DNA of 64,000 bases from Amphibalanus amphitrite (lineage: Eukaryota). The translations under genes were made by a program, and so were the position numbers. The notes under the pieces were generated by a model. That model saw nothing but the letters and a program-made list of their open reading frames with translations. It made no database searches and was not told the origin of the DNA. The stretch covers positions 416,406-480,405 of the forward strand of contig NW_024881729.1 of assembly GCF_019059575.1 (NCBI RefSeq), in the 5' to 3' direction. Positions 1 through 64,000 of the stretch are shown here, one piece after another; position 1 is the stretch's first letter, and the number at the start of each line of letters is the position of its first letter.

Positions 1-779
1 GAGAGGGCTCTGGTCCGAGGTCGCCCCAGACCGGGGACCGTCCGGACCGGGGGCTGATCCTGCGGCTGAGCCACAGAGCCGGACCGAGGTGTCAGCCGGC
101 GTCCCGCGGAACACGGCTCCGGAGCGCGGCGGTGGGGTAAACCCGCTCCTAGCCACCCCGGCCCCCACCCCACTGCCTGACACCTGCCTGTGGCCCACAC
201 CGAGACGGCTCAGCAGCGGCAGAGGCCACTCTGTGCAGGTGACAGGGGAGGCTCTGTCCACTCTGCCAGGGACATTAGAGGTGCGCTAAGGAGCACTAAT
301 GAACTTCCGGCTGAGACCCGTGGAACTTTATATCGATCGAGGCCATTGGTCTTTTTTGTTGCTTAGCATTTTTTGCTGCGCTGGTGAATTAAGAATCTTA
401 ACCGGTGCTCTTGTTGGTGTCGCCTTGATCGATCGGGCTAAATTATCTGATGTAAAACTGTATCACCGGTTGTGACTGTCTTCGAATGCGATTTGCGCCG
501 ACGTATCTTATCATAATGACGCTCAATGGACTAACTTTCTAACATTGGGACCTATTAAAACGGTTGCATGCTGCTACAAAGTAGAAAAGATATGTCGAGA
601 GCTGTTGATAACCGTATTACCAATAGCTTTGAAAGTCGTATTATTCGTCATACCGTCAGCTCGCACTGCTCTGAATATGGAAGCCCTCTCGTCTCGGTTA
701 GAGACGGACAGGCCGTCAATGCAGTGATGCGTCTCGAAACGGCCGCTCAATCGGACCTCCTTTCCATCACGGCGCGATT

Positions 780-1240
780 ATGTGGCCGACCGGAGACAGC
801 CGCACGGCCCGGTCCCGGCTAACGCGCCGTGTGACGGCCGCGAGTGGTGGCGTTTCACCGGCCGCGGCCCGTCGCAGCTCATTGGGGCTGATCCGTGCCC
901 CTGCTGGGCCGATCTGCCACGCTCCGAGCCAGGTCAGGGGCGGACCGACCTCACACCGCGCCTAGAGAGTCGACCCGTCCCGCCCCGCCCGGACTGGCAG
1001 GACGCGGCGGATGGGTCAGGGCGGCGGAGAGCTGTGGGGAAGTTGCTAGGTCGCCAAAGTCTATACTCGAGGGCGCAACACTTCTCGGGGCTGTGACTGG
1101 ACTCTCAATCATTCAGCCCAGCGCAGACTCGGCCGGGGACGGGAGACTCGCGAGTCCACTGACTGCCGCCGCGGCGGCAGTCAGTGATGATCTGGCGACT
1201 GGCGAGACTTCCCGACTGGCGAGTGGCTGTCCGTCTCCTC

Positions 1241-1274
<34 letters not shown>

Positions 1275-1516
1275 CCGTCCCCCTGGCGGCGGCCGCTGCC
1301 GAGCGCCGGCCGCCGTCCGCCGCCGGCCGCAGTCCGCGCTCTGAGGTCGGTGGGGGTGCACGTGTGTGCTGTGCTGCCTCGCGATAGGTCTGAGGAGGAG
1401 CGGTCAGTCGGCCGCCGCTGTGGTGTGACGCCTGGCATGGGCAGCGGAGTCTGTCGAGCTGCAGTCCGCCAGTGACAGTGCCGAGTCGGCCGGTGACGCG
1501 CACACGAGTGGCAGAT
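780..1516 (+). promoter_or_regulatory. GC-rich, CpG-island-like putative promoter and 5-prime UTR of the ephrin gene; contains a 30-bp perfect palindrome (1156-1185) and a (CCG)n tract
   Basis: Very high GC and CpG density immediately upstream of the ATG at 1517. The transcription start site is not identifiable from sequence. Confidence 0.3.
1240..1273. repeat. (CCG)n trinucleotide repeat, about 11 units
   Basis: Direct reading: ccgccgccgccg... about 245 bp upstream of the ephrin ATG. Confidence 0.9.
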
Positions 1517-1629
1517 ATGGCCCGCGGCCTCTCCGAGTGGCTGCTGACGCTGCTGGCAGTGCTGCTGTTCTGCGGCAGCGCCTCCGCCACAAAGATCTTC
1601 TACATCCACTGGAACACCACCAACCCCAT
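1517..1629 (+). CDS. EFNA: ephrin exon 1: start codon, signal peptide (MARGLSEWLLTLLAVLLFCGSASA) and first residues of the receptor-binding domain (KIFYIHWNTTNP); GTGAGT donor at 1630
   Basis: ATG followed by a hydrophobic signal peptide. The YxHWNttNP motif matches the ephrin receptor-binding-domain N-terminus (vertebrate ...VYWNSSNP...). The phase-2 end joins exon 2 in frame (NP-I-FQISN). Confidence 0.6.
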
Positions 1630-1641
1630 GTGAGTACCTGC

Positions 1642-1796
1642 AGAGGCGGATCCAGCTCAGAGGTTTGGGGGGGGGGGCAAACCATAAAAATTTATCGATT
1701 CTTTCCATGCATCGTCCATAGGCGTAATGTTAAAATCATGCCGTTTGGGGGGGGGGGCAAATGCCCATTTTGCCCCCCCCCCCCCGGATCCGCCAC
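1642..1796. mobile_element. small non-autonomous (MITE-like) insertion flanked by an 11-bp direct duplication, tgagtacctgc (1631-1641 and 1797-1807). It carries G11/C13 homopolymers that form a 16-bp hairpin, plus short terminal inverted repeats (ggcggatcc / ggatccgcc).
   Basis: Read directly: identical 11-mer on both sides; inverted ggcggatcc ends; internal tttgggggggggggcaaa ... tttgccccccccccccc. It is inserted 1 bp inside the ephrin exon-1 donor. Confidence 0.55.
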
Positions 1797-2681
1797 TGAG
1801 TACCTGCTCGGGATGCGATGAAGCCGGCGATCGGACGGCCAGGCGGGGCGCGATTGTATTTCTCTCTGATTTATGTTTCGACGATGTCCGGGGCGACCAA
1901 GCATGCAAAACGCTCCTCCCATTGTTGTCTGAGCAGCCTGTCAGCCAGGCGGAAATATATTTATATTTTATTCTTTACGACTCAATTACTCTGCGGCTGC
2001 GATTGGCTATAACTTTCTCCGATCGACGGACACCTAACGACGAGGGAATGCCTGCGTCGGATCTGACAGCGATGATATATGTCCGGAACGCTGACGAGAT
2101 TACATGTGTTTTCTCACGCCGAGGAGCGTCTGCAGAGACTGACACGATCGCGCCGGCCTCCTCTCTCTCTCACGAGCTTCGTGTTCGCGCCTCCCACGCG
2201 CGGTAGATGTTTGGGGCAGCGCGGCGGCCAGCCACTTCAGTCAGTCGCTGACTGACGCCGATGCTGACTGACGGCGGCACCCCGACGAACCGAAGAGAGC
2301 TCCGTGCGCTGTGCTGAAACTGTCGTGTAGATGGGACTACTCAAAACAGTTTGTGTCTCAAATGACCAAAAATTCGACAAAGCGCCTCGCCAATTTAGAT
2401 AATACAAAATTCCGTGCCGGCAAATAAGCACAATCGACGGGCCGCAAAGTTCCAAAATATCAAGCGCCGAATTGATATGACTCGGATTCCCAGATGAGAA
2501 CTCGAGCGGACCCCATTGAATAGGAGACTTCGCCCCCTGTCATTCATCGGGTCATAAGATGGACCGTCGCCCATCATTTATCGTCGTCAGGGTGATTCAG
2601 GACTAAAGTCGATGTCCGTTTCAAATGATCACCGCTGTTACCTAAAACACCCCTCTGTTCAGAGATCGTATCGAAGTGAGG

Positions 2682-2704
2682 TTAGAGAGGAAGAGAGTGT
2701 AAGA

Positions 2705-2764
<60 letters not shown>

Positions 2765-2789
2765 AGAAAGAGAGAGAGAGAGAGAGAGG
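2682..2789. repeat. (GA)n microsatellite
   Basis: Direct reading. Confidence 0.95.
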
Positions 2790-5700
2790 ATGTGTACATA
2801 TGTGTGTGGTGCTGTATGTTGTTATGGGCTGCCGCGGCGGCTGTGCAGTCCTTATCAGCTACCTGACGTGTCAGTGGGACGGGTCGGCTGGTAGGCCGGA
2901 GAAGTGTGACAGTGCCGCTCGGTCAGAGGTAGTAATCACCCAGCACCGATTGGTCGGTGCAGATACGGGCCATGATTGCCGAAAATGTGCTCTTCTGGGC
3001 AGTGTCGGGCCGAGGTTTACAGAGCAGGTGCGGTACTTCAGTGTGAACACAATGAAAATAGTCTTTGGCTCGTGTTTTACGTCGCTTCCTCGTGCCAAGA
3101 TCGGTGTCGAAGAGGCCTGACAGAGCAGATGTTCGATCAAGATTGTCTAGTTTTTTTATTTGTTGACTGTCAGTTCGATGTCATGTATCTTGATTAGCAC
3201 TATCCTCTATACACCACACTATAATGTAGTTTTATCACCACTACACATTCCACGAATTGGTTAGACAGTCACAATTTCCTAAATTGCCTCTGAATTCCCC
3301 ATCCGGGGTGAACCGAGGACAATTGACCCCATGGGTGGGCCAGTGCCTCCCCGCCGCTGCTAAGGGCGAACTCGATCGGCTTTTATCCGCCACACGCTAA
3401 AATTTATACAAACACATTCACGGCCCGGCTCTCGGCAGCAGCTCTCCGGCGCGGCGGCGGCGCGGCGCTCCGCGCTTGTTTGCGTTCCGGGCGGGGAATG
3501 TGCGGGCCGGGCCGGAGCCGGGGCCGGAGCGGCCGCGGCGGGCGGATCTGCCGGCCCTCCTCCCGCCACTCCATGACAGCTGAGTCAATGACACGGCGTC
3601 CGAGAGTCAGAGTCGAACGGCTCGCCGCTACCGGGTGGAGTTCAAGGGCCCTCGGCCGGTGTGCACAGGAGGGACTGCCCGCTACCGTGCGGGGCGTTGT
3701 GTTGAACCGCGCAGAGCCGGGGGACGGACAATCCTTGCTGGGACGGCACGACTGGCCGGTTGGCGACACGAGCAGCGGACAGGGACGATAATAGTGATTC
3801 AAACGGGGTGGGCCGGCCGGGCGACAGTCGCTCCCCGTCTGCACCTCGCGCTTCGCCCGCTCCATTCAGCTCCGCCGGTCCTGAAGAGTTCTCTCTCGTT
3901 CTGTATCCTCTGACCCGACATTCCCGCTCAGCGTCCCCGTCTCCTCTACCTCCGTCTCCGTACCTGACCGTCCATTGTCACAGTCCGCCCTGAAACCCCG
4001 CGCCGCCCGAGCCGGGACCGGCGCCGAGTGTGATTTATTTCCGGGCCTGGCGGGCGGCGGCGGGCGGTTTTTGGGGCTCGTTAGCCGCCATTGACGCCGG
4101 CTGCTGGCCCGCTGGCTCTCACGGCGCCCGCTCTCCCGTCAGAGTCCGTGGGCAGAGAGTGAGCACCGGCCGAGAAAAGGTCTGATCGAACTGCGCCTCT
4201 CCGAATGAAACCGGTGCAGGCGCGGGTCTGAGTCAACTCGTCCATCTTCTTCCGATGCGATGTGGCTTGGTTGCGGCCATGATTAGGGTTCGCTTGAGAA
4301 CCTGACATGCTATGAGCTGGTGCGCTGATTGAGATAACCTCTGTGCAGACTCGCTGAGCTGGTGGATCTGCCCGATTGACTCGCCATCTCTGCGTGCCTG
4401 TGTGATGAGCTATAGGTATTCTACAGCCGTCAGCAGCCCAGTCGACCGGTCAGCAGCCGTCAGCTCCCGCCTGCAGCCACTGCGTACCGAATAACGGGCC
4501 TCCGCGCCGAGCTCGGTCACGTGACCGATCTCAGCCTCAGCACCTGTGGTCACGTGGTTGCACGGTCTACGTCCGTTCGGCGCACTGCATGTTCCATGAC
4601 CGGAGTGGTTAGTGGGAACGGATGCCGGCGCCGGCCGAGCGCCCGGTCCGGGGAACGATCGGCGGCGGCTCCGGCGGCTGTGCCGAGGGCGGGGGCGGGG
4701 GCGGCCGGTCAGGGTCAGGCCGCTGATCGGACCGGCGATTGTTACCCGGCGCTCGAGCATCCTTCACAGCCGGCTGAATGGGATGATCACAGCGCCAATA
4801 CAGTCGGCCGTCACTGCGGGGTACGCCGGCTCTCCCAGTCACAGACAAAGCAGCTGCGGTCATGTAGCCCTGTATGAAGCGTCCATGAGAAGTCTGAGCG
4901 GCGTGGCCCTTCTCCGAATCAATTTACATCACTATTCACCGTTCGTGTGCCTGATCACCATTGCATTCCTGGCTGCCATGGCGGCGCCGCCCGCTGCGCG
5001 ATCCTTTCTCTTCGTCTCTCTCCACTCTGGGCCACTCCCGGCTCCGGGCGGGGGGGGGGAGGGGGCAGAGGGAGCCGTGGTGATCAGAGTGGCTGACTGC
5101 AGACTGCCCATACCGCCCCCGCCCCCGCCCAGTCCGTCCCCGTCTGCCTCCCTCTCACCAGGTAAACGCCTCTTCACCAGACTTCGCTCAGACTACACGC
5201 ATTAATTAATAAAGTTACAATGGCTAATGACTGTGAGCTCTGCGGCGCTGTCGGGGCGACGTTTGGCGACAGGGGATGTGCATTAGAAGGGCGTCTGGCG
5301 GCGCGCCGGGCCGCTAATGGCCGACCCCCGGCCGGAGACGTCTGTCAACCGGTGACGGCCAGACGGTCGCGCTGTCTGACCGTGACGCCCGGTGACGGAC
5401 GGCCGGCCCGGGCGGGCCTCCAGAGGGGGCCGCGCGGCCAGCGACCCGACAGAGGAGACGATTTACCTCTGGACTGAAATTGTCTCTGGTGGTGTGTGGG
5501 CCGCTACCGCATGTGATTACTGATTACTGGGTCAGGTGAGGTGGGGAAGTGTGCGTGGAGATGTGTCGGATATGGTGGAGCAAGTCCATAAGTCTACGGT
5601 TGGAGATCGCTGGCAGCTTTCCTGGAGATCGCCACCGAAAACCGTTGCTGGATTCCGTCCATTGAGATCTATTGGCCGTCAGTGTGATTGCGGAAGCTGT

Positions 5701-8700
5701 CACAGGCCTCGCTCCTATCTCCACTTCGTTATTCCAGCACGTTATTCCAAAGCGTGTTGACTTTATTCTGGGTCAGTGTGCAAATCTTTGGTCCACTCTG
5801 AGTTGTGCCGAGTGGCGATATTGTCTCTGACGTGGCCACTGCGCCGATCTTCCCTATCCATCACCGCCGAGCCGTCGTGTCACGTCGGTCCCTCACACGG
5901 CAAACCGATAAACGTCTAGATCGAACACCGCTACCCACTGGCTGCCGGCAACGTCTTTCATAGCCGGTCTGCGCATCCACACGCGCTCAGTGAGCCACTT
6001 TCCCCTTGCGCTGTCCGGCCGCGATCTGTCCCTACCTGCGCCGTTCCGTTCTGCCCTGTTCTAACCGACTATGCCCTCGCTGCTCGCCTGTCGACAGTCC
6101 GTGTCGGAGAGGGCAGCGTTGACAGCCGGTGACTGACGGCCGGTCGGAGTACAAGACTCCGGCGTCTGCAGCCCTGGCACCAGCCCCCTGCCAGCGGCGG
6201 ACGCTGCAGACGTGCCGCGGAGAGCGCCCGCTCTGTGACCTCAGTCCCTCTCAGTCACACACGGCCCAGCTCGGCGCATTGACAGTATCTCGGTCGGATC
6301 ACCGGTCAGCTGAGTTAGTGAACAGCGATGTCAGAGCTCCAGAGAGTGAAGCTCGCCCCGCTGTGAGACGCGCCGTGCAACTACTGCCGATCTTGGGCGA
6401 CCCACCCAACATCCGGGGCCGGGGTGCCGATCGGGCAAAGGGCGGAGACATCGGCTCTGCGATGAGCTCACGACTGCCGCTGGATCGCGATTAATCATGG
6501 CGGAGTTAATCGACCGAATTCCGGTTGTGGTTATTGTGTTTTAAGCTGGTGTTATTGTGGGCTCGCCGGCCGTCTGAATGGAGTGTAATGAGCTCGGTCT
6601 GAGTGGCGCTCCGGCGGCCAGTCAGCGTGCGCTGCGCTCTGGACAGCCGTCGGGACCGCCCGCCCAGAGCAGGGAGAATGCGGTACAGAGGAGAAAGGAA
6701 CGCCGGGTCACGGACGGTGGGGGCCGTCCCTGGGCGGTGCAATATCGGGCCTGCCTGAATCAGTGGGGGCTGGAATTAATCGTTCATTCTCATGATAGGC
6801 ACAGGGCTCGACCATTCGTCATCCCGATTCATCGTCACCTTTATCGTGCATGACGTCGTTCTCCGTCATCCTTTTTGGGTACTTCAGTGACCGTGGCTGC
6901 AGTCTCCGCTGTTTTGCATTCCTGGAATTCAGCTCCCGTGTCGCCGCTGGATTTATTTGGTCACGGCGCCGGCCGCCGGTCCCGCTCTCCCGGTTCGGAG
7001 TGCGGCGCGGACCGGCCGGTCGCGGCACGGACCGTGGGTGGTGACCGGGCTCGGCCGCAGACAATTAGCGCCGCTTTTTGTGCCGCCGCCGCACAATGCC
7101 GCCTAATTCGGCGCGCGAGCGGCCGGCGGCGGACGAGCCGGCGCGCCGGCCGCGCAGTGTTTGCCGCGTCCGGCATACCGCGCCATCCTCGCCGCCGGCG
7201 CCGCCGCTGGCACGCGTCGGGTAGGCACCGTTTGGGTTAACCACCCAGCCGCAGTTAGTCGTACAGGTAATCCTGTGTTTCAGCGGCGACGGTAGAAGTC
7301 AAACCGATGTCAGCTCCTGATCTTCTCCTGCCGCTATAACTCCTCGCCAGAAGTCGGGCGGCGGCGGTGGCGGTGGCGCAGCTAGGAGCGGCAGTCATCG
7401 CGCCGTAATTGTCGCTGTTCTGGCACAAAGCGGCGCATTTGTCAGCGGCGCTACAAGGCTGGCCGGTGTCGGCCGCTCGTTATCATTCCTCGGCCGTGTC
7501 GGAGACGGCTGCGGAGGCGGAGCGCATCGCCCGGCCGCCGCCGCCGCCAGCACACCACACTATTGTCTCAGATTCCGAAAATACACACCCGCGCCCGCAT
7601 GCTCAGATATGCGTAGAGTGCGCATACGCCCTCCGCCCCCACATATCGTAGTTAGACAGGCGAACAGCCATCGCACACGAACTTGATCGCGCGGGTGCAC
7701 CTGACCGCCCACTCATGCAAACACAGTGAGTCGGCGGTGCTATGAGCCCGTGAGAGAGCAGTCTGTCGGCGCCTCTCGGCGGCGGCCCGCTCTGGGCGGA
7801 GGGACGGGCCGCGCTGCAGCTGACCTGGCCTTGGCCCGCGCAGTAACGAGAGGGAGAGGGCGGCCGGCGCCGCGCGCTGACCACTTCGTCCACCGGTGGT
7901 TATGACTCAGGTGAGGCTCCGCAGCGGCTCATCTCGACCGACCGAACACGGCGGGGTGAGCGGGGGTCACCGCCGGGCCGCAGCAATCGGCCCAGAATTA
8001 ACCCGCGATTGTAATGACGGCTAATGGCGCCGCCGCGCCGGTTAGGCCGCCAAATTGTCCGAGGGGCCCGCGCCGGCCGCGAGACGGCCGCCAGGCGGCT
8101 CCGCCCCCGCCCCCGCCCCCGCCCCCGCCGGCGGTGACGATCCGTTGCCGTCGTCGGCGCGTCGCCCGCGACGAAGCGCGGCGACGACGATACATCAGCG
8201 AGGATTGACGAGCGGCGAACGTGACGCAGAGCGGCGCCGGCGGCGCGACTGTGACAGAGGAGGCGCGGCTGTCACACTCCCGGCGCGGCCGAGGCTTCGG
8301 CGGCAGTCACGGTAGGTTGTGGGGACGCTTTGTGGAGGTTTCTGAGGATTACCCACAATAGAAGCGGACCGAACAGCGGTGCACGCATGTTGTACTAGCT
8401 TTTCGACCGACCGCTCTGTCTCTGCTGTTTTTCACCAAAATATTGTGAATACCGGATACCGAAGCGGAGATTTTGCAGGTCTGTTTATCTCCGTTCTGTT
8501 TATCTTGATATGCTGGAAATGCGCTTGTAATCTCGTCCTTGAATGCCCACCCGTAACTGCATATATTCGGCTTTGTCAGAGATGCTATCAGACTGTCTCC
8601 GGCTACTCCATCTTCTTGACTGGTGAATCCGCGGTCTTTCATCCTGGCTGGGTGTTCATCAGCGGTGCTTACATGCTGGCTACAGCCGAACCTGCTTACC

Positions 8701-10011
8701 TATGCGGCACGTCTGGGAAATGGCCGTGCCGTACCGGCCGCTCCGTTCCGCGTTATTGACTCGTTGGCCACCTGAGCGATGGCACCTGACCGCCGTGTCT
8801 TGTGACCTGTCCCTCGTGAGGCGGACACTACCGCCGTGGTGGACCCAGCTCGTGCAGACTACCTCACGACGTTTCACCGCAGTCCAGTCTCTGAGCAGAC
8901 CGTAAGCAGTCAGTCAGCAGTCTGTTAGCAGTCCATAAGCAGTCCGTGTGCAATGCCGCCAGCGGTGCCGCGTGCCGGCCGCGTCCGCCGTGCGAAACTC
9001 GAGCCCATCCTGCACTCAAAACTTTTTTACTACCTCCTGGAGAGTTCATTTTCATCAAACCCGCAAGATAATAGTATATTGAAAGGGTAACTCGCTGCTA
9101 CCATTATGTGCATAGTAACGGTACGTGGTTAATATGAACTTATTCGCCAGCGAAGAGTATTATTACCATGTAAATATCAATATTACTCTCGCGATCCAGA
9201 ACATCACGAAAACTCTTTCCTCCTGGGTATCGTGACTCGGATACAGATAGTCGTTTCATGCGTGGATCTTTTTTACTCTCGTGAAGATGATATTTGAAAT
9301 GGAAACAATCAGCCAATCAGAAACGAGATCGGCCGTTTGCGGTTTGAAGGCCGCGCGCATCTGTCAGTTTTCGGCCGTTGGTCTCCGAGAGCGGATGTGA
9401 GCAGTGTCGGTGCCGCGCGGCGTGGCCTTTGGTGATTGTGCTTGTGTGTTGTTCATCGCCTATAGAGCCTCTGTGGACATTTTATTGTAAGTACCGATGT
9501 GCTAGAGCATTGCGTGCCGTTGAGTGGTGCTAATTTGACCTGGTTAACAGGACCCCGTGCACGGCCACGTGGCCTAGTGTTGTGAGTACGTACATTAATT
9601 TTGTTGGGATGCTACAAGTTTATGCATTTTGTTGGTGACTTTGAAAAAGCCTTGCACTGTAGTGATCCAGTCTCATTATCTCACGCAGACGGGCGACCAC
9701 CCAGGAACGCCGTCGCTCACTTCAAATATTGTGCGCTCTGCGTAATCTAATATGAGGGCGCTGAATGTCTTGTATTCATATTCAAATTGCATTCAAGTTG
9801 TATCGTGGTGTTTATTTACCGCTTGTGCATTGCTGAACGCTTTGTATAAATTTGGATGAATAAGTGAAGAGTCTCACAATGTTCATGGTTGGTGTGCCCC
9901 TCGTATTGTTTGTACGGAAGCCAAATATACCTACATTGTTGCTCTTGAAACATTTTTTTTTAGTTGGTGAGCTCCGGTTAACAGAAGCTTCGTGAAGCTT
10001 CTGAAGGAAGC

Positions 10012-10405
10012 GTCTGTGGGTCTGTTACCATCCTCTGGGGGGTTTACACTAAAGGAAAGAGTAAACATTACCATGTGACAAAGGGTAGGCCATAAGAATA
10101 TACTCTCTGTAGGAGGGTAAAGCACAGGGTAGATGATGCGTTACTCCCTAAAAAAGGGTTCCGTTAAAGATTTACCCTTTCAAAGAGTGTAACCCAAAAA
10201 ATGTCACACTCTAGACAAGAGTAAATCAAAAGAGTTTACCATTCAGAAGATGGTAAAAAACGTCTGTGTGTCATGTTACCCCTCCCTGGCGAGTTTACTC
10301 TTCATGAAAGAGTAAAATTTACCATCTGGAAGGTGGTAAAAAACGTCTGTGTGTCAAGCTACCATGCTATGGCGGGTTTACCCTTCAGGAAATGGTAAAA
10401 AAGTT
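10012..10405. repeat. degenerate tandem array (minisatellite) of roughly 80-bp units. Each unit carries gtctgtgtgtca, tttacc, gagtaaa and ggtaaaaaa motifs.
   Basis: Two clean adjacent units at 10265-10345 and 10346-10405, with diverged copies upstream. It lies inside an AT-rich island (about 9060-10430) within the otherwise GC-rich intron. Confidence 0.6.
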
Positions 10406-13400
10406 TTCAGTGTGGGTTTGTTCAACACGGCTTACGCCACGCCAGCGCGGCCGCTGATAAATGGCAGCGTCACGCTATTAAAGCAAGACAAATGGCCGAC
10501 GCCGAGCGGCCGCGGCTCATGTCATCTACTCCTGGCGGCCGGCGGTGGAGGCGGGCCGCGGCGACCGCCCTCCGTGTCCCTGGCTCCCACCGGCGCCGGC
10601 GACCCCGGCCGGAATAACGGCAGGTAGTCACACCGTCCCCTGCGTCCCTCATATCGGCCCGGCACGGCGCCGCGAGTTGTGTCATACCAGTGATCCCTGG
10701 TGACCGTCGCCGCCGTCCGGACAACGGTTGCTCAGCAGGGCTCGTGTCCAATTAGTGTTTGCTCCGGCGCGGCCAGCCTGCAGCGACCACAGTGCAGACC
10801 ACTCTGTGTTGGACGCTCGATTAAATTACGATTCGGGGCGCCGGTCGTCGGGTAGGCGGGCTCATAGTGACCCGGCGACCGCGACTCGCCGGCTGAACTT
10901 GACAGTGATTGACGTCGAGGGTCATTGGTCGGCGGAGCTGGCAATGGCCATGGACCAACCACTGACCACTGACCGATCATCGCCATCGACCACTGACCAT
11001 TGACCATTGGCTTCTGCTTATTGACGCAGCGTTCTCCTGACCTTTGGTAACCGTCGACCTCCTAATACCCACCGCGGTGAGGTGCATGTCACTGATCAGT
11101 CGAGTAGGAATCGATGACGAGCTCCTGTCTGTCGCTGCCCACGCACTGCCAAGTGAAGCGCCTCCCGTCGACGGGCAGAGTCCGCCCCCCCCCCCCCTGT
11201 CGGTGCCGACGTGCGTCGATCGGCGCCCCTCAGCAGGAGTCTGAGCGCGCGCCGCCAGTGCGCCGGGATTGTATACCGACGGGTCAGCGCTGCGCCGGGA
11301 TTGTATACAGCGGCAGCAGCGCCCCGTGTTTGTATACACCGCGGCGTATACAGATCGGCCTGCGGGAGAGGAGCGGACTGTGCGGGATCGACCACATCCG
11401 CCGGGGGGGGGGGGGGAGGGAACATGGGCGGGGAGGCGGGTTCATGGAAACGAAGAACATTGTTTGGAGAAGTGGGTCGGACGGAGAAGTTTCGGTGCAA
11501 TTTGTCGGATGTTTGACCATCCAGCTTTGCAATAACGAAGTACAGTGACCTGCAGGTAGGTATGCAGTTGTTTGAATACTTCTCGAGCATTGTTTCTTTA
11601 TTGCGAATACCTTCAGCTTCGCTATTTCGCAATTGTCTTCCGTCTCGATTGATGACCCGGTTATGTCTCATTCCTTCTCTAGTTCTGCCTCTCACAGTGC
11701 AGGCTACACACTGGACGCTGCACATTGCACTAAATGCACACCCACCAGAGCCTTCCTCGGCTCAGTGGCGGCAGGCGCGCCAAAGTTCGCACGCGCTGCC
11801 CGGGCGCGCGGAATCCATTCAGCCTTTGGAGGGCCGTTTCTTGGTGGGCCGACGGTGCTTTTTACCGGGGGTTTTTACCGCGGGGCTTTGGCGAGCCGGC
11901 TGTCTGCAGCCGCGAGGTGGCCGTTTTTGGCGCCGGTGGCCGTGCGGCAGCGCCATTTGATCGGTCTATCCTGTGGAGGCGCGCCGGCCTCGGTCACGTA
12001 CCGTCCTGTGATGGTCGGGATGGCCGAGGGTCGGCGCGGCGCCGCCGGACGGCAACCGACCCCTCACTTATTCCCGAGTGCACGGTTTTTGTCGCCACTT
12101 TGCACTTTCTCCTCTCAGTCACCACTCTTATCACTCCATACTCAGGCTCTTATCTTCCCACTCTCTCCTTTGGCTGTTGTCTCTACGGCGCGGTGGGTGG
12201 TTTAATCAGCTTGATTCGTACCAGATAGTCTCATTCGTAGCTTGTATTTTCGTTATCCTGTTTTTTCCTTTATCTAAAGGTGTTCATCGTTTCCACTCGT
12301 GGTTTCATTCATAGGACTTCATTCATGTTTTTCATAGACATATCCTGTGTCCATTCTTGGTTCCATCTACCCCGTGGCTTTATTCATCTACTTTTATCGT
12401 TCGCTCTGGGAGTCGAAATGGAGCTCATTTCCCCTATAAACACCTTCAAATGCCTAGGAACCGCTCCACTCGCCGTCTGCTGTCCTTTCCACCGTCCACC
12501 GCCCTAGCCACCGACTGTCCACCGTCCACCGCCCTCCACTGGCTGTCCACCGTCCTTCCACCGCCCACCGCCGCCTGCCTCCTGCTGAGGGCCATCGTTC
12601 ATGGCCGCCCTTTGTGCTGCCTTGTCGGGCCGGCCGGCGGACGCCACACATCACCTGTTGCACACGTCCAGCCAGCTATTGTCCTGCCGCGGCCGTGAGC
12701 CGGTGCCATCCTGCGGAAACGGCGTGACCCGCGCCGGCCGGCCGGCCGGTGGTGCCGCCAGAGTTAACGCGCATGACGCCGCTGACACTCTGCTCAGAAA
12801 ACGGGGCCGGTTTGACAGCTCTATCGCCGTTTGGCACGGGACCGGAGCGCGACGACCGGCGCTGCAGATAAGGCGGCGGTCACGCGTCTGACGGACACGG
12901 GTGCCGGACAACACGGTCACGAGGCCGGCGGACACGGCGCGGCGGACAGCGGACACCGTGCGGGGCTCTGTACAGCGCTCCGGCACGGAGCGTCAGCACT
13001 GCGCACCGAGCGGCTGTCAGCGGTGTCATGATAGCCCGATTATTGTGCTGACAGAGCGTTGACGAATCGGTCGGTCTGTGTGTTCAGCTGCTGTCGGCGG
13101 CACGTCAGGTGTGACCCAGGGCCTCACCACCGCACACGGGCGCACCGCCGCCGCTCAGTGAACCTCAGATGGAGATCGGCCGACAGACGGCGGTCATTCC
13201 GGTCATAAATGGTGTGACAGCGCCGCCCGCAGCGCCATCTCTGTCCCCCGCTGGGAGACACATCCGGAGAGACCCAGGGCAGTTTGTCTTGCTGACCGGT
13301 CGCCGGCGTGCACTGTGCAGCACAGCGGCTGTACTGCCACCGCCGCTGCACTGGGTAGTGCGCTGCCCTGCCCGCTCGGCCGGCCGGCCGGGCAGGGCAG

Positions 13401-16400
13401 CCTGTTGGTCTCCCTGTTTTTGTACCTGGCTGGAGAGCGGCGGGTGGCGTCGGCAGGCCAGCGGGCGGCCGCAGACCCGGCAGAAGGCAGCGGGAGGCGG
13501 TGGAAGGGGTGGAGGGAAGCGGCGGGAGTCACTGGGGGCGGAGAGAGGCGGAGGGAGGCACTGAGGAACGGCAGAGGTGGTATGACTGGAAGGCACTGAG
13601 GGTTGGTATGAAGAAGGCGTAGAGCTGTGAATCGTGTAAAGGTATCGACGTTTTAAGGATTGAGAAGCTTCTGGGGCGGTAAGGCGGATATTGACAGACA
13701 AAATAGGTATGCAAACACAGAGCGGTACCTTCTGACGTGTCAGTCCATCGGAGGCGGCGACCTGTGGCGGGCCGGTCGGTTCGGCGACCCCAGTTTAGAC
13801 GCAGTCTGTCATCACTCTCCGTGCTATCTGTTCCTGGCAAGTGCGGTGACACACACGCAGATAGGCAGCAGATAGACGGGCAGTCTGTGGCCGGACGAGG
13901 CACGCGTCCAGCCCGGAGCGGTGCGCCGTCCCTGGGAGAACTGATAGCCCGGCTCGTGGGCTGCGAGTCATCACTGAGCGCCCGCCGCCGCCGCCCGGCC
14001 CCGGGCCTTTGTTTCGGCGGCAATCGGCCGTTATCACTGCGGAGCCATGGACGATCACTGTGTTTGTTTTCGTCTTCTGGCTCATTTATTTACGGCGCTT
14101 ATACGGAAAGCGGCTAGTCCTGTTAATAAAATAAGCGTCTAATCGTTGGTCGGCCATCTTCCACGAGGGTCGCCGCCAACGCACCCGAAGGCAGGGCAGC
14201 CAGCGCAGGAGAAAATTGCCTTCAGGTGTACCGAGGAGCACGGCAGGAAGGCCGAAAGTCGTATCCCACACCGGGAGCATCCCACTTCATTACCGTTCAG
14301 CTGACGCACACGAACCTAGCCCGTGGCTCTTCGGCTGCCGATAGCCGATAGGGGCGATAGTGGCGTGCGAGCCAGCTCATCATTCATCTTGTCGTCCAGT
14401 CGCCAATTTTCGGATTTGACAACATGGAATTAGGCTAGCGCTGAGGAGCGGGCGGCGCGGATCGCTGGCAGCCGAGGGCTCACGGGCGACGGAAGTTCCC
14501 TCGACCGTGATCCGCTGCCTGTGACTGCCGGTCGGCCGTCCGCGCCCGTCGCGGAGATGCGGCTGAGCCGTGGCCGCGGGGTGCCCCGGCGCCGCCTTTC
14601 ATGATCGTCCGCCGCCGCCGTGCAAAAACAAAACGTCGCCGCCGGCACCGGAAGCGAGTAATGCACTGTTTTATTTCTGCCATCGCCGGCGGACCCCGGC
14701 CGGGCGGGGCGGTGCGCAGCCTCGGCCGCCCGTGGCGAGCTGTCGCCGAGATCGGCACCGCCGCGGGAGCCGTCAGAGCTCAGAAGGGTCTCTGCAGTTG
14801 ACCGAGAGCGCTCCCGGGGCTCCGAGCCACCCGGTCACTCCCCTCCCCTTGCTCACTCCCCTGTCAGAGCACCCAGACGAGTTGTGCAATCCGGCGAGCC
14901 ACTGCACCGAGCTCGGTCGGCCGTTTTTAGTTTCCTCTCGCAGACTGTTGTACTCCAGTGTTGCCCCGGTGACGCCTCGTCGATCGACCCGTCGGTCTGA
15001 CCCGGCAGCCGGCCGCCGACCGCGCGTCTCACACCTGTTGACTCTGAGCGTTCGCCGCTCTCCCGCGCACCTCCCTCCCCGACCGGTCGTCAGTGGCACG
15101 CCGGTAACGAGCACTCGACGGGGCGGGGCCGGCGCCGACACCACAATGGCTGTTTTTACCGGACGGTCGCCGCCGCGCCGCCGTCGACTTCAGAACCCAC
15201 TCGGGCCGCTTTGTTTGGTCAGGGACCGCAGAGGAATTAGAGCCAATCAGTGCGCGTCGGGGCTGCGCGCCGGGCACCGGTAGAATCACGGCTGACAGAG
15301 TCGGGGTTGACTCGTGGATGACGGAAGCTCGGCGCGGCTCGCGTGCGCGTGAATTGTGGCATTACGGCCAATTTTCGACGACACCGTCACCACGCGCGGT
15401 CGTCCCTCGTCGGTACCGACACACGAGCCGGCGCCGAGCTGGCGAGCGAGGTGACACCGGGCGCTGTGTCTCCGAGCGGCGAGACGGCGACACAGCTGAG
15501 CGCTCAGGAACGAGCGCGACCTTCGAGTTGACACCTGGACACGGCCAGACGACACCGACTGTCGGCGGCCGGCGTTCGGCGGCGATCCGCGCCGAGCCGG
15601 GCCCGGCGGCGCTGCCAGATACGCGGCGCTGTTTGGATGACCTGCGCTGAACGACGCGCTCTGCGCCGGAGTGCGTCGGGGTGCGCCGCGCCGGCTGGCT
15701 GTTGTGTTTGGTGCGCTCTTCCAGACTGGCGGCGGAGGAGGCGCGTCCTGGGCCGTCGGCCCGCCCGACCGGCGGCCTCCCCCCCCCCCCTCCCGCTGGC
15801 TCCATTATGCGACGGAGGGCACGGCGCCGCCCGCTGGCCCGCCGACTCTCCCGGCCGACAGTCGCCTCATCACCGGAGCTGTCCCCGCGTCTGATTTGTC
15901 GTCCGCTCTGCAGACCACATTATGCTTTGTTTGGCCGACGCCGGTGACGTCCATCCGGGCGGCTGTGTGATGTGAGCCGACGCCAGATTCTCCGCTGTCG
16001 CGGCGCTGTCACACTCACTCAGCAGCGTTTGAAGTGTCCCCGGGCCGCGGAGGCCGCTGTCTGGGCGCGGCCCGCAGCCCGCCGGCGCTCCGACCGACCG
16101 GCGCGGCGGCGGCGGCGGCGGCGCATAGCTGCGGTTCCTGTACGGCCGGCGTCGACAGCATTCCCAGGATATTAACCTTACCCTCTGCCCGACTCTGGTC
16201 TCATCCCGTTTTATTGCGGCAACTGAAGGCTAATTTTGACCCGGCTGGCCGACACGTCTACCGGGCCCGGTACGAGCGCTGTTTGGACGAATCTCCGGCC
16301 TTCCACTTAATTAGATTTTCTTTTATCACGGCCGGCCGAGGTTTTACCGCGCCGGCCGATAGAGTGTCGCCCGGTGAGACCGTAAAGGTGCTCGGTCCGG

Positions 16401-17169
16401 TGCTGGCGGCGGGCGCGGCTCTCAGTCGGTCTCAGACGGGACACGCCGCCGTATTTATGATCGTGCCGTAATTGCTGGGAATGGCGTGCTCTGCAGGGGA
16501 CAGCGGCGGAGACGGCTGAGATGGCCGAGACGCGGCTGGAGGCGGCCGGCGGTGGCTGTGTGGCGGTTCCATTACATGCGCCGACAGACAGACAGTAGCC
16601 ATCTGCATGTCAGACTCGAAGTGCATATCAAACTAGAGTCATGAAGCGACGACGTTAGTGCATTAAGACGGGAACGATACTGCCACGAATTCGGGTCCTG
16701 CATCGGAAAACAACTCCTTCGGAGGATATGCATCGTGCTGAGTGCAGGCATTTCCCCAGGCTCCTGCGGTTCTGGATTTCACACATGGCTCACAGAAATC
16801 GCCTTGACTGACCAAAACTCGGAGGTGAGATTTCCTTTTCGGCGACCATGAATCAGGATCACTGCCGGCGGCGGCTCAGTGGGCGTCGTTTCGGGTCGGC
16901 GTGGTGGACCGGTTAGTGCCAGCGGTCTGAGGCACGACCCTTCCGACATGACCCAGGCCTGGAGGAAGGCCAGAGGCGTGCCGACCGGCCGAGACCGACC
17001 GAGACGCACTGGGGCGGTGCCAGGTCTCGGGGGCGTCACTGGTGCTCCCGTTGGGTCAGTGCTGCCTGGTCAAATACACACGGCATATCCTGGCGGACGA
17101 GCTGGTATCAGCACCGAGACACACTAGGGACTTCTGGAGACGGACTCCTCACCAGCCCGGTATATTTAC

Positions 17170-19600
17170 CTGTCTCAGATACAGATACAGATACAGATAT
17201 ATTCGAGCCAGATCCACACATTGGAGTGGCTTTTCACAAGCTCACGTCATACGATGGGGGATATCATGGGGAGGGGGAGTATATCGAGCACACATCCACG
17301 CATTCACAAATCACAGTACGTATGCTCAACATAGGCACACACAATCTAAGCATCTTGTTCAGGCATTGCTCGCAGCACCTTCATAGCGTTAGCTCTGAAA
17401 GATGACACCATTGGGTCAACTTTGAGCTGGTTGAGTCGTGCCACTCCCCTGTAGCACAGCCGCCGTCGGCCTGCCTCCGTCCGAATGGACGGGAGCGTGA
17501 GCAAATTGGCGCGCCTTGTGTCGTGCTGGTGGCGATTGCTCGCCTGGCGCCCTATGGTGCTGCTCAGTCGCTCAGGCTGGGAAGACACGATAGCTCGCTG
17601 TACAGCGCACACGGTGTGGTAGTCAATTAGTCGCTTGGCAGATAACCATTTCAATTCGCGCATTACAGATGCCACACTGTCGCGACGCCGCTTGTTCGAC
17701 ACGACCCGGGCACAGAAGTTCAGTACTTTTTGAAGCCGCCGAAGTTGCGTCTCTCCGCACGATCCGTAGACGGACGAACAGTATCGCAATACCGAGATCA
17801 CTAGTGACTGGACGATGCACTTCAAGGCAGACCTCGGCACAACATGACGTGCATGCATCAGTGCTATGAGCATACCAGTACATTTCTGTGTAACGCTGTC
17901 GACATGCGGCTCAAAACTCAAATGACGGTCCATCGTCACTCCGAGGTTCCTCACCGTTCTAGACTCAGTGATTGTGGTCGCACAGAAATCCACAGTAACA
18001 GGGGCCAAACCGCGGAGCATTGCTGGCGTTCCTATCACGAGCATCTTTGTTTTTCCTGCGTTCAGTTTCATGCCGTTATGGCAAAACCACTGAAAAACGC
18101 AGGAGAGCGCGTGCTCCATGCGTGCGATCAGCTGATCTACATCACATTTTCTGCCAGTAACCATGAGCTGCGTGTCGTCCGCAAATTGAACGACGGTGAC
18201 GTCATCAGGCACACACAAGCACAGGTCATTTGAGAAGAGCATATAAAGAACGCAGCTGAGCGCTCCGCCTTGATACACACCGATCTCGTTGGGTTTGCTA
18301 TCTGACAGGAGACTCGCACCATCTGCACCCCTCATCTGCACCTGCTGCGAATGATGCGCTAAATAGTTACGGAACCACTGCACATCTACACCGTATACCG
18401 ACAACTTTTCCAGTAGTTTTGCGTGTGGGACTACATCAAAACATTTTGATAGATCTAATAGTACCAAAATACAGATTTGTCCATTGTCCATGGCTTGAAG
18501 AGCCATGTCCGTTACAGTATGCAGAGCAGTTTCGGTGGATCGCTGTTTGCGATAACCGTGTTGAGCATCGGAAAGCAAGTGGTTATCCTCTAGATAGCTT
18601 GACAGCTGGCCCTGAACAATACGCTCCACCAGCTTCATAATCGCTGGTAGAATAGATATGGGACGCGTATCAGACGGTTTCACAGACGTCTTCCCCTTCG
18701 GAATAGGGGTCACTAGTGCGTGCTTCCAATCACGCGGCACGACACCAGTAGCCAGGCTGGAATTCACTACGTTTAGCAGTACGTGGCCCATCCCGGAGAA
18801 GAAAGACTGAAGCATCAGTACGCTAATACCATCCTTGCCGGTTGATTTCGACGGCTTCATCAGCAAAAGAGTGGCATACAGTGTGTCATAATCAGTAGTG
18901 CGCACCACGAACGCGGCGGCCGGCACACGAGGTAGACGCATGGGCACACGCATCGTAGCCGCAGGCACACTAGCAGCCGTGGCCGGTCCGATCGTGACGT
19001 AGAAGTCGTTGAGAGCGTTCGGAGTAATTCTCGGCACTTCACAGGTCTGCTGCTTTTAGCCGATAACAGGTCGCAGCGCACGCCACAGCCCGCCTCTGTC
19101 GCCGAGCCGGATCGCTCTAGTATAGCGCTCTCGGCTCTCATTCCGCACGGCGGCACGGTACAGCCGGTTCACCCGCTTGTATTCAGCGCGGTCGTCCCCA
19201 GCTAAGGCCGCGCGGCGGCTCTGCAACAGCTGCTGCGTTTCGGCAGACACGGCTGGCGCTGTCAACTGCCGGTCACGCACACGTTTGAGAGGTGCAACAG
19301 TGTCGAGCCGGCCGATGAACGTATCGCGGAAGGTCGAGGCGACTCCCCTCCCCTCCAATCCCATCTCGAACGTCATCAGATCCCCTGACGTCATGAGATC
19401 TCCTGACGTCATCATGAACCCGTGACGCCGCTCATGGATGGCCATCTGGTCGCGGACCAATTAGTCTGTGCAGGCCGATTCCCTGCCGCTCGTTGTCTGC
19501 GCTGCTGCAGTCAGCCGACCGGCCGCCGCGTTTGGCTGCGGTATTAATCGTGATGACTGAAGGTCGAGGCGACTCCCCTCCCCTCCAATCCCATCCCCTC
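17170..19600 (-). mobile_element. 5-prime-truncated CR1/L2-like LINE copy containing a reverse-transcriptase ORF. A frameshift lies near 19040. The 3-prime end abuts a (CAGATA)n tail at 17170-17200.
   Basis: ORF 17346-19037 on the minus strand has reverse-transcriptase motifs (PKGKTSVKPSDTRPISILPAIMKLVERIV, YRKQRST, FADDTQLM) and a CR1-like C-terminus. The upstream minus-strand ORF 19056-19460 resembles the endonuclease-to-RT linker. Located in ephrin intron 1. Confidence 0.75.
17346..19037 (-). CDS. LINE ORF2 fragment (reverse-transcriptase domain plus C-terminal region), 563 aa
   Basis: Reverse-transcriptase motifs 1-7, including FADD. Confidence 0.75.
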   Translation of the reverse strand: MPRITPNALNDFYVTIGPATAASVPAATMRVPMRLPRVPAAAFVVRTTDYDTLYATLLLMKPSKSTGKDGISVLMLQSFFSGMGHVLLNVVNSSLATGVVPRDWKHALVTPIPKGKTSVKPSDTRPISILPAIMKLVERIVQGQLSSYLEDNHLLSDAQHGYRKQRSTETALHTVTDMALQAMDNGQICILVLLDLSKCFDVVPHAKLLEKLSVYGVDVQWFRNYLAHHSQQVQMRGADGASLLSDSKPNEIGVYQGGALSCVLYMLFSNDLCLCVPDDVTVVQFADDTQLMVTGRKCDVDQLIARMEHALSCVFQWFCHNGMKLNAGKTKMLVIGTPAMLRGLAPVTVDFCATTITESRTVRNLGVTMDRHLSFEPHVDSVTQKCTGMLIALMHARHVVPRSALKCIVQSLVISVLRYCSSVYGSCGETQLRRLQKVLNFCARVVSNKRRRDSVASVMRELKWLSAKRLIDYHTVCAVQRAIVSSQPERLSSTIGRQASNRHQHDTRRANLLTLPSIRTEAGRRRLCYRGVARLNQLKVDPMVSSFRANAMKVLRAMPEQDA

Positions 19601-19800
19601 TCATTGCTGTCGACACCGTGACCTCGGGTGCAGCCTGTGGTTGGGACGCGGCGGACTCTCAGGCCAGGACCTATCCACGAAGAGAAAAGGATTAGGTAGA
19701 GGTCTGAACTTTCGCACTGATTGTTGCAACCCGCGATCTTTCGTCCTGGCGGTCGTCGCGGTGCAGTGTGGGAGCAGAATTGCCTCTCGGTCTGATCCAT

Positions 19801-19848
19801 CTGTCTGCCTGTCTGTCTGTCTGTATGTCAGTGTCTGTCTGTCTGTCG
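19801..19848. repeat. (CTGT)n microsatellite
   Basis: Direct reading. Confidence 0.9.
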
Positions 19849-20862
19849 GCCCCCGAGTCGTCGGTAGCCGGTCCGACCGGCGTGCCACGCACCGGTCAGG
19901 CTGCAGACCGCCACCACAAAAATCAATGTATCACCGATACCTGCCCAACCTGTTCCGCCTCTCCGCGGGGCCGGCCCGCTCCGGTGAAGGGCCTGCGGTA
20001 GCTGTACTCTGCGGTGGCGATCCTGGCGCGGCGGCGGCGGCTCTGGCGCAGGTGCACGCTCGCTGACCGGTCGCTGACGGCTCACAATGGAATGGCAATG
20101 CAGGTGCAGGAGGACTGTCAGCGGCCGCGATGTGCTGGGGAGGGATACAGGAGATCGGGGCCTCACGTAGGGCTGAAGGCAAATGGTTTGTGTGGATACC
20201 GGTGGCAAGGACTGGCAGGTGACGGTAGACGGAATAGGCGACGTGTGACAGCAAAGACCGCAGGTGACATTGCACGGGAGTAGCGCGATGTACAGAGAGC
20301 TGCTCGCCAGAGAAGTTTCGAACCGTCAAAGGTCAGAATGTTATCGGTGTGCGCGGCGTTACCCGTCCGCCGGCTGCCAAGGGTTGCGTCTCTGTTTATC
20401 TCGACAACGCGCTCAATCCCAGTAATGTCTCTGCGGGTTGTATGCTCTCCCGGTGGCCAATGTCCCGGGGCAGTCGTCCTAAGTGACACCGGTGTGAAAA
20501 ACGACCGTGTCCTCCTCCGCGGCTCTGACGTCACGGCTCCGGCGGCGTCACATGGAGTCACATAGCGTCACGCGCGGTCGCTGAGCGTCACAGACGTCGC
20601 GCTGCGCCACATCAAAGCACCTGCTGTCGGCTGTTCTCCGGACTAACGAGGGCGGCGGAGCGAGCCCAAGAGCTGGCGAGGCGCGCGCGAGCTGGTCCGC
20701 GACGCGCGAGACGTCTGCCAAATCGATAGCGACGCGACGGCCGCGGCGAGGCGCGAGACGGGAGCGACGCGTCGCAGCCGTCGGCGGGCGCAGCGCCGGA
20801 GACGAGCCAAAGCCGCAGCTGCGGCTGCCGCTCGGCAGGGACAATGTGCCCCGGAGGTGCCA

Positions 20863-20918
20863 CCCCGCCCCGCCCCGCCCCGCCCCGCCCCGCCCCGCCG
20901 CCGCCGCCGCCCGAGCCG
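20863..20918. repeat. (CCCCGC)n hexanucleotide repeat followed by (CCG)n
   Basis: Direct reading. Confidence 0.9.
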
Positions 20919-23900
20919 CCCATACAGCTGTGCGCCCAACTGTTTCGTGTAATGAATTTTATTTTTGAGTGGCGCCGGCCGTCGGCTGCTTTGTAGCTGG
21001 GAGGAGTTGCAGCGCCGTGTCGGCCGCGCGGCTATTGTGACGTATTGCTGACTCAGCGGGGAGCCGGCGGCCCTCCGCTCTGCCTCTGTCCCTCTCCTCT
21101 GTACCCCTCTCTCCGCTCTGCAGCGGCCCGCCTCCCGCCGCTCTGAAGCGCACGTGCCCTCTCACTGCGTCCCTCTGTTCGCCGCGTGCAGTGCTGTGTC
21201 CGACTGTGCCACTAATGGGTGTTTTTCTGTCTGTTTCAGGTGAGTACTCTACCGGCTGGTGATGCTGTGACCTTCGCGCCCGCTGGGCTCGCTGTGACTC
21301 GAGCTCGAGTGCATTCTGCAACGGTGATGTACCCCGCCATACCCCATGTGGCTCTGCCTCCCACCTTCCCGCCGCCACTGGTTACCACTGCGTCGTTCTC
21401 GCCTCCTACATTCCTGGTCGGGCACGCGGCGCCGGGCCAGATGGCATCTCCCGTCGAGCTCGGCCCGCCTCGGCACGGTCGGTGCCCGAGTGACCCGTTA
21501 CCTGACGCGAGCCGGCCCGCCCCGAACATTGCCCGCGCCTGTCGTGCCGCTGCCGACAGTCACTGTCGACATGGTTTGACTGCGCTGTTACGGGACAGCT
21601 ATAAGATGTCGGCAGGAACGTGTCCTGTCCTCTCATGTCGGCACGGTGGGGGCACGTGTCAATGGGACTAGGGGCGCACTGTGCTTCCCTGTATACCGTC
21701 CATCGACCTATGTATATGTATCGCGGCGATACTCCAGCCAGCTCAGGGCTGATGAAACTTACAGGGTGGCCCGCAGGGACCCAGCGAGGGCGTCAAACGT
21801 GTCCAGCTGCTCAGCACCGGCCCGCTGACTGGCATTTGCATGTGATTGCAGTGCGGTGCTGATAGCTATCATCCTATTCCCGATCAGCATAGCATTATCA
21901 TTGGGAAAAGATGGGGCTTTGTCTTGCGGCCATTTGGAGAATGCGATAAAATTAGCGCGACTCTTGTCCCGAAATAGCTCATTGATATATCGCGCCTTGC
22001 GATAATCCTTTGTCGGATTCTTTCGAAACATCTGACTACATAGCGCACTGAATGAGCACAGGACGCGGTACAAGGCGCCCCAGAAGGGTGCGTGGTGGTT
22101 GTTAGTCCCGTCACCGCAGCTCCGCCCCTCCCCTCTCATCCCCCGCGGTGCACTGCGCGGTGGGACGGCGGCGGCGGCGGTGGCGGCGTCTCCAAAGCGA
22201 CTGCAGATAATTGTCGTGTCATTAATCGCACACGGGGAGGCCGTTCGACCAATCCCAGCTCGAGGACGCTGCGCCTAACCCGGCCCTGACGACGGCGGAG
22301 GTCGTCCCATTACCGTTTGCTGGTTTTCAATACCGACCGGTACCTGCCTCCGGTTGGACCGACTTGGGCGCTGCCCCGGGGGAGGGGGAGGGTCGGCGGC
22401 GGCGGAGAGCGGCCCTCTCCGACCACATGTGGCCGGGCCCGCCGCGGCGGCTCTGCCAGCGCCGGCCACGCGCCATTGCCGCCGGGGTAGGAGGCTGCGA
22501 CGCAGGGCGGTGTTTGCCAGCCGCGCCGGCCGCGCCGCATTCTGAGCCACCTTACGAGCGGACCAGCCGCCCTCGTGTTCCGGATCGTAAATATCAACGG
22601 CCGGGGCCGGGCAGGACGGGGCGGCTGGTCATGGGCACCGCACTGGCAGCAGTCACAGCTTCGCTCTCGGTGCTCTGTGGAACTCATCTGGAGCAGAGTT
22701 GGGCGTATGTTGGCTCGGTGCGGCGCAGTTGGCACATGCGGGTTGAGTGGATGGCCGGCTGCTAGGAAGGCGGTGCCCCGATTGGCCGTTTGGTCATCCG
22801 TGATGTATGGAGCGGCGAAAATCGCTGAACGGGGTCCGACCGGCCCGCTCGGTACAGCACGCAACCGTCTCCTCGACCGCCCGGGGCACCGGCGTCCCCG
22901 GCGATTAACTCGTAGCTCTGAACCGATTTTTCCGATATGATTAATTCGTGCGCGGTGTGTCGGCATTAATTCAGGGTCGGTGGAGGCCCATTACAGAGGC
23001 GTGGCAGATCGGGATGAATCACAGGCGGCCCGCGGACACTGAACCGCCAGCCGCCGCGCCGGTCCAGCGCCGCCGGCCGCACCGGCGCGCTCTGGAAATT
23101 CCCTCCAGGGCTCTGCAATTTGCCTGCGCTGCGCGGCGATCCTGACGCAGCAGCGACATGCGCCGGGCCAGATGTCGCTCCTCCGCCGACGTCCGTTCCT
23201 TGGACGTCGCTCGGCTCCGCCCCCTGGCACGCCGCTCGGACCGACGCGGGTGTGCGGAGCCACTGCCGGGCCGGGCCGGGTCGACGTCTGACGTCCTTAG
23301 ACCGGGGATCGGGGCTATGGCACAGCGGCGGTGGTAAGCCGGGCGGCAGAGAGGTGTCCGTGTCGGCCCTCAGTGTGTCAAACAGCCGGCGTGGCGACCC
23401 GGTGAGACTGATGGTCTGAGTTGTGACGTCTTCTTGTCGTGGTCTCGGCTTCCTAGATTGCCTTTATACGCAACGGTTCGCCCGTCAGCCAGACAGTGTG
23501 CTTGACTATAAATTATCTCTGGCTGTGCTAAGCAATTGCCGCATCTCAGACAAACGATAATACTTCCTCGTGTCATCTGTTGTCGATTTAGATCGACTTC
23601 GTGTGCTATCAGTGCTCCAATAACTTCCTAATTGCAGCTCTGTTGACTTTGTTCTATAAACAAATGGTTTGTTTCCGTGTAATCCGGCGGTCTGTGTGCG
23701 TCTCTGCGGCGGGGCTGAGCTGTGTTACTCGGCGACTTAGTTTACGTAGTGCTTGCACGCGTCTCGGACACATCTGCCGTCCAGCCCGCCGCTGCCGCTA
23801 GAAAAACACACACTCGGTCCTACAGCCGCCTCATCATCAACAAACAGCGGCCGCAGCCAGACAAATCCAATCGGGACGCCGTAATGGTAATCCTGACGCG

Positions 23901-25478
23901 GACCCGCCGTCATCGGGTTTGTTGGGTTTGGCTGGTGGGCGCACAAAGCGGGTCTGTCAGTGAGAGGGTCGCCGACGGGGCACGTCGCGCCTGCCATTGT
24001 TCCTCTGGGCAGCTGTCCCTCTGTGCTCGGTTCACTCGTTAGTAATTTGTTTTGTGGGCTGACGTGGCGCCGGCGAATATGTCGCATTGAGTTACGTTTG
24101 TCGTCGTCGTGTTAGTGGCGATGAATTGAGACGGGACGGTGTTTTCTCGCAATGGAAAACCGCTGTTGTTCAGTGGTATGTGTGGCCGACAAAAGCGTGA
24201 GAAAATGGTATAAACGTATGCGGCGTTTGTGACAAACACGTCCCAGTTGAAAGGCGAGTCTGATCGAGTGCCACGGGCGTCAGTCGGCGTTTCCGGCGTG
24301 CACTAATTGCGTGGGCACCCAGCGGCGCAGATCGTGACTGAGAGGCTGGCTTTGGTTTCCGAGCGTGGCCCGGTGCCGGGTGCCGGGCGGCGGCCGCACC
24401 CGCCCATGGGGTCTCATGTTTCTCCACAGAGGGGAGCCGCCTCCCAGGCGTCGGCGGCGGCTCCGTCCCCTCCCGGCGCCGCCCAGAGGCGGCCGAGCGC
24501 ACAGAGACCCACATTTTTGCCACGCCAGCACTGGCTCAAGTTTCAGCTCGCGTGATCGATGCCAAACAGAAGCGAAACATTGTCGGCGTCAGTCTTTGCC
24601 GCGGCGGCGGCCTTTGTGGCGCGCTCGCGGCGCACACTCAATGAAGTCATGCGCCGGGCTTTGTTTTAGGCGCGCGCGCCGCCGAGCTGGTCTCAGCCGG
24701 AGAGGTGGTCCGGCGGGCGGAGTAGGTCATGGCACGCGCGGCCGCACTGCTCCAAATCCTGCTCATTTTCCTGTCACGTCCAAAAAGGCCTGTCCGGCCG
24801 CCCCCAAAACAGCTTATCAATACCAAACAGTGGCCTTATGAATCGGTAATTAACTTCGGTCCCTCGGTACGGTAATGAGCTGGTTTAAATGAGCCGGAAC
24901 GACGAGTGCGTTTCTCCTTGTGGCTCTCTCACGTTCCTCCAGCCCTTCTTGGGTCGGCTATGGCCGGATCGCGGCGGGGCGCCCGGCCGCGCCGACCGCC
25001 AGAATTCCGGGCCGACTCTCCCCCGTACTGCGCTTTTAGAGGCGGCCATTGTGCCGGCCGACCCGTGGGACGGGCAAGGGGTGAGCAGCCGGGCCCACTT
25101 GACGGCGCACAAAGGACCCTTTGAGGAATGTCATCTGTGCCCGCCCGTCGCGGCCTGGGAGCGCTCCTCCCATCGCGACAAATATCGGGTTGCCCTCCGC
25201 AGCCCGCCGCTCGCTGAATACCGGCCAGGTGAAAATGGCCGACACGCATTTGGAGCCGTCAGTGAACTCCGGGCCGCCGGCCGAGCGTCGCTGATCGCCG
25301 TGTCGACCCCACACACTGCCACGGACAGCGGCGCCCGCACGTGAAGCTAACCTCGGCGCTCTGCCTACCTGCAGAGTATTGATTCCGGTCGTCATGACGA
25401 CCCCACGCGACACACGCTCACCCGAGATAATAAGCAGGTGTGTGACGTAATGACATGATGTGGAGATGGAATTAAATT

Positions 25479-25546
25479 GATGAAATACTAGGACTTACTC
25501 CACAAGGAGATCGATCTCCTTGTGGAGTAAGTCCTAGTATTTCATC
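25479..25546. repeat. 68-bp perfect palindrome (two 34-nt arms, centre gagatc|gatctc), flanked by 14-bp direct repeats aagcaggtgtgtga at 25432-25445 and 25547-25560
   Basis: The reverse complement of the left arm equals the right arm exactly. Confidence 0.9.
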
Positions 25547-28500
25547 AAGCAGGTGTGTGATAGTCCGGAGCCGCGCTCGTCCGGCCCCAGAGCCGGCAAT
25601 ATGTTTTGTAGCCAGCTGAGCCTCACATCATCTGCTGCCAGCCGATGGGGATTATTGGCTCCCCGGCGCGCCGGCCAGACTCCAAAGGGCCGCCGCGCCG
25701 CACCCCCGTCCCGTCCGAACCCTGTCGGCGCGTGTGTTACACCTCATCCAGCGCTCATCTGGCCTCCCCTCTGCCGCCTCGCTGCACAGGTGAAGCCGGT
25801 GTGGGGCTGAGCGCTGCTCGGACGCCGCCGCCGTGCTGTGATTCTATTCAGGTGTGCCGTGTCGCCGTCGGTCCCTCAATGAGAACCCATCGATCCAGGC
25901 CGGTGTGTGTGAGCAGCACACGCGGTTCTGCAGCTTCCTGTCCCTCGACTCCCTACCAGCGTCATTTAGTCCCTCCCAGTCGGCCATTTTCTGACCGTGC
26001 TGCCGTCACGGAATCCTCTGATCCTCGGCTGAGCCGCTGGGTAGCCGTGAGGTGGGCCCCAGCACCGGCCGGCCGGCCGCCGGAGCTCACTGTCCGGTCC
26101 GCCTGTCCTGTCCGCCGGCCCCGCTGCGGCTCCGACCCGCTGCGGCTCAATCCGGTCCGGACATGTCGACCGATGTCGTCAGCGGCGGCAGACTCGACTC
26201 TGGCCGCCAGAGGTCAGCCAGCGCCGCAGCGCCGGAACGGGAACTTGTCTGGCGTGGGAGCCAGCCAATTTGCGGCGCTCACCGCACCGACGCAACTTGC
26301 TGGAACCGGTGCTAACGCGTTCCGGGTCAGGTGCTCATGCGCAGGTCAGGCGGTAACGTGTTCGAGGTAAGATGCTAACGTGTTAGGGGCGGGGCACTAA
26401 CACGGTTCAAGAGAATGAATTTTTAGGCCGACACTCGGGCGTTGGAACATATCTCAATATGAGTGGGTTGCCGTATCTGCTACACAGGCGCGGCCACTGA
26501 CCTGACCTGACCTCTGCACGTGCTGGCGTGCGCCGGTCGGCACGCCGGTGCATTTTTCCCAGGCGCTGCGGCGCGGGAGAGCGTGATTGGTGGGCGGGTC
26601 CGGCCGGAGGGCGGGAGACTGCAACGCAGCGCGGCCGGCAGGGCGCTAACACTGGAGACTGCGACTTGGCAGCGGCGCTAGCACCAGAGCCGGCGCGGTC
26701 CCACGGCGAGGGGCCGTATATGATATCCGTTATCGGATTGGTATCACTGAGGCCCGCGCCGCCGTCCAGGGACCATGGGGAAGGACGACCGGCCGCGGAG
26801 GCCGTCTGTGGCGAGGTCGGATGCCGCTGACACTGATGCGGCGACATGTCAAACTCGTGAGCATTGTGGTGCGCCGCCTCCGCCCGGCGATTCTAATTGA
26901 TGACAGCAATCGAGCCGTGGCAGGTGGATCATGCGGTCAGTGGCAGTCGCCAATGTCGAATTTATGGCTCGAGCCCACGCTCCTTCACGACTTCTCAAGA
27001 TCCTAATCAAGATGTCGGCTTTTTATATTCATACATCGGTGCAAGTTCGGTAGTGTTATTCATATGTAGATTGGGTCTATTAGTTGCAGTGTGGAGAGGA
27101 TCGAAGGTGTTGCGGGGCTCCTCCTCCCAGTGGGGTGTGCCGCGCCGCGCCGTGCCGCGCGCCGAAGATGGCCGCTCATGTACGTGACCGGCTGCTGGAG
27201 AGGAGGCGTCACGCCGCGCTCCGAGCAGCTCGGAAGCTGACACGGCTCACGGCTCATGGCTCATGGCTCGTAGCTTGGAGAGCTGGGACTGTTGCTGAAG
27301 TTAGGTAGCTCTGACAGGTCCCGATCCGGAACTGCGAAGTCCTGCAGCCCCCTTTCAATGGTCTCCCGTTTCCGTAGGACCCGGCGGACGGTGTCCATCC
27401 CGGAAGTGGTCCTCTGTCGGTGGGCCGATCCCGGGTTGTTGTTTCTGTATCCGCGGTGTGTCCGGCCAAGGTCGTGGCGCCGCTTACCGCCTCTCAGTGT
27501 CGACTCGCCGGAATGCCAGCCGTCTTGTTTACGTGGGCTTTTTACGCGCGGAACGATCCGTGTTTGGTTTTGCATGTGTGCGCTTTTGTCGGTCTATTCA
27601 ATTATTGTGTCGGGATTACTTTCATATTTTCCGGCGGCCCGGCTGAATGTCAACCCTGAAAGCCGCCAGCTCATTGCCAGTGCCGGCCCGCTCGGATGCA
27701 TCAACAACATCCCCGAGGCCAGCGCTAAGCACATGTTCATGTCGACAAGCATTCAACCGGCAATTAAACATACTCTAAAAACACAGCTCGGCACATTTGC
27801 CCGCCTGGAATAGCAGCATCAAGCCCGTGGAAACAGAGCGGACGATCGCCATCGCTCTCAGGCTGTACGGCTACTCCGCTCTTGCCCTTCGTTCGGTTCA
27901 CTTTACCGTTTGGTTCCCGTATCTTTCCGATATTCCCGCGGTCGGCTGTATGTACTAGGACTAGTTTGTTGTTCCCCGTGGTCGCCAGGTCCACCTAATG
28001 AGCTGTCAACCTTTGGCGGCAGTTAATGGCGCACAGGTGACAGTCGCCACCGCACGACGCGCGTTTTGGAGATATTTCTCCGGGGGAACTAGCTGGCTAT
28101 CTGCCGATCGGGCCCTCCGATAGCCCGCACCGATCCATCTCCGTCGATCGGCCGTAGGGACGAGAATAGTGCGCCGGGCGGTGGGTCGGTGGCCCTTACC
28201 GACTGTTTATGACCTGTGAGCGCCGTCCCGCTACGATCGCCGCTGTGCTGTGGCCGCCGGTGGTGCATTATGCACCTCGTGGAACGCTGCGTGCTGCGCC
28301 GGCACACTCCTGCCCGGACGGATAAAGACCGGTTGCTGTCCGTGCAACGTCGCAGCTCACGAGGGACTCCCTACAGCGGCGACCGGTCGGCCGGTCGACC
28401 CCCGGGACTCCGCTGTGAGTCCGTGCCCGGCTCACGGCGCCCGGCCGCCTTCCGTGACTGATAACGGCGTTGCATGTGGCGCCGAGACACCTCGGCCGCT

Positions 28501-29644
28501 ACCGGTCGCCGGCGCCGCGCGCCGACCGTGCTCACAGTGACGTGAGCTCCTCTGGGGAATGCCGATCGGCCGATCACAGCTCAGCGTGTTATTGATCATC
28601 ATATCACGGCGCATTACGGGCCGTGTAAATAGGTCAATCTGAGCCCAGTGCCCACCATCCCGGAATAGCTCGACCGCCTCGGCCAGTCTCCCGACCGGCG
28701 CTCGGCGCGGCTTATATACAGGTGCGCTCCGTCCTGTAGCTGCCGACACATGGTACCGACACGGAGCGCCGATCGCCGACCGCCGGGCGCCGACCCGATT
28801 CCGCTGACTCACGAAATGTCCGGGTCACGTGCTTATCTGCCAATCTGCGCCGATGATACACCGCTAGGTGGCGCCGGGAGCTGCTCGGAGTGGCCGCCTC
28901 CTGCAGCGACCCACCCCGGCCGCGGCCCACGGCACGGAGCCGAGACAGAGAGGTGACTTCAGAGCGCAGCGCCGCCCGACTGGGTGGGAGGCCTGGAATT
29001 CAGAGATACGGGGCACCCGCCGAACAGCAGCTGCTCTGTCATAGGGCGGCGCCGCCGGAGCTCAGACGCAGTTAATCTCTCCTACGCAGTCTCGTGTTTT
29101 AGGGAACGTGTTCATCCCATTGTTACGAAGAACTAAACAGTATCGGGCTGTCTTTTCTCGTCTGTCTCCCATTCACATTACTGCACGTTACTGTTCCTGA
29201 TCTCTTTCCACGCCATCTTATCCCAACTCATTCCACCCATCCCATACCCTCCCATCCCATCTCATCCCATAATAACTCGGTGCTCGCCGTGCCGATCGTT
29301 CATCTCCAAATGGTGTGTTCCCTGATGAGCGATGCCTGCGCCGCGAGCGGTTTGTAGCCAGCCTTGGACCTGAACGTCGTCCGTCGTCGTCCCATTTGCC
29401 ACTGCCGAGCTGCCGTCAACTGAAGTCGCCGCGGTCATTCACTTTCATTGAACTCTACCTCTCCCATCAATGTGTGGGAGGCTCTTTATTTTCGCTGCCT
29501 CTTCGTGTCATCAAGCGGCCAACAGCGCTGCAGCGATTGCATGCTTCAAATGTCATCACATTAGCCTTGTTGCATGAGAGTAATCGGCATCTGCTGCGGA
29601 TATTTGACCGATGTGCAGGCATGCAGGCGAGCTTCACTGGCGAG

Positions 29645-32600
29645 AGTCTGGAGGGACCCACCTTCACGTGGTGGACTCCGTGGGGCTCGTCCCCGCCCCC
29701 GCCGTGGAGAGCGGCGGGGGAAGCCAATCGGGTCCCAGCCCGCCCTCTCGGGGCCGGGCGCCGGCGGCCGACGCTCCACCGCGCCGTCGTCCCTACACCA
29801 TCTGCACGTCGACCCGCACACTTGGTGCACGCTCAGCGGGCCGGTGCCGCGCGAGGGCATGCCGCCTGGAGGCTGTCCGCAGCGGCGCCGGCCTGCGCTG
29901 AATGAGTGAGTCGGCGCCCCCCGCCGCTAGTGCCGGCGGCGGGGGTGCGGCGGCGTCCGCCGGAAGGAGCTCCCGGGGTCGAAGCAGGAGAGCTAAGAAC
30001 CGCCGATACCGCGCCAACCTCAAGACTCGAAGCCGCCTGCAGATCGCCTGCTGGAACGCCGAGGGACTACATCGCAAGTTGACAGAGCTCCAAGGCTGGC
30101 TATCGGAGTCGAAAATCGACGTCATCGCGGTTCAAGAGGCACAGTTCAGCGCCTCATCTCTCACCGAGATCCCGGGGTTCCAGACGGCGGCCGTCCGCCG
30201 AAGGGCACGGGGGCGGAGGAACTCAGGCCCGGCCAAGGGGGGCGACGTAGCGATCTACGTCCGCAAGGGTCTCAACTTTGACAAGCTGGAGACCGCCCCC
30301 CTGGCCATGGCGGACACGACTACCGAGTGGTGCGGCATCCGCCTGTACCTCAGCAACTCCGCCCTGAAGAGCAGCAGTCCTGCGCCAACCCTGGACATCC
30401 ACAATCTCTACCGGCCGCCAATCCGACCTGGCGAAGAAGACCAGAGGTCCGACTACTTCGACCCGTCGGCCCTCCCCACCAACCCAGACTCCCTACTGTT
30501 GGGGGACTGGAATGCCCACCACCCGGCCTGGGATCGGCACTGCATGGAGGAGGACGAGACGGGGCGTCGTCTGGCGGACTGGATGACACAAACCGGTGTC
30601 ACCACCCTCAACGACGGCTCCCACACCAGGACCAGCTACAGGGGACAACCCAGCACTCCAGACGCCGTCTTCTGCCACCGTGACCTGGCCCGCCGCTGCA
30701 CGTGGGCGGTGGGCACGGACATCGGCAGCGACCACCTGCCGATGGTCACCACCGTCACGATGAGCGGACACCGCCCAAGACGGATACGCAAGACGCGCTG
30801 GGCCTTTCACAAGGCAAACTGGACTGGCTACGAGGACGACTGCGAGTCAACTCTCGCGGGGCTCCCGGAGGACGTCACGGCAGAGCGACTCAACGAGCTC
30901 TTCACTGCCGCGCTGCTGAAGTGCAGCGTGCTGCATGTCCCCCGCGGGGCCAGATCCGACCCCAAGCCCTGGGCCATGGACCCTGAACTGGAGGAGGCTG
31001 TGCGCGACCGCCGTAGCGCGAGGGCAGCACTGGACGCCGCTCCCGGATCGACAGATGCCAGAGACCGCTGGGTGGAGGCGAAACGCCGCGCAGCGAAGAT
31101 CGAGGAGGAGGCGAAGGCGCGCTCTTTCAGGAACTTCGCGACCGAGGAGCTGAACCGGCCTGCCAACATCGGCAGAGTTCACAAGATTCTCCGGAAGATG
31201 GAGGGGGCGGAACAAGCTCCGCCCGGCCAAGCGCTCGGGGACCACGGACGTCGCGCCGTGGAGGACCGGACCAAGGCCGCGGCGTTCGCCAAACAGTACG
31301 CCAGTGTCAGCCGACAGGTCCGGAATAAGCTCCAAGACCGCAAGACGAAGTCCGAGCTGACAAGGCTCCGCGCCGAGCCCTGCGTCTGCTCCGATGCCCG
31401 TACCGAGGCCTGTTCCTTGTTTACGCCTCAGGAACTGGACACGCAGCTACGCAACATGAAGTGTGGGAAGGCGCCGGGCCCAGACGACATCTGCGCCGAG
31501 CACCTGCGCCACCTGGGCCCGGGTGCCAAGACCACTCTCCTCCGACTGCTGAACCTGTCCTGGTCCACAGGCCAGGTACCGTCTGCGTGGCGCCGGGCGA
31601 CCATCATCCCAGTTCCCAAAGCTGGGAAGGACCCAAAGATGATCGCCAGCCATAGGCCGATTGCGCTCACTAGCCACCTGGCGAAGCTGGCCGAGCGCCT
31701 AATCGCCGCCCGCCTCAACCATCTGGTAGAGCGCGATGGACTCGTGCCGCCCGAACAGGTCGGCTTCCGACGAGGCAGATCGGCTGAAGAGAACCTGGCA
31801 AGACTGGTGCAGCGGGTCCAAGATGGCTGGAACAAGCCGAAACCGAGAGGACGACCGGAAGAGGGCAAGTCCGCGGAAAAGTTTGTACTCCTCGCCTTCG
31901 ACTTCTCACGGGCGTATGATGTCATCGATCACAAGATGCTCCGCCTCAAGCTCCTCCGCCTGGGGGTGCCCAAGTGCATGTCCGCATGGATATGGGCGTT
32001 CCTCCGGGACAGGAGAGCTGCGGTCGAGGTCAACGGCGCCCGAGGAGGCGAGCGCCCGTTCCGGGCCGGACTCCCGCAAGGCAGTGTTCTGGCCCCAACG
32101 CTTTACACGCTGTGGTCGGCCGACCTGATCACGGCGCTCAAGACCGTGCCAGGCACAGACATCTTCATGTATGCCGACGACACGGCGACGCTCAGCAGCG
32201 GCGCCTCCATCGAAGAGGCCGGCCGCCGAGCCCAGCGAGCTGCGGACATCATCGCCAGCTGGGCATCAAGATGGAAGATGCGGGTCGCCGGCGAGAAAAC
32301 ACAGGCCCTCGTCCTATCCCAATGGGCCCGCGACGCGTCGAGCTTGAGCATCAAGGTGTCTGGCGCCGTGGTGACTGCCGGCCCCTCCCTCAGACTCCTG
32401 GGCGTGACCTTTGACCGCCTCCTTCACTTCGGCGCCCACTGTGCCGAGCTGCGCAAGAAGGTCCGCCCCCGTGTCGCCCAGCTGCGACGCATGACCGGGA
32501 GGAGCTGGGGACTGGGCGAACGCCAATTGAGGTCGGTGGCCAACGGGTACATCAGGGGGGCCTTAGAGTACGCGGCGGGGGCGTGGATGCCTGCGGCCTC

Positions 32601-33972
32601 CGCTTCACACCTGGAGCTGGTCGACAGGGAGCTGCGGGCGGCGGCCCGGGTGATAACCGGCTGCCCCGCCTCAACACCCGCCTTCGCCCTGCTGTCGGAG
32701 GCGGGCATGCCCGCCGCATGCACGCGCCGCTCGGTGGTGGCAGCCAGGCTACTGGGCCTGGCGATGTCCCTGCCAGAGGGCGACCCTCTCCGAGCCCTGG
32801 CGGAGTCGACCCCGCCGCGCCGCCTCAAGACGACGACCGGATGGAGGGACCGCGGTCGCGAGGCCCTAGCACGGGTCTGCCGCGGCGGCGCGCCGCTGAC
32901 CTTTGAAGCGCGGCTAGCAACCGCCGGGCCGCCGTGGCGCGATGTCCCCGGTGTGACCATCGTCCTGGAGGTGGGTCCCGGGGGACGCCGCGACTGCCAC
33001 CCGGACACAAGACGAGAGGCAGCGGAGAGCCGTCTGGCGGAGCTTCCGGCCGAGGCGACCTGGATATGGTCAGACGGCTCCGCCGCGGATGGGGTGCTGA
33101 ATGGAGGAGGAGGAGCCACCATCATTTCCCCGAACGGCGACATCAGGGAGGTGCGTGTCGCGGCAGGCGCCCTCTGCTCCAGCACCCGCGCGGAGCTATT
33201 CGCCCTGAGAGCGGCGCTGGAGGAGCTCCTGAACATGGATGGCCGTGACACCTCCCTTCCGACTGTCGTCTGTACCGACTCGATGGCGGCGCTGGCCCTC
33301 CTGCGGAGCGGCCCGGCGGCCCAGAGGACTCCGCTGGCCGCAGATATATGGAGGCTGCTGGCCGCGCTCACCGAGGGGGGCCAGCCAGTAACCATGCAGT
33401 GGGTCCCTGCACACTGCGGGCTCCCCGGTAATGAGCGAGCGGACGCCCTCGCCCGCGAGGCCAGCGCCCTACCCCAACATGACACTCCGATCGACGGTGG
33501 CACGATATGCAAGGCCGTTGCACGAGACGCTGCGCGCGCCTGGCAGCGGAGCTGGCCGGACGGCTGGTACCGGGCGATATGGGCCGACCGCCGTCCCGGC
33601 CCCGTCCTGGAGGCCGACCGTGCCGTCGCGGTTGATATTCACCAGCTCCGAGCAGGACACTGGAGCGGCTCGGCGCAGTACCTGCACCGCATCGGCCGCC
33701 GTCCCGAGGCCGACTGCCCGCAGTGCAATGACATGGGCTGCCCTGCTGCACGATGCCGCGTCTGCCGCGAGGAGGCGGACACTCCACGACACGTCCTGCT
33801 CCGATGCCCGGCGCTGGCGGGACGCCGCCTGCGGCGCCTGGGTAATATTCACCTGGAAGCGTCTATGGCAAGGGACGACGGCGCGGTGGCGGCCTTGGCC
33901 GCCGGCTACCGCGCCCAATTGAGCCTCATCGGCTACGCCCCCTAGGGGGCTGGAGGGAACAACGACGACGAC
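29645..33972 (+). mobile_element. full-length non-LTR retrotransposon (LINE of the RNase-H-containing I/R1/LOA-type group) with one long ORF. It is flanked by a 17-bp target-site duplication, cgagcttcactggcgag (29628-29644 and 33972-33988), and has a 3-prime (ACG)n tail.
   Basis: Identical 17-mer on both sides. ORF 29902-33945 encodes apurinic endonuclease, reverse transcriptase, RNase H and a C-terminal Cys-rich finger with no stops. Same orientation as ephrin, inside intron 1. Confidence 0.8.
29902..33945 (+). CDS. LINE ORF2-type polyprotein, 1347 aa, apparently intact: apurinic-type endonuclease (N-terminus, ...DHLPM), reverse transcriptase (PDDICAEHLRHLG...YADDTA), RNase H (TWIWSDGSA...TDSMAALA...VPAHCGLPGNERAD), C-terminal CCHC-like finger
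   Basis: Domain motifs read from the translation; uninterrupted frame. Confidence 0.85.
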   Translation: MSESAPPAASAGGGGAAASAGRSSRGRSRRAKNRRYRANLKTRSRLQIACWNAEGLHRKLTELQGWLSESKIDVIAVQEAQFSASSLTEIPGFQTAAVRRRARGRRNSGPAKGGDVAIYVRKGLNFDKLETAPLAMADTTTEWCGIRLYLSNSALKSSSPAPTLDIHNLYRPPIRPGEEDQRSDYFDPSALPTNPDSLLLGDWNAHHPAWDRHCMEEDETGRRLADWMTQTGVTTLNDGSHTRTSYRGQPSTPDAVFCHRDLARRCTWAVGTDIGSDHLPMVTTVTMSGHRPRRIRKTRWAFHKANWTGYEDDCESTLAGLPEDVTAERLNELFTAALLKCSVLHVPRGARSDPKPWAMDPELEEAVRDRRSARAALDAAPGSTDARDRWVEAKRRAAKIEEEAKARSFRNFATEELNRPANIGRVHKILRKMEGAEQAPPGQALGDHGRRAVEDRTKAAAFAKQYASVSRQVRNKLQDRKTKSELTRLRAEPCVCSDARTEACSLFTPQELDTQLRNMKCGKAPGPDDICAEHLRHLGPGAKTTLLRLLNLSWSTGQVPSAWRRATIIPVPKAGKDPKMIASHRPIALTSHLAKLAERLIAARLNHLVERDGLVPPEQVGFRRGRSAEENLARLVQRVQDGWNKPKPRGRPEEGKSAEKFVLLAFDFSRAYDVIDHKMLRLKLLRLGVPKCMSAWIWAFLRDRRAAVEVNGARGGERPFRAGLPQGSVLAPTLYTLWSADLITALKTVPGTDIFMYADDTATLSSGASIEEAGRRAQRAADIIASWASRWKMRVAGEKTQALVLSQWARDASSLSIKVSGAVVTAGPSLRLLGVTFDRLLHFGAHCAELRKKVRPRVAQLRRMTGRSWGLGERQLRSVANGYIRGALEYAAGAWMPAASASHLELVDRELRAAARVITGCPASTPAFALLSEAGMPAACTRRSVVAARLLGLAMSLPEGDPLRALAESTPPRRLKTTTGWRDRGREALARVCRGGAPLTFEARLATAGPPWRDVPGVTIVLEVGPGGRRDCHPDTRREAAESRLAELPAEATWIWSDGSAADGVLNGGGGATIISPNGDIREVRVAAGALCSSTRAELFALRAALEELLNMDGRDTSLPTVVCTDSMAALALLRSGPAAQRTPLAADIWRLLAALTEGGQPVTMQWVPAHCGLPGNERADALAREASALPQHDTPIDGGTICKAVARDAARAWQRSWPDGWYRAIWADRRPGPVLEADRAVAVDIHQLRAGHWSGSAQYLHRIGRRPEADCPQCNDMGCPAARCRVCREEADTPRHVLLRCPALAGRRLRRLGNIHLEASMARDDGAVAALAAGYRAQLSLIGYAP

Positions 33973-34576
33973 GAGCTTCACTGGCGAGGTTTTGCAGAGA
34001 TTACACGCTAGCGCCGTCGTATACTCGGTTCCGGCGATACTTCAAGGCCCTTACTCTCACTGAGTTCGGCGGTCAGCGAACAGATGGATCATTTATTTTC
34101 GGTGGTGGTTAATATTCAGAAAGTTACACGAGAACAACAGCCCAGCCAACAACAAGTACATTATTCAAGGTATTTCCTAATTTCTGCCGCGGCTCAGGTC
34201 GGCGAGTCGGCTATAGTCCAGTCGGATCAGCGCCGAGTGTCGCCCCGTTTTGGCCTCGCGTCACCGCCAAGCCGATTTAGCGGGCTCGGCTGGACGTTTC
34301 TTGCTTAGGGCGAAGTCCCGTTACCATTTTTCGTAACTGGAGAGCCGACCAGCCCACCTGAGTGGCCTTGGACGGAATGGCGACGCCTGCAGCTGCTCAA
34401 GTCGGCGAGTCTGCAGCTCCGACTGATGTGGCCGTTCTCATATTACCCGCTAATATCTGGCTGACCTCTCCGCTGTCTCTGTAATGTATTCCTAAGAATC
34501 CTAACTCATCTCGAACGGCTCGTCCGGCCGTTTGCAGACATTCCGCGACACAGTCTCAGGCCGTCTCGGCTCCCGC

Positions 34577-34632
34577 CGGCTCTCCCTCTGGCTCTCCCTC
34601 TAGCTCTCCCTCTGGCTCGCCCCGTGGCTCCC
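34577..34632. repeat. 12-mer tandem repeat (ggctctccctct), about 4.5 copies
   Basis: Direct reading. Confidence 0.85.
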
Positions 34633-37600
34633 ACACGGGCGTCGGACGCTGGAACGATTAGCTAAGCGGCGCTCAATGCGGCGAGCGTCCGTCCAAATTA
34701 CAGAGTGGCCATTGTTCCCACACCGGCCGATCTGCATGGCGCGAGGGCCGGCCGTTCTGGCGCAGGGTGGAGGCTGCCGGCGCGCGCGCTCCGATCGGCC
34801 AGCCGCCGGGGGCGAGCCGAGCCGACTCTCCCGGCGGAGATCTGTCTTACCGCCGGCAGATGGTGGGAGAGTGAGCGCGCGCACGGGTGGCGCCGGTTTC
34901 TAACAAGGTATCGATTCAGCCCAACCGGTGCGTGGGATATGAATAATGGCTTTACGTAACACAATGATGTTTCTCCTTTTTTTCTCGTTATCACTCCATT
35001 CTTTGTTCATTGAGAGATAGGTTTCAATTTATATCCTTTCCCTTTTCTCTATTACTCCACATATTTCTCTTCTCTCTCCCTCTCTCCTCTTTCTTTTTCT
35101 TCTTCTTCTGTCTCTCACCTCTACCTATTCAGCTACTCTCACAGTGCGTTTTTCGAAGCCCGACATGCTCTTTAGCCCGTTTAAGCGTATTTACCTCTCA
35201 GCACAATGGCTCTCTCTATCCTCCTTATCTTCCGTTCAGTGGCGTTGCCACTTTTGATCATTCTCTGCAAGTTATGCCATTATTTCGTCTGTTATGTGCT
35301 GCCGTTTTTCCCTTCCATCGCCTCGCTCCGCCGCTGTATCGACTGCGTGATCGCTAATCCCAGCTCCACATCGGAGCCGGCACATTTTTATTTTCCATGG
35401 CTTAGAAGCCCCGCCGCGTGCGGCTGTGAAGCCGGAATGTGTCGTTTTACGGGCGGTCGACGCGCCGACGGCGACTCGTCGTTTGCGACGATACGTGGAC
35501 GGCGGCGGCGGTGGCGGATGTTGCAGGCGCTTTGTGGTAGGGTTCTTGATCGCTGACTGGAGGTCAATCATTGTTTTTACACGCCAACGTATTTGTGTTG
35601 CTCGCTGTTTTTGCGGGAGCATTATTTTGTCGTAATTCATAATTCATTGCGCATGTTGAAAGGGGCTTTATGGGAGGCCACCTTTGTTGCCAAAAATGGA
35701 CAGCTTGCAAGTTGTTTTGTCTTTATCCTGTGGAATGCAATGAATCAAATCTATTGACTGTTGAGTTGTCTGGTTGACATGCCGACAACCAGTTCTTATG
35801 ATCTACCGGTCGGTGCGCGTTTCCCACGCCGACTCAAGGACCCGGAGTCCGGCCCGGCTCCGGCTGCCGCCGTCTCCGGCTCCGGGCCCCGGCGCGGCAG
35901 CTGCGGAGGTCGTGCGCCGCGCGATTGGCAGCCGCCCTGCCCACCTCTGCCGCCGCCCATTCAGCGCACTAATGGGCTCCGCCGTGCCGCGTGAGCTGCC
36001 ACGCTTTCCAAGAGTGAGTTGTAGTGCACTGTTGTAGCCCGCTTTGAGGGCTATGTTGTCAGCAGCAGCCAGAGAGTAAAACGCAACAAGGGTCAGAAGG
36101 GACAGTGCCGTAAATCCGGGGCAGTGCTGGGACAGGTAGGAAAAGCCGGGGGCAACTTTTGCACTGGTACAGTGTTGCGGCAGACCAGCTGTGATCTACG
36201 ACCACGGAGCAGTAACCACGTTCTCTGCAGTCGCCTTCTCCCCTAGGCGATGATTACGAGTCCGCTGCTGCCGCAACCGCGGCAACACGTGTAACACGCC
36301 GGACAGTAGTAATTACACGTGGACTGAAACACGCGCGGCACGTGCGCCTTTACACCCTGCTATTGTGTGACCCTCGTGCTGTGTCCCTGTGGATTGTCCT
36401 TTACCCATTCGTCCATCAACCCTGACAGTGGACCGTCGGTCAGTCATGTGTTGATCGGTCGGGCCGGGGAGACGCGGTGCTCCCCTCCCGCCCGTACGCC
36501 GTGCGATGGGAGGGAGGCGGCCGGCTCGGCGGTCCGCCCGTCCCCGTTGGACGGAGATGATGGCGCCGCTCACATCTGGGTCGGTCGGCCGGCCGGGCGC
36601 CGCCGGCGGCGACGATACGGATCTGCGAGAACGGCGCGCCGCGCAGAGAGGAGAGAGTGGAGGGAGGCAGACGCGGGCAGAGAGGGTGACTGGATGGATG
36701 AGCGAGTGGTAAAGAAGGGCAGGGTTCGGGTCGACCCCGTCCGTTCTATCTTCGAGTCCCCAGCGATCCCCAGGGCTGAGCCGCCGGTCTGTGGGATTTC
36801 GGTCCGTGTTTGCCGACTGTGCGACGTGCCTGCCGCTCGACACGCCAGGTGTAGGGTATCCGTCTCACCGCGCCGGTACCGGGGACCGCCGCTGCCGACT
36901 GTGCTCCCCTTCTCTCCCCGCCTCCGTTCTCTCCCCTGCGCCGTTCTCCCCTTCGTCCGTGCGCAGAATGCGTGACGGTGGTTTGTGTGCGTGTGTAACC
37001 CTGCGCTGCGCTGCCTCACCGCTGCACCATTGCCTGTAGCGCTGAATCGAGGCGGCGTCTCAGTGCAGTCTTGCGGGCGTGGTCAGTGCCGACGGCGCCG
37101 ACAGGTGGCTGGCACGGCGCCCGACTCAAATCAGCCTGACGAGCACGGTGTGTACCTCACCACAGACCACCTCTGATCGGTCTGGCATCGTCAGAGTGTT
37201 CCCGTCGACCTGGCGCCGGTCAGCGACGCACCCTCCGCCCCGAACAAAGGCCCGCGTGGCGCGGAACATGGTACTGTTGGCAGAGGGCACGCCGCAGATA
37301 TACCGCCGCGCGAGGTTCGTGGTCGGTAGAATTACCGGCCCCTAAATTCCTATCACCGGCGGTCGTGTGTCCGATTACTCTTTGCTGACTCGACGTTTGG
37401 CATGTTTGTGTCGGTCTTTGGGAACGGTACTTTGTATCAACTCGCCGGCAGTGTCAGCAGTACGACGATAGTTGCACGGTCGAGTCGACCCGCCGAGTCC
37501 CGCGCCGCGCAGCGGACGTCCGGTGGGACCAGCTGCTCGACCGACCGGCTGTGTGACCCCGTATTGACCGGCGGCGCCACTCCTGTTTGACCGCTTCCAT

Positions 37601-38478
37601 CCACTTCCGATTTGTCAAACAGCGCGCCCCCAGCGGCCGGTGCCATTCGACACCGCGCCGCGCCGAGCAAACGGCTGGCGCAGGAAACCCTTATCCCGCT
37701 CCGCGCGCTGTGTCAATATGGGACCGGGGCAAACGCGGCGCCCCGCGCCCGGCTGATAGCAGACCTAATTCGGGCCACTTCGGGACTAATTCGCCACACG
37801 GTGGGTCTAATTTACCGCGCCGCCTACGTGCGAGGGATGACTGTGCGCGTGTATTTGCCAAGAAAGCGCGTTTTTCTGCGTGGGAGCGGAATTTTAGTGG
37901 GATGCGGGTTTGTGGATTTATCAGGGAGCGAAAGGCGCCCCTGTGGCCATAGCTTGTTGCCGGCTGCTTACAGCTATGAAATGTTTGTACTGGACATTGT
38001 TCACCCGTCGGGTCGACCGTGGTCTTGTTCTCCGGGCATGGGCTGCCATTTTTCGCCATGCCCTGCGGCTCTCCGTGGGGCGGCCCTGCCCACTCTGACC
38101 TCCTCCTCCACTCCTTCCTTCTCCTCTGAGCCGTGCGCGGCTGCCGGCGGCGAAAGTGGCGCTCCGGCGGCGAGTGTGGCGCTCCACCCTCGCCAGACAG
38201 TGCCCGTGGCCACGGTCGGAACGGCGTGACCGCAGAAGTCGAGCCCCGCCCCGTCCCGGTGCGCTGACGGCCCGTCGTGTCTAGCGCTCTTTGGCCCTGC
38301 TCTAGTCCCAGTCCCGTCTGTTCACTGGTGCTGCTAGACTTCTTGGACTCGCCCAGACTGGCTGTAATGCCCTGTAGAATCTCACTAACGCCCGCCATGC
38401 AGTGAACCCTTTCTGTCTGGAATGCCATTCTGTGGCGTCAAACATCATCTGACATGTGTCTGTCTCTCTCCTTTTCAG

Positions 38479-38620
38479 ATTCCAGATCAGCAACACAGAC
38501 CACATCATCGACGTCAACAAGGGCAACAACCTGTTCGAGTACGACCAGGTGACCATCATCTGTCCGAGCTACAGCGAATGGACCAAGGAGGAGGATACGG
38601 AGAAATACATCATATATAAC
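38479..38620 (+). CDS. EFNA: ephrin exon 2 (receptor-binding domain: IFQISNTDHIIDVNKGNNLFEYDQVTIICPSYSEWTKEEDTEKYIIYN)
   Basis: ttttcag acceptor and GTGAGT donor. Matches the ephrin-A5 region [34 protein letters not shown], including the first conserved Cys. Confidence 0.85.
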
Positions 38621-40177
38621 GTGAGTACCGCTGATCGGGCCGCACACATTTGTCAATGACGAACGGCGCAATAGACGGCCGCATTCCACGGGACACACAC
38701 CGGGCGAAATTCGGCCGGGCGTGTAGCGCTGTTCCGCGTGCAGCACCGCGCTGCAGAGCTGCATTGTCCGCCGGCCACCGACTGTTGTGCTGTGTACAGA
38801 TGATGTGTTGGGCTTGGTCTCTGCACAGTGCAGGCCATGCCCAGGTGTAGTTTACTTGACAAATGAGCTATGGTGCACCAGCCAGATCGGTGGCTCGGTT
38901 TGCTGTGATCGTTCGTCGCTCAAACGGCCTGTCGTTTTTAATGAATTCCTACCGATTAACCGACTGAGTTGGAGATGATCAAATTTAAATGAAACACGAG
39001 CCTCTCTTTTCAATTGCACGCTCGTTGAGTTATTAATGTCGAAAAAGTCGCGCACAATTTTGTTGTTGAAACGGCAGGTCGCATTGTCTGCATTTCATCC
39101 ACACGCCAATACATATCCGCTAATCACGACTGCAGTATACGGCCATTGCATCACGCCCGTCCGCGACCGTCCTCAGAGCGTGTTGCGTCACCGTTCCGGG
39201 CCATAAATTAGTCGTGACAGTGGACGCGGACGCGGCGATTATTGCTGGTTATCTGAGCGGCCGAGCTGCACCCGGCTTAGCGGCGCTGCCATATCGCACC
39301 GATAGGAACCGGCCTTTATGGCCCGGCCGACGGAACGCGTCCTTTATTGCCGGCGATGACGCCACGCTGATGGCGTGTTGGGTCGGGTCACGGCGTGATG
39401 CGGATTTCGGCTGTCAACATAGGCGATCCCGGTGGCGTCATCATGTGCCTCGCCATTGCACCTGGCCTATACCTGACCATCCAGTGTGCCTGACCCTATA
39501 GAACGCAGCTCTGTGGACTTCCGCTCTAGCTCGGACCACACTGTCTGCCGATCCTTCCAATGGGTCCAGCCGGCGCCTCAGTGACCCTCACAAGTCGCGG
39601 GCCCTTCGGAGGTAGCACAATCGCTGTCCGGCGTGCGCATTTAACGCCAAGGCCGCCGGCGCAATAATTGATCTCGAACGGAAAATAGCGTCCACCACCT
39701 GACGGCCCCGGGCGTTGGGGCGCCGATTGTTGGGGCTGGACGGCCGGTGCAGGAGCGATGGGTGGTCAACGCGGCGGCGCGGTGGAGAGACATGCAGGGT
39801 AGTGGTTTGAGGTGGTCCATGGAGTTGACTTTTGTGTAAGGGACTGGTTAGTCATAATCAAAATCACGGATCACGGATAGTCACGGTGGTCAGAATCACG
39901 GATCACTATCAAATCCAGGAGTAGCATCAGGTTTCTCATTCCGACCGGCATCCTCACGGAGAAGTGTTCTGCACTGCTGATGCCGACTCCTGTCTTCACT
40001 TTGCTAACGTGCCTTGGACCGTCCATCAGCTCTGCTCTCGGACCGAAGCTGAGCGGACGGGCCGGGCCGGTCGGCGGTGGGCGCGCGTTGCATGCCGTCT
40101 CGTCATGAGCGGTGGAGTGATTGGTCTGGTGCGGCGGCCGGCACCGCCTGGGGCTCCGGACGGGCTGCGGCTGCGGA

Positions 40178-40236
40178 CAGCCGACCGCCGACCGCCGACC
40201 GCCGACCGCGACCGCCGACCGACAGCCGACCGACGG
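40178..40236. repeat. (CCGACCG)n heptamer repeat
   Basis: Direct reading. Confidence 0.85.
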
Positions 40237-41683
40237 GCAGACGATGAGTGGCAAACCGACGGATGGCGGACGGCACCCTCACCACCACACACGAACAGAC
40301 AAACGGGCGAATCCTTCACCAACGACAGCCGGACGGACGGTCGAACATACGGGCGTGCAGACGATGCAGGACAGATGGACGGACAGACCGTGTGCACGAC
40401 GCCTGAACGGCGGCGGTATAAAACGCTCCAAACATTTATCTCGAACCTGGAGTCAGTTTTGGTTTTGATACACCAGTGTGGGATCGCCCACAGCGTACGA
40501 CAGGTCTGGTCCGTGTTGCCACTCGTGTTACCGGTCACCGGCGGCTGCTCGTTTGATGGAGAGCCTCGTCCCGGCTGTCGTGGCCCGGTGCCGCCGTCAG
40601 CGCCGCCACCATGATCCGACATCAGTTGGCATCAGCGGCGGCAGATCACGCTGATCAGAGCCGCTCGCTTGGACCGCCGGTGACAGTATCTTAGTGTCAC
40701 CCTCCCCTCTGGTGTATAGGACAGTCGGCGGCAGCAGGACATTGCGGAGCCGCCGCAGCTGCGACCGTCCCGGAGAGAGAGCAGCAGCCTCTCCAGGTTA
40801 ATCCGTTCAGACGGCTGACTGTCGCCGCCAGGGACGCCGCCCATTCAGGTGGAGGGTGCGCCGCGCTTTGTCGTCCCGCGACCCTGTCGTCGGCGGCGGA
40901 GTCTGCTCCTCTCTGTGGTGCCCAACTGTAGGCGACGGTCCGCCGGCTCCCTATTCAGTGTCCGTCGTCAGCTCACAGCGAACTCGCGGCCCCGGTGGCT
41001 CAGAGGACGCAGCTCAGACGCTCCTGTCAGGAGCGGGGACTGCGGACCTGTCAGGACTCGGGACTCAGGACCGGTGGGATAAGCCGATCAAACTCGATGG
41101 CGCCGGAACGTCAGGGCTCGGGTGGAGCTGGTAGACTGGTTTGAAAACGGTGGTGACAAAGGATGTTACTAAATATGTGTCTCCTTGTGAGTACCCGATA
41201 AAGACGGCCACTGCTAGTGAATTCGGATCCATTGCAACTCCATTGGTCCGTGGGTTAAGGATTTGACACGGTGCTGAAGGAGTCTCTGCGCTGTTGACCT
41301 CTGAGCTCATCATCCCACCGTTTACTGTCCGTGGTGCGGTCGCCTACCGATAACCCCTCCTTCGGCGGTCGCGCAGTGATGGCTGCGGTCCCATTGGTCC
41401 CAGCCGACCATCACCTAGGACCCTCTGTGGCGCTCTAAATGCCGGTGGTCGAGGTTATCCGGTGACCAGCCGAAACGTTCCCTGTGAACTCTGCCGAAGT
41501 GTCGTCCCACTGTCCGTTTGCATCACATGCACATTTACATCATTTGCGCACTTGTAGGCCCAAAATGCTGATCTAGTAGTCTGCCTCGAGGGCATTTTTC
41601 CCAACAATGACCTGTGACCTTTGACATGTTAGCTTTGACGGCTGACCTCTGACCTGTGACCTAACCGTCGCGTCTGTTTCCAG

Positions 41684-41852
41684 GTGTCCAAAGAGGAGTA
41701 CGACACATGTCGGATCACCAACCCGAACCCGCGCATCATCGCCGTCTGCGACAAGCCGTACAAGCTGATGTTCTTCACCATCACCTTCCGGTCATTCACA
41801 CCTCAGCCGGGAGGGCTGGAGTTCCGGCCCGGCCAGGACTACTTCTTCATCT
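41684..41852 (+). CDS. EFNA: ephrin exon 3 (VSKEEYDTCRITNPNPRIIAVCDKPYKLMFFTITFRSFTPQPGGLEFRPGQDYFFI-)
   Basis: tgtttccag acceptor and GTAAGT donor. FTP...EFRPGxxYFxIS is the ephrin-A signature (human [20 protein letters not shown]). Second and third conserved Cys present. Confidence 0.9.
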
Positions 41853-43400
41853 GTAAGTGGGCCTCATAAACTGAGCAATATCTTCCACCGCGCAGACAGG
41901 CAGCTGTTTTGTTGCTTTTACCGAAACCTGTTTGATTCAGACGACGGCTCGATGAGATTAGGCCGTGACAGGACACACACGATATTTCGGCAACTCGTGG
42001 CTGTCGGATTACAATCATCATGGGGCTTATGCTAATTGATGATAGGTATCTGATTATATCAAAAGCGATCCAACTAAAAGCACTACTATTCTCTTTTCAA
42101 GCTCGCTTCATCGGGAAGAATGGTAACTATGGACTGAAACGAGCCCTGTAGCTTTGGCATGTTGACGCATTAGCGCCCAGCTCTAACTCTTGAACAAATC
42201 CGTCGCAGCTATGTTCCTGTTTCTAAATGAGCATTCCTGCGAAGCCTGTAATCCAAACCCGGTATAATCCTCTGGGACATACCCTCACATATGATGTCCG
42301 TACATCCTGGAAATCCTGAACCGGCCTCGCTTGGCTTGATCCTGCAGCCGGAGTGGTGCTAGTTGAGACTGACCGGGCGCCATCACTCATATCCCGTCCT
42401 ATTCGGTCCCTACCCCGTCGTCCTTTCTCCGTGTTTCATTTATGCCTATTCCGTTCTATTTTATTTAGTTTTCTCCCGTTCCTTTGTTTTATTGCCGGTT
42501 CCGTTTCCACTCGCGCCGCCCTATTCTGTTATTCTTATTCTATCCGGTCTGCTCCCCGTCCCATCCCGCCCCGTTCCGCCCAACTTTGTATACCGCTCTT
42601 CCCTGTCCCATGGGATCCGCTCCGTCCCACCCTGTCCCATGTGTCCCTGTCCGGTCGGCTGGCCTCCGCCATCTGGGGACTTATGTCGCCTGTTGCCTCT
42701 CGGCCGTGATCTGATCTGGCGTGGACGCCGTGCATCTTACCGGACCGCGGCCGGCCGGTCCGGACCGGGTGTATTAGCCTGGCTCGCATTAGCCGACGCG
42801 GTATGGCCATGACTGCGAGCGGCAGCAGCGGCTCTGGCAGCGCAGACCAACAGCCGTGCCGAGCTCAGCCGGGGCACTGACAAAGAGCCCCAGAGTGTAC
42901 TTTGGTGTATGCTAGCGCGGCTTTTGCGTGCGAGCTGCATTTTGAGTGAATGTGAGCGTGCATGGGGGCTGAATTGGGCGCCCGGGTAGTTGATTTCCGC
43001 ATGACTCCATTCTGATCGGAATTGTGTGCCTGGTGATAGCTGTTGGCACCGCGGACTGGGCTGCTTCTTGTCGAGATTTGAGAAAGAATCCCGAGTCTTC
43101 CTGACTGCCCGGAGCTTATTGTTACTTTATTCAGCTATTGACCGCTCTTATCCTGTAGGCCCAGGTCATCGTCTTATTGCTAATACCTATTAACAACTCG
43201 TGTATCTCCCGTCGGTCCAGGTTGATTCTTTTCCCGACTCTATCCCGAGCTTCTGTGCCTTCGTGATACTCCGAGTTAAATGCATATCCACTATCCAGAT
43301 TCCAAGCCATGAACCTCATGTCATTCCCCCACTCTGCTTACCCCTCTCCTCGCTGACCGTGTATGACGCACATTTTCTGACGTCATCGTTCTCTCGCCAG

Positions 43401-43529
43401 CCACCTCTGCTCGGGGCGACATGCTGCGTCGGATCGGCGGCCGGTGTTCGACGCACAACATGAAGGTGGTCTTCAAGGTGTGCTGTAACGAGACAAGTCA
43501 GAACCGCATCCCCGACCACGGCGGCCCAG
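43401..43529 (+). CDS. EFNA: ephrin exon 4 (-STSARGDMLRRIGGRCSTHNMKVVFKVCCNETSQNRIPDHGGP)
   Basis: Phase-1 join to exon 3 gives FFISTS. Matches ephrin ...GGVCRTRTMKIIMKVGQ / RRSCLKLKVFVRP with the fourth conserved Cys. ctctcgccag acceptor, GTGAGG donor. Confidence 0.8.
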
Positions 43530-44475
43530 GTGAGGTTGAACATCAGAGCTTGGAACAGCTTGGCAAGGGGCGCTCGCCCCAGGCGGCATTTAAAGCTAGG
43601 CTAGGGAATTTGAATTGACGTAGGAGCCTAAGCGTAACGGTGTAATGATCCTGCAGCTTCAGCCTTGGTCCCAGGTGACTGATGGCATCCTGTTATATCT
43701 CGTCGGGGCAAACACCCGTAAGGGGTGTTCCTCAGGGACGGAGGGCGGCCGGTGATGTGTCGAACCGACACGACTGGTGTAAACGGTGACCGCTGACGGC
43801 ACGATCGGCGCCGCTCGCCTGCAGTTGGCGCCGCGCGGTATTCCCGACTTGGGGCGTGTTTGGGCGGGCCAGAATGTCCCACCGGGCTCAACTCCTCACC
43901 GTCTCGCACTGGCTCGCAGACCACAGTTTTGGTTGCTGACTTGCACTATATGTAATATGGCGTCTGGTGATCCCAGGTCAGGGTACGACATAGCTTTAGG
44001 CAACAGCTTGTGGTAAAATAGTGCACAAAGACCAAATCTTTTATCTATAACCTGCACGAATGCCACGTAGAGTCGACAGACGGTAGATGTGTGACCAATC
44101 TCAGCCACCGCCGAGGTTGTCGTCCCATGACCGCCGGTCGGCGCGCCCCCTCCACCCAGTGACATGACTGGCACCCCGGTGGCATGTTATTGATGACACA
44201 CTGCTGGTATCATCACCCCTCACGGTCCGCCTCAGCTATACATCAAACACGGCGCGCATTGTTAGCAGCAGGATGCGGTCGGCCAGACACACCAGCATTT
44301 GCACATTTTGATATTCATGATATTCAATATACGACGGCGCGGTTTGCAGAGACGCAAACATCGGGATACGGTTTGCCGCGTATCGGATTTGGCTGGCCAC
44401 GCGTGCATGGTGCTCACGGAGTCGGCTGGATGATGCAGATTCTGGCGTGGACTGCTCACTCATGAGACAGAGGGC

Positions 44476-44518
44476 TGTCGGCTGTCTGTGTGTGTGTGTC
44501 TGTCTGTGTGTCGTGTGA
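44476..44518. repeat. (TG)n / (TGTC)n microsatellite
   Basis: Direct reading. Confidence 0.85.
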
Positions 44519-44863
44519 TCGGGGCTTCTGGGAATCCATGGGGAGGATGGCTGAGTGACGTGTGTTGATCATACCACGATGGGATGACGAGACGTGACCT
44601 GAATAAGATGGTGTGTAGGATGGTATTCCGTAGCTGGCTTCTTTGTTTGAGCTGAGGACTTCCAAGTGTTCATTCATTACCCATCGGACTCTAAAAACCT
44701 ACGCTTTTTGGCTTGTTATGTGCCTTGCTTCCGATAAAGAGCAGGAATCTTGTTAGTTTGGATAACGTTATCACAGTCCAGTTGCTTCCTTATTCTTGGC
44801 ATCTCGGCCGTATTCCTCGCACGTCTCAGCAGCGTGTCTGACGGTCCCTCCTCCCTCCCTCAG

Positions 44864-45079
44864 CGCTGCTGCCGGGCCCGGGTCTCCAGACGCCGGCGCC
44901 GGCGCCGCCGCCGTTACCCGCCGACGAGGCTGTGTCGGAGACGACGCTGCCGCCGCCGGCGTGGCTGCCGCCGCGCGCGTCCTCACCGCGCAGCACGGCC
45001 CGGCCCACGCCACGGCACTCGTACAAGGGGGGCTACAATGTGCCGACCATCAACGTAAAGGCCACCACAGAGAAACAAG
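44864..45079 (+). CDS. EFNA: ephrin exon 5: Pro/Ser/Thr-rich juxtamembrane linker (ALLPGPGLQTPAPAPPPLPADEAVSETTLPPPAWLPPRASSPRSTARPTPRHSYKGGYNVPTINVKATTEKQ)
   Basis: ctccctccctcag acceptor and GTATGT donor. Phase is consistent with exons 4 and 6. Composition is typical of an ephrin stalk. No sequence homology is expected here, so confidence is moderate. Confidence 0.6.
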
Positions 45080-45547
45080 GTATGTGGAGAGCCGAGAGGA
45101 GAGGGAGGGACGGAGGGAGAGGGCACCACGCCCTGGGTCCCTGCGAATGTGTGTGATCCTGGAAAGAGTGAGGGATGAAGGAGCTACGGCGACTGGTGTC
45201 ACCTTCTCTGTTGCGTTCAGAGAGATGTCAGGGTCGGCTTAACAGGCCGGTTTTCAGAATGGGTCTTACCGTGACAAGCCTGGATATCTGGGCTCTGCAG
45301 AGTTCAGACTTCTGATAGGGCGATAAATCTGAATTTGTATGTGTAATCGCCTCGTACATGAGCTCATTCTTGTCCATAATTATTGTTACGTAGGATGACA
45401 GTGGCTGCACCCACTGAATCAACGACCCATGTGTTAGTGTGACAATGTTTTGAGGCGATGTGTGCAGCTCGCTTTGTCAGAATTTGGAACTCATGCTCTG
45501 GGAAGCTCTAAACTTGTGACTGACACACACACTGCGCCTGTTTTCAG

Positions 45548-45714
45548 ACGAATACGGCAAAAAGAAGCACCCGAACGACGTGGCCAAGAACGAGGGTCTG
45601 ACGTCGTCGGCGTCGACGCCAGCGACGGGCGCGGTGCGCCGCGCGGACTTGATGTGTGTCTCTGTGGCCGTGAGCATAGCTGGGCTGCTGCTGCTGCGGC
45701 CGGGGCCCGGCTGA
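45548..45714 (+). CDS. EFNA: ephrin exon 6: C-terminus with GPI-anchor signal (…SSASTPATGAVRRADLMCVSVAVSIAGLLLLRPGPG*), stop at 45712-45714
   Basis: ttttcag acceptor. Small-residue omega region followed by a hydrophobic tail and stop, the hallmark of GPI-anchored ephrin-A. Confidence 0.65.
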
Positions 45715-46644
45715 TCGGCCGCCGCGCCCTAGCCGAGCTGTGAATACCCGCGGACTGTACAGCGAGTGGGGCCGCCGCGGTGCTGCCACCTATGGACGTC
45801 AGGACGACAGTGTGGTTGCGCTGCGCGCCGCCGCGGCGCTGCTGTCGACTCGGCGAGCGCCGCGTCAAGCTTTACTTTGTGATTGAAGATATTTTACCGG
45901 CCAGATGGCCATTGTGATACGTTTTACTTGTATTGACTATCTGTGAGTGTTACATGGATGATGACTGACGCCTTCCTTCTGTGGGCCAACCGTGTGCGTG
46001 TGCGTGTGTATGTGTGGGTGTACACACGATGTGAATAAGTCATAGTATGTGCGGCGGTCGGTAGCATTGGCCGGTGGCGGAGGGCCTTCGGTCGCCCGTC
46101 GAGCCGCGGGCCGCCGCTGTCGACAGACACCCGTTAGCGCAAGTGCCTCCAGTGCCGAGCCACCCGACTAGGAGTGAGGGAGCACGGAGGAGGGAGCCGC
46201 GTGATCGATCGCTGTATCTCGTTGTGTTCGTGTTGGCCGTTTGGTTGTTCAGTGGCGTGTTATGTGAGCTGTTCTGTCTCTCGCTCTGCCTCTGTCTCTG
46301 TCTCCGCCTCTGTGTCTCCACTGGACGTTCCTGACTGACCGATTTGCTCAGTGACTGTGTGCCGAACGAACCGACCTTACCTGGCGCCGCCGCGCCAACA
46401 CGAACTTAGGTGTCATCAAAAGTCGCGTGCCATATGAACACTGTTTTCGTTGTGTTCCGCATTCTTTCAGGTCGACTGTTTTGCGTGTCATTGGGGCCTG
46501 ATTGAACTTTCCATCTCCGTTCTGCCGGCAATCTGTGCTCATTTTGTTATGGTTTGTTTGGACTGCGTAAACCAGATGTACGCATGTGTCGAACGATTCT
46601 CCCACGATTACAATATCTTTTATATCTAGCCTGTAATAGTACCT

Positions 46645-46650
46645 AATAAA
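46645..46650 (+). terminator. AATAAA polyadenylation signal, candidate end of the ephrin 3-prime UTR (about 930 nt after the stop)
   Basis: First canonical hexamer downstream of the stop on the plus strand. The 3-prime UTR contains a CT-rich tract (46268-46320). Confidence 0.4.
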
Positions 46651-46702
46651 TATGTGTCATGGACAACGGTGTTTCAGGTCCACCGAATACCATTTTCTTT
46701 CT

Positions 46703-47502
46703 ACAGGGTGTTTCACAATAAACGTTACTTTTGATAAGCTTTTGAAATGACCTCAACTATTCGTATGCCCATAAATTCTATATTCATTTTGTTGCAAATT
46801 CCTTCGGGTTTTTTATTCTTGCAAAAACTATGACGAATCATCAACTGCATTCTTTATGTACGTGCAATGTCCACGCCATCAGAACGGGTCAATTCGCTGT
46901 TAAGCTTCAGGGTCCTTCACAATGAATGTTGCTTTTCAAACGACGATGTTTCAGTGACATGTATTACATATGGCCCATGAGTATTACCACATGAGACAGC
47001 AGTACAGTAACTGATGAACATATAACCTTCAGTTCAGCACCCTTCACGGGTTCTCCACTATGCCACCCTTCCGTCTGACTTTTTCAACCAGATTTTCTGG
47101 GATCGCCGTCCGGCCAGGAGGCGGGGCTGGTCTCATGTTTCCAGTCTTCTGGAACCTTTCTACCACCCGTTTGAAAGACATTTTTAACGGAATATTCTTC
47201 CTCCTTTTAAAATGGCTACCGAAACTCCGTCGCACTGCGGTCAGACTCCGCAAAGCGCCGTAATACATGACCACCCATACCGCCTCATCATCTGTACACG
47301 GCGAATTGACCCGTTTTGACGGTGTTGGCATTGCACATCCATACAGATGGAACCGTTGACGGTTTGTAAAAAAAAATATAAGGACTAAAAACCGCAACAA
47401 ATTTGCAGCAAAATGCATATAAAATTTACGCGCTCACGAACAAGTAAGATCTTCATTTAAGCTATTCAAAAGTAACATTTATGCATTGTGAAACACCCTG
47501 TA
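46703..47502 (-). mobile_element. Tc1/mariner-type DNA transposon remnant (about 0.8 kb, internally deleted). It has roughly 40-bp terminal inverted repeats (cagggtgtttcacaat... / ...attgtgaaacaccctg) and a TA target-site duplication on both sides (46703-04 and 47501-02).
   Basis: Terminal inverted repeats and flanking TA dinucleotides read directly. An internal minus-strand ORF (47044-47418) encodes an HTH resembling the N-terminal DUF4817/HTH_Tnp domain of Tc1-like transposases (…DDEAVWVVMYYGALRSLTAVRRSFGSHFKRRKNIPLKMSFKRVVERFQKTGNM…). Confidence 0.7.
47044..47418 (-). pseudogene. truncated Tc1-like transposase N-terminal HTH fragment (124 aa ORF); no catalytic DDE domain
   Basis: Sequence pattern of the transposase HTH domain. 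The element is too short for a full transposase. Confidence 0.55.
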
Positions 47503-48323
47503 GGATTCCATCGGGAAACAGGTACTATGCCGGTGGAGCATGTGGTATATTACAAACAAGCTACCACATTTTGTGCGATAACTTTGAAATGAAGCGGAAG
47601 GCACGTTTCTTCCGTCGAGAGACAAAGCAATGGTCACATGTCTCGGATTTTGTAGGATTTAAGTGCCCGCCTCGGTGAGGAAGGGGCATCATAAGAGGAC
47701 GATCACATTCATCATAAGGAAGATCACATTTCAGTACATGCAGGTCACAAAAGCACAACACAAATAAACCGCGCACGTGAGACCATGTCATCAAAATTTG
47801 GTTAATAAAGCTGGTTAACATATCACAGAATACATACGGCCTGTATCAAGTCACAGATTGCCATACGAATTCAGCCGCTATATACTTTGCGTCATTGGAT
47901 TGTTTGAAACAATTTCGCCCAAAATGCTACCTTTTTGCGCACAAATGACGAATTCAAATAGCGAATAACGAATTCAAGACCAAGCAAGCACAGCACAACA
48001 TACGCGAATGGTGCTATAGCACAAATATGCTGAAAAGCGCGATTGAAGCTCTATTCGACAGAGCACAAATGTTGAACTAACACCACGCGAAAACAGCTAC
48101 TGTACAATTTAGAAAACAAAGCATGCATATATAATATATCACAGATAGCATGTAACTGTACCGTTCACAAACACTCAGCATCACATGCTGACATCCCTTC
48201 AAACAGAACAACGCAACCGCACCCCACATCCACTCTATACATCACACAGAAGAGTGTAGTACTTGGCGTATTTGTAAGTGTAGTTGTACTCTCACCAGGG
48301 ACATCGCCCCACGCCTCGACTAA

Positions 48324-49205
48324 TCATTTGACGATGGACACCTTCCCGTCGCGGACCCAGCGGCTGATCACATCACCCTCATGTCTGTCCTCAGTGACGA
48401 CGGAGGCTATAGGGCGGGGGCGGGGACGGGGGCGGCGGCTGGGCGGCGGGCGGCGCACGGGAGACTCCAGCAGCCGGTTTAAGAACGCGTCCATGGCCGT
48501 GCCGCCGCCTGAGGCAGCGGTGATCCGGGGCCGTTTGGGGGTACTGGGTCCGCTCGAGGAGACCCCGGTCTCTGGTGAGCGTGGGCCGCTCTCCGAGGTC
48601 GGAGGGGGTACAGGGTGTTCGGCGCTCTCTTCTACCTCCACCACCGGGGGCGGGGTGGCCAGTCGCGGCGGTGTGGCCAGGACGACCGAGTCATCGCTGT
48701 CGGCAGCCGCCATGGTCGGAGGTGTTCGACCACCCAGGTCTTCTGCCGCCGGCGCAGCAGCATCCTCGCCACTCCGATCCCCTGCCACCGTCCCTGTCAG
48801 TCCTCCTGCCTCCTCCCAGTCCGTACTAGTAGCCTGATCCACCACTGTGGGTCGATGCCGACGAGTCCTTCGCTGGCCTGACCCCTGCCTCCGACAGCTT
48901 GAGCCCTGTCTCCCTCCCGACTCTTCTCTCCTCCTTCCCGAATCCTGTCTCCTCCGGCTAGACTCCTGTCTCCGCCGACCACCCCTAGTCCTACCTGATC
49001 CGGCCGGTGACCCGTCGCTACCCCGCGGTACTGGGCTGGCCTCTCCAGTAAGGACGGAGGGCAGCCGGCGGCCGCTACGGCCCCCAGTCGGCCGGACTGC
49101 CGGGCCGGACCCCGGGGTCAGGTCGGAAGGACGGGGCAGGCCACCGGGAGGTACCAGCGGGGGCCGCCGGGGCGCCCGCTGGGCCCCGCGACCGCTCCCG
49201 CCCCG
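48324..49205 (-). CDS. ERCC6L2: ERCC6L2-like terminal coding exon: long low-complexity Arg/Ser/Gly/Pro-rich C-terminal region ending …DVISRWVRDGKVSIVK*, stop at 48324-48326
   Basis: Minus-strand ttgttttcag acceptor at 49206-49207. The frame stays open for 882 nt to the stop. Phase-0 start matches the phase-0 end of the upstream exon. Assignment to ERCC6L2 rests on splice-phase continuity, not homology. Confidence 0.5.
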   Translation of the reverse strand, partial: RGGSGRGAQRAPRRPPLVPPGGLPRPSDLTPGSGPAVRPTGGRSGRRLPSVLTGEASPVPRGSDGSPAGSGRTRGGRRRQESSRRRQDSGRRREESGGRQGSSCRRQGSGQRRTRRHRPTVVDQATSTDWEEAGGLTGTVAGDRSGEDAAAPAAEDLGGRTPPTMAAADSDDSVVLATPPRLATPPPVVEVEESAEHPVPPPTSESGPRSPETGVSSSGPSTPKRPRITAASGGGTAMDAFLNRLLESPVRRPPPSRRPRPRPRPIASVVTEDRHEGDVISRWVRDGKVSIVK

Positions 49206-49446
49206 CTGAAAACAAACGGAGACAAAACCGTGTAAATGGAGTCCAGAGAGAATGCCTAGCCATTTAGTCGATATTCATGATCATCCGTCATTATATTATC
49301 CACAACCAGCAATGCCTAACTCATGAGATAAGCTTAAGTTTTTGGTGAAAATACTTGACTGACCCGTCACATCAATGGAAATGCTGCCCTCCACCTATTC
49401 CATCCTTTCCTCTGCCTGAAACACGCACGCCGCACATTTCTCTCAC

Positions 49447-49601
49447 CTGGGGCGGCAGCGGGGCGCACCTCTCGGCCGGCTCCTGGGTGCCCGCGTGCAG
49501 CTGATACACGGCACGGGTCGCCTGGCGCGCCACGTGCTCCTCTAACCGGCTGGCGGCCACGAGCGGGGCGTTACCGTGCACGTGGCGCACGCCGCAGTCC
49601 C
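49447..49601 (-). CDS. ERCC6L2: ERCC6L2-like exon (-GDCGVRHVHGNAPLVAASRLEEHVARQATRAVYQLHAGTQEPAERCAPLPPQ)
   Basis: Pyrimidine-rich acceptor (…ccttccctctgctccag) and GTGAGA donor. Phases are consistent with the neighbouring exons. Confidence 0.5.
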
Positions 49602-49865
49602 CTGGAGCAGAGGGAAGGGACGGTCAGAACCCAGAGAGAAGGTCAGGTGTCACTTATTAACTAAGCTCACGTGATCTGAAATGAACTGGTCTCATTCTTG
49701 AACTCACTCTGTTGTAATGAACTGACATTTTAAAACGGACTGTTTTAGCGCGCAATTCTTAAAATGAAGGCGATACATCTCTTTCCTAAATACGAACTGA
49801 AGCAATAAATGGCAATCAGCAAAACATCAACTAGAATCAAATGAGAAATTGTAAAATTGACTTAC

Positions 49866-50093
49866 TGAGCGCCACGTCGATGGAGGCCGTGACCTTTGCC
49901 CCGCCCACGGCGGCCTCTCGATGGCCGCCGGGCGGAGTTTGGTCCACCTCGTCGTCAGATGGCAGCAGCTCCGCGCCCTCCGGTGATGGCGCCTCCCTGC
50001 CGCCAGCGGGCGCCACCGCCGTGTAGTCGCTCACGGTGAGGCCGGCCACACCCTCCCGGACTTCGGGGAGAGCTCCGCTCACCTCGTGACCGG
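49866..50093 (-). CDS. ERCC6L2: ERCC6L2-like exon (…AGHEVSGALPEVREGVAGLTVSDYTAVAPAGGREAPSPEGAELLPSDDEVDQTPPGGHREAAVGGAKVTASIDVAL-)
   Basis: ccttccccaccag acceptor and GTAAGT donor. Phase 1 in and out links the flanking exons. Confidence 0.5.
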
Positions 50094-50469
50094 CTGGTGG
50101 GGAAGGAAAGGGTTTTGGTGAGTGTGGTGATACGATGGAGGGAAACGTAACCAGATGGCAATATGACGAGAGAATAATCACGAAACTGACTTCCAGTCTT
50201 CCAGTCCACCAGTCCCTTCGTCAGGTGTCCGTCAATCGACCAATCAGTCAGCTACCTATCAGTCTCCCAATCAGCCAGTCACAAAGCCTCAGTAGGTCAG
50301 CAGTCCCTTACGTCATAGCAGGCCTAATGTTCATCAGTCAATCCCTCTGTCCATCAGTCCCTCGCTAGCCAGCCGTCAGGAGCCTCTCCAGCCCTCCTGT
50401 GTGACTTCAGCAGTCCTTCCGTTTGTCCCTCCCTTCCTCATTCCCCCAGTCCCACCCTCAGTCCCTCAC

Positions 50470-50668
50470 CAGCGGCAGTAAGGAGCCTCTCCATCCTCCT
50501 ATGCGAGTCCAGCAGCCCCTCGGTCAGCCTGCCGTCCACCCGCAGCTGCAGCAGGTTGTGCAGCCCAAACAGCTCCCCCTGCAGGCCCGGCCGGCCGGCG
50601 GAGGCGGAGAACAGACGCGGCCCGGTGCCGCCCTCCACGGCGAGGGTGGAGAGCTGCTGCTTGTACAC
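50470..50668 (-). CDS. ERCC6L2: ERCC6L2-like exon (VYKQQLSTLAVEGGTGPRLFSASAGRPGLQGELFGLHNLLQLRVDGRLTEGLLDSHRRMERLLTAA-)
   Basis: Matches human [42 protein letters not shown]. ccaacag acceptor, GTGAGG donor. Confidence 0.75.
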
Positions 50669-50951
50669 CTGTTGGATTGATGGGAGGGAAAGGACAGTCA
50701 GTGAAGAGCATAGGTGGCTTTAACTGCGAAGAACAGTAGGCGTACGACCTCACACGTAAGTGGTAAATACAACCATAATTTGATCTGATCATTTGACGTA
50801 ATATGAAAACGAAGGGTGGCACCAATGTCTTTTTTGTAAGAAAAACCCTACATAAACCCGGGAGATAAAATGAAGTGATCGGTAAGTAGAAGAGTATGAA
50901 TATGCATTGAATATACTCAGAATGATCGTTCCAGCTCCACTATCTACTGAC

Positions 50952-51039
50952 CTGTCTGAGGTAGATGTTCTCCTCGATCGTACCGGCCGTGACGAGTCGA
51001 AACACACTCACATCCTTAGTCTGTCCCAGTCGGTACGCC
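50952..51039 (-). CDS. ERCC6L2: ERCC6L2-like exon ([29 protein letters not shown]), helicase C-terminal domain motif VI region
   Basis: Matches human [29 protein letters not shown]. ttacag acceptor, GTCAGT donor. Confidence 0.85.
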
Positions 51040-51191
51040 CTGTAAGTAAACAGCACATAAAAAATAAATACACCTGGTCGAGGGATGGAAGGGCTATGAA
51101 AAGGAACTGGCAGGACGCGTCACCTAGCAGCGACTTTTCCGTGATTACCATAAAAAGTGAAGCGAGTGATGCATCTTATCCAGCCTCTCAC

Positions 51192-51395
51192 CTGTCCTGC
51201 GCCTGCAGGTCGTGCGCCGGGTTCCAGCTGGGGTCCACCACCACCACCGCCGTGGCGCCAACAATGTTCAGCCCCTGACCGCCAGCCCGGGTCGACACTA
51301 GCGCCACCGCCCACTGCGGCCGGCGGCAGAACTGCTCGCACAGCGCCGGCCGCTCAGAGGCAGGCGTCTCGCCGTCAATGTAGGTCAGGTCAAAC
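51192..51395 (-). CDS. ERCC6L2: ERCC6L2-like exon (QFDLTYIDGETPASERPALCEQFCRRPQWAVALVSTRAGGQGLNIVGATAVVVVDPSWNPAHDLQAQD-), helicase C domain
   Basis: Matches human [69 protein letters not shown]. cctctccag acceptor, GTGAGA donor. Confidence 0.9.
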
Positions 51396-51745
51396 CTGGA
51401 GAGGTGCGGGTTAGGTCAACCGGGCACAGTATTAGTCAGGAGAATGTGATGGTGACCTGATGAAACCGAAAAATAGTGGTAGGTCCTGATAACTTTTGAG
51501 GAGACATATCAATTGCAATAAATGAGCTCTGCTTATTTGCCTTTGCAGCTAGGTAATTGCTAGGTAATTGCTAATTGCAGCTAGCCTCACCTCGTAGCCA
51601 TTTCGTTCATGCATCATGACTCAAATGTATTATAGAACTAAAAAATAGAATAGTTATACAAGCCGCAGGAGTGGATAAGCCAACAACCAGTTCCATAGCG
51701 CGACGAAAAACTCAAAAAGTGGAAGAAGAGCCAGGAAATACTCAC

Positions 51746-51855
51746 TGTTGATTTAATACGTAGGCTCGTATTATCTTGAGCATTCTAGTGGAATACGAGA
51801 ATATCAGCACCTTCTGAGATTTCTGACGGAAGTGCTCAATTAAGGTGGTCAGCAC
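51746..51855 (-). CDS. ERCC6L2: ERCC6L2-like exon (VLTTLIEHFRQKSQKVLIFSYSTRMLKIIRAYVLNQ-)
   Basis: Matches human [32 protein letters not shown]. tttacag acceptor, GTGAGT donor. Confidence 0.85.
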
Positions 51856-52080
51856 CTGTAAATGAAAGCAGGGTGTGATCACACAGTCTTCATTATCATA
51901 TTGCCAATGTAAAATATCGCAAAATGAATGCTCCTTTGAGCATTCGGCAAACACTCAAATCATGGATATATGAGCAGAGTACATGTCGGTTGATAAGAAG
52001 GATAATCAGCGAGACAGAAGATCTCGTCATCAACCATTTACTCCCAAATATCCGACGACCCTAATGTTCCATTTCATTAC

Positions 52081-52182
52081 CTTCATTTTGCCGCAGTATT
52101 TCGGATCGGAGAGCGCACGATACGCCTGTGATCGACTAAGGCGAGCCAGTTCGGGAAACTGGTCAAACACTGACTGGCAGAC
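52081..52182 (-). CDS. ERCC6L2: ERCC6L2-like exon (VCQSVFDQFPELARLSRSQAYRALSDPKYCGKMK)
   Basis: Matches human [34 protein letters not shown]. ttgtttcag acceptor, GTAATG donor. Confidence 0.85.
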
Positions 52183-52385
52183 CTGAAACAAGCCGACAGT
52201 AGGGCAACGTTAACAGAAGACATATTTCAGACATAAACAACAAACAGAAAATATTAGATGCTACAATTCAGAGTACATATAGTTCCTGCTTCTAGCCTAG
52301 CGTGCCCCGGCATCCCTCTTCCGAGCCGTCCAACTAATTTGATGCAGACAGATGCAATTAACTCAAAAATCGTCCCTAACTTTTC

Positions 52386-52628
52386 CCACCTGTCGTGCCA
52401 CCTTGTTCTGTTTTACGGAGGCGCCCCAATAGACACACAAATATGTCTCCGAATATCCTTACCTGACGAGCCATCCTGTTCTGCTGAGCGGAGGCGCTCC
52501 CGCTGGGCAGCAGCAGACACGGGTGGTTAGTGGTTGACTACTACTGTCCCGTTCCCCGTCTTACCTGCCGTGCCATCCTGTTCTGCTGAGCGGAGGCGCT
52601 CCCGCTGGGCAGCAGCAGACACGGGTGG
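52386..52628. repeat. roughly 100-bp tandem repeat (about 2.5 units). Each unit contains the last 56 nt of the ERCC6L2-like exon at 52565-52693 plus its 5-prime splice donor (minus-strand caggtaag).
   Basis: The string atcctgttctgctgagcggaggcgctcccgctgggcagcagcagacacgggtggtt occurs at 52475-52530 and 52573-52628, each preceded by cttacctg. A diverged third copy lies at 52386-52458. Confidence 0.8.
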
Positions 52629-52693
52629 TTGCTAACCTTCATCAGCAGGCTCATGTAGGAGAGCGCTACTCCGGCCGCCGGGCCGGACTCGTG
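52565..52693 (-). CDS. ERCC6L2: ERCC6L2-like exon (HESGPAAGVALSYMSLLMKVSNHPCLLLPSGSASAQQNRMARQ)
   Basis: Matches human [41 protein letters not shown]. ttatttcag acceptor, GTAAG donor. Confidence 0.8.
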
Positions 52694-52960
52694 CTGAAAT
52701 AACACGACAACGCATAACTAAGGAGAATAGCATTTTATCAATTGACAATAGTAACTACATGCGTTACACACATGCCTTCCGCATGGCAACAGTAAAAATG
52801 TAACAACGTTTTCCAGTACCGAGCAACATGACATATAAAGCACTCACAGAGCGAGATAAGACCTAAGCACTTCCCTATATTATCATCATCAAACCGCACA
52901 GTTTAAGTGTGCGAAATAGATACCAGTGATAAGTAGACTGTCTCACGCCAGCCACCTTAC

Positions 52961-53101
52961 CTTGAGGCAGCAGCGCGCCGCCCTCCTTCCGCTGCCGCAG
53001 TCACAGGGCCGGGAGCGGCGGACCAGCAGACGCACATCGGGCCGGTCCAGGACGGCGCTGTACACCTGACGCTGCAGCGGCGACGGCGGGCAGTACACTA
53101 T
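52961..53101 (-). CDS. ERCC6L2: ERCC6L2-like exon (IVYCPPSPLQRQVYSAVLDRPDVRLLVRRSRPCDCGSGRRAARCCLK)
   Basis: Matches human [47 protein letters not shown]. tgtcctcag acceptor, GTAAGG donor. Confidence 0.85.
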
Positions 53102-53330
53102 CTGAGGACAGAGGACACAACATTCAGACACAACAGTACTACAGACAGGGGGACGGCGCTGTACACCTGACGCTGCAGCGGCGACGGCGGGCAGTACACT
53201 ATCTGAGGACAGACAGGACACAATGTTCAGACACAACAGTACATCAGCTGCAGACAGGGGGACGGCGCTGTAGACTTGTCGCTGCAGCGAAGACGGCGGA
53301 CAGTACACTATCTGAGGGAACACAGGACAG
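53051..53330. repeat. roughly 101-109-bp tandem repeat, about 2.7 units. Each unit contains the 3-prime splice acceptor (minus-strand cctcag) plus the first roughly 50 nt of the ERCC6L2-like exon at 52961-53101.
   Basis: Units begin ggacggcgctgtacacctgacgctgcagcggcgacggcgggcagtacactatctgaggacag at 53051, 53151 and 53260. Confidence 0.85.
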
Positions 53331-53619
53331 CTCATCTAAAGACATAATATATGGCACACCACAGAACACGCCGCCGTATCTGAGGGCACCGGTAAACTTT
53401 TATAAATTGGAGGCACACTATGTTATTAGCTGGGGCCTGGGGGCGTTTAGGTACGGTGCCTAATTTTGGGATGGAGCAAGACACGAACTATCTGGGAACA
53501 GAAAACACTCTTTGGGGTCATAGTGCATTTCTGGAAAAAAAATCCCAGTCCTCTCGCCTCTCCGTCCCTCCCTCTCCAAGCCAGGTAGGTACATGTCGCT
53601 ACGCCCCACACTGACGTAC

Positions 53620-53773
53620 CTGATCGGTCTTGTTGGGCAGTTGGTCGGCAATGAGCGCCTTGGTTCGCCGCAGCACCCAGCGCTGCCGCATTGTGGCCAG
53701 CAGCTCCCGGCACCGCCAGGACTCGGCCACGTCCCGCTTCACGGCGCCGCGCCGGCGACCGCGCTCTATGGGC
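53620..53773 (-). CDS. ERCC6L2: ERCC6L2-like exon (-PIERGRRRGAVKRDVAESWRCRELLATMRQRWVLRRTKALIADQLPNKTDQ)
   Basis: Matches human [51 protein letters not shown]. tacccag acceptor, GTACGT donor. Confidence 0.85.
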
Positions 53774-54087
53774 CTGGGTACGGGAGGGAAGGTCAGCTCA
53801 CTATTGCAGCTGTAGGGACGGACGCATGGATTCCTGTAGAGAAGAGCAATTACACCAGTATGCTGCTAGATAAAATACCGGAATAATCGGTCCACTTCGT
53901 CGTGATTAACTGACGCACAGCTTGGCTAGGCTAAAACACAAGTGTAAATAACAAGACGCCGAAATAATATCAAACACCAACAATGAACAAGGTTTCCATG
54001 TTCGACCAGAACTAAACAAAAACTGAGAGGGCTAGCCAAAGAAATGGTGCAGCAAATAGCGATGAGACGGCCACGTTGTTGCCTCAC

Positions 54088-54176
54088 CTAACAAAGTCGT
54101 TGACGAACTGCTCACAGGTGCCGAGACACCCGGGGTTGGCCCAGTCCAACAGACACCAGAACTCGCGCAAATCGTT
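54088..54176 (-). CDS. ERCC6L2: ERCC6L2-like exon (NDLREFWCLLDWANPGCLGTCEQFVNDFV-)
   Basis: Matches human [30 protein letters not shown] (helicase motif III region). tctttcag acceptor, GTGAGG donor. Confidence 0.85.
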
Positions 54177-54365
54177 CTGAAAGAGCAGACATGTCGTCAT
54201 TCATCCAGCAGTTTAAATTTGGAGTCATTTACATAGCTTCTCAGTACTGAGAAAGTTGTAAAAGATAACGCAATAACAATGCTTAACACACTAAAACAAA
54301 GCTCCCTCGTACATTTTCTGCTTGCGCGCAACACAACCGACGTCAGAATCCCGTCCCGCACGCAC

Positions 54366-54585
54366 CTGCACCACCGTCCCGGAGAGGCCGATGCGTCGCC
54401 GGCAGTCCAGGCCGCCCAGCGCCTGTGTCACCAATGACGTCACTGATTTCAGCCGGTGCGCCTCGTCCACGATGACGGCCGACCAATCGGGGCCGTTCAG
54501 CGCGGTCACGTGGTCCCGGGCGGCCTCAAACGAGCTGAGAACTACGTCCAGGGTCCGGTTCCGAGACGCCCTCAGCACTTCGGGC
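54366..54585 (-). CDS. ERCC6L2: ERCC6L2-like exon ([74 protein letters not shown]): helicase motif II (DEAH box) and motif III
   Basis: Matches human …[45 protein letters not shown]. ccccaag acceptor, GTGCGT donor. Confidence 0.9.
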
Positions 54586-54696
54586 CTTGGGGACAATTTG
54601 AGAAAGCGTCAGAGCCTTCATGGCAGCAACAAAGGAGGCGAATCGGCACCTCCGACTGGTAAATCAAAGCAATTCGTTTTCTGAAACAGGATTGAT

Positions 54697-54950
54697 TGGT
54701 TGAATGAATGAATGAATGAATGAATGAATGAATGAATGAATGAATGAATGAATGAATGAATGAATGAATGACAGAAAGAATGCAAAAATGAATGAATGAA
54801 TGAATGAATGAATGAATGAATGAATAAATGAATAAATGAATGAATGAATGAATGAATGAATGAATGAATGAATGAATGAATGAAAGAATGCAAGAATGAA
54901 TGAGTGAATGAATGAGTGAATGAATGAATGAATGAGCATTTGAATGAAAG
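54697..54950. repeat. (TGAA)n/(GAAT)n tetranucleotide microsatellite, about 250 bp, in an ERCC6L2-like intron
   Basis: Direct reading. Confidence 0.95.
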
Positions 54951-55164
54951 AGCGAATCCGCAAACGTACGAATTTATAATACGACATTCATACGACAAAG
55001 GATAATTATCAAATTAAAACGCATAAAGGAACGAAAAACGAGCGAATGACGGTGAAAAAAAAATAAAACGGAAACAAACGATCGAACGAATGAACAAGCA
55101 ACAAACGAACGGACGAGTGAGCAACCACGTTTGTTCCAAGCTCCGGTTAGTCCCGCTCGCTCAC

Positions 55165-55354
55165 CTCCGGTCCCTGACAAACAGACCGACATCGAACGTC
55201 CCCCATGTGTTGAGCTCCGACAGCCAGTTGTACAGTACAGCGGCGGGACATATGACGAGGACGGGAGGTGGACGGGGAGGCAGCAGTGGCGGGGCCACAT
55301 CGAGCGTCTCCAGACTGCGGAGGAACGGCGGCGTGCTCCGGCCGTCCGAGCGGT
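55165..55354 (-). CDS. ERCC6L2: ERCC6L2-like exon (-DRSDGRSTPPFLRSLETLDVAPPLLPPRPPPVLVICPAAVLYNWLSELNTWGTFDVGLFVRDR-): helicase motif Ia
   Basis: Matches human …[31 protein letters not shown]. ctcccccag acceptor, GTGAGC donor. Confidence 0.9.
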
Positions 55355-55666
55355 CTGGGGGAGACAGCAGGGACAAAATCAAAGTCATGAGTCATGGGCT
55401 TCATTTTGCATGAAACATGGGTATCAAAAATATAATTGGGTGTGTTATCCAAGCATCTAAGGCATCAAAACACCTTATACAGTATACACTCATATCTGTG
55501 GGAAGGAAAAACGATATGCATATTTGAGTTGACTATGAATTGAGCTTGAAGTTTTAAATAAAAAATGTCAGGGTTTTTACATGGTTTTCTAGTTTTGAAT
55601 CAAGTGCCTACTGCCTACCATCTATCAACACATCATATCAGAGTTCATTGGGATTGTCCAACAAAC

Positions 55667-55832
55667 CTGATTTGTGCAGGATGGCTGCTATGAATGCAAT
55701 GGACTGAATGGTCTTCCCAAGGCCCATGTCATCAGCCAGAATGGCACCAGCATTGTCTCTGTACCTGCTGTACAGAAACTGAACCCCCTCCCGCTGGTAG
55801 GGGCGCAGATGCTTGTTGATTGAACCTGGCAC
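55667..55832 (-). CDS. ERCC6L2: ERCC6L2-like exon ([55 protein letters not shown]-): SNF2 N-terminal Q-motif and Walker A (motif I)
   Basis: Matches human [56 protein letters not shown]. tcatttttag acceptor, GTTTGT donor. Confidence 0.9.
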
Positions 55833-56044
55833 CTAAAAATGAAAAGACATGAAGATGATGTTAGAAAGCTCATTTACCAAAAATGTCAGTCACAACGTTA
55901 TTTTTTTCTTTTTTTAATCAAGCAAATTCTTCTTAACAACAGTTGATATTCAATACAACACATGCACATGATTGCAGGTAGATACTTAAATAATCAACAT
56001 CAACATGTTTCCTCATTGGTAAAATAATCACAAAAGAAGATTAA

Positions 56045-56672
56045 CTACTATGAACGTCAAACCCCTTGAGACCCCACTTTTTTGCGATAATTTTTAAATG
56101 CGTCAACTTTCGTTGACAATATTCTGGCAATGTATGTTTCAGAACCTGCCGAAACTTTTGTTACTAAGGTATTTTGACGCCAAACGATTATGGAAGGTAC
56201 TTCTCATTCACTCGTAATGTTAAGGTCAATTCAGGCCCGGGCAGAGGCTTGCGCTCGGCCACACTCGAGCCCCGCCACCAGCGCCATCTGCTCTAAATGC
56301 CATCTACCAGCGCCCGCTACCGCTACCAGCTACCGCCCACCATCAAGCCTGAATGGAGCGAGAGACGCGAGTGACCGGTCGCCGGGCAAGGAGCGCCGGA
56401 GGGGTAGGGCGGAGCTTAGCGCTGACGTCATTACATGGCTCCGCCCCATGAGCGCGTAGCCTCTACCCAAACAGCAGATTCGTTCCGTGAAATTTAACAT
56501 TACGAGTGAATGAGAAGTACCTTTAATAATCGTTTGGCGTCAAAATACCTTAGTAATAAAAGTTTCGACAGGTTCTGAAACACACATTGCCAGAATATTG
56601 TCAACGAGAGTTGACGCATTTAAAAATTATCGCAAAAAAGTGGGGTCTCAAGGGGTTTGACATCCATAGTAG
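56045..56672. mobile_element. non-autonomous DNA transposon (MITE-like). About 178-bp terminal inverted repeats (about 95% identical) flank a roughly 255-bp GC-rich core.
   Basis: The left arm 56045-56222 is the reverse complement of the right arm 56479-56672, read directly. No ORF. Located in an ERCC6L2-like intron. Target-site duplication not resolved. Confidence 0.7.
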
Positions 56673-56748
56673 GTAATTATACTGCCTGAAATGTTCTGCT
56701 TAATAATTTTATTGTTATGGTTACATTTTATCTGTTTGTTTTCCCTAC

Positions 56749-56846
56749 CTGAATAATATGACCATCCTCACTGCCTAGGACCAGACATTCTGAGTCAGTG
56801 CTTTCTTGTTCTGTGGAGACGCTCATGATGTCCACAGTTCGAGATT
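56749..56846 (-). CDS. ERCC6L2: ERCC6L2-like upstream exon (…SRTVDIMSVSTEQESTDSECLVLGSEDGHIIQ). Contains a candidate initiator ATG at 56826-56824, but it also has a good 3-prime splice acceptor, so more 5-prime exons may exist.
   Basis: GTAGGG donor with a phase-0 junction to the next exon gives …[23 protein letters not shown], compared with human …[21 protein letters not shown]. The frame is open upstream of the ATG to the tgtttccag acceptor. Confidence 0.5.
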
Positions 56847-57243
56847 CTGGAAACATACACACATCAGCATCAGCATGGGACCATTATGAAAAACTGGGGA
56901 GGCACTAGAACATGTTGAAAATGTCAAATGATAGCAGAAAATGTCTATTCCCAATTGCTAATTGGGAATTTGAATTGGGATGAATCGCACATTCAAGTTC
57001 AAGTTTCAATCACCAAGCCCTAATAGGTAATCTCTGTCTAGGGACTCAGGATCCTAATCTTGATGACACCCTTGTGTGACAATGAATATGCTTAAAATAG
57101 GCTACTCAGGGCACCTTAAAAACCTCAATGGTACCTGTAGACTGTAAATAATTAATTTAAATAATAGTAGACTGTAATAATTGTAGACTGTAAATGTTCT
57201 TAACCAGTACTTTTCCAGCGTTTTCTCTGTCGAAGACTCCACT

Positions 57244-58722
57244 ATGCCTCCATTCCATGCGAGGTACTCTGGTCCCGAACTCGAGCCTGTAAGTATCACC
57301 CCAGAGGCAGTCATCAACAAGCTTCAGGGTCTCAAGCCCGCCAGCTCCCCGGGCCCCGACGGCATCCACCCACGAATCCTCTCTGAGACTGCCGAGTCTA
57401 TTGCCCCTTCTCTGGCACGGCTGTTCAACATGTCCTTAGCGTCAGGTGAGGTTCCATCCGAATGGAAGCTGGGCGAAGTTGTCCCGATATACAAGAAGGG
57501 GAACAAACAGCTGCCGACAAATTACAGGCCCGTCAGTTTGACTGCTGTTCCATGCAAAATACTGGAGTCCATCATTCGGGACCTCATTATGAACCATATG
57601 GTCTCTACTGGCCAGCTCCACAACGCTCAGCATGGTTTCCGTCCAAAAAGATCGTGCGCAACTCAGCTGCTAGCTACTCTAGAGGACTGGAGCAGGGCGA
57701 TCGAGAGGGGCGAGACAGTGGACGCTATCTATTTGGACTTTTCTAAGGCATTCGACACTGTGCCCCACCAGAGACTCCTCCACAAACTCAGGGCATATGG
57801 GATCGGTGGACACCTGCTCAGATGGATAACAAGTTTCCTGTGCTATAGAAAACAACGAGTTGTCCTGAACGGTTCATCTTCTGACTGGGCCACAGTCAGT
57901 AGCGGCGTTCCTCAGGGCTCGGTCCTGGGACCCCTTCTGTTCGTCCTATTCGTCAACGATCTTCCAGGCCTTATGCAAGGCGGGATACAGATGTTCGCGG
58001 ACGACACGAAGATTTACCGTCCTGTTCAGAACCCCTCTGATGCGGCTCTGCTCCAGGCGGACATCTCCACGGCTGTCGACTGGTCCAGCAAGTGGTGCCT
58101 CAGTTTCAACTCCCAAAAGTGCAAGGTTATCCACGTTGGAAAGCGCATTCCATATGAGTCATATGTCATTGGAGACTACCAGCTTGCTGAGGTTGAAGTT
58201 GAGCGTGATCTAGGCGTCCAAATCGATCAGGACCTCAAGTTTCGTGAACAAGCCGCTGCAGCGGTATCCAGAGCCTCCCAGATGCTCGCGGTGATTCACA
58301 AGTCCTTCGAACGCATCGACGCCACCACGCTACCGCTTCTGTATAAGACCCTGGTACGACCGCACCTCGAGTACTGCAACATCGTATGGGGCCCCTTCAA
58401 TCGCGCTGACCAGCAAAAGGTGGAGCGTGTCCAGAGACGAGCAACGAAGATGATCCCATCACTGAGGAGCCTACCATATGACCAACGACTACGCTCGCTG
58501 AAACTCCCGTCTCTCTATTATCGAAGGCGCCGCGGCGACATGATTATGACGTACCAACTTTTTCATGGGGGTGTTGACCTCGATCCTGAGTCATTCTTTG
58601 AGTTGGCTGACTCTACTACAAGAGGACACCCCTGGAAGCTGTTGAAGCCGAGAGCGTCTTCCCGATCGAGGCGAAATGCGTACAGCGTCCGGGTCGTCAA
58701 TGACTGGAATGGGCCTTGGTAA
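57244..58722 (+). CDS. LINE reverse-transcriptase ORF fragment (492 aa)
   Basis: See above. Confidence 0.8.
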   Translation: MPPFHARYSGPELEPVSITPEAVINKLQGLKPASSPGPDGIHPRILSETAESIAPSLARLFNMSLASGEVPSEWKLGEVVPIYKKGNKQLPTNYRPVSLTAVPCKILESIIRDLIMNHMVSTGQLHNAQHGFRPKRSCATQLLATLEDWSRAIERGETVDAIYLDFSKAFDTVPHQRLLHKLRAYGIGGHLLRWITSFLCYRKQRVVLNGSSSDWATVSSGVPQGSVLGPLLFVLFVNDLPGLMQGGIQMFADDTKIYRPVQNPSDAALLQADISTAVDWSSKWCLSFNSQKCKVIHVGKRIPYESYVIGDYQLAEVEVERDLGVQIDQDLKFREQAAAAVSRASQMLAVIHKSFERIDATTLPLLYKTLVRPHLEYCNIVWGPFNRADQQKVERVQRRATKMIPSLRSLPYDQRLRSLKLPSLYYRRRRGDMIMTYQLFHGGVDLDPESFFELADSTTRGHPWKLLKPRASSRSRRNAYSVRVVNDWNGPW

Positions 58723-59172
58723 CAACTGGATTTCCATTACGTCATGGGTGATGATGTCACACCACGGGTGACGTTTCACTGCTGCTGCTGCTGTCCACGG
58801 AGGGCAGCGTTTGTGAGTGGAAAACAGTAGCAACATTGTAAATGAAGGCAGTATTGGCGCTTATGCTACATATGAAATTTATAACAACATATTGATATTG
58901 GTGAATGTTTATTTTTGTTACTTTTCATAAACCCTCCATTTGGGCCTTGGTAACAACTGGATTTCCATTACGTCATGGGTGATGATGTCACACCACGGGT
59001 GACGTTTCACTGCTGCTGCTGCTGTCCACGGAGGGCAGCGTTTGTGAGTGGAAAACAGTAGCAACATTGTAAATGAAGGCAGTATTGGCGCTTATGCTAC
59101 ATATGAAATTTATAACAACATAAAAAAAATTGATATTAGTGAATGTTTATTTTTGTTACTTTTCATAAACCC
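57244..59172 (+). mobile_element. 5-prime-truncated CR1/L2-like LINE copy (reverse-transcriptase ORF 57244-58722). Its 3-prime UTR consists of two roughly 230-bp tandem units (58714-58943, 58944-59172).
   Basis: Reverse-transcriptase motifs (FRPKRSCATQL, YLDFSKAFDTVPH, FADDTKIY) and the characteristic CR1-type C-terminus (…YYRRRRGDMIMTYQLFHGGVDLDPESFFELADSTTRGHPWKLLKPRASSRSRRNAYSVRVVNDWN). The 230-bp duplication was read directly. Confidence 0.8.
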
Positions 59173-59784
59173 TCCATTTCAGGGTCTGCATGCAAAATTT
59201 CTGTTATTTTAGAGTCAAGCTATTGTACTAAGGGATTTATTTTGGCAATTTAGTCATTTGTTAGGTTATAAGGCTGCAGAAACTTTCAGTTGAGGTTGGT
59301 ATCCACTATCCAGTTGCAGCTATAATTAATTGTGTCATATTTTGTATCATTTTCTGAACATGTAAACACCTACCTATATGAATTCAAATTTTGTGATTGT
59401 AGAAAAGCAGTTACCCTCACATTGCAGCGGGGATTAGAACAATTAACCACACTTGTTATACAAAAAGCCTGTTTGCCATCAATTTTGGGAATCCAAATTG
59501 GGTATTGGTCAGGTAGATGTAGCACAAGCTGCCCGATGCACGAGAATGGGTCTTTCTAACCAAACCTTACCTAACCTGACCTACAACCTACAGCCTTAAA
59601 CCTAAAATTTACAACCTACGACCTAGTCCTACGGTATGGCATATCACAACAGCTTGTGCTACGTCTGCTACCATGACCCAACTTTGTGCCAATTCATACC
59701 AACTTGGGATGACAGTCACTGCAGATGTGTGCTGACCATGCAGGTCTTTGTTACAATTGCAATTCTATTGTGTTACAGGTTCGG

Positions 59785-60845
59785 CGTTCTACAGCTGCGA
59801 CCCGCCATGGCTGGGCCACCGCGGCGGCATCACCTTCAGGGTGGACCTGCCCGTGGCCACCCGCCGGTCGGACCCGCCTGCAGTCCGCAGGGAAGCTGCC
59901 CTGCGAGCCATTGCAGAGCTCCCGCACCCGGACGTCACTATCTGGTCGGACGGCTCGGCTCGCGGCGGACGGAACAGGGCGGCGCAGGCGCTGATCCAGT
60001 TCCACCACCTCAACAGAGAAGAGACCGTGCGCGCTCCTGCAGGGGCGGTCTGCTCCAGCCTAAGAGCAGAACTGACCGCCATGCGCGAGGCGTTCGCGGC
60101 TGTGGCCGGCCTGGAGGACGGGGAGTTGGCATCGACCAAGTCGGTCCGCCTCCTCACCGACTCAAGGTCTGGGCTCCAACTACTCGGCCGCGGCCCAGCT
60201 AACCAGACCATGGCCCTGGCCGCCGAGGTGTGGAGGCTGCTGAGTGCTGAGCACCCTCGCCGAGAACGGCACCGAGACGGTGCTCCAGTGGGTGCCAGGC
60301 CATGCCGGGCTGGACGGCAACGAAACCGCCGACCGCCTGGCTGGCGAGGCCACGGCGGGCGACCAAGACAGCGCACCGATCGACCTGTCGAGTGCGCGAG
60401 CCGCCGTCACGCGCCATGTCCGGGAGCTGTCGCGACAGAGGGCAACCGCTGCCCACCCGCACCCGGACCCCACGCCTGGCCACGACTCCCTGGCGCGCTG
60501 GGGTCGGTGACGCTGTCCCAGCTGAGGACCGGCACATCACCGCTGACCCGTGACACGCTCCACAAGATTGGCCCGGAAGCCGACGACGAATGCCCCGCGT
60601 GCGGGGAGCCCGACAGCGCGGCGCACCTACTGACCGATTGTCCGGCCTATGAGGCGGCCCGCCGCCGCCGCTCGGGTGCCGACCCTCGCCTGGTCGACGT
60701 CCTCGGCGGCCCGGCGACGAAGGTCGTCACCTTCATCGAGGATGTTGGGCGGACCGAGCCGCCGCTCGACCCGCCTGCGCCGCCGCCCCCCTGAGCGGGT
60801 TGGCGATGGGATGCAGAAGAAGAAGAAGAAGCAACTGCCAGCGCG
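59785..60845 (+). mobile_element. 5-prime-truncated LINE fragment (RNase H plus C-terminal zinc-finger region, with two frameshifts) from a family related to the intact element at 29645-33972. Ends in a (GAA)n tail.
   Basis: …DVTIWSDGSA…TDSRSGLQLL…VPGHAGLDGNETAD…CPACGEPDSAAHLLTDCP, compared with the intact element's RNase H and zinc finger. The tail is agaagaagaagaagaag. Confidence 0.8.
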
Positions 60846-62864
60846 CCACGGCGGCGAAGCCGAGTTCCGCCGCTGGACCGCCCGCGCAATGGCCAGCACA
60901 GACAAGAAACAACCGAATCACAACACCTACAATTACGTTATTGTTATGGTATTGACATTGTTACAATTAACCCTGCTCTTTCGAGCGTGGATGCACGCTA
61001 AAATTGTCGCATAATTCCATGCAGCTTCCACCCTTCTGCAATACAAAGTTTGAATACAAAGTAGTCTTACAATAGGTTTAGAACTTATGTGCAGATTGTC
61101 GATGCTGGTTGACTTGATGATTGGAATTGTGTTTATCTGTTTTATCTGTTTTGACTTAAATATATGGCCATGGACTATGGCCTACCTTGGGAAGTGTCTA
61201 TGATTTCAACAAAACATTTTTCATCAGGATACGCTGCAGGGTACATAGTACATACGTAGTGAAAATTTTGGGCATGTATGGGTGCGCATGTGGAGATGTA
61301 GACTGCGAATGAGACGGACTACGACGGTTTTTGAACCAATTAAATCTGATTGACAACATAATGTAGGACTAAAAACTGACTGTCAGAAGAATATTCACAG
61401 AATATTCACTTCACCCGGTACAACGAAAAGGGAAAGTCAGGGAACAGGGGCAGGGTACATCTCGAAGATCAATCAAATTGCAGGTGCCGATTGGTTATGG
61501 ATCATCGTAGCTCAATGTACTGCCTTGTGCTGCTTTATTGATTGAAATTGCATCCAGCTTGTATTGAAAGAAGTCATTATGGAAGATTTTAAAAAGGTTT
61601 TTGAATAATTTAAATACTTTGAATTTATATTTCTGCAGAATTATATACCCGTATCATTCTTTTAATGTCAATATTTGTATATTTTCTAGCATTTAAGGAA
61701 ATAGTGGCCTCAAGTTTTTAGAAAATATCTGATTTTGCTCTCTGGGCCACTGCAGATCCCTAAAAAGTTAGGAGCCGTCTTCATTATTTAATGTATAAAA
61801 CCAAATAAATTATCACTGCTCAAAAGTGGAAGAAATGACAAATGAAAAAAAGTTTTCCTACAGCGTTGCAATCCAGATTTCAAGATAGTGATGGGCGCAC
61901 TAGAAAGCAAGTAAAAGTACTCCACAAGGTAAAAGTAAGGAACAAGAATATCCTTATACTGTTTCAGAATTCGGTAACAAACATTTTTTGTGTGTTTTAA
62001 ATACCCGGACAAATCGATTCCAGAATCAGTCTTGATGATATTATATGGTTTTTGTATGGTGTTGGTGGTACTCGAATGACCAAAGTCAGTACATGTCCAT
62101 CACCTTTCGATATTTCCGTGGTGCTCGCTCCCATTTCATAGCTGCTCACGGTGTTTTGTGCTGACGTCATATGGTGCTGCTCCACTAGCGCCACCATACG
62201 GCGTCAGCTGGCGAATTATCCAGTTAATACCAGAGCCCCTCCATTTCAGAGGGTCTGCATGCAAAATTTCTGTTATTTTTTAGAGTCAAGCTATTGTACT
62301 AAGGGATTTATTTTGGCAATTTAGTCATTTGTTAGGTTATAAGGCTGCAGAAACTTTTAGTTGAGGTTGGTATCCATTATCCAGTTGCAGCTATAATCGT
62401 GTCATATTTTGTATCATTTTCTGAACATGTAAACACCTACCTATATGAATTCAAATTTTGTGATTGTAGAAAAGCAGTTACCCTCACATTGCAGCGGGGA
62501 TTAGAACAATTAACCACACTTGTTATACAAAAAGCCTGTTTGCCATCAATTTTGGGAATCCAAATTGGGTATTGGTAAGGTAGATGTAGCACAAGCTGCC
62601 CGATGCACGAGAATGGGTCTTTCTAACCAAACCTTACCTAACCTGACCTACAACCTACAGCCTTAAACCTAAAATTTACAACCTACGACCTAGTCCTACG
62701 GTATGGCATATCACAACAGCTTGTGCTACGTCTGCTAGTGCTACCATGACCCAACTTTGTGCCAATTCATACCAACTTGGGATGACAGTCACTGCAGATG
62801 ACAGATGTGTGCTGACCATGCAGGTCTTTGTTACAATTGCAATTCTATTGTGTTACAGGTTCGG

Positions 62865-63925
62865 CGTTCTACAGCTGCGACCCGCCATGGCTGGGCCACC
62901 GCAGCGGCATCACCTTCAGGGTGGACCTGCCCGTGGCCACCCGCCGGTCGGACCCGCCTGCAGTCCGCAGGGAAGCTGCCCTGCGAGCCATTGCAGAGCT
63001 CCCGCACCCGGACGTCACTATCTGGTCGGACGGCTCGGCTCGCGGCGGACGGAACAGGGCGGCGCAGGCGCTGATCCAGTTCCACCACCTCAACAGAGAA
63101 GAGACCGTGCGCGCTCCTGCAGGGGCGGTCTGCTCCAGCCTAAGAGCAGAACTGACCGCCATGCGCGAGGCGTTCGCGGCTGTGGCCGGCCTGGAGGACG
63201 GGGAGTTGGCATCGACCAAGTCGGTCCGCCTCCTCACCGACTCAAGGTCTGGGCTCCAACTACTTGGCCGCGGCCCAGCTAACCAGACCATGGCCCTGGC
63301 CGCCGAGGTGTGGAGGCTGCTGAGTGCTGAGCACCCTCACCGAGAACGGCACCGAGACGGTGCTCCAGTGGGTGCCAGGCCATGCCGGGCTGGACGGCAA
63401 CGAAACCGCCGACCTCCTGGCTGGCGAGGCCACGGCGGGCGACCAAGACAGCGCACCGATCGACCTGTCGAGTGCGCGGGCCGCCGTCACGCGCCATGTC
63501 CGGGAGCTGTCGCGACAGAGGGCAACCGCTGCCCACCCGCACCCGGACCCCACGCCTGGCCACGACTCCCTGGCGCGCTGGGGTCGGTGACGCTGTCCCA
63601 GCTGAGGACCGGCACATCACCGCTGACCCGTGACACGCTCCACAAGATTGGCCCGGAAGCCGACGACGAATGCCCCGCGTGCGGGGAGCCCGACCGCGCG
63701 GCGCACCTACTGACCGATTGTCCGGCCTATGAGGCGGCCCGCCGCCGCCGCTGGGGTGTCGACCCTCGCCTGGTCGACGTCCTCGGCGGCCCGGCGACGA
63801 AGGTCGTCACCTTCATCGAGGATGTTGGGCGGACCGAGCCGCCGCTCGACCCGCCTGCGCCGCCGCCCCCCTGAGCGGGTTGGCAATGGGATGCAGAAGA
63901 AGAAGAAGAAGCAACTGCCAGCGCG
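62865..63925 (+). mobile_element. second copy of the same 5-prime-truncated LINE fragment, carrying the same two frameshifts (part of the 3.08-kb tandem duplication)
   Basis: Near-identical to 59785-60845, with a few substitutions. Confidence 0.8.
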
Positions 63926-64000
63926 CCACGGCGGCGAAGCCGAGTTCCGCCGCTGGACCGCCCGCGCAATGGCCAGCACAGACAAGAGACAACCGAATCA

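Follow-up and report, generated by a model that had tools for sequence, protein, structure and literature searches.

What kind of sequence lies at the very beginning of intron 1 of this ephrin gene, how did it come to be so close to a 5' splice site, and is the gene affected by it? The gene occupies the + strand of a 64-kb stretch of G+C-rich (~60%) animal DNA, hereafter called the window. A preliminary description of this DNA had proposed a MITE-like insertion just inside the intron 1 splice donor, and the terminal inverted repeats, the target-site duplication and an empty site in a relative all agree with a class II element of that kind near the beginning of the intron. Based upon these and upon comparison with known transposons, the sequence is very probably a 158-bp non-autonomous MITE of the hAT superfamily, mobilised in trans by a Tip100-like hAT transposase.

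The identity of the gene is well supported. The spliced ephrin product matches the Pfam Ephrin family (E=2.4e-39), and its closest homologues are those of arthropods (Timema, 88%; a pseudoscorpion, 74%), together with an ENA contig (93%). The junction between exons 1 and 2 should read …AACCCCAT/ATTCCAG… in nucleotides and is …YIHWNTTNPIFQISNTDHIIDVN… in the spliced ephrin product; at the peptide level (NPIFQISNTDH) it aligns without gaps to the spliced homologue P0023. The acceptor of intron 1 (ttttcag/A at 38478/38479) is consistent with the reading frame and, from the exon 1 donor and the start of exon 2, the intron therefore extends from 1630 to 38478 (36.8 kb). The coordinates of the gene and of the element are collected in Table 1.

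Table 1. Features of the ephrin gene and of the element inserted in its first intron (positions in the window)
Feature	Position	Strand	Remarks
Ephrin exon 1, coding part	1517..1629	+	Signal peptide + IFYIHWNTTNP; ATG at 1517; phase-2 end 'AT'
Intron 1 5' splice site GTGAGT	1630..1635	+	Read from sequence
Target-site duplication, left 8-bp copy AGTACCTG	1633..1640	.	Intron +4..+11
MITE, non-coding, 158 bp, 56% G+C	1641..1798	.	Terminal inverted repeats and duplication; missing from the orthologous site of L131
Left terminal inverted repeat CAGAGGCGGATCC	1641..1653	+	Fits YARNG; shares 9/11 bases with Tip100
Subterminal repeat, copy 1, GTTTG11CAAA	1663..1681	+	Direct-repeat search
Subterminal repeat, copy 2, GTTTG11CAAA	1743..1761	+	5' arm of local hairpin
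Inverted copy TTTGC13	1769..1785	+	Can pair with G11CAAA of copy 1 or copy 2
Right terminal inverted repeat, reverse complement CAGTGGCGGATCC	1786..1798	-	Arm-to-arm comparison
Target-site duplication, right 8-bp copy AGTACCTG	1799..1806	.	CTG directly before copy
Ephrin exon 2	38479..38620	+	Sets 3' limit of intron 1
Ephrin exon 3	41684-41852	+	
Ephrin exon 4	43401-43529	+	

The surroundings of the gene are rich in repeats. Intron 1 is packed with ORFs of LINE-type retrotransposons, and in the window as a whole such ORFs were located at 17346-19037 (-), 29902-33945 (+), 57244-58722 (+), and 59748-60794 and 62828-63874 (+). The ORF at 29902-33945 is intact and specifies 1347 aa with endonuclease, reverse transcriptase and RNase H domains; those at 59748-60794 and 62828-63874 are copies 3,080 bp apart, which suggests a tandem duplication at the 3' end of the window. 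An exact look-up of an intact LINE ORF gave no recorded match. A long (GA)n microsatellite lies within intron 1 at 2690-2790. In what is presumed to be promoter or 5' UTR, some 250-360 bp ahead of the ephrin ATG, are a perfect 30-bp palindrome (CACTGACTGCCGCCG/CGGCGGCAGTCAGTG, 1157-1186) and a (GCC)n run (1240-1272), and CAGTCAGTC/GACTGAC motifs resembling those upstream of ephrin are found again at 2240-2275. Lastly, a C14 run (11184-11197, preceded by CAGAGTCCGCC) and an inverted G14 run (11403-11416, preceded by CATCCGCC) enclose ~200 bp with three GGGATTGTATAC-like repeats. This segment (11184-11416) may be a second transposon in a degenerate state; it showed neither clean terminal repeats nor a duplication.

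The element in intron 1 possesses the short terminal inverted repeats that had been ascribed to it. The arms (13 nt, with one mismatch) are exactly terminal and have the end sequences CAGAG and CAGTG; once they are taken as the termini the length becomes 158 bp, not the 155 bp first given. GGATCC, the BamHI site, is present at both ends. Two copies of AGTACCTG directly abut the arms. The duplication had originally been put at 11 bp, and an exact direct repeat of that length does exist (TGAGTACCTGC, 1631-1641 and 1797-1807), but the true target-site duplication is only 8 bp of it. The remaining three bases are coincident: the TG of the flank is also the final dinucleotide of the right repeat, and the C that opens the left repeat recurs as the base past the right duplication copy; three such extra matches have a chance of ~1 in 64. 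It follows from the shorter register that the target was not the position right after the first G of the donor, as had been thought, but intron bases +4 to +11, after an untouched GTG. The 155-bp/11-bp and 158-bp/8-bp readings predict one and the same empty allele across the insertion point, CCCATGTGAGTACCTGCTCGGG.

Within the element are three homopolymer runs: G11 at 1667-1677, G11 at 1747-1757 and C13 at 1773-1785. The G11/C13 hairpin of the preliminary description is thus borne out as to its runs and its stem, except that the perfect stem (G11CAAA/TTTGC11, with a loop of 7 nt) measures 15 bp rather than 16. The minimum free energy of the element is -74.7 kcal/mol as RNA (z=-3.6) and -36.8 kcal/mol as DNA (z=-3.2). 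Its sole fully open reading frame found no match in a collection of 5.8 billion proteins. In its size (MITEs being below ~800 bp), its lack of coding capacity, its terminal inverted repeats with a duplication and its ability to fold, the element has the properties of a MITE.

A further property of a MITE, an empty orthologous site, was found in a relative. A search with the exon 1 peptide located L131, a 1,071-bp ENA metagenome contig, through a single 43-aa ORF, P0121, which is 85% identical to the ephrin exon 1 peptide and ends …IHWNTTNPM*. At the orthologous site this contig reads …CCAACCCCATGTGAGTACCTGGCCAGATAAGG…, with AGTACCTG present once and no repeat-like sequence. The empty site that had been suggested as a check was accordingly there, L131 carrying CCCCATGTGAGTACCTG once and without the element. 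The donor and the five bases following it are identical in the window and L131. When the element and one copy of the duplication are removed in silico, the window becomes collinear with L131 at 87% identity (495/571). The alignment is exact through AGTACCTG, after which come ~55 nt of poor, indel-rich alignment and then a long, well-conserved stretch of intron. With this poorer stretch of ~55 nt directly 3' of it, the empty site is exact on its 5' side, whereas on its 3' side it is collinear only. The comparison supports insertion in the lineage of the window.

Two other observations on related sequences may be mentioned. Window positions 1860-2210 (intron 1, ~+230 to +580) are about as well conserved in L131 (680-1050) as is the coding sequence of exon 1; this proximal conservation could mean no more than that the relative is a close one, or may mark a conserved intronic regulatory block. 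A relative's contig carrying exons 2 and 3 (L121) has the exons alone in common with the window, and contains no repeat-like sequence.

Elements with the same termini occur elsewhere. When metagenome contigs were scanned with the pattern GGCGGATCC-N(117-147)-GGATCCGCCWCTG at least 120 loci (L001-L120) were obtained, and among the matches listed are 70 elements with YAR termini, mostly CAGTG or CAGGG. In these 70 elements from the matches listed, the 8-bp duplication is perfect in 22 cases, has one mismatch in 5 and two mismatches in 10; at the other lengths compared (6, 7, 9, 10 and 11 bp), as with the register shifted, there is essentially no match in the same set. Related elements with target-site duplications, for which the preliminary description had advised a search, hence do exist, in metagenome contigs, but their duplications are of 8 bp. 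As a control, the same pattern was run against 596 Gb of bacterial and archaeal genomes and gave nine matches, all of which lack both the CAG terminus and the duplication; these represent chance or GGCGGATCCGCC palindromes. The 8-bp register and the clean prokaryotic control indicate that the terminal repeat is the genuine, widespread end of a transposon which makes 8-bp duplications and appears to be eukaryotic. In 27 duplications of related elements position 4 is an A in 17, a base shared by AGTACCTG.

These metagenome elements (for example the Ga0081606 set, L037, L057, L106 and L107) have identical 13-bp terminal repeats, 8-bp duplications and lengths of 140-175 bp. They also share with the window element a common layout, that is, repeat, short spacer, G-run, AT-rich centre, C-run and repeat. 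Their interiors differ from it: with the terminal repeats stripped off, the similarity of the window element to the retrieved metagenome elements is not significant (p=0.26), and membership in the group therefore rests upon terminal repeats, duplication length and architecture. L107 was considered for its interior similarity and set aside, as this consists mostly of the G-run/CAAA motif. Of the 70 elements ending in this way among the matches listed, 43 contain runs of at least six G or C (maxima G11 and C13), and the RNA minimum free energy of those listed averages -62.5 kcal/mol and reaches -107.8. The value for the window element is typical of the group. Since G/C runs and a stable hairpin are generic in this group of transposons, they are not special to the ephrin locus.

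In one subfamily, made up of L100 and about 12 Ga0081606 loci (e.g. L022, L040, L045, L065 and L067), the sequence ...CCACATC precedes an inner ATGTGGCGGATCC. In L100 an outer CAGTGGCGGATCC lies 37 bp upstream of the inner terminus, and the subfamily therefore has a duplicated terminus. A different kind of repeat, CG-N-AGGCGGATCCGCC-T-N-TGGCGGAAA, is found as units spaced ~145 bp apart in L104, L111, L113, L118, L122, L126 and L129, which are prokaryote-like contigs (one from a Kiritimatiellia MAG). These units resemble a bacterial palindromic repeat of the interspersed or array type, are unrelated to the MITE, and share only GGCGGATCC with it.

Had the 11-bp repeat been the true target-site duplication, one would have a 155-bp Mutator-like (MULE-derived) MITE. 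Duplications in the Mutator superfamily are 9-11 bp in length and would accommodate the exact 11-bp direct repeat present here. In that register, however, the inverted repeat is no longer terminal and becomes asymmetric, its arms starting 3 nt inside one end and 2 nt inside the other, so that a 9-11-bp duplication flanking exactly terminal repeats is not what one sees. Elements with the same repeat elsewhere, among the matches listed, begin with CAG and are flanked by duplications of 8 bp but never of 9-11 bp, and the terminal repeat itself matches that of a known hAT element, Tip100. We therefore consider a Mutator-like origin highly unlikely.

One might also ask whether the sequence is a transposon at all. 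BLAST and a repeat-pattern search allowing two mismatches gave only homopolymer runs and chance-level matches, with no second copy in the 64-kb window; this solitary occurrence, a GGATCC at each end and homopolymer "tails" of G or C, long homopolymers being error-prone in assemblies, might point to a local duplication or palindrome, or to an assembly or cloning artefact. What speaks against an artefact is that no fewer than 70 independent elements, drawn from many metagenomes, have GGATCC within their conserved terminal repeat and commonly contain G/C runs, and the relative has a clean empty site. Furthermore, the combination of a 13-bp terminal inverted repeat with an 8-bp duplication directly outside it is seen a single time in the window and in 0 of 100 Markov-simulated windows. 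A non-transposon origin is accordingly exceedingly improbable. Two specific forms of it, a local tandem duplication as the source of the flanking identity, and a cloning artefact arising from BamHI sites and G/C tails, are each excluded by the related elements together with the empty site.

The superfamily was assigned from the termini and the duplication. Elements of the hAT superfamily are distinguished by short terminal repeats ending in YARNG, to which CAGNG termini conform, and by 8-bp duplications; the YARNG consensus is reportedly that of Rubin et al. in 2001. Both hallmarks are seen here, the duplication being of 8 bp and the terminal inverted repeats falling within ~10-25 bp with ends that fit YARNG. 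Target preferences of the type nTnnnnAn (Ac) or nnnTAnnn (Buster) are weak tendencies in hAT elements rather than strict criteria; AGTACCTG fits neither consensus.

Two described elements resemble this one. Tip100, an autonomous hAT of Ipomoea purpurea and of the "hAT-Tip100" group, has the 11-bp repeat CAGGGGCGGAG and generates 8-bp duplications, in a heterologous host included (PMC12511174). At both ends of the window element 9 of 11 bases of CAG(A/T)GGCGGAT agree with the Tip100 repeat, the mismatches falling at position 4, which is variable, and at the final position, and both elements make target-site duplications of 8 bp. Tip100 is otherwise quite different: it is 3.8 kb in length, encodes an 808-aa transposase and comes from a plant, whereas the window element is 158 bp, non-coding and from an arthropod. 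The second is BmMITE-13 of Bombyx mori, with the repeat CAAGGGCGGATCCAG, an unspecific 8-bp duplication and the label "Pegasus-like" (PMC2997013 Table 1); BmMITE-14 and BmMITE-16 have termini which start with CAGTGGCGGATT (PMC2997013). Like the window element, BmMITE-13 is small, non-coding and from an arthropod host, and has a matching terminal repeat and an 8-bp duplication; it is ~263 bp against 158 bp here, and the comparison covered repeat and duplication. The silkworm paper gives no hAT assignment for it. Literature retrieved with the terminal repeat string consisted mostly of PCR primers, these two papers being the sole relevant ones.

The 8-bp duplication by itself is not unique to hAT, and the label "Pegasus-like" that BmMITE-13 received might suggest a MITE of some other superfamily with duplications of ~8 bp, such as P. 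The ends of the Drosophila P element begin with CATGATG and are unlike the CAG ends found here. The termini fit the hAT consensus, moreover, and agree in 9 of 11 bases with Tip100, a functionally proven hAT. Another superfamily is for these reasons very improbable. From the YARNG-fitting termini, the 8-bp duplication and the matches to Tip100 and BmMITE-13, the most fitting classification of the element is as a hAT-type MITE whose terminus resembles that of Tip100.

The transposase which mobilised it was presumably that of a Tip100-like hAT. Members of the hAT superfamily are moved by a DDE transposase that has a hAT dimerisation domain and whose own element shares their termini. In the window and the fetched loci no pairs of the repeat 0.6-8 kb apart with a duplication, such as would denote an autonomous hAT, were found, nor was a hAT C-terminal motif in the six-frame translations of the same sequences. 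The long ORFs of the window are LINE RT/APE/RNase H and not hAT transposase.

The hAT reading leads to a simple scheme for the insertion. A hAT transposase would recognise the 13-bp terminal inverted repeats CAG(A/T)GGCGGATCC and cut AGTACCTG (+4 to +11 in the ephrin intron) with an 8-bp stagger, and gap repair would then duplicate the eight target bases. In the pre-mRNA the element would be expected to fold upon itself, its terminal repeats pairing with each other and a G11 run pairing with the C13 run, and the folded element would be removed along with the 36.8-kb intron.

The consequences for the splice site follow from the position of the duplication. Because the upstream copy abuts the untouched GTG, the donor and the first 11 bases of the intron (GTGAGTACCTG) are the same as before the insertion and the element begins only at +12; these bases cover the region contacted by U1 and U6. 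It was thus an overstatement to place a strong secondary structure directly at the 5' splice site. A second GT donor was not created, since the right copy of AGTACCTG is preceded by CTG. As the 8-bp duplication kept the splice signal unchanged, we have before us a mobile-element insertion that is ordinary except for the unusual tightness of its location, and the intact donor explains how such an insertion can persist in an essential developmental gene. The insertion is most likely tolerated, lineage-specific and functionally neutral, presumably for splicing as well.

There is an opposing reading, in which the hairpin or G-runs might modulate the splicing of exon 1 or Pol II elongation, or the hairpin might serve as a source of small RNAs. 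The element does fold stably (-74.7 kcal/mol, z=-3.6) and, when folded in its context, the palindromic GUAC of both duplication copies and the GUG at +1..+3 pair, extending the stem in such a way that the donor would be buried. Shuffled sequences fold as stably as the element in its context (z=-0.5), however, so burial of the donor by the stem remains speculation. Rfam likewise gives weak miRNA-like matches on the G11/C13 hairpin, but those to the miRNA precursors mir-1249 (26.4 bits, gathering threshold 83) and mir-328 (27 bits, gathering threshold 70) do not reach their thresholds. Against a function are also the unchanged sequence of the donor, the generic nature of stable structure in this group of MITEs, and the relative L131, which is without the element, so that the element is not conserved. 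A functional insertion is on this evidence very improbable. As a model, GUAC pairing might conceivably bury the 5' splice site under a stem of -75 kcal/mol and so tune splicing, or the G11/C13 hairpin might be diced into small RNAs, though we think there is little likelihood of either. If true, the effect of the hairpin upon ephrin would mean that the regulation of an axon-guidance ligand had changed in this lineage specifically.

In itself the type of terminal repeat is not new, having been described in the silkworm and matching that of the plant Tip100, and hAT-type MITEs in introns are commonplace. What the locus illustrates is that an 8-bp duplication lets a transposon enter the extended 5' splice-site region (+4..+11) and leave the donor unaltered. 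The terminal repeat CAGNGGCGGATCC(AG) is found in very many apparently eukaryotic metagenome contigs, and may serve repeat annotators as a signature of this hAT group.

Follow-up and report, generated by a model that had tools for sequence, protein, structure and literature searches.

The first intron of an ephrin gene of the barnacle Amphibalanus amphitrite contains a non-LTR retrotransposon of 4.33 kb, which occupies positions 29644-33974 on the forward strand of the window, the whole 64,000-nucleotide stretch of DNA that was analysed. Taken together, the evidence is very probably best explained by a young, autonomous, APE-type and Ingi-like LINE that carries an HDV-like ribozyme at its 5' end and was inserted by target priming.

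Organisation of the element and of its host gene

The ends of the element were set by alignment to four other genomic copies and coincide with the positions of a target-site duplication. Two exact instances of the sequence CGAGCTTCACTGGCGAG, and no others, are present in the window, one at 29628-29644 and one at 33972-33988, and the perfect 17-bp duplication proposed from the sequence alone is thus confirmed. G29644 is both the last base of the 5' duplication copy and the first retained base of the element. Because the last CGA of the tail of this copy overlaps the duplication, its true length is 14-17 bp. The layout is as follows.

29628-29644, forward strand: 5' copy of the target-site duplication, exact 17-mer
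29644-29736, forward strand: predicted HDV-like self-cleaving ribozyme, from covariation in related families
29737-29901, forward strand: remaining 5' UTR, with a GC-rich stem closing at the start codon (computed fold)
29902-33945, forward strand: single LINE ORF, 1347 aa, uninterrupted
33946-33961, forward strand: short 3' UTR, GGGGCTGGAGGGAACA
33962-33974, forward strand: triplet-repeat tail (ACG)4A, from the sequence and the alignment of copies
33972-33988, forward strand: 3' copy of the target-site duplication, exact 17-mer

The 5' UTR comprises only 257 nt, is structured, and no protein domain was found in it. An in-frame stop codon, TGA (29899-29901), lies directly 5' of the ATG, and in relatives with 51-76% protein identity a TAA, TAG or TGA also abuts the ATG, with complementary GC-rich arms flanking it. 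At the other end of the element, a GGAGGGA(A)CA-like motif is found 5' of the tail in related families. An upstream ORF of 196 aa (29315-29905) was not accepted as an ORF1: its start lies outside the element and is not conserved, it passes through the predicted ribozyme, and the surrounding sequence is GC-rich, so that long ORFs are to be expected there.

The ephrin exons were located by tblastn, with an ephrin-B2 query and then with homologues.

1517-1629, forward strand: ephrin exon 1, MARGLSEWLL...HWNTTNP, with the donor gtgagt at 1630
38479-38620, forward strand: ephrin exon 2, IFQISNTDHIIDVNKGNNLFEYDQVTIICP...YIIYN
41678-41851, forward strand: ephrin exon 3, found with ephrin fragments carrying Pfam PF00812
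from 43400, forward strand: ephrin exon 4, found with ephrin fragments carrying Pfam PF00812

Since exons 1 and 2 bracket 29644-33974, the LINE lies in intron 1 (1630-38478, 36.8 kb) on the same strand as the gene; the exon coordinates bear out the sense orientation that had been suggested for it.

Two other sequences in the window, at 59802-60677 and 62882-63757, had been taken for 5'-truncated copies of the same family. This identification fails: they match only residues 1010-1314 of the LINE protein, at 34% identity, no similarity to the LINE was found at the DNA level, and they are the two copies of a local duplication, 99-100% identical and about 3.07 kb apart. As judged from these comparisons they are members of a different family.

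Domains and catalytic residues

Three Pfam domains, all with matches exceeding the curated cut-offs, and a C-terminal cysteine/histidine motif are encoded by the ORF.

30052-30735, forward strand: APE endonuclease, Pfam Exo_endo_phos, aa 51-278
31615-32361, forward strand: reverse transcriptase (RT), Pfam RVT_1, aa 572-820
33055-33465, forward strand: RNase H, Pfam RNase_H, aa 1052-1188
33754-33807, forward strand: CCHC motif, CX2CX8HX4C, formed by C1285, C1288, H1297 and C1302

Both Exo_endo_phos and Exo_endo_phos_2 match the endonuclease region (aa 51-281), and the RVT_1 match has E = 7e-29. The CCHC motif has no match in Pfam and is invariant in 16 full-length relatives. All residues that are constant across these 16 relatives are present in the ephrin-intron copy: N52, E79, D202, N204, H206, D254, D277 and H278 in the endonuclease, D667, A758-D759-D760 and K799 in the RT, and D1058, E1098, D1126, H1171 and D1181 in the RNase H. 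The RT active site reads Y757-ADD, Y757 itself not being invariant among the relatives. With its endonuclease, its YADD RT and the signs of target-primed insertion, the element is an APE-type non-LTR retrotransposon, and the reading of it as an intact LINE, its one ORF encoding endonuclease, RT, RNase H and zinc-binding motif, stands. The RNase H is C-terminal to the RT and has a DEDD active site (D1058, E1098, D1126, D1181), which is the arrangement of the I superfamily, the RNase-H-bearing LINEs. No 2A-like peptide (NPGP motif) is present in the 1347 residues, and the element ends in (ACG)n and has no poly(A) tail. In a sequence search of the PDB the sole RT relatives with solved structures were human L1 ORF2p and R2 (E about 1e-13); the other matches were bacterial and retroviral RNase H, of no use for clade assignment.

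Placement among the LINE clades

The element is most likely an Ingi-like member of the I superfamily, as suggested by its RT sequence and its organisation. The RT was compared with mollusc Nimb, Ingi, CR1, L2, RTE-X and Tx1 references, from a part of the alignment of PMC10294476, and with a fungal protein. In a neighbour-joining tree the LINE falls in a clade of 133 tips with one Ingi-labelled reference, outside Nimb, CR1/L2, the fungal element, RTE-X and Tx1. Bootstrap support for the Ingi side is 57% against Nimb and 78% against CR1/L2 (57-87% per outgroup), falling to 39% against all four labelled outgroups together (Nimb, CR1/L2, the fungal protein and RTE-X). In the trimmed RT-domain alignment the Ingi reference is the nearest labelled RT, at 32.5% identity, compared with 31.6% for CR1, 30.3-30.5% for three Nimb sequences and 26.9% for a probable fourth. 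The closest relatives of the Ingi reference are also among the best 150 of 1.84 billion proteins when the LINE is the query, and Nimb-like full-length proteins score far below Ingi-like ones. The phylogeny called for by the sequence-only reading places the RT with an Ingi-labelled reference, at weak support. The poorly catalogued clade which that reading suggested is not established: the RT groups weakly with Ingi-labelled sequences of a published RTclass1-based set, so that a named I-superfamily clade is its probable place.

The domain organisation is consistent with this placement. [quoted passage not shown] Metazoan families named Ingi (Repbase/RTclass1; mollusc clusters, PMC10294476) have the same order of APE, RT and RNase H, and the mollusc reference shares its tree clade with the barnacle LINE at moderate support. 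A triplet repeat, (GAA)7, is likewise the terminus of P0277 (locus L011), which is closely related to that reference.

It is quite possible that the proper place of the element is not Ingi, and is either one of the other I-superfamily clades (Nimb, I, LOA, R1) or a sister clade that has no name. The bootstrap values are weak and the tree contains no I, R1, Jockey, Outcast or LOA references. The triplet tail and the missing 2A peptide are unlike the trypanosome Ingi elements, and the Ingi-labelled mollusc relatives score higher in their C-terminal half against Baggins1 (LOA) than against L1Tc. For the LINE itself this half, compared with those of L1Tc and Baggins1 in Fig. S1 of PMC3774820, gives 81 bits against L1Tc and 67 bits against Baggins1, which is too close to decide. 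Against such a placement stand the identity to the Ingi reference and the far lower scores of the Nimb-like proteins. Nimb itself fits poorly: its references cluster with proteins (P0060-P0064) that are 25-26% identical to the LINE ORF and lie outside its clade, and Limi, a Nimb element of Locusta, possesses an ORF1 carrying three CCHC knuckles (PMC3391268), and the LINE lacks an ORF1. The Jockey clade, the name of which is used in the NCBI annotation and the members of which have ORF1 and ORF2 and no RNase H, was rejected on the RNase H and the single ORF. The labels 'jockey', 'BS' and 'R1' were apparently carried over by similarity to named reference proteins and do not classify the element.

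Related copies and recent activity

At least four more copies, with 99.5-99.8% DNA identity, are present at other loci of the public assembly, three of them with intact 1347-aa ORFs (3-5 differences). All five copies have their own, differing duplications of 10-17 bp, and one is 5'-truncated, at nucleotide 340 of the element. Because at least four copies are this similar and each has its own duplication, the family has been active, and has amplified, very recently; it is probably still active. Other young copies thus exist, and both the (ACG)n tail and the recent target-primed insertion that had been put forward are upheld. The ephrin-intron copy itself was inserted by target priming, leaving the 14-17 bp duplication. 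The best protein match to the ORF, 99% identical, is annotated in A. amphitrite; an exact copy of the window protein was not found in the assembly index.

The tail varies in length, the other copies having 4-7 ACG units, and related families end in (AAC)n, a more distant one in (GAA)n. All five insertion targets begin with CGA(G) or ACGAC, matching the tail unit, so that at least 3 nt are common to every insertion site and the tail. This microhomology had not featured in the sequence-only reading.

Relative to the consensus of the five copies, the ephrin-intron copy differs at 6 of 4331 nt, three changes being synonymous and three giving R57H, F169L and T657S. Its own competence is plausible, as far as its sequence indicates, and is not assured, because the family's first G, which closes stem P1 of the predicted ribozyme at its cleavage site, is missing and three amino acids have changed. 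That the family is active and this copy a dead end, which lost the first G of P1 at insertion and the RNA of which is neither processed nor mobilised, is possible if somewhat doubtful. The majority of LINE insertions are inactive, this copy alone has A (29643) for the conserved first G of P1, and the three substitutions are private or rare. None of them, however, is at a family-invariant position, F169L also occurs in another intact copy, and the ORF is intact with all catalytic residues present. R2 ribozymes, moreover, are functional when P1 has 6 bp and when its top is mismatched (PMC3774820).

A predicted HDV-like ribozyme at the 5' end

The first 93 nt of the element (29644-29736) are predicted to fold into an HDV-like nested double pseudoknot.

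29644-29649 with 29673-29678, forward strand: P1, predicted pairing
29650-29652, forward strand: J1/2, 3 nt
29653-29659 with 29730-29736, forward strand: P2, predicted pairing
29660-29662 with 29670-29672, forward strand: P3, predicted pairing
29663-29669, forward strand: L3, UUCACGU, 7 nt
C29665 with G29680, forward strand: P1.1, invariant pair
about 29681-29720, forward strand: P4 region, two hairpins by folding
29721-29729, forward strand: J4/2, with the invariant C29724 as candidate catalytic base

HDV-like ribozymes are defined by a P1 of 6-7 bp, a P2 of at least 5 bp, a P3 of 3 bp, a P1.1 of 1-2 bp and a variable P4 (PMC4908430, PMC3774820), and the predicted fold is a nested double pseudoknot of this kind. 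The family consensus has an extra G 5' of 29644, kept by seven of the eight sequences in the comparison, which pairs with C29679, the base after P1', to give a 7-bp P1. Most families have two hairpins between P1' and J4/2 in place of a single P4. A search for the motif on both strands returned 29644-29736 as its sole match in the window and none in 20 shuffles. The sequence-only reading had passed over this fold.

Covariation was tested in 7-8 related families (51-76% protein identity) against 500 shuffles and slid controls. In the predicted stems 92.8-97.3% of cells are paired, compared with 37-52% in the slid controls, and eight pairs have changed on both sides in a compensatory manner. Four of these are in P1, which is 94.6% paired, and four in P2, which is 98.2% paired. 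None of the 500 shuffles reached the observed percentage paired, the number of doubly changed cells or the covariation score, and the count of pairs with double changes was reached in 0 and 3 of 500; the exceptions among the measures were 3 of 500 on one and 39-79 of 500 on another. P3 is 100% paired (invariant or G.U/A-U) and the C-G pair of P1.1 is invariant, a second pair forming in L007 only; being invariant, these two stems are uninformative for or against the fold. The C at nucleotide 81 (29724), the A three bases on, and U1, C3 and G6 of L3 are invariant in seven families.

Five independent loci have full-length insertions whose 5' ends fall on the predicted cleavage site, the first base of P1, with 0-10 extra bases, and at L009 a clean 11-bp duplication abuts P1. 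These starts fit the 5' end of a cleaved RNA, short of proof. The predicted ribozyme could free the LINE RNA from a host transcript.

It is decidedly unlikely that the conserved fold is not catalytic and acts as an internal promoter, a protein-binding site or a translation element, the RNA 5' end then arising by initiation of RNA polymerase II at nucleotide 1. A defined 5' end would also be expected from an internal promoter that starts there. Capped L1 RNAs give an extra G at 5' junctions, as reverse transcription of the cap would, and two of the copies have such a G. Rfam, searched with the whole element and, at E up to 10, with stretches of 121 and 96 nt from two family members, gave no HDV-type match, all that it returned being chance matches below threshold; the HDV-type covariance models cannot encode pseudoknots and represent narrow families. 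In L1Tc the first 77 nt are both promoter and ribozyme, roles that are hard to separate by sequence (PMC3383444). Against a non-catalytic role, the topology of P1, P2 and P3 is that of HDV, with a 7-nt L3, a 3-nt J1/2, an invariant C followed by (C/G)(A/G)A in J4/2 and a first P1 pair that is G.U or G-C. Compensatory changes at the RNA level are not needed by a promoter, and the extra G has a pairing partner, the base after P1', and is itself conserved.

Proposed life cycle and comparison with known systems

Under the favoured explanation, that of a target-primed LINE with a 5' ribozyme, the element would be transcribed, possibly as a passenger in host RNA, for instance the ephrin pre-mRNA, and its first 93 nt would fold and cleave the transcript where P1 begins, setting the 5' end. 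The uncapped RNA would then be translated into a single polyprotein, the endonuclease of which would nick the bottom strand of the target. Pairing of the freed 3' end (...TCG) with the RNA's (ACG)n tail would prime cDNA synthesis, and the 5' end would be joined through short microhomologies, giving variable 5' junctions.

The I factor of Drosophila, like the barnacle LINE, has an RNase H that follows the RT, a CCHC at the C-terminus and a triplet tail, (TAA)n, but has a separate ORF1. In L1Tc/ingi of trypanosomatids an HDV-like ribozyme in the first bases cuts at nucleotide 1. The barnacle LINE resembles these elements in several ways: APE, RT, RNase H and a C-terminal Cys/His motif are all encoded by one long ORF, an ORF1 is lacking, the 5' end has a ribozyme (in the barnacle LINE a predicted one) and the duplication measures about 12 bp or more (PMC3185411, PMC4035085, PMC3708506). 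Compared with L1Tc it is about 25% identical from YADD to the RNase H, has no 2A peptide, has (ACG)n in place of poly(A) and a CCHC in place of inserted C2H2 fingers, and is found in a metazoan, with two hairpins in the P4 region of its predicted ribozyme. In L011, the one Ingi-like relative examined for such a fold, only relaxed and unconvincing candidates were found. R2, R4/Dong, RTE and Baggins (LOA) belong to other LINE clades; their 5' HDV-like ribozymes free them from co-transcripts, and their 5' junctions are variable and microhomology-mediated (PMC3774820, PMC5786205), as is proposed for the barnacle LINE. R2 and R4 have a restriction-like endonuclease and are site-specific, whereas the barnacle insertions are scattered, their sites having only CGA in common with the tail.

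The element exemplifies well a kind of LINE that was already known and does not represent a new one, and the general understanding of LINEs is unchanged by it. Barnacles, almost without curated transposon biology, gain a well-defined and probably still active family, for which consensus, boundaries, tail and target preference have been determined. To the LINE clades with a 5' HDV-like ribozyme it adds a crustacean Ingi-like lineage, in which the ribozyme is predicted; among the papers searched, none linked HDV-like ribozymes with barnacles. The seven diverged versions of the predicted ribozyme form a natural covariation series, and the match between tail and target in five of five insertions illustrates how a tail other than poly(A) can guide priming. 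Public annotations as 'jockey', 'BS' or 'R1', sometimes fused with host genes, are misleading.

A more far-reaching proposal, which we consider unlikely as a whole, is of a promoterless LINE lineage, diverse in barnacles, that lives by read-through from host genes. If true, the 5' HDV-like ribozyme would excise the LINE from intronic co-transcripts, the uncapped RNA would owe its translation to the conserved stop-ATG in its GC-rich stem, and base pairing between the nicked target and the family-specific tail (ACG, AAC or GAA) would decide where integration occurs. The intronic CPEB3 ribozyme reportedly lowers the expression of its host gene by cutting the pre-mRNA; in the same proposal the sense ribozyme in ephrin intron 1 would cleave the nascent transcript likewise, and carriers of the insertion could have reduced ephrin expression.

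Structure and coding capacity of the element

The main element, a LINE at 29644-33974, lies within intron 1 of an ephrin gene (1630-38478, 36.8 kb) and on the same strand. The ephrin exons were identified through homologues in which Pfam PF00812 is present, and their positions bear out the sense-orientation insertion proposed in the sequence-only reading.

Exons of the ephrin gene
1517-1629, exon 1, MARGLSEWLL...IHWNTTNP, donor gtgagt
38479-38620, exon 2, IFQISNTDHIIDVNKGNNLFEYDQVTIICP...YIIYN, donor gtgagt
41678-41851, exon 3
From 43400, exon 4

Features of the main element
29628-29644 and 33972-33988, target-site duplication, 17-mer CGAGCTTCACTGGCGAG, at these two sites only in the window
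5' UTR of 257 nt, starting GAGUCUGGAGGGACCCACCUUCACGUGGUGGACUC
29902..33945 (+), ORF of 1347 residues with no interruption
aa 51-281, apurinic-type endonuclease
aa 572-820, reverse transcriptase (RT)
aa 1052-1188, RNase H
C1285, C1288, H1297 and C1302, C-terminal CX2CX8HX4C motif
3' UTR of 16 nt, directly after the stop codon
33962-33974, tail (ACG)4A, after the 3' UTR
Pre-insertion (empty) site, GCAGGCGAGCTTCACTGGCGAGGTTTTGC

The intact four-domain ORF that had been read from the sequence is upheld, as are the perfect 17-bp duplication and the (ACG)n tail. The endonuclease, RT and RNase H domains are matched in Pfam well over the curated cut-offs. The C-terminal motif had no match in the Pfam search and is kept in all 16 full-length relatives compared (30-64% identity). 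The same relatives share invariant residues in the endonuclease (N52, E79, D202, N204, H206, D254, D277 and H278), the RT (D667, the YADD motif at A758-D759-D760, and K799) and the RNase H (D1058, E1098, D1126, H1171 and D1181).

[quoted passage not shown]

Near-identical copies and target sites

Among database proteins the one nearest to the ORF (99% identity) comes from the annotation of assembly GCA_009805615.1 of the barnacle Amphibalanus amphitrite. The 90% cluster of this protein holds two distinct 1347-residue proteins from three loci, which differ from the window ORF by 3-5 residues, together with several partial sequences; a database look-up found no record of the exact window-copy protein. 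Four loci (L001-L004) were retrieved for comparison at the DNA level. Over 29644-33974 they are 99.5-99.8% identical to the window sequence, so young copies do exist, and the similarity stops at those two positions, which fixes the ends of the element independently of the duplication. Each is flanked by its own duplication of 10, 12, 15 or 15 bp, and L001 is truncated at element nucleotide 340. The separate duplications and the truncated copy are hallmarks of target-primed reverse transcription. Relative to the five-copy consensus the window copy differs at 6 of 4331 positions, three of them synonymous and the others giving R57H, F169L and T657S, with the invariant residues untouched.

The triplet tail of the main element matches its own target sites. 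Targets start with CGA(G) or ACGAC in all five window-family insertions, where about 1 in 64 is expected by chance for each tail-target match. The primer left by a bottom-strand nick would therefore end in ...TCG-3', which allows it to pair with the RNA tail. We infer that the logic of poly(A)/T-rich priming in L1 carries over to this triplet tail. An (ACG)n tail is found in the window family and its 76% relative, (AAC)n in three families at 51-58% identity, an ACCACCA terminus in one contig and (GAA)7 in a more distant Ingi-like relative.

A predicted HDV-like ribozyme at the 5' end

An HDV topology was first fitted to the 5' UTR by eye.

Parts of the predicted ribozyme
29644-29649 with 29673-29678, P1
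29650-29652, J1/2, 3 nt
29653-29659 with 29730-29736, P2
29660-29662 with 29670-29672, P3
29663-29669, L3, 7 nt
About 29681-29720, P4 hairpin region
29721-29729, J4/2, single-stranded, with C(C/G)(A/G)A

Six loci whose proteins show 51-76% identity (L005-L010) were compared; their sources are contigs of marine metagenomes and a second family of A. amphitrite. All share an HDV-like arrangement directly upstream of the ORF, with compensatory changes. Among the families P1 varies as GAGUCU/GGACUC, GUGUCU/GGACGC, CCGUCC/GGACGG and CACCCU/GGGGUG, and P2 as GGGACCC/GGGUCCC, GAGUCCC/GGGACUC, GGACUCC/GGAGUCC, GGGAUCC/GGAUCCC and GAGAGCC/GGCUCUC. When the seven sequences were aligned with MAFFT, pairing held in 97.3% of cells, and 8 of the 16 pairs had changed on both sides. 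The observed values were unmatched in 500 shuffles on four of five measures, the count of further pair types being matched by 39; when partners were slid, pairing fell to 37-52%. A descriptor scan of both window strands returned the ribozyme site as its single match, with none in 20 shuffles. Rfam searches, including those with short stretches, gave no match to any HDV-type family, which counts against membership of the HDV-like class.

Extending the alignment by one base upstream gives a family P1 of 7 bp, the first base being G and its partner after the 3' strand of P1 being U in four sequences and C in three. The window copy alone has an A at this position (29643), and the element's first G was therefore lost or replaced at insertion. 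The P1.1 pair C29665-G29680 is invariant; a second P1.1 pair is confined to L007, which differs on both sides. Between the 3' strand of P1 and J4/2, folding gives two hairpins in all versions but the shortest, L010 (69 nt), which has one. An HDV-like fold at the 5' end, which the covariation supports, is likely, and self-cleavage in vivo is somewhat more probable than not.

Full-length insertions start at the predicted cleavage site. L009 does so exactly, with an 11-bp duplication (CTGCCAGGGCG) adjoining P1. L003 and L004 have one extra G ahead of that start, which is the P1 G, and L002 has 10 extra bases. Variable 5' junctions have been reported where cleavage falls at an element's own end (PMC4908430, PMC3774820, PMC5786205, PMC3185411, PMC4035085). 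An internal promoter could set the 5' end instead of ribozyme cleavage.

The extra bases of L002 (2723-2752; GAGTCTGTCG), between the target-site duplication and the element start, repeat the first 7 bases of the element, a pattern that template slippage or microhomology in 5' joining would produce.

Directly 5' of the ORF start codon is an in-frame stop (TGA, TAA or TAG) in six related families (window 29820-29904, L005, L006, L007, L009 and L010; the start is ATG, or ATA in L007), and complementary GC-rich arms surround the start site in all six. If the codon were merely constrained to T-purine-purine, all six would have a stop with a probability of about 18%, so the arrangement is no more than suggestive. 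It may serve to control translation of a ribozyme-processed RNA that has no cap.

Other LINE fragments in the window

Several LINE remnants are present in ephrin intron 1. The sequences at 59.8 and 62.9 kb, previously taken as related 5'-truncated copies, match just aa 1010-1314 of the main element at 34% identity and without DNA similarity; they are rejected as members of the window family. They are copies of each other and lie in a duplication (59207-61000 and 62278-64000; 98-100% identical, about 3.07 kb apart) that is the 3' part of a LINE from a different family; it may have arisen in tandem or be an artefact of assembly. Identity to the main-element ORF is 27-28% for the RT fragments at 17.7-18.9 kb (-) and 57.3-58.5 kb (+).

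ORFs of other LINE fragments
17346-19037 (-), RT-bearing ORF, 563 aa, RVT_1 E = 5e-32, 27% identical to the main element, antisense in ephrin intron 1
57244-58722 (+), RT ORF, 492 aa, E = 8e-34, nearest labelled reference a mollusc CR1 element (distance 0.78)
59748-60794 and 62828-63874, 348-aa ORFs of the duplication, weak RNase H and zf-RVT matches

The ORF at 57244-58722 is probably a CR1-like LINE fragment in its own right, so that the RNase H fragment at 59.7 kb would not be its 3' continuation. Two fully identical units of a 182-nt direct repeat lie at 58710-58891 and 58941-59122 (231 nt start to start).

Placement among LINE clades

With aa 500-1347 as query, an exhaustive HMMER search found 100,847 representative proteins at E <= 1e-3 and 4,899 at E <= 1e-30. 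The best 150 are end-to-end RT-RNase H relatives (30-64% identity), all from metagenome contigs. The labelled RT references were exclusively mollusc-element domains classified with RTclass1 (PMC10294476 supplement). Identity over the trimmed RT domain was 32.5% to Ingi, 31.6% to CR1, 30.3-30.5% to three Nimb elements and 26.9% to a probable fourth, and lower to L2, RTE-X and Tx1. The nearest neighbours of the Ingi reference (P0277 and others) fall among the best 150 matches; the Nimb references group with P0060-P0064, proteins just 25-26% identical to the main-element ORF. In a neighbour-joining tree the element joins the Ingi reference before CR1/L2, Nimb, a fungal element, RTE-X and Tx1, with modest bootstrap values of 57% against Nimb, 78% against CR1/L2 and 39% against all four labelled outgroups together (Nimb, CR1/L2, the fungal protein and RTE-X). 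For its C-terminal half, L1Tc gives a score of 81 bits and Baggins1 one of 67 bits. Solved structures were of no help in placing it in a clade.

The single-ORF layout with RNase H and the predicted 5' ribozyme fit Ingi, although, in contrast to trypanosome members, the element is without a 2A peptide and its tail is not poly(A). On balance the comparisons lean towards an Ingi-like element within the I superfamily. The names 'jockey', 'BS' and 'R1' given to these proteins at NCBI appear to be similarity-derived labels and are at odds with the RNase H domain. One 1683-aa relative (P0050, 35% identity) has an additional OTU cysteine-protease domain (PF02338), and the A. amphitrite gene model P0044, which joins immunoglobulin I-set domains to a LINE RT, is probably an annotation chimera.

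Each component of the main element has precedent. The element is genuine and very young, retains its coding capacity and belongs to a recently active LINE family of a barnacle.

Follow-up and report, generated by a model that had tools for sequence, protein, structure and literature searches.

It is proposed that the tandem arrays at exon boundaries of the ERCC6L2 gene of the barnacle Amphibalanus amphitrite are 'mirage' minisatellites, that is, short, unstable and lineage-specific tandem duplications whose unit chances to span an exon-intron boundary; we regard this assignment as probable. The arrays are a triplicated acceptor of exon 7 (array A), a triplicated donor of exon 8 (array B) and a duplicated donor of exon 13 (array C). 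In all three, head-to-tail units contain exon and intron of one boundary; the functional junction is formed by one terminal unit, which runs on into its exon, and the other units are intronic; many units retain the AG or GT; and the structure is unstable between haplotypes in arrays A and C, the unit number of array B being constant.

The gene and its exons

The window, the whole 64-kb stretch of A. amphitrite DNA that was analysed, encodes on its minus strand exactly XP_043230461.1 (848 aa, annotated as ERCC6L2), as determined by a spliced mapping that uses the exons 53101-52961 and 52693-52565. This exact encoding establishes as correct the gene identity and the exon coordinates (52961-53101 and 52565-52693) given in an earlier reading made from the letters alone (the sequence-only reading). 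The Pfam domains SNF2-rel_dom (1.6e-61) and Helicase_C (4.7e-19) are present in the protein, in agreement with an ERCC6L2 identity, and the protein-search matches are headed by ERCC6L2 of Pollicipes and A. amphitrite, followed by metazoan ERCC6L2. The exons and junctions at issue are the following.

52961..53101, minus strand: coding exon 7 of ERCC6L2 (IVYCPPSPLQ...RCCLK), 141 nt, phase 0/0, placed by exact spliced mapping and by tblastn with orthologues
...tgtcctcag/ATAGTG, minus strand: true acceptor of exon 7, its position kept in another balanid and in Pollicipes
52565..52693, minus strand: coding exon 8 (HESGPAAG...NRMARQ), 129 nt, phase 0/0, true donor CAG/GTAAGA

Two diverged copies of ERCC6L2 are present in the A. 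amphitrite assembly on separate contigs, with 90 differences over 1920 aligned CDS nucleotides (a raw count). The two RefSeq proteins are XP_043246429.1 and XP_043230461.1. Outside ERCC6L2 the window is GC-rich and contains LINEs, away from the arrays, and no further readily recognisable gene was found in the rest of its 64 kb.

Structure of the arrays

The acceptor of exon 7 exists in three copies, with the first exon-like base at 53101 (the true one), 53202 and 53311 and with units of 101 and 109 nt. Tandem Repeats Finder (TRF) places array A at 53050-53329 (period 109, 2.7 copies, 89% matches, score 415), and a repeat search returns three 82-nt copies starting at 53038, 53139 and 53248. Across the 64-kb window there are exactly three occurrences of the acceptor-spanning 27-nt motif TCCTCAG/ATAGTGTACTGYCCGCCGTC, all in array A, against none expected from 100 shuffles. 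TRF, repeat search and motif count thus agree with the claim of the sequence-only reading that the acceptor end of exon 7 is tandemly repeated with its splice signal, although the positions it gave for the extra acceptors (53212 and 53322) are wrong by about 10 nt. Each unit consists of 48-56 nt from the 3' end of the intron and the exon's first 53 nt, and about 228 of the 518 nt of intron 6 are array-derived. The parts of array A are:

first 53 nt of 52961..53101, minus strand: exon part of the functional, terminal unit
53102..53149, minus strand: proximal unit, intron-derived 48 nt, holding the polypyrimidine tract and the AG of the functional acceptor
53150..53258, minus strand: middle unit, 109 nt, with an exon-like part at 53150-53202, the AG of a pseudo-acceptor at 53203-53204 and an intron-like stretch of 56 nt
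53259..53329, minus strand: distal unit, with an exon-like part at 53259-53311 and a pseudo-acceptor AG at 53312-53313 that adjoins the unduplicated upstream intron

Of the 53 exon-like positions of the middle unit, 52 are the same as in the true exon, and the exon-like 53 nt of the distal unit are 87% identical to it. A 130-aa open reading frame runs across array A.

The donor of exon 8 is likewise present in three copies, whose exon-like parts end at 52565 (the true donor, CAG/GTAAGA), 52463 (CAG/GTAAGG) and 52390 (CAG/GTGGGA, in a degenerate copy), which upholds the corresponding claim for this exon end and its splice signal, with two near-identical copies and a degenerate third. Array B was not detected by TRF; the repeat search shows it as two 71-nt copies, 52560-52630 and 52458-52528, with 97% identity and a spacing of 102 nt, and aligns the degenerate third copy over 52388-52427 at about 79% identity. 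A donor-spanning 40-nt motif occurs only twice in the window, with none expected. The unit comprises 66 nt of exon and just 5 nt of intron (GTAAG), followed by a non-repeated 31-nt spacer (52529-52559) between the true donor and unit 2. The spacer ends in AACCACT and so has AACCAC microhomology with the unit start. About 175 of the 382 nt of intron 8 are array-derived. The units are:

52560-52630, minus strand: unit 1, the last 66 nt of exon 8 plus GTAAG
52458..52528, minus strand: unit 2, 71 nt, 97% identical to unit 1, with pseudo-donor CAG/GTAAGG (GT at 52461-52462)
52386..52436, minus strand: unit 3, degenerate, about 79% identity, with a 14-nt deletion, ending CAG/GTGGGA (GT at 52388-52389); this is an older copy

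A third junction-spanning duplication in ERCC6L2 lies outside the stretch covered by the sequence-only reading:

50351..50515, minus strand: array C, duplication of the exon 13 donor

Here the last 46 nt of exon 13 (50470-50668) and 15 nt of intron (together 50455-50515) recur at 50351-50413 with 79% identity and a spacing of 104 nt. The GT of this copy is destroyed in the window haplotype and intact in the other haplotype.

Variation between haplotypes and between species

In the independent A. amphitrite assembly GCA_009805615.1, array B has three units, as in the window. In its array A, a long distal unit that contains a TAG is accompanied by two units of 43 nt and by the true exon, giving four acceptors versus three in the window, and the spacing of its array C is about 76 nt versus 104 nt. 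These differences between two A. amphitrite assemblies imply that the arrays are real, young and unstable. A false duplication produced by collapsed or expanded haplotypes or by read errors might be suspected from the two diverged gene copies on separate contigs, which point to imperfect haplotype handling. However, the repeat copies differ by 2-13% instead of being identical, array B's three units and array A's distal unit are shared with GCA_009805615.1, and analogous arrays are present in three further species. An assembly artefact is therefore extremely unlikely and was rejected on the recurrence of the arrays in the independent assembly.

The sequence-only reading had raised the question of lineage specificity, and comparison with two other barnacles answers it for arrays A and B, which are absent at the orthologous junctions of another balanid and of Pollicipes, both single-copy there. 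In array B, unit 2 and the functional exon copies differ at 1-2 of 71 positions (97-99% identity), and unit 2 differs between haplotypes at 4 of 71 (94%), all small numbers, whereas the unique intron near the arrays has just 64-89% identity between haplotypes. The pseudo-copies are hence nearer to the functional exon than the divergence of the surrounding intron predicts, which suggests that gene conversion may act on them. A scan of metagenomes with the acceptor motif, made for further alleles, gave no matches.

Strength and use of the extra splice sites

All extra sites of arrays A and B keep the AG or GT and fall between the 72nd and 100th percentile of 43 real barnacle ERCC6L2 sites in both haplotypes, with scores far above those of intronic decoys. 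The sequence-only reading had called them strong candidates for alternative splicing; this stands as far as site strength is concerned but not for alternative use, in view of the exon-contiguous annotation, the stops that alternative usages meet and the silence of the precedents. Two annotation efforts have between them produced three A. amphitrite proteins, which read ...LPNKTDQ/IVYCPPSPLQ...CCLK/HESGP...NRMARQ/VCQSVF; all three fit the exon-contiguous sites alone, and no isoform label is attached to any of them. When the alternative usages were translated over the two haplotypes, eight of nine ran into a premature stop, and the sole open one meets a TAG in the other haplotype; the statement that some of the extra sites shift the frame is borne out by these translations. 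Use of the pseudo-acceptor at 53202 would add 101 nt, with a stop at the next junction; the one at 53311 would add 210 nt (70 aa) in frame, open in the window haplotype and interrupted by the TAG in the other; and the pseudo-donor after 52463 would add 102 nt, with a stop after six new residues (the seventh codon past the exon end). From the annotation and the analogy with other species, the extra splice signals would most likely be competent in sequence yet silent or rarely used, protein models being compatible with a low-level or NMD-masked use of them.

A functional role, in which the sites yield isoforms (e.g. 70 aa longer through the distal acceptor) or NMD transcripts that tune ERCC6L2 expression, would account for pseudo-sites of such strength relative to intronic decoys, for the open, in-frame 210-nt extension from 53311 in the window haplotype and for pseudo-copies that are unusually well kept compared with the flanking intron. 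We nevertheless give it only a slim chance: neither A. amphitrite gene copy has annotated isoforms, the other haplotype carries the TAG in the extension and 43-nt units in place of the middle unit, the arrays are missing in two other barnacles, the insertion would land within the SNF2 ATPase lobe, and the pseudo-sites of the described precedents are silent.

The functional acceptor of array A lies downstream of two others that are just as strong, and no scanning rule predicts this choice outright; classic duplication experiments, as discussed in PMC1557585, disagree on which copy of a splice site wins. The protein models give the same mRNA for the proximal acceptor as for the middle acceptor combined with removal of one 101-nt unit, and array A could accordingly be read as intron gain or sliding under way, by tandem duplication of the Rogers type or by the mirage model of Ebner et al., with the middle exon-like part turned into a mini-exon and the unit between the duplicated AG/GT proto-splice site (CGTCAG/GTGTAC) removed as a new 101-nt intron. 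An AGGT does lie within the duplicated exon part, joining acceptor 53202 and 36 nt to a one-unit intron GT(53166)...AG(53066) reproduces the annotated protein in silico, and such a model has been proposed for amphioxus mirages and for novel introns of Drosophila. The simpler proximal acceptor yields an identical mRNA, however; the acceptor that would be new (gcagcgtcag/) has no pyrimidine tract, and the full middle unit is missing from the other haplotype, making this reading very unlikely. The two copies in the window show no difference across the informative 36 nt.

Arrays at other junctions and in other species

The sequence-only reading had considered two junction duplications in neighbouring exons of one gene unusual; this judgement does not survive the third array in the same gene and the arrays at other junctions in the orthologues of another balanid, Pollicipes and amphioxus. 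ERCC6L2 of the other balanid has an array at the exon 11 donor (2.9 copies); that of Pollicipes has arrays at the donors of exon 12 (9 copies) and exon 13 (9.2 copies) and at one acceptor (3.1 copies); and in amphioxus ERCC6L2 one donor is present five times, one acceptor twice and another donor twice. No junction array was found at the 26 junctions of Lottia ERCC6L2, though intronic arrays are present there. An ungapped 24-mer junction scan (at most 5 mismatches) proved too strict, overlooking arrays B and C of the window with their short intron parts or indels, and BLAST, TRF and inspection were used instead.

In the compact ERCC6L2 a junction occurs about every 250 bp, and a random non-exonic 100-nt unit spans one with a probability of about 0.39. 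A supplement to the mirage explanation is that tandem duplication favours exon-intron junctions, by way of GC-rich exon ends or of breakage coupled to transcription or splicing. Four barnacle ERCC6L2 sequences together contain 16 arrays whose period is 22 nt or more; seven of these span a junction where random non-exonic placement predicts 2.3 (Poisson-binomial P about 0.002), a count that is post hoc, taken from one gene with subjectively delimited events and ignores array expansion; the window alone gives 0.39^3, about 0.06. The exon 13 donor was struck in both A. amphitrite and Pollicipes, and the amphioxus literature notes a recurrent coincidence of this kind and calls its mechanism unclear; against this stand the 26 Lottia junctions that are free of arrays despite intronic ones, and units without a structural signal. 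If the excess of junction arrays is real, a purely random-mutation account is insufficient; we think such targeting unlikely.

Origin and persistence of the arrays

Under the mirage explanation, the arrays would have arisen by replication slippage, microhomology-mediated template switching or unequal exchange, with continuing turnover. A local slippage-type mechanism, as the sequence-only reading had suggested, fits the head-to-tail layout, the microhomologies where units meet and the different array structures of the two haplotypes. Single-stranded DNA folding of three units was not more stable than that of shuffled sequences (z = -0.28, -1.0 and +1.29), and hence no hairpin signal favouring slippage was seen; no Rfam match was found in 48000-57500. 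The same reading had also offered retro-element mediation, with which units that hold intron, are arranged in tandem and recur nowhere else in the window are at odds. An origin from a retroelement or by retroposition was rejected: the motifs are confined to the arrays, self-BLAST shows no dispersed copies, intron is included in the units, and the LINEs lie elsewhere.

The arrays may persist because one terminal unit stays contiguous with the exon, so that the normal mRNA would still be made and the other units would merely lengthen the intron, whereas the same duplication placed wholly inside an exon would disrupt the protein and be removed. Nearly all transcripts from the pseudo-sites would carry a premature stop and be directed to nonsense-mediated decay. 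The arrays would then have no function of their own and would arise as a by-product where tandem duplication is locally frequent, in a genome that is hyper-polymorphic and has short introns.

Significance

Arrays A and B probably fall in a known class and are probably harmless. On their own they are of little import: two introns of a gene for a DNA-repair helicase vary in structure, probably neutrally. It is conceivable, though we rate it as rather unlikely, that barnacles, like amphioxus, have a genuine excess of boundary-seeded minisatellites and that array A, whose duplicated AG/GT could excise exactly one unit, is an intermediate of intron gain caught in the act. If so, duplication would be tied mechanistically to exon-intron boundaries, or else, in hyper-polymorphic genomes of very large populations, mutation together with selection would act as a strong filter; such arrays would then be constantly available to lengthen introns, to let them slide or arise, and to supply new splice sites. 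The recurrence of arrays at different ERCC6L2 junctions in three barnacle species makes a genome-wide test for boundary enrichment worthwhile, and natural arrays of equally strong tandem acceptors or donors are test cases for splice-site choice outside mammals. Junction arrays also mislead gene prediction, a matter relevant to annotators of barnacle and similar genomes: the RefSeq ERCC6L2 model of Pollicipes runs through its arrays and omits a conserved exon segment.

Comparison with known systems

Tandem exon duplication, which gives rise to mutually exclusive exons, resembles the present arrays in being a local intragenic tandem duplication with splice signals. It was rejected as an explanation, since the units hold one boundary only and never a whole exon, so that alternative cassette exons do not result. 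Closer to array A are the cases in which introns are created or extended through tandem duplication within a gene (Rogers model), described for Drosophila (PMC2891723) and, for a potato RdRp gene, mentioned in PMC4974935, in which a tandem duplication with splice signals or AGGT leaves the mRNA unchanged as the extra copy is spliced out. Unlike in those cases, an existing junction is duplicated and an existing intron lengthened here, and no intron is demonstrably new.

The 37-bp VNTR in intron 7 of human F7 is a counterpart of array B. Its first unit spans the exon 7 donor, and the pseudo-donors are functional but silent, the most upstream donor being selected (PMC1557585). Array B shares the F7 arrangement, in which tandem pseudo-donors at least as strong as the authentic donor come after it: in array B, the donors at 52463 and 52390 lie downstream of the true one at 52565, with comparable scores, and the most-upstream-donor rule of F7 predicts the use of 52565, as annotated. 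F7 has five to nine identical 37-bp units that are mostly intronic, whereas array B has three units, with spacings of 102 and 73 nt, that are mostly exonic. The F7 work concerns donors in mammalian cells and says nothing direct on the acceptors of array A or on barnacle splicing.

The closest match is provided by the mirages of amphioxus, described in the globin genes BflGb6 and BflGb9 (PMC3087553), in TnC and PGBD5 (PMC3902484) and, according to Canestro et al. 2002 as cited in PMC3087553, in Adh3. Their splice sites are duplicated, they vary between haplotypes and undergo concerted evolution, and splicing is undisturbed, regular splicing having been tested by RT-PCR. Like the barnacle arrays, they consist of units that span a 5' or 3' boundary, many with AG or GT, differ between haplotypes and occur as several arrays per gene. 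The unit sizes are 10-160 bp in amphioxus and 43-109 bp in the barnacle, where the arrays are short (two to four units) and normal splicing is inferred from annotation as opposed to RT-PCR. The host is a cephalochordate in one case and an arthropod in the other. A full-text literature search for 'mirage', 'minisatellite' and 'exon' returned no description outside amphioxus, and the arrays of ERCC6L2 would thus extend the mirage phenomenon, so far described for cephalochordates, to an arthropod.

Gene structure and the repeated splice junctions

Between 52200 and 53500 the minus strand of the window carries two GC-rich exons with AT-richer introns between and canonical splice signals. With the concatenated exon translations as query, the first protein match was Pollicipes pollicipes ERCC6L2 (73% identity), and three Amphibalanus amphitrite ERCC6L2 proteins followed. 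XP_043230461.1 (848 aa) shares the allele-specific residues of the window, which encodes it exactly on spliced mapping and hence derives from A. amphitrite; the SNF2-related and Helicase_C domains are those of ERCC6L2. The mapping agrees with the exon limits proposed in the sequence-only reading. The features are as follows, with slashes marking splice boundaries, "true" meaning contiguous with the exon and "extra" a duplicated copy in the intron.

53101-52961, minus strand: coding exon 7, 141 nt, phase 0/0
52693-52565, minus strand: coding exon 8, 129 nt, phase 0/0
after 52565, minus strand: true donor of array B, CAG/GTAAGA
after 52463, minus strand: extra donor of array B, CAG/GTAAGG
after 52390, minus strand: extra donor of array B, CAG/GTGGGA
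50351-50515, minus strand: array C, in which the donor end (50455-50515) of coding exon 13 (50470-50668) is repeated at 50351-50413

Array A, at the exon 7 acceptor, was detected by Tandem Repeats Finder (TRF) at 53050-53329 (period 109, 2.7 copies, 89% matches, score 415), and a repeat search resolved it into three copies of 82 nt, at 53038, 53139 and 53248. Its unit joins the final 48-56 intronic nt and the acceptor cctcag/ to the first 53 exonic nt (ATAGTGTACTG...GCCGTCC), so that copies of the acceptor lie at 53101, 53202 and 53311. The triplicated acceptor had been described correctly, with the two extra sites placed about 10 nt away from their actual positions, 53202 and 53311. The 64-kb window contains three instances of a 27-nt acceptor-spanning motif, all of them in array A (0 expected from shuffles).

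Array B, at the exon 8 donor, was not picked up by TRF. It comprises 71-nt copies at 52560-52630 and 52458-52528 (97% identical, spacing 102 nt) and a degenerate third copy at 52388-52427, the unit being the exon's final 66 nt followed by GTAAG; the donor end is indeed repeated together with its splice signal, giving three donors. A 40-nt donor motif is present only at the first two sites (0 expected). The spacer ahead of unit 2 ends in AACCACT, a microhomology abutting the AACCAC start of the unit. Of the 71 positions in unit 2, 1-2 differ from functional exon copies (the two mismatches to the window's exon being synonymous changes in the latter) and 4 differ between haplotypes. This divergence, below the flanking-intron expectation though based on small numbers, suggests that unit 2 has been homogenised. 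Array C, found by self-comparison of the window, has 79% identity and a spacing of 104 nt.

All three annotated A. amphitrite proteins (two RefSeq loci, plus a GenBank annotation made on a different assembly) read ...LPNKTDQ/IVYCPPSPLQ...CCLK/HESGP...NRMARQ/VCQSVF, and none bears an isoform label. The identical protein could be obtained through the acceptor at 53202 and excision of one 101-nt unit between duplicated CAG/GT, because the exon parts of the true and middle units match at 52 of 53 positions; the protein models cannot separate this reading from use of the proximal acceptor. Elsewhere in the gene, XP_043230461.1 excises an in-frame 588-nt "intron" (48407-48994) from a continuous ORF (48327-49205, minus strand). 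The model of the other haplotype treats this region as a single exon of 891 nt. The 588-nt segment is either an exitron or a product of faulty annotation, and its removal explains why the two RefSeq proteins differ in length (848 versus 1048 aa).

Instability of the arrays in a second gene copy

The second A. amphitrite copy, L002, differs from the window at 90 of 1920 aligned CDS nucleotides and has 64-89% intron identity; it represents an allelic haplotype or, alternatively, a paralogue of recent origin, both forms being annotated in RefSeq. Its array B has the same three units with identical unit-specific flanks, its array C copy retains the GT that is lost in the window, and its array A has the same distal unit. 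In place of the middle unit of array A stand two 43-nt units that each retain just 8 exonic nt (TRF period 43, 3.1 copies); the 43-nt unit equals the 101-nt unit minus 58 nt lying between two (A)GTACTG microhomologies. The arrays are thus real, and their structure is unstable. An assembly artefact finds no support, since the arrays recur in this independent assembly (GCA_009805615.1).

The intron 3 (TTCA)n microsatellite occupies 54701-54935 of the window (about 59 units, TGAA on the plus strand) and the same place in L002 (6527-6650) and in the other balanid contig, L003 (7385-7537). Intron 4 of L002 holds a 2.8-kb minisatellite of 39-nt units (7703-10529), absent from the window haplotype, where the equivalent position lies between 54366 and 54176. 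The L002 annotation shortens exon 5.

Strength and predicted effect of the extra sites

Splice-site strength was scored with position weight matrices derived from barnacle ERCC6L2 loci (43 donors, 43 acceptors). Against 11.7 bits for the true donor, its two extra copies reach 12.1 and 10.3 bits; the true acceptor scores 12.1, and its extra copies 9.7 and 10.6. The extra sites rank between the 72nd and 98th percentiles of real sites and, in the other haplotype, as high as the 100th; the donors exceed the 99th-percentile score of GT decoys from introns (6.9 bits), and the acceptors equal or exceed the corresponding AG-decoy value (9.7 bits). Judged by sequence, the extra sites are competent. Use of the middle acceptor would add 101 nt and lead to a stop, either extra donor would add six new residues before a stop, and the distal acceptor would add 210 nt, in frame and open in the window haplotype. 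For the second haplotype, each of the five alternatives leads to a premature stop, including the distal acceptor, whose unit carries a TAG inside its exon-like part. The coding potential of the extensions is not conserved between haplotypes, and we infer that the extra splice signals are most likely silent or yield NMD substrates.

Junction arrays in other species

The junctions of arrays A and B are single-copy in L003 (ENA ERZ25070917), whose intron 6 measures merely 178 nt, and in the Pollicipes locus L001, and the two duplications are thus confined to the A. amphitrite lineage; the cross-species comparison proposed earlier finds no counterpart at the orthologous junctions. Other junctions of the gene carry arrays of their own.

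L003, exon 11 donor, ...AQDR/GTGAGA: triplicated, period 47, 2.9 copies, 96%
Pollicipes, exon 12 donor, CGGCAG/GTGAGG: nine copies, period 42
Pollicipes, exon 13 donor, GCCACG/GTACGG: 9.2 copies, period 80
Pollicipes, an acceptor, TTTCCAG/GCGGG: 3.1 copies, period 75
Branchiostoma belcheri L006 (976-1074, 3024-3222, 3304-3573): a donor in five copies of 19-nt units; an acceptor junction in two copies (74 nt, 95%); a donor junction in two copies (about 115 nt, 87%)

The exon 13 donor, the site of array C, is thus arrayed in Pollicipes too, in nine units. The Pollicipes RefSeq model (L001 11014-15112) runs through the 42-nt (x9) and 80-nt (x9.2) donor arrays with micro-exons inside and leaves out a conserved segment of exon 13 (VYKQQL...); it is probably mis-annotated owing to the arrays. 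The Pollicipes exon 8 donor is GC (CGCCAG/GCGAGG). Three non-barnacle orthologues served as controls: Lottia has no array at any of 26 junctions, though intronic arrays are present, Eurytemora has one doubtful junction array, and Branchiostoma belcheri has those listed. A pair of junction duplications can hardly be called unusual, as had been supposed, with a third in the same gene and others in L003, Pollicipes and Branchiostoma belcheri.

In so compact a gene a random non-exonic 100-nt unit would span a junction with P about 0.39, and three of three in the window has P about 0.06 under random placement. Pooling four barnacle sequences gives 16 arrays, 7 of which span junctions where 2.3 would be expected (P about 0.002), a post hoc count in a single gene with subjectively delimited events. 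A true enrichment of arrays across exon boundaries, in barnacles as in amphioxus, would be the more interesting possibility.

Origin of the arrays and comparison with known systems

The window holds the following LINE-type retroelements.

29902-33942, plus strand
17349-19055, minus strand
57244-58722, plus strand
59748-60794 and 62828-63874, plus strand

A 1347-aa ORF encoding endonuclease, reverse transcriptase (RT) and RNase H domains is intact in one of them; the others comprise a pair of RT fragments and, spaced about 3.08 kb, two 3' parts of near-identical sequence. They are unconnected with the junction arrays. A 231-bp unit occurs twice (96% identity) at 58710-59179, from the end of the RT ORF at 57244-58722, and may be the 3' tandem repeat of that element. 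Local direct repeats also lie outside recognised genes: at 10008-10400 an 83-nt unit in two copies (81%), with another copy at a distance of 250 nt, and at 19329-19595, adjoining an RT fragment, two perfect 37-nt copies spaced 230 nt.

The retro-element origin suggested earlier finds no support, the repeat motifs being confined to the arrays and self-comparison of the window giving no dispersed copies. Neither hairpin-driven slippage as the source of the arrays nor a hidden RNA gene at them found support. The best-supported account is tandem duplication at the DNA level with ongoing turnover, which would be tolerated because the exon-contiguous unit still yields a normal mRNA.

A. amphitrite ERCC6L2 holds a genuine trio of mirage minisatellites, whose units span exon-intron boundaries, beyond the pair first reported. 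A full-text literature search for "mirage", "minisatellite" and "exon" returned amphioxus cases only. There, junction-spanning arrays with units of 10-160 bp vary in copy number by haplotype, evolve in concert and often keep AG/GT; RT-PCR shows splicing undisturbed, the mechanism of origin is termed unclear, and an intron-gain model has been built on them (PMC3087553, PMC3902484). Novel introns arising by tandem duplication are documented in Drosophila (PMC2891723). The 37-bp VNTR of human F7, with its first unit lying across the exon 7 donor, gives rise to 5-9 identical pseudo-donors; these are functional yet silent, as splicing selects the most upstream donor (PMC1557585). Applied to array B, this rule predicts the donor at 52565, in agreement with the annotation. 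The mirage phenomenon is known already, and the ERCC6L2 trio adds to that class.
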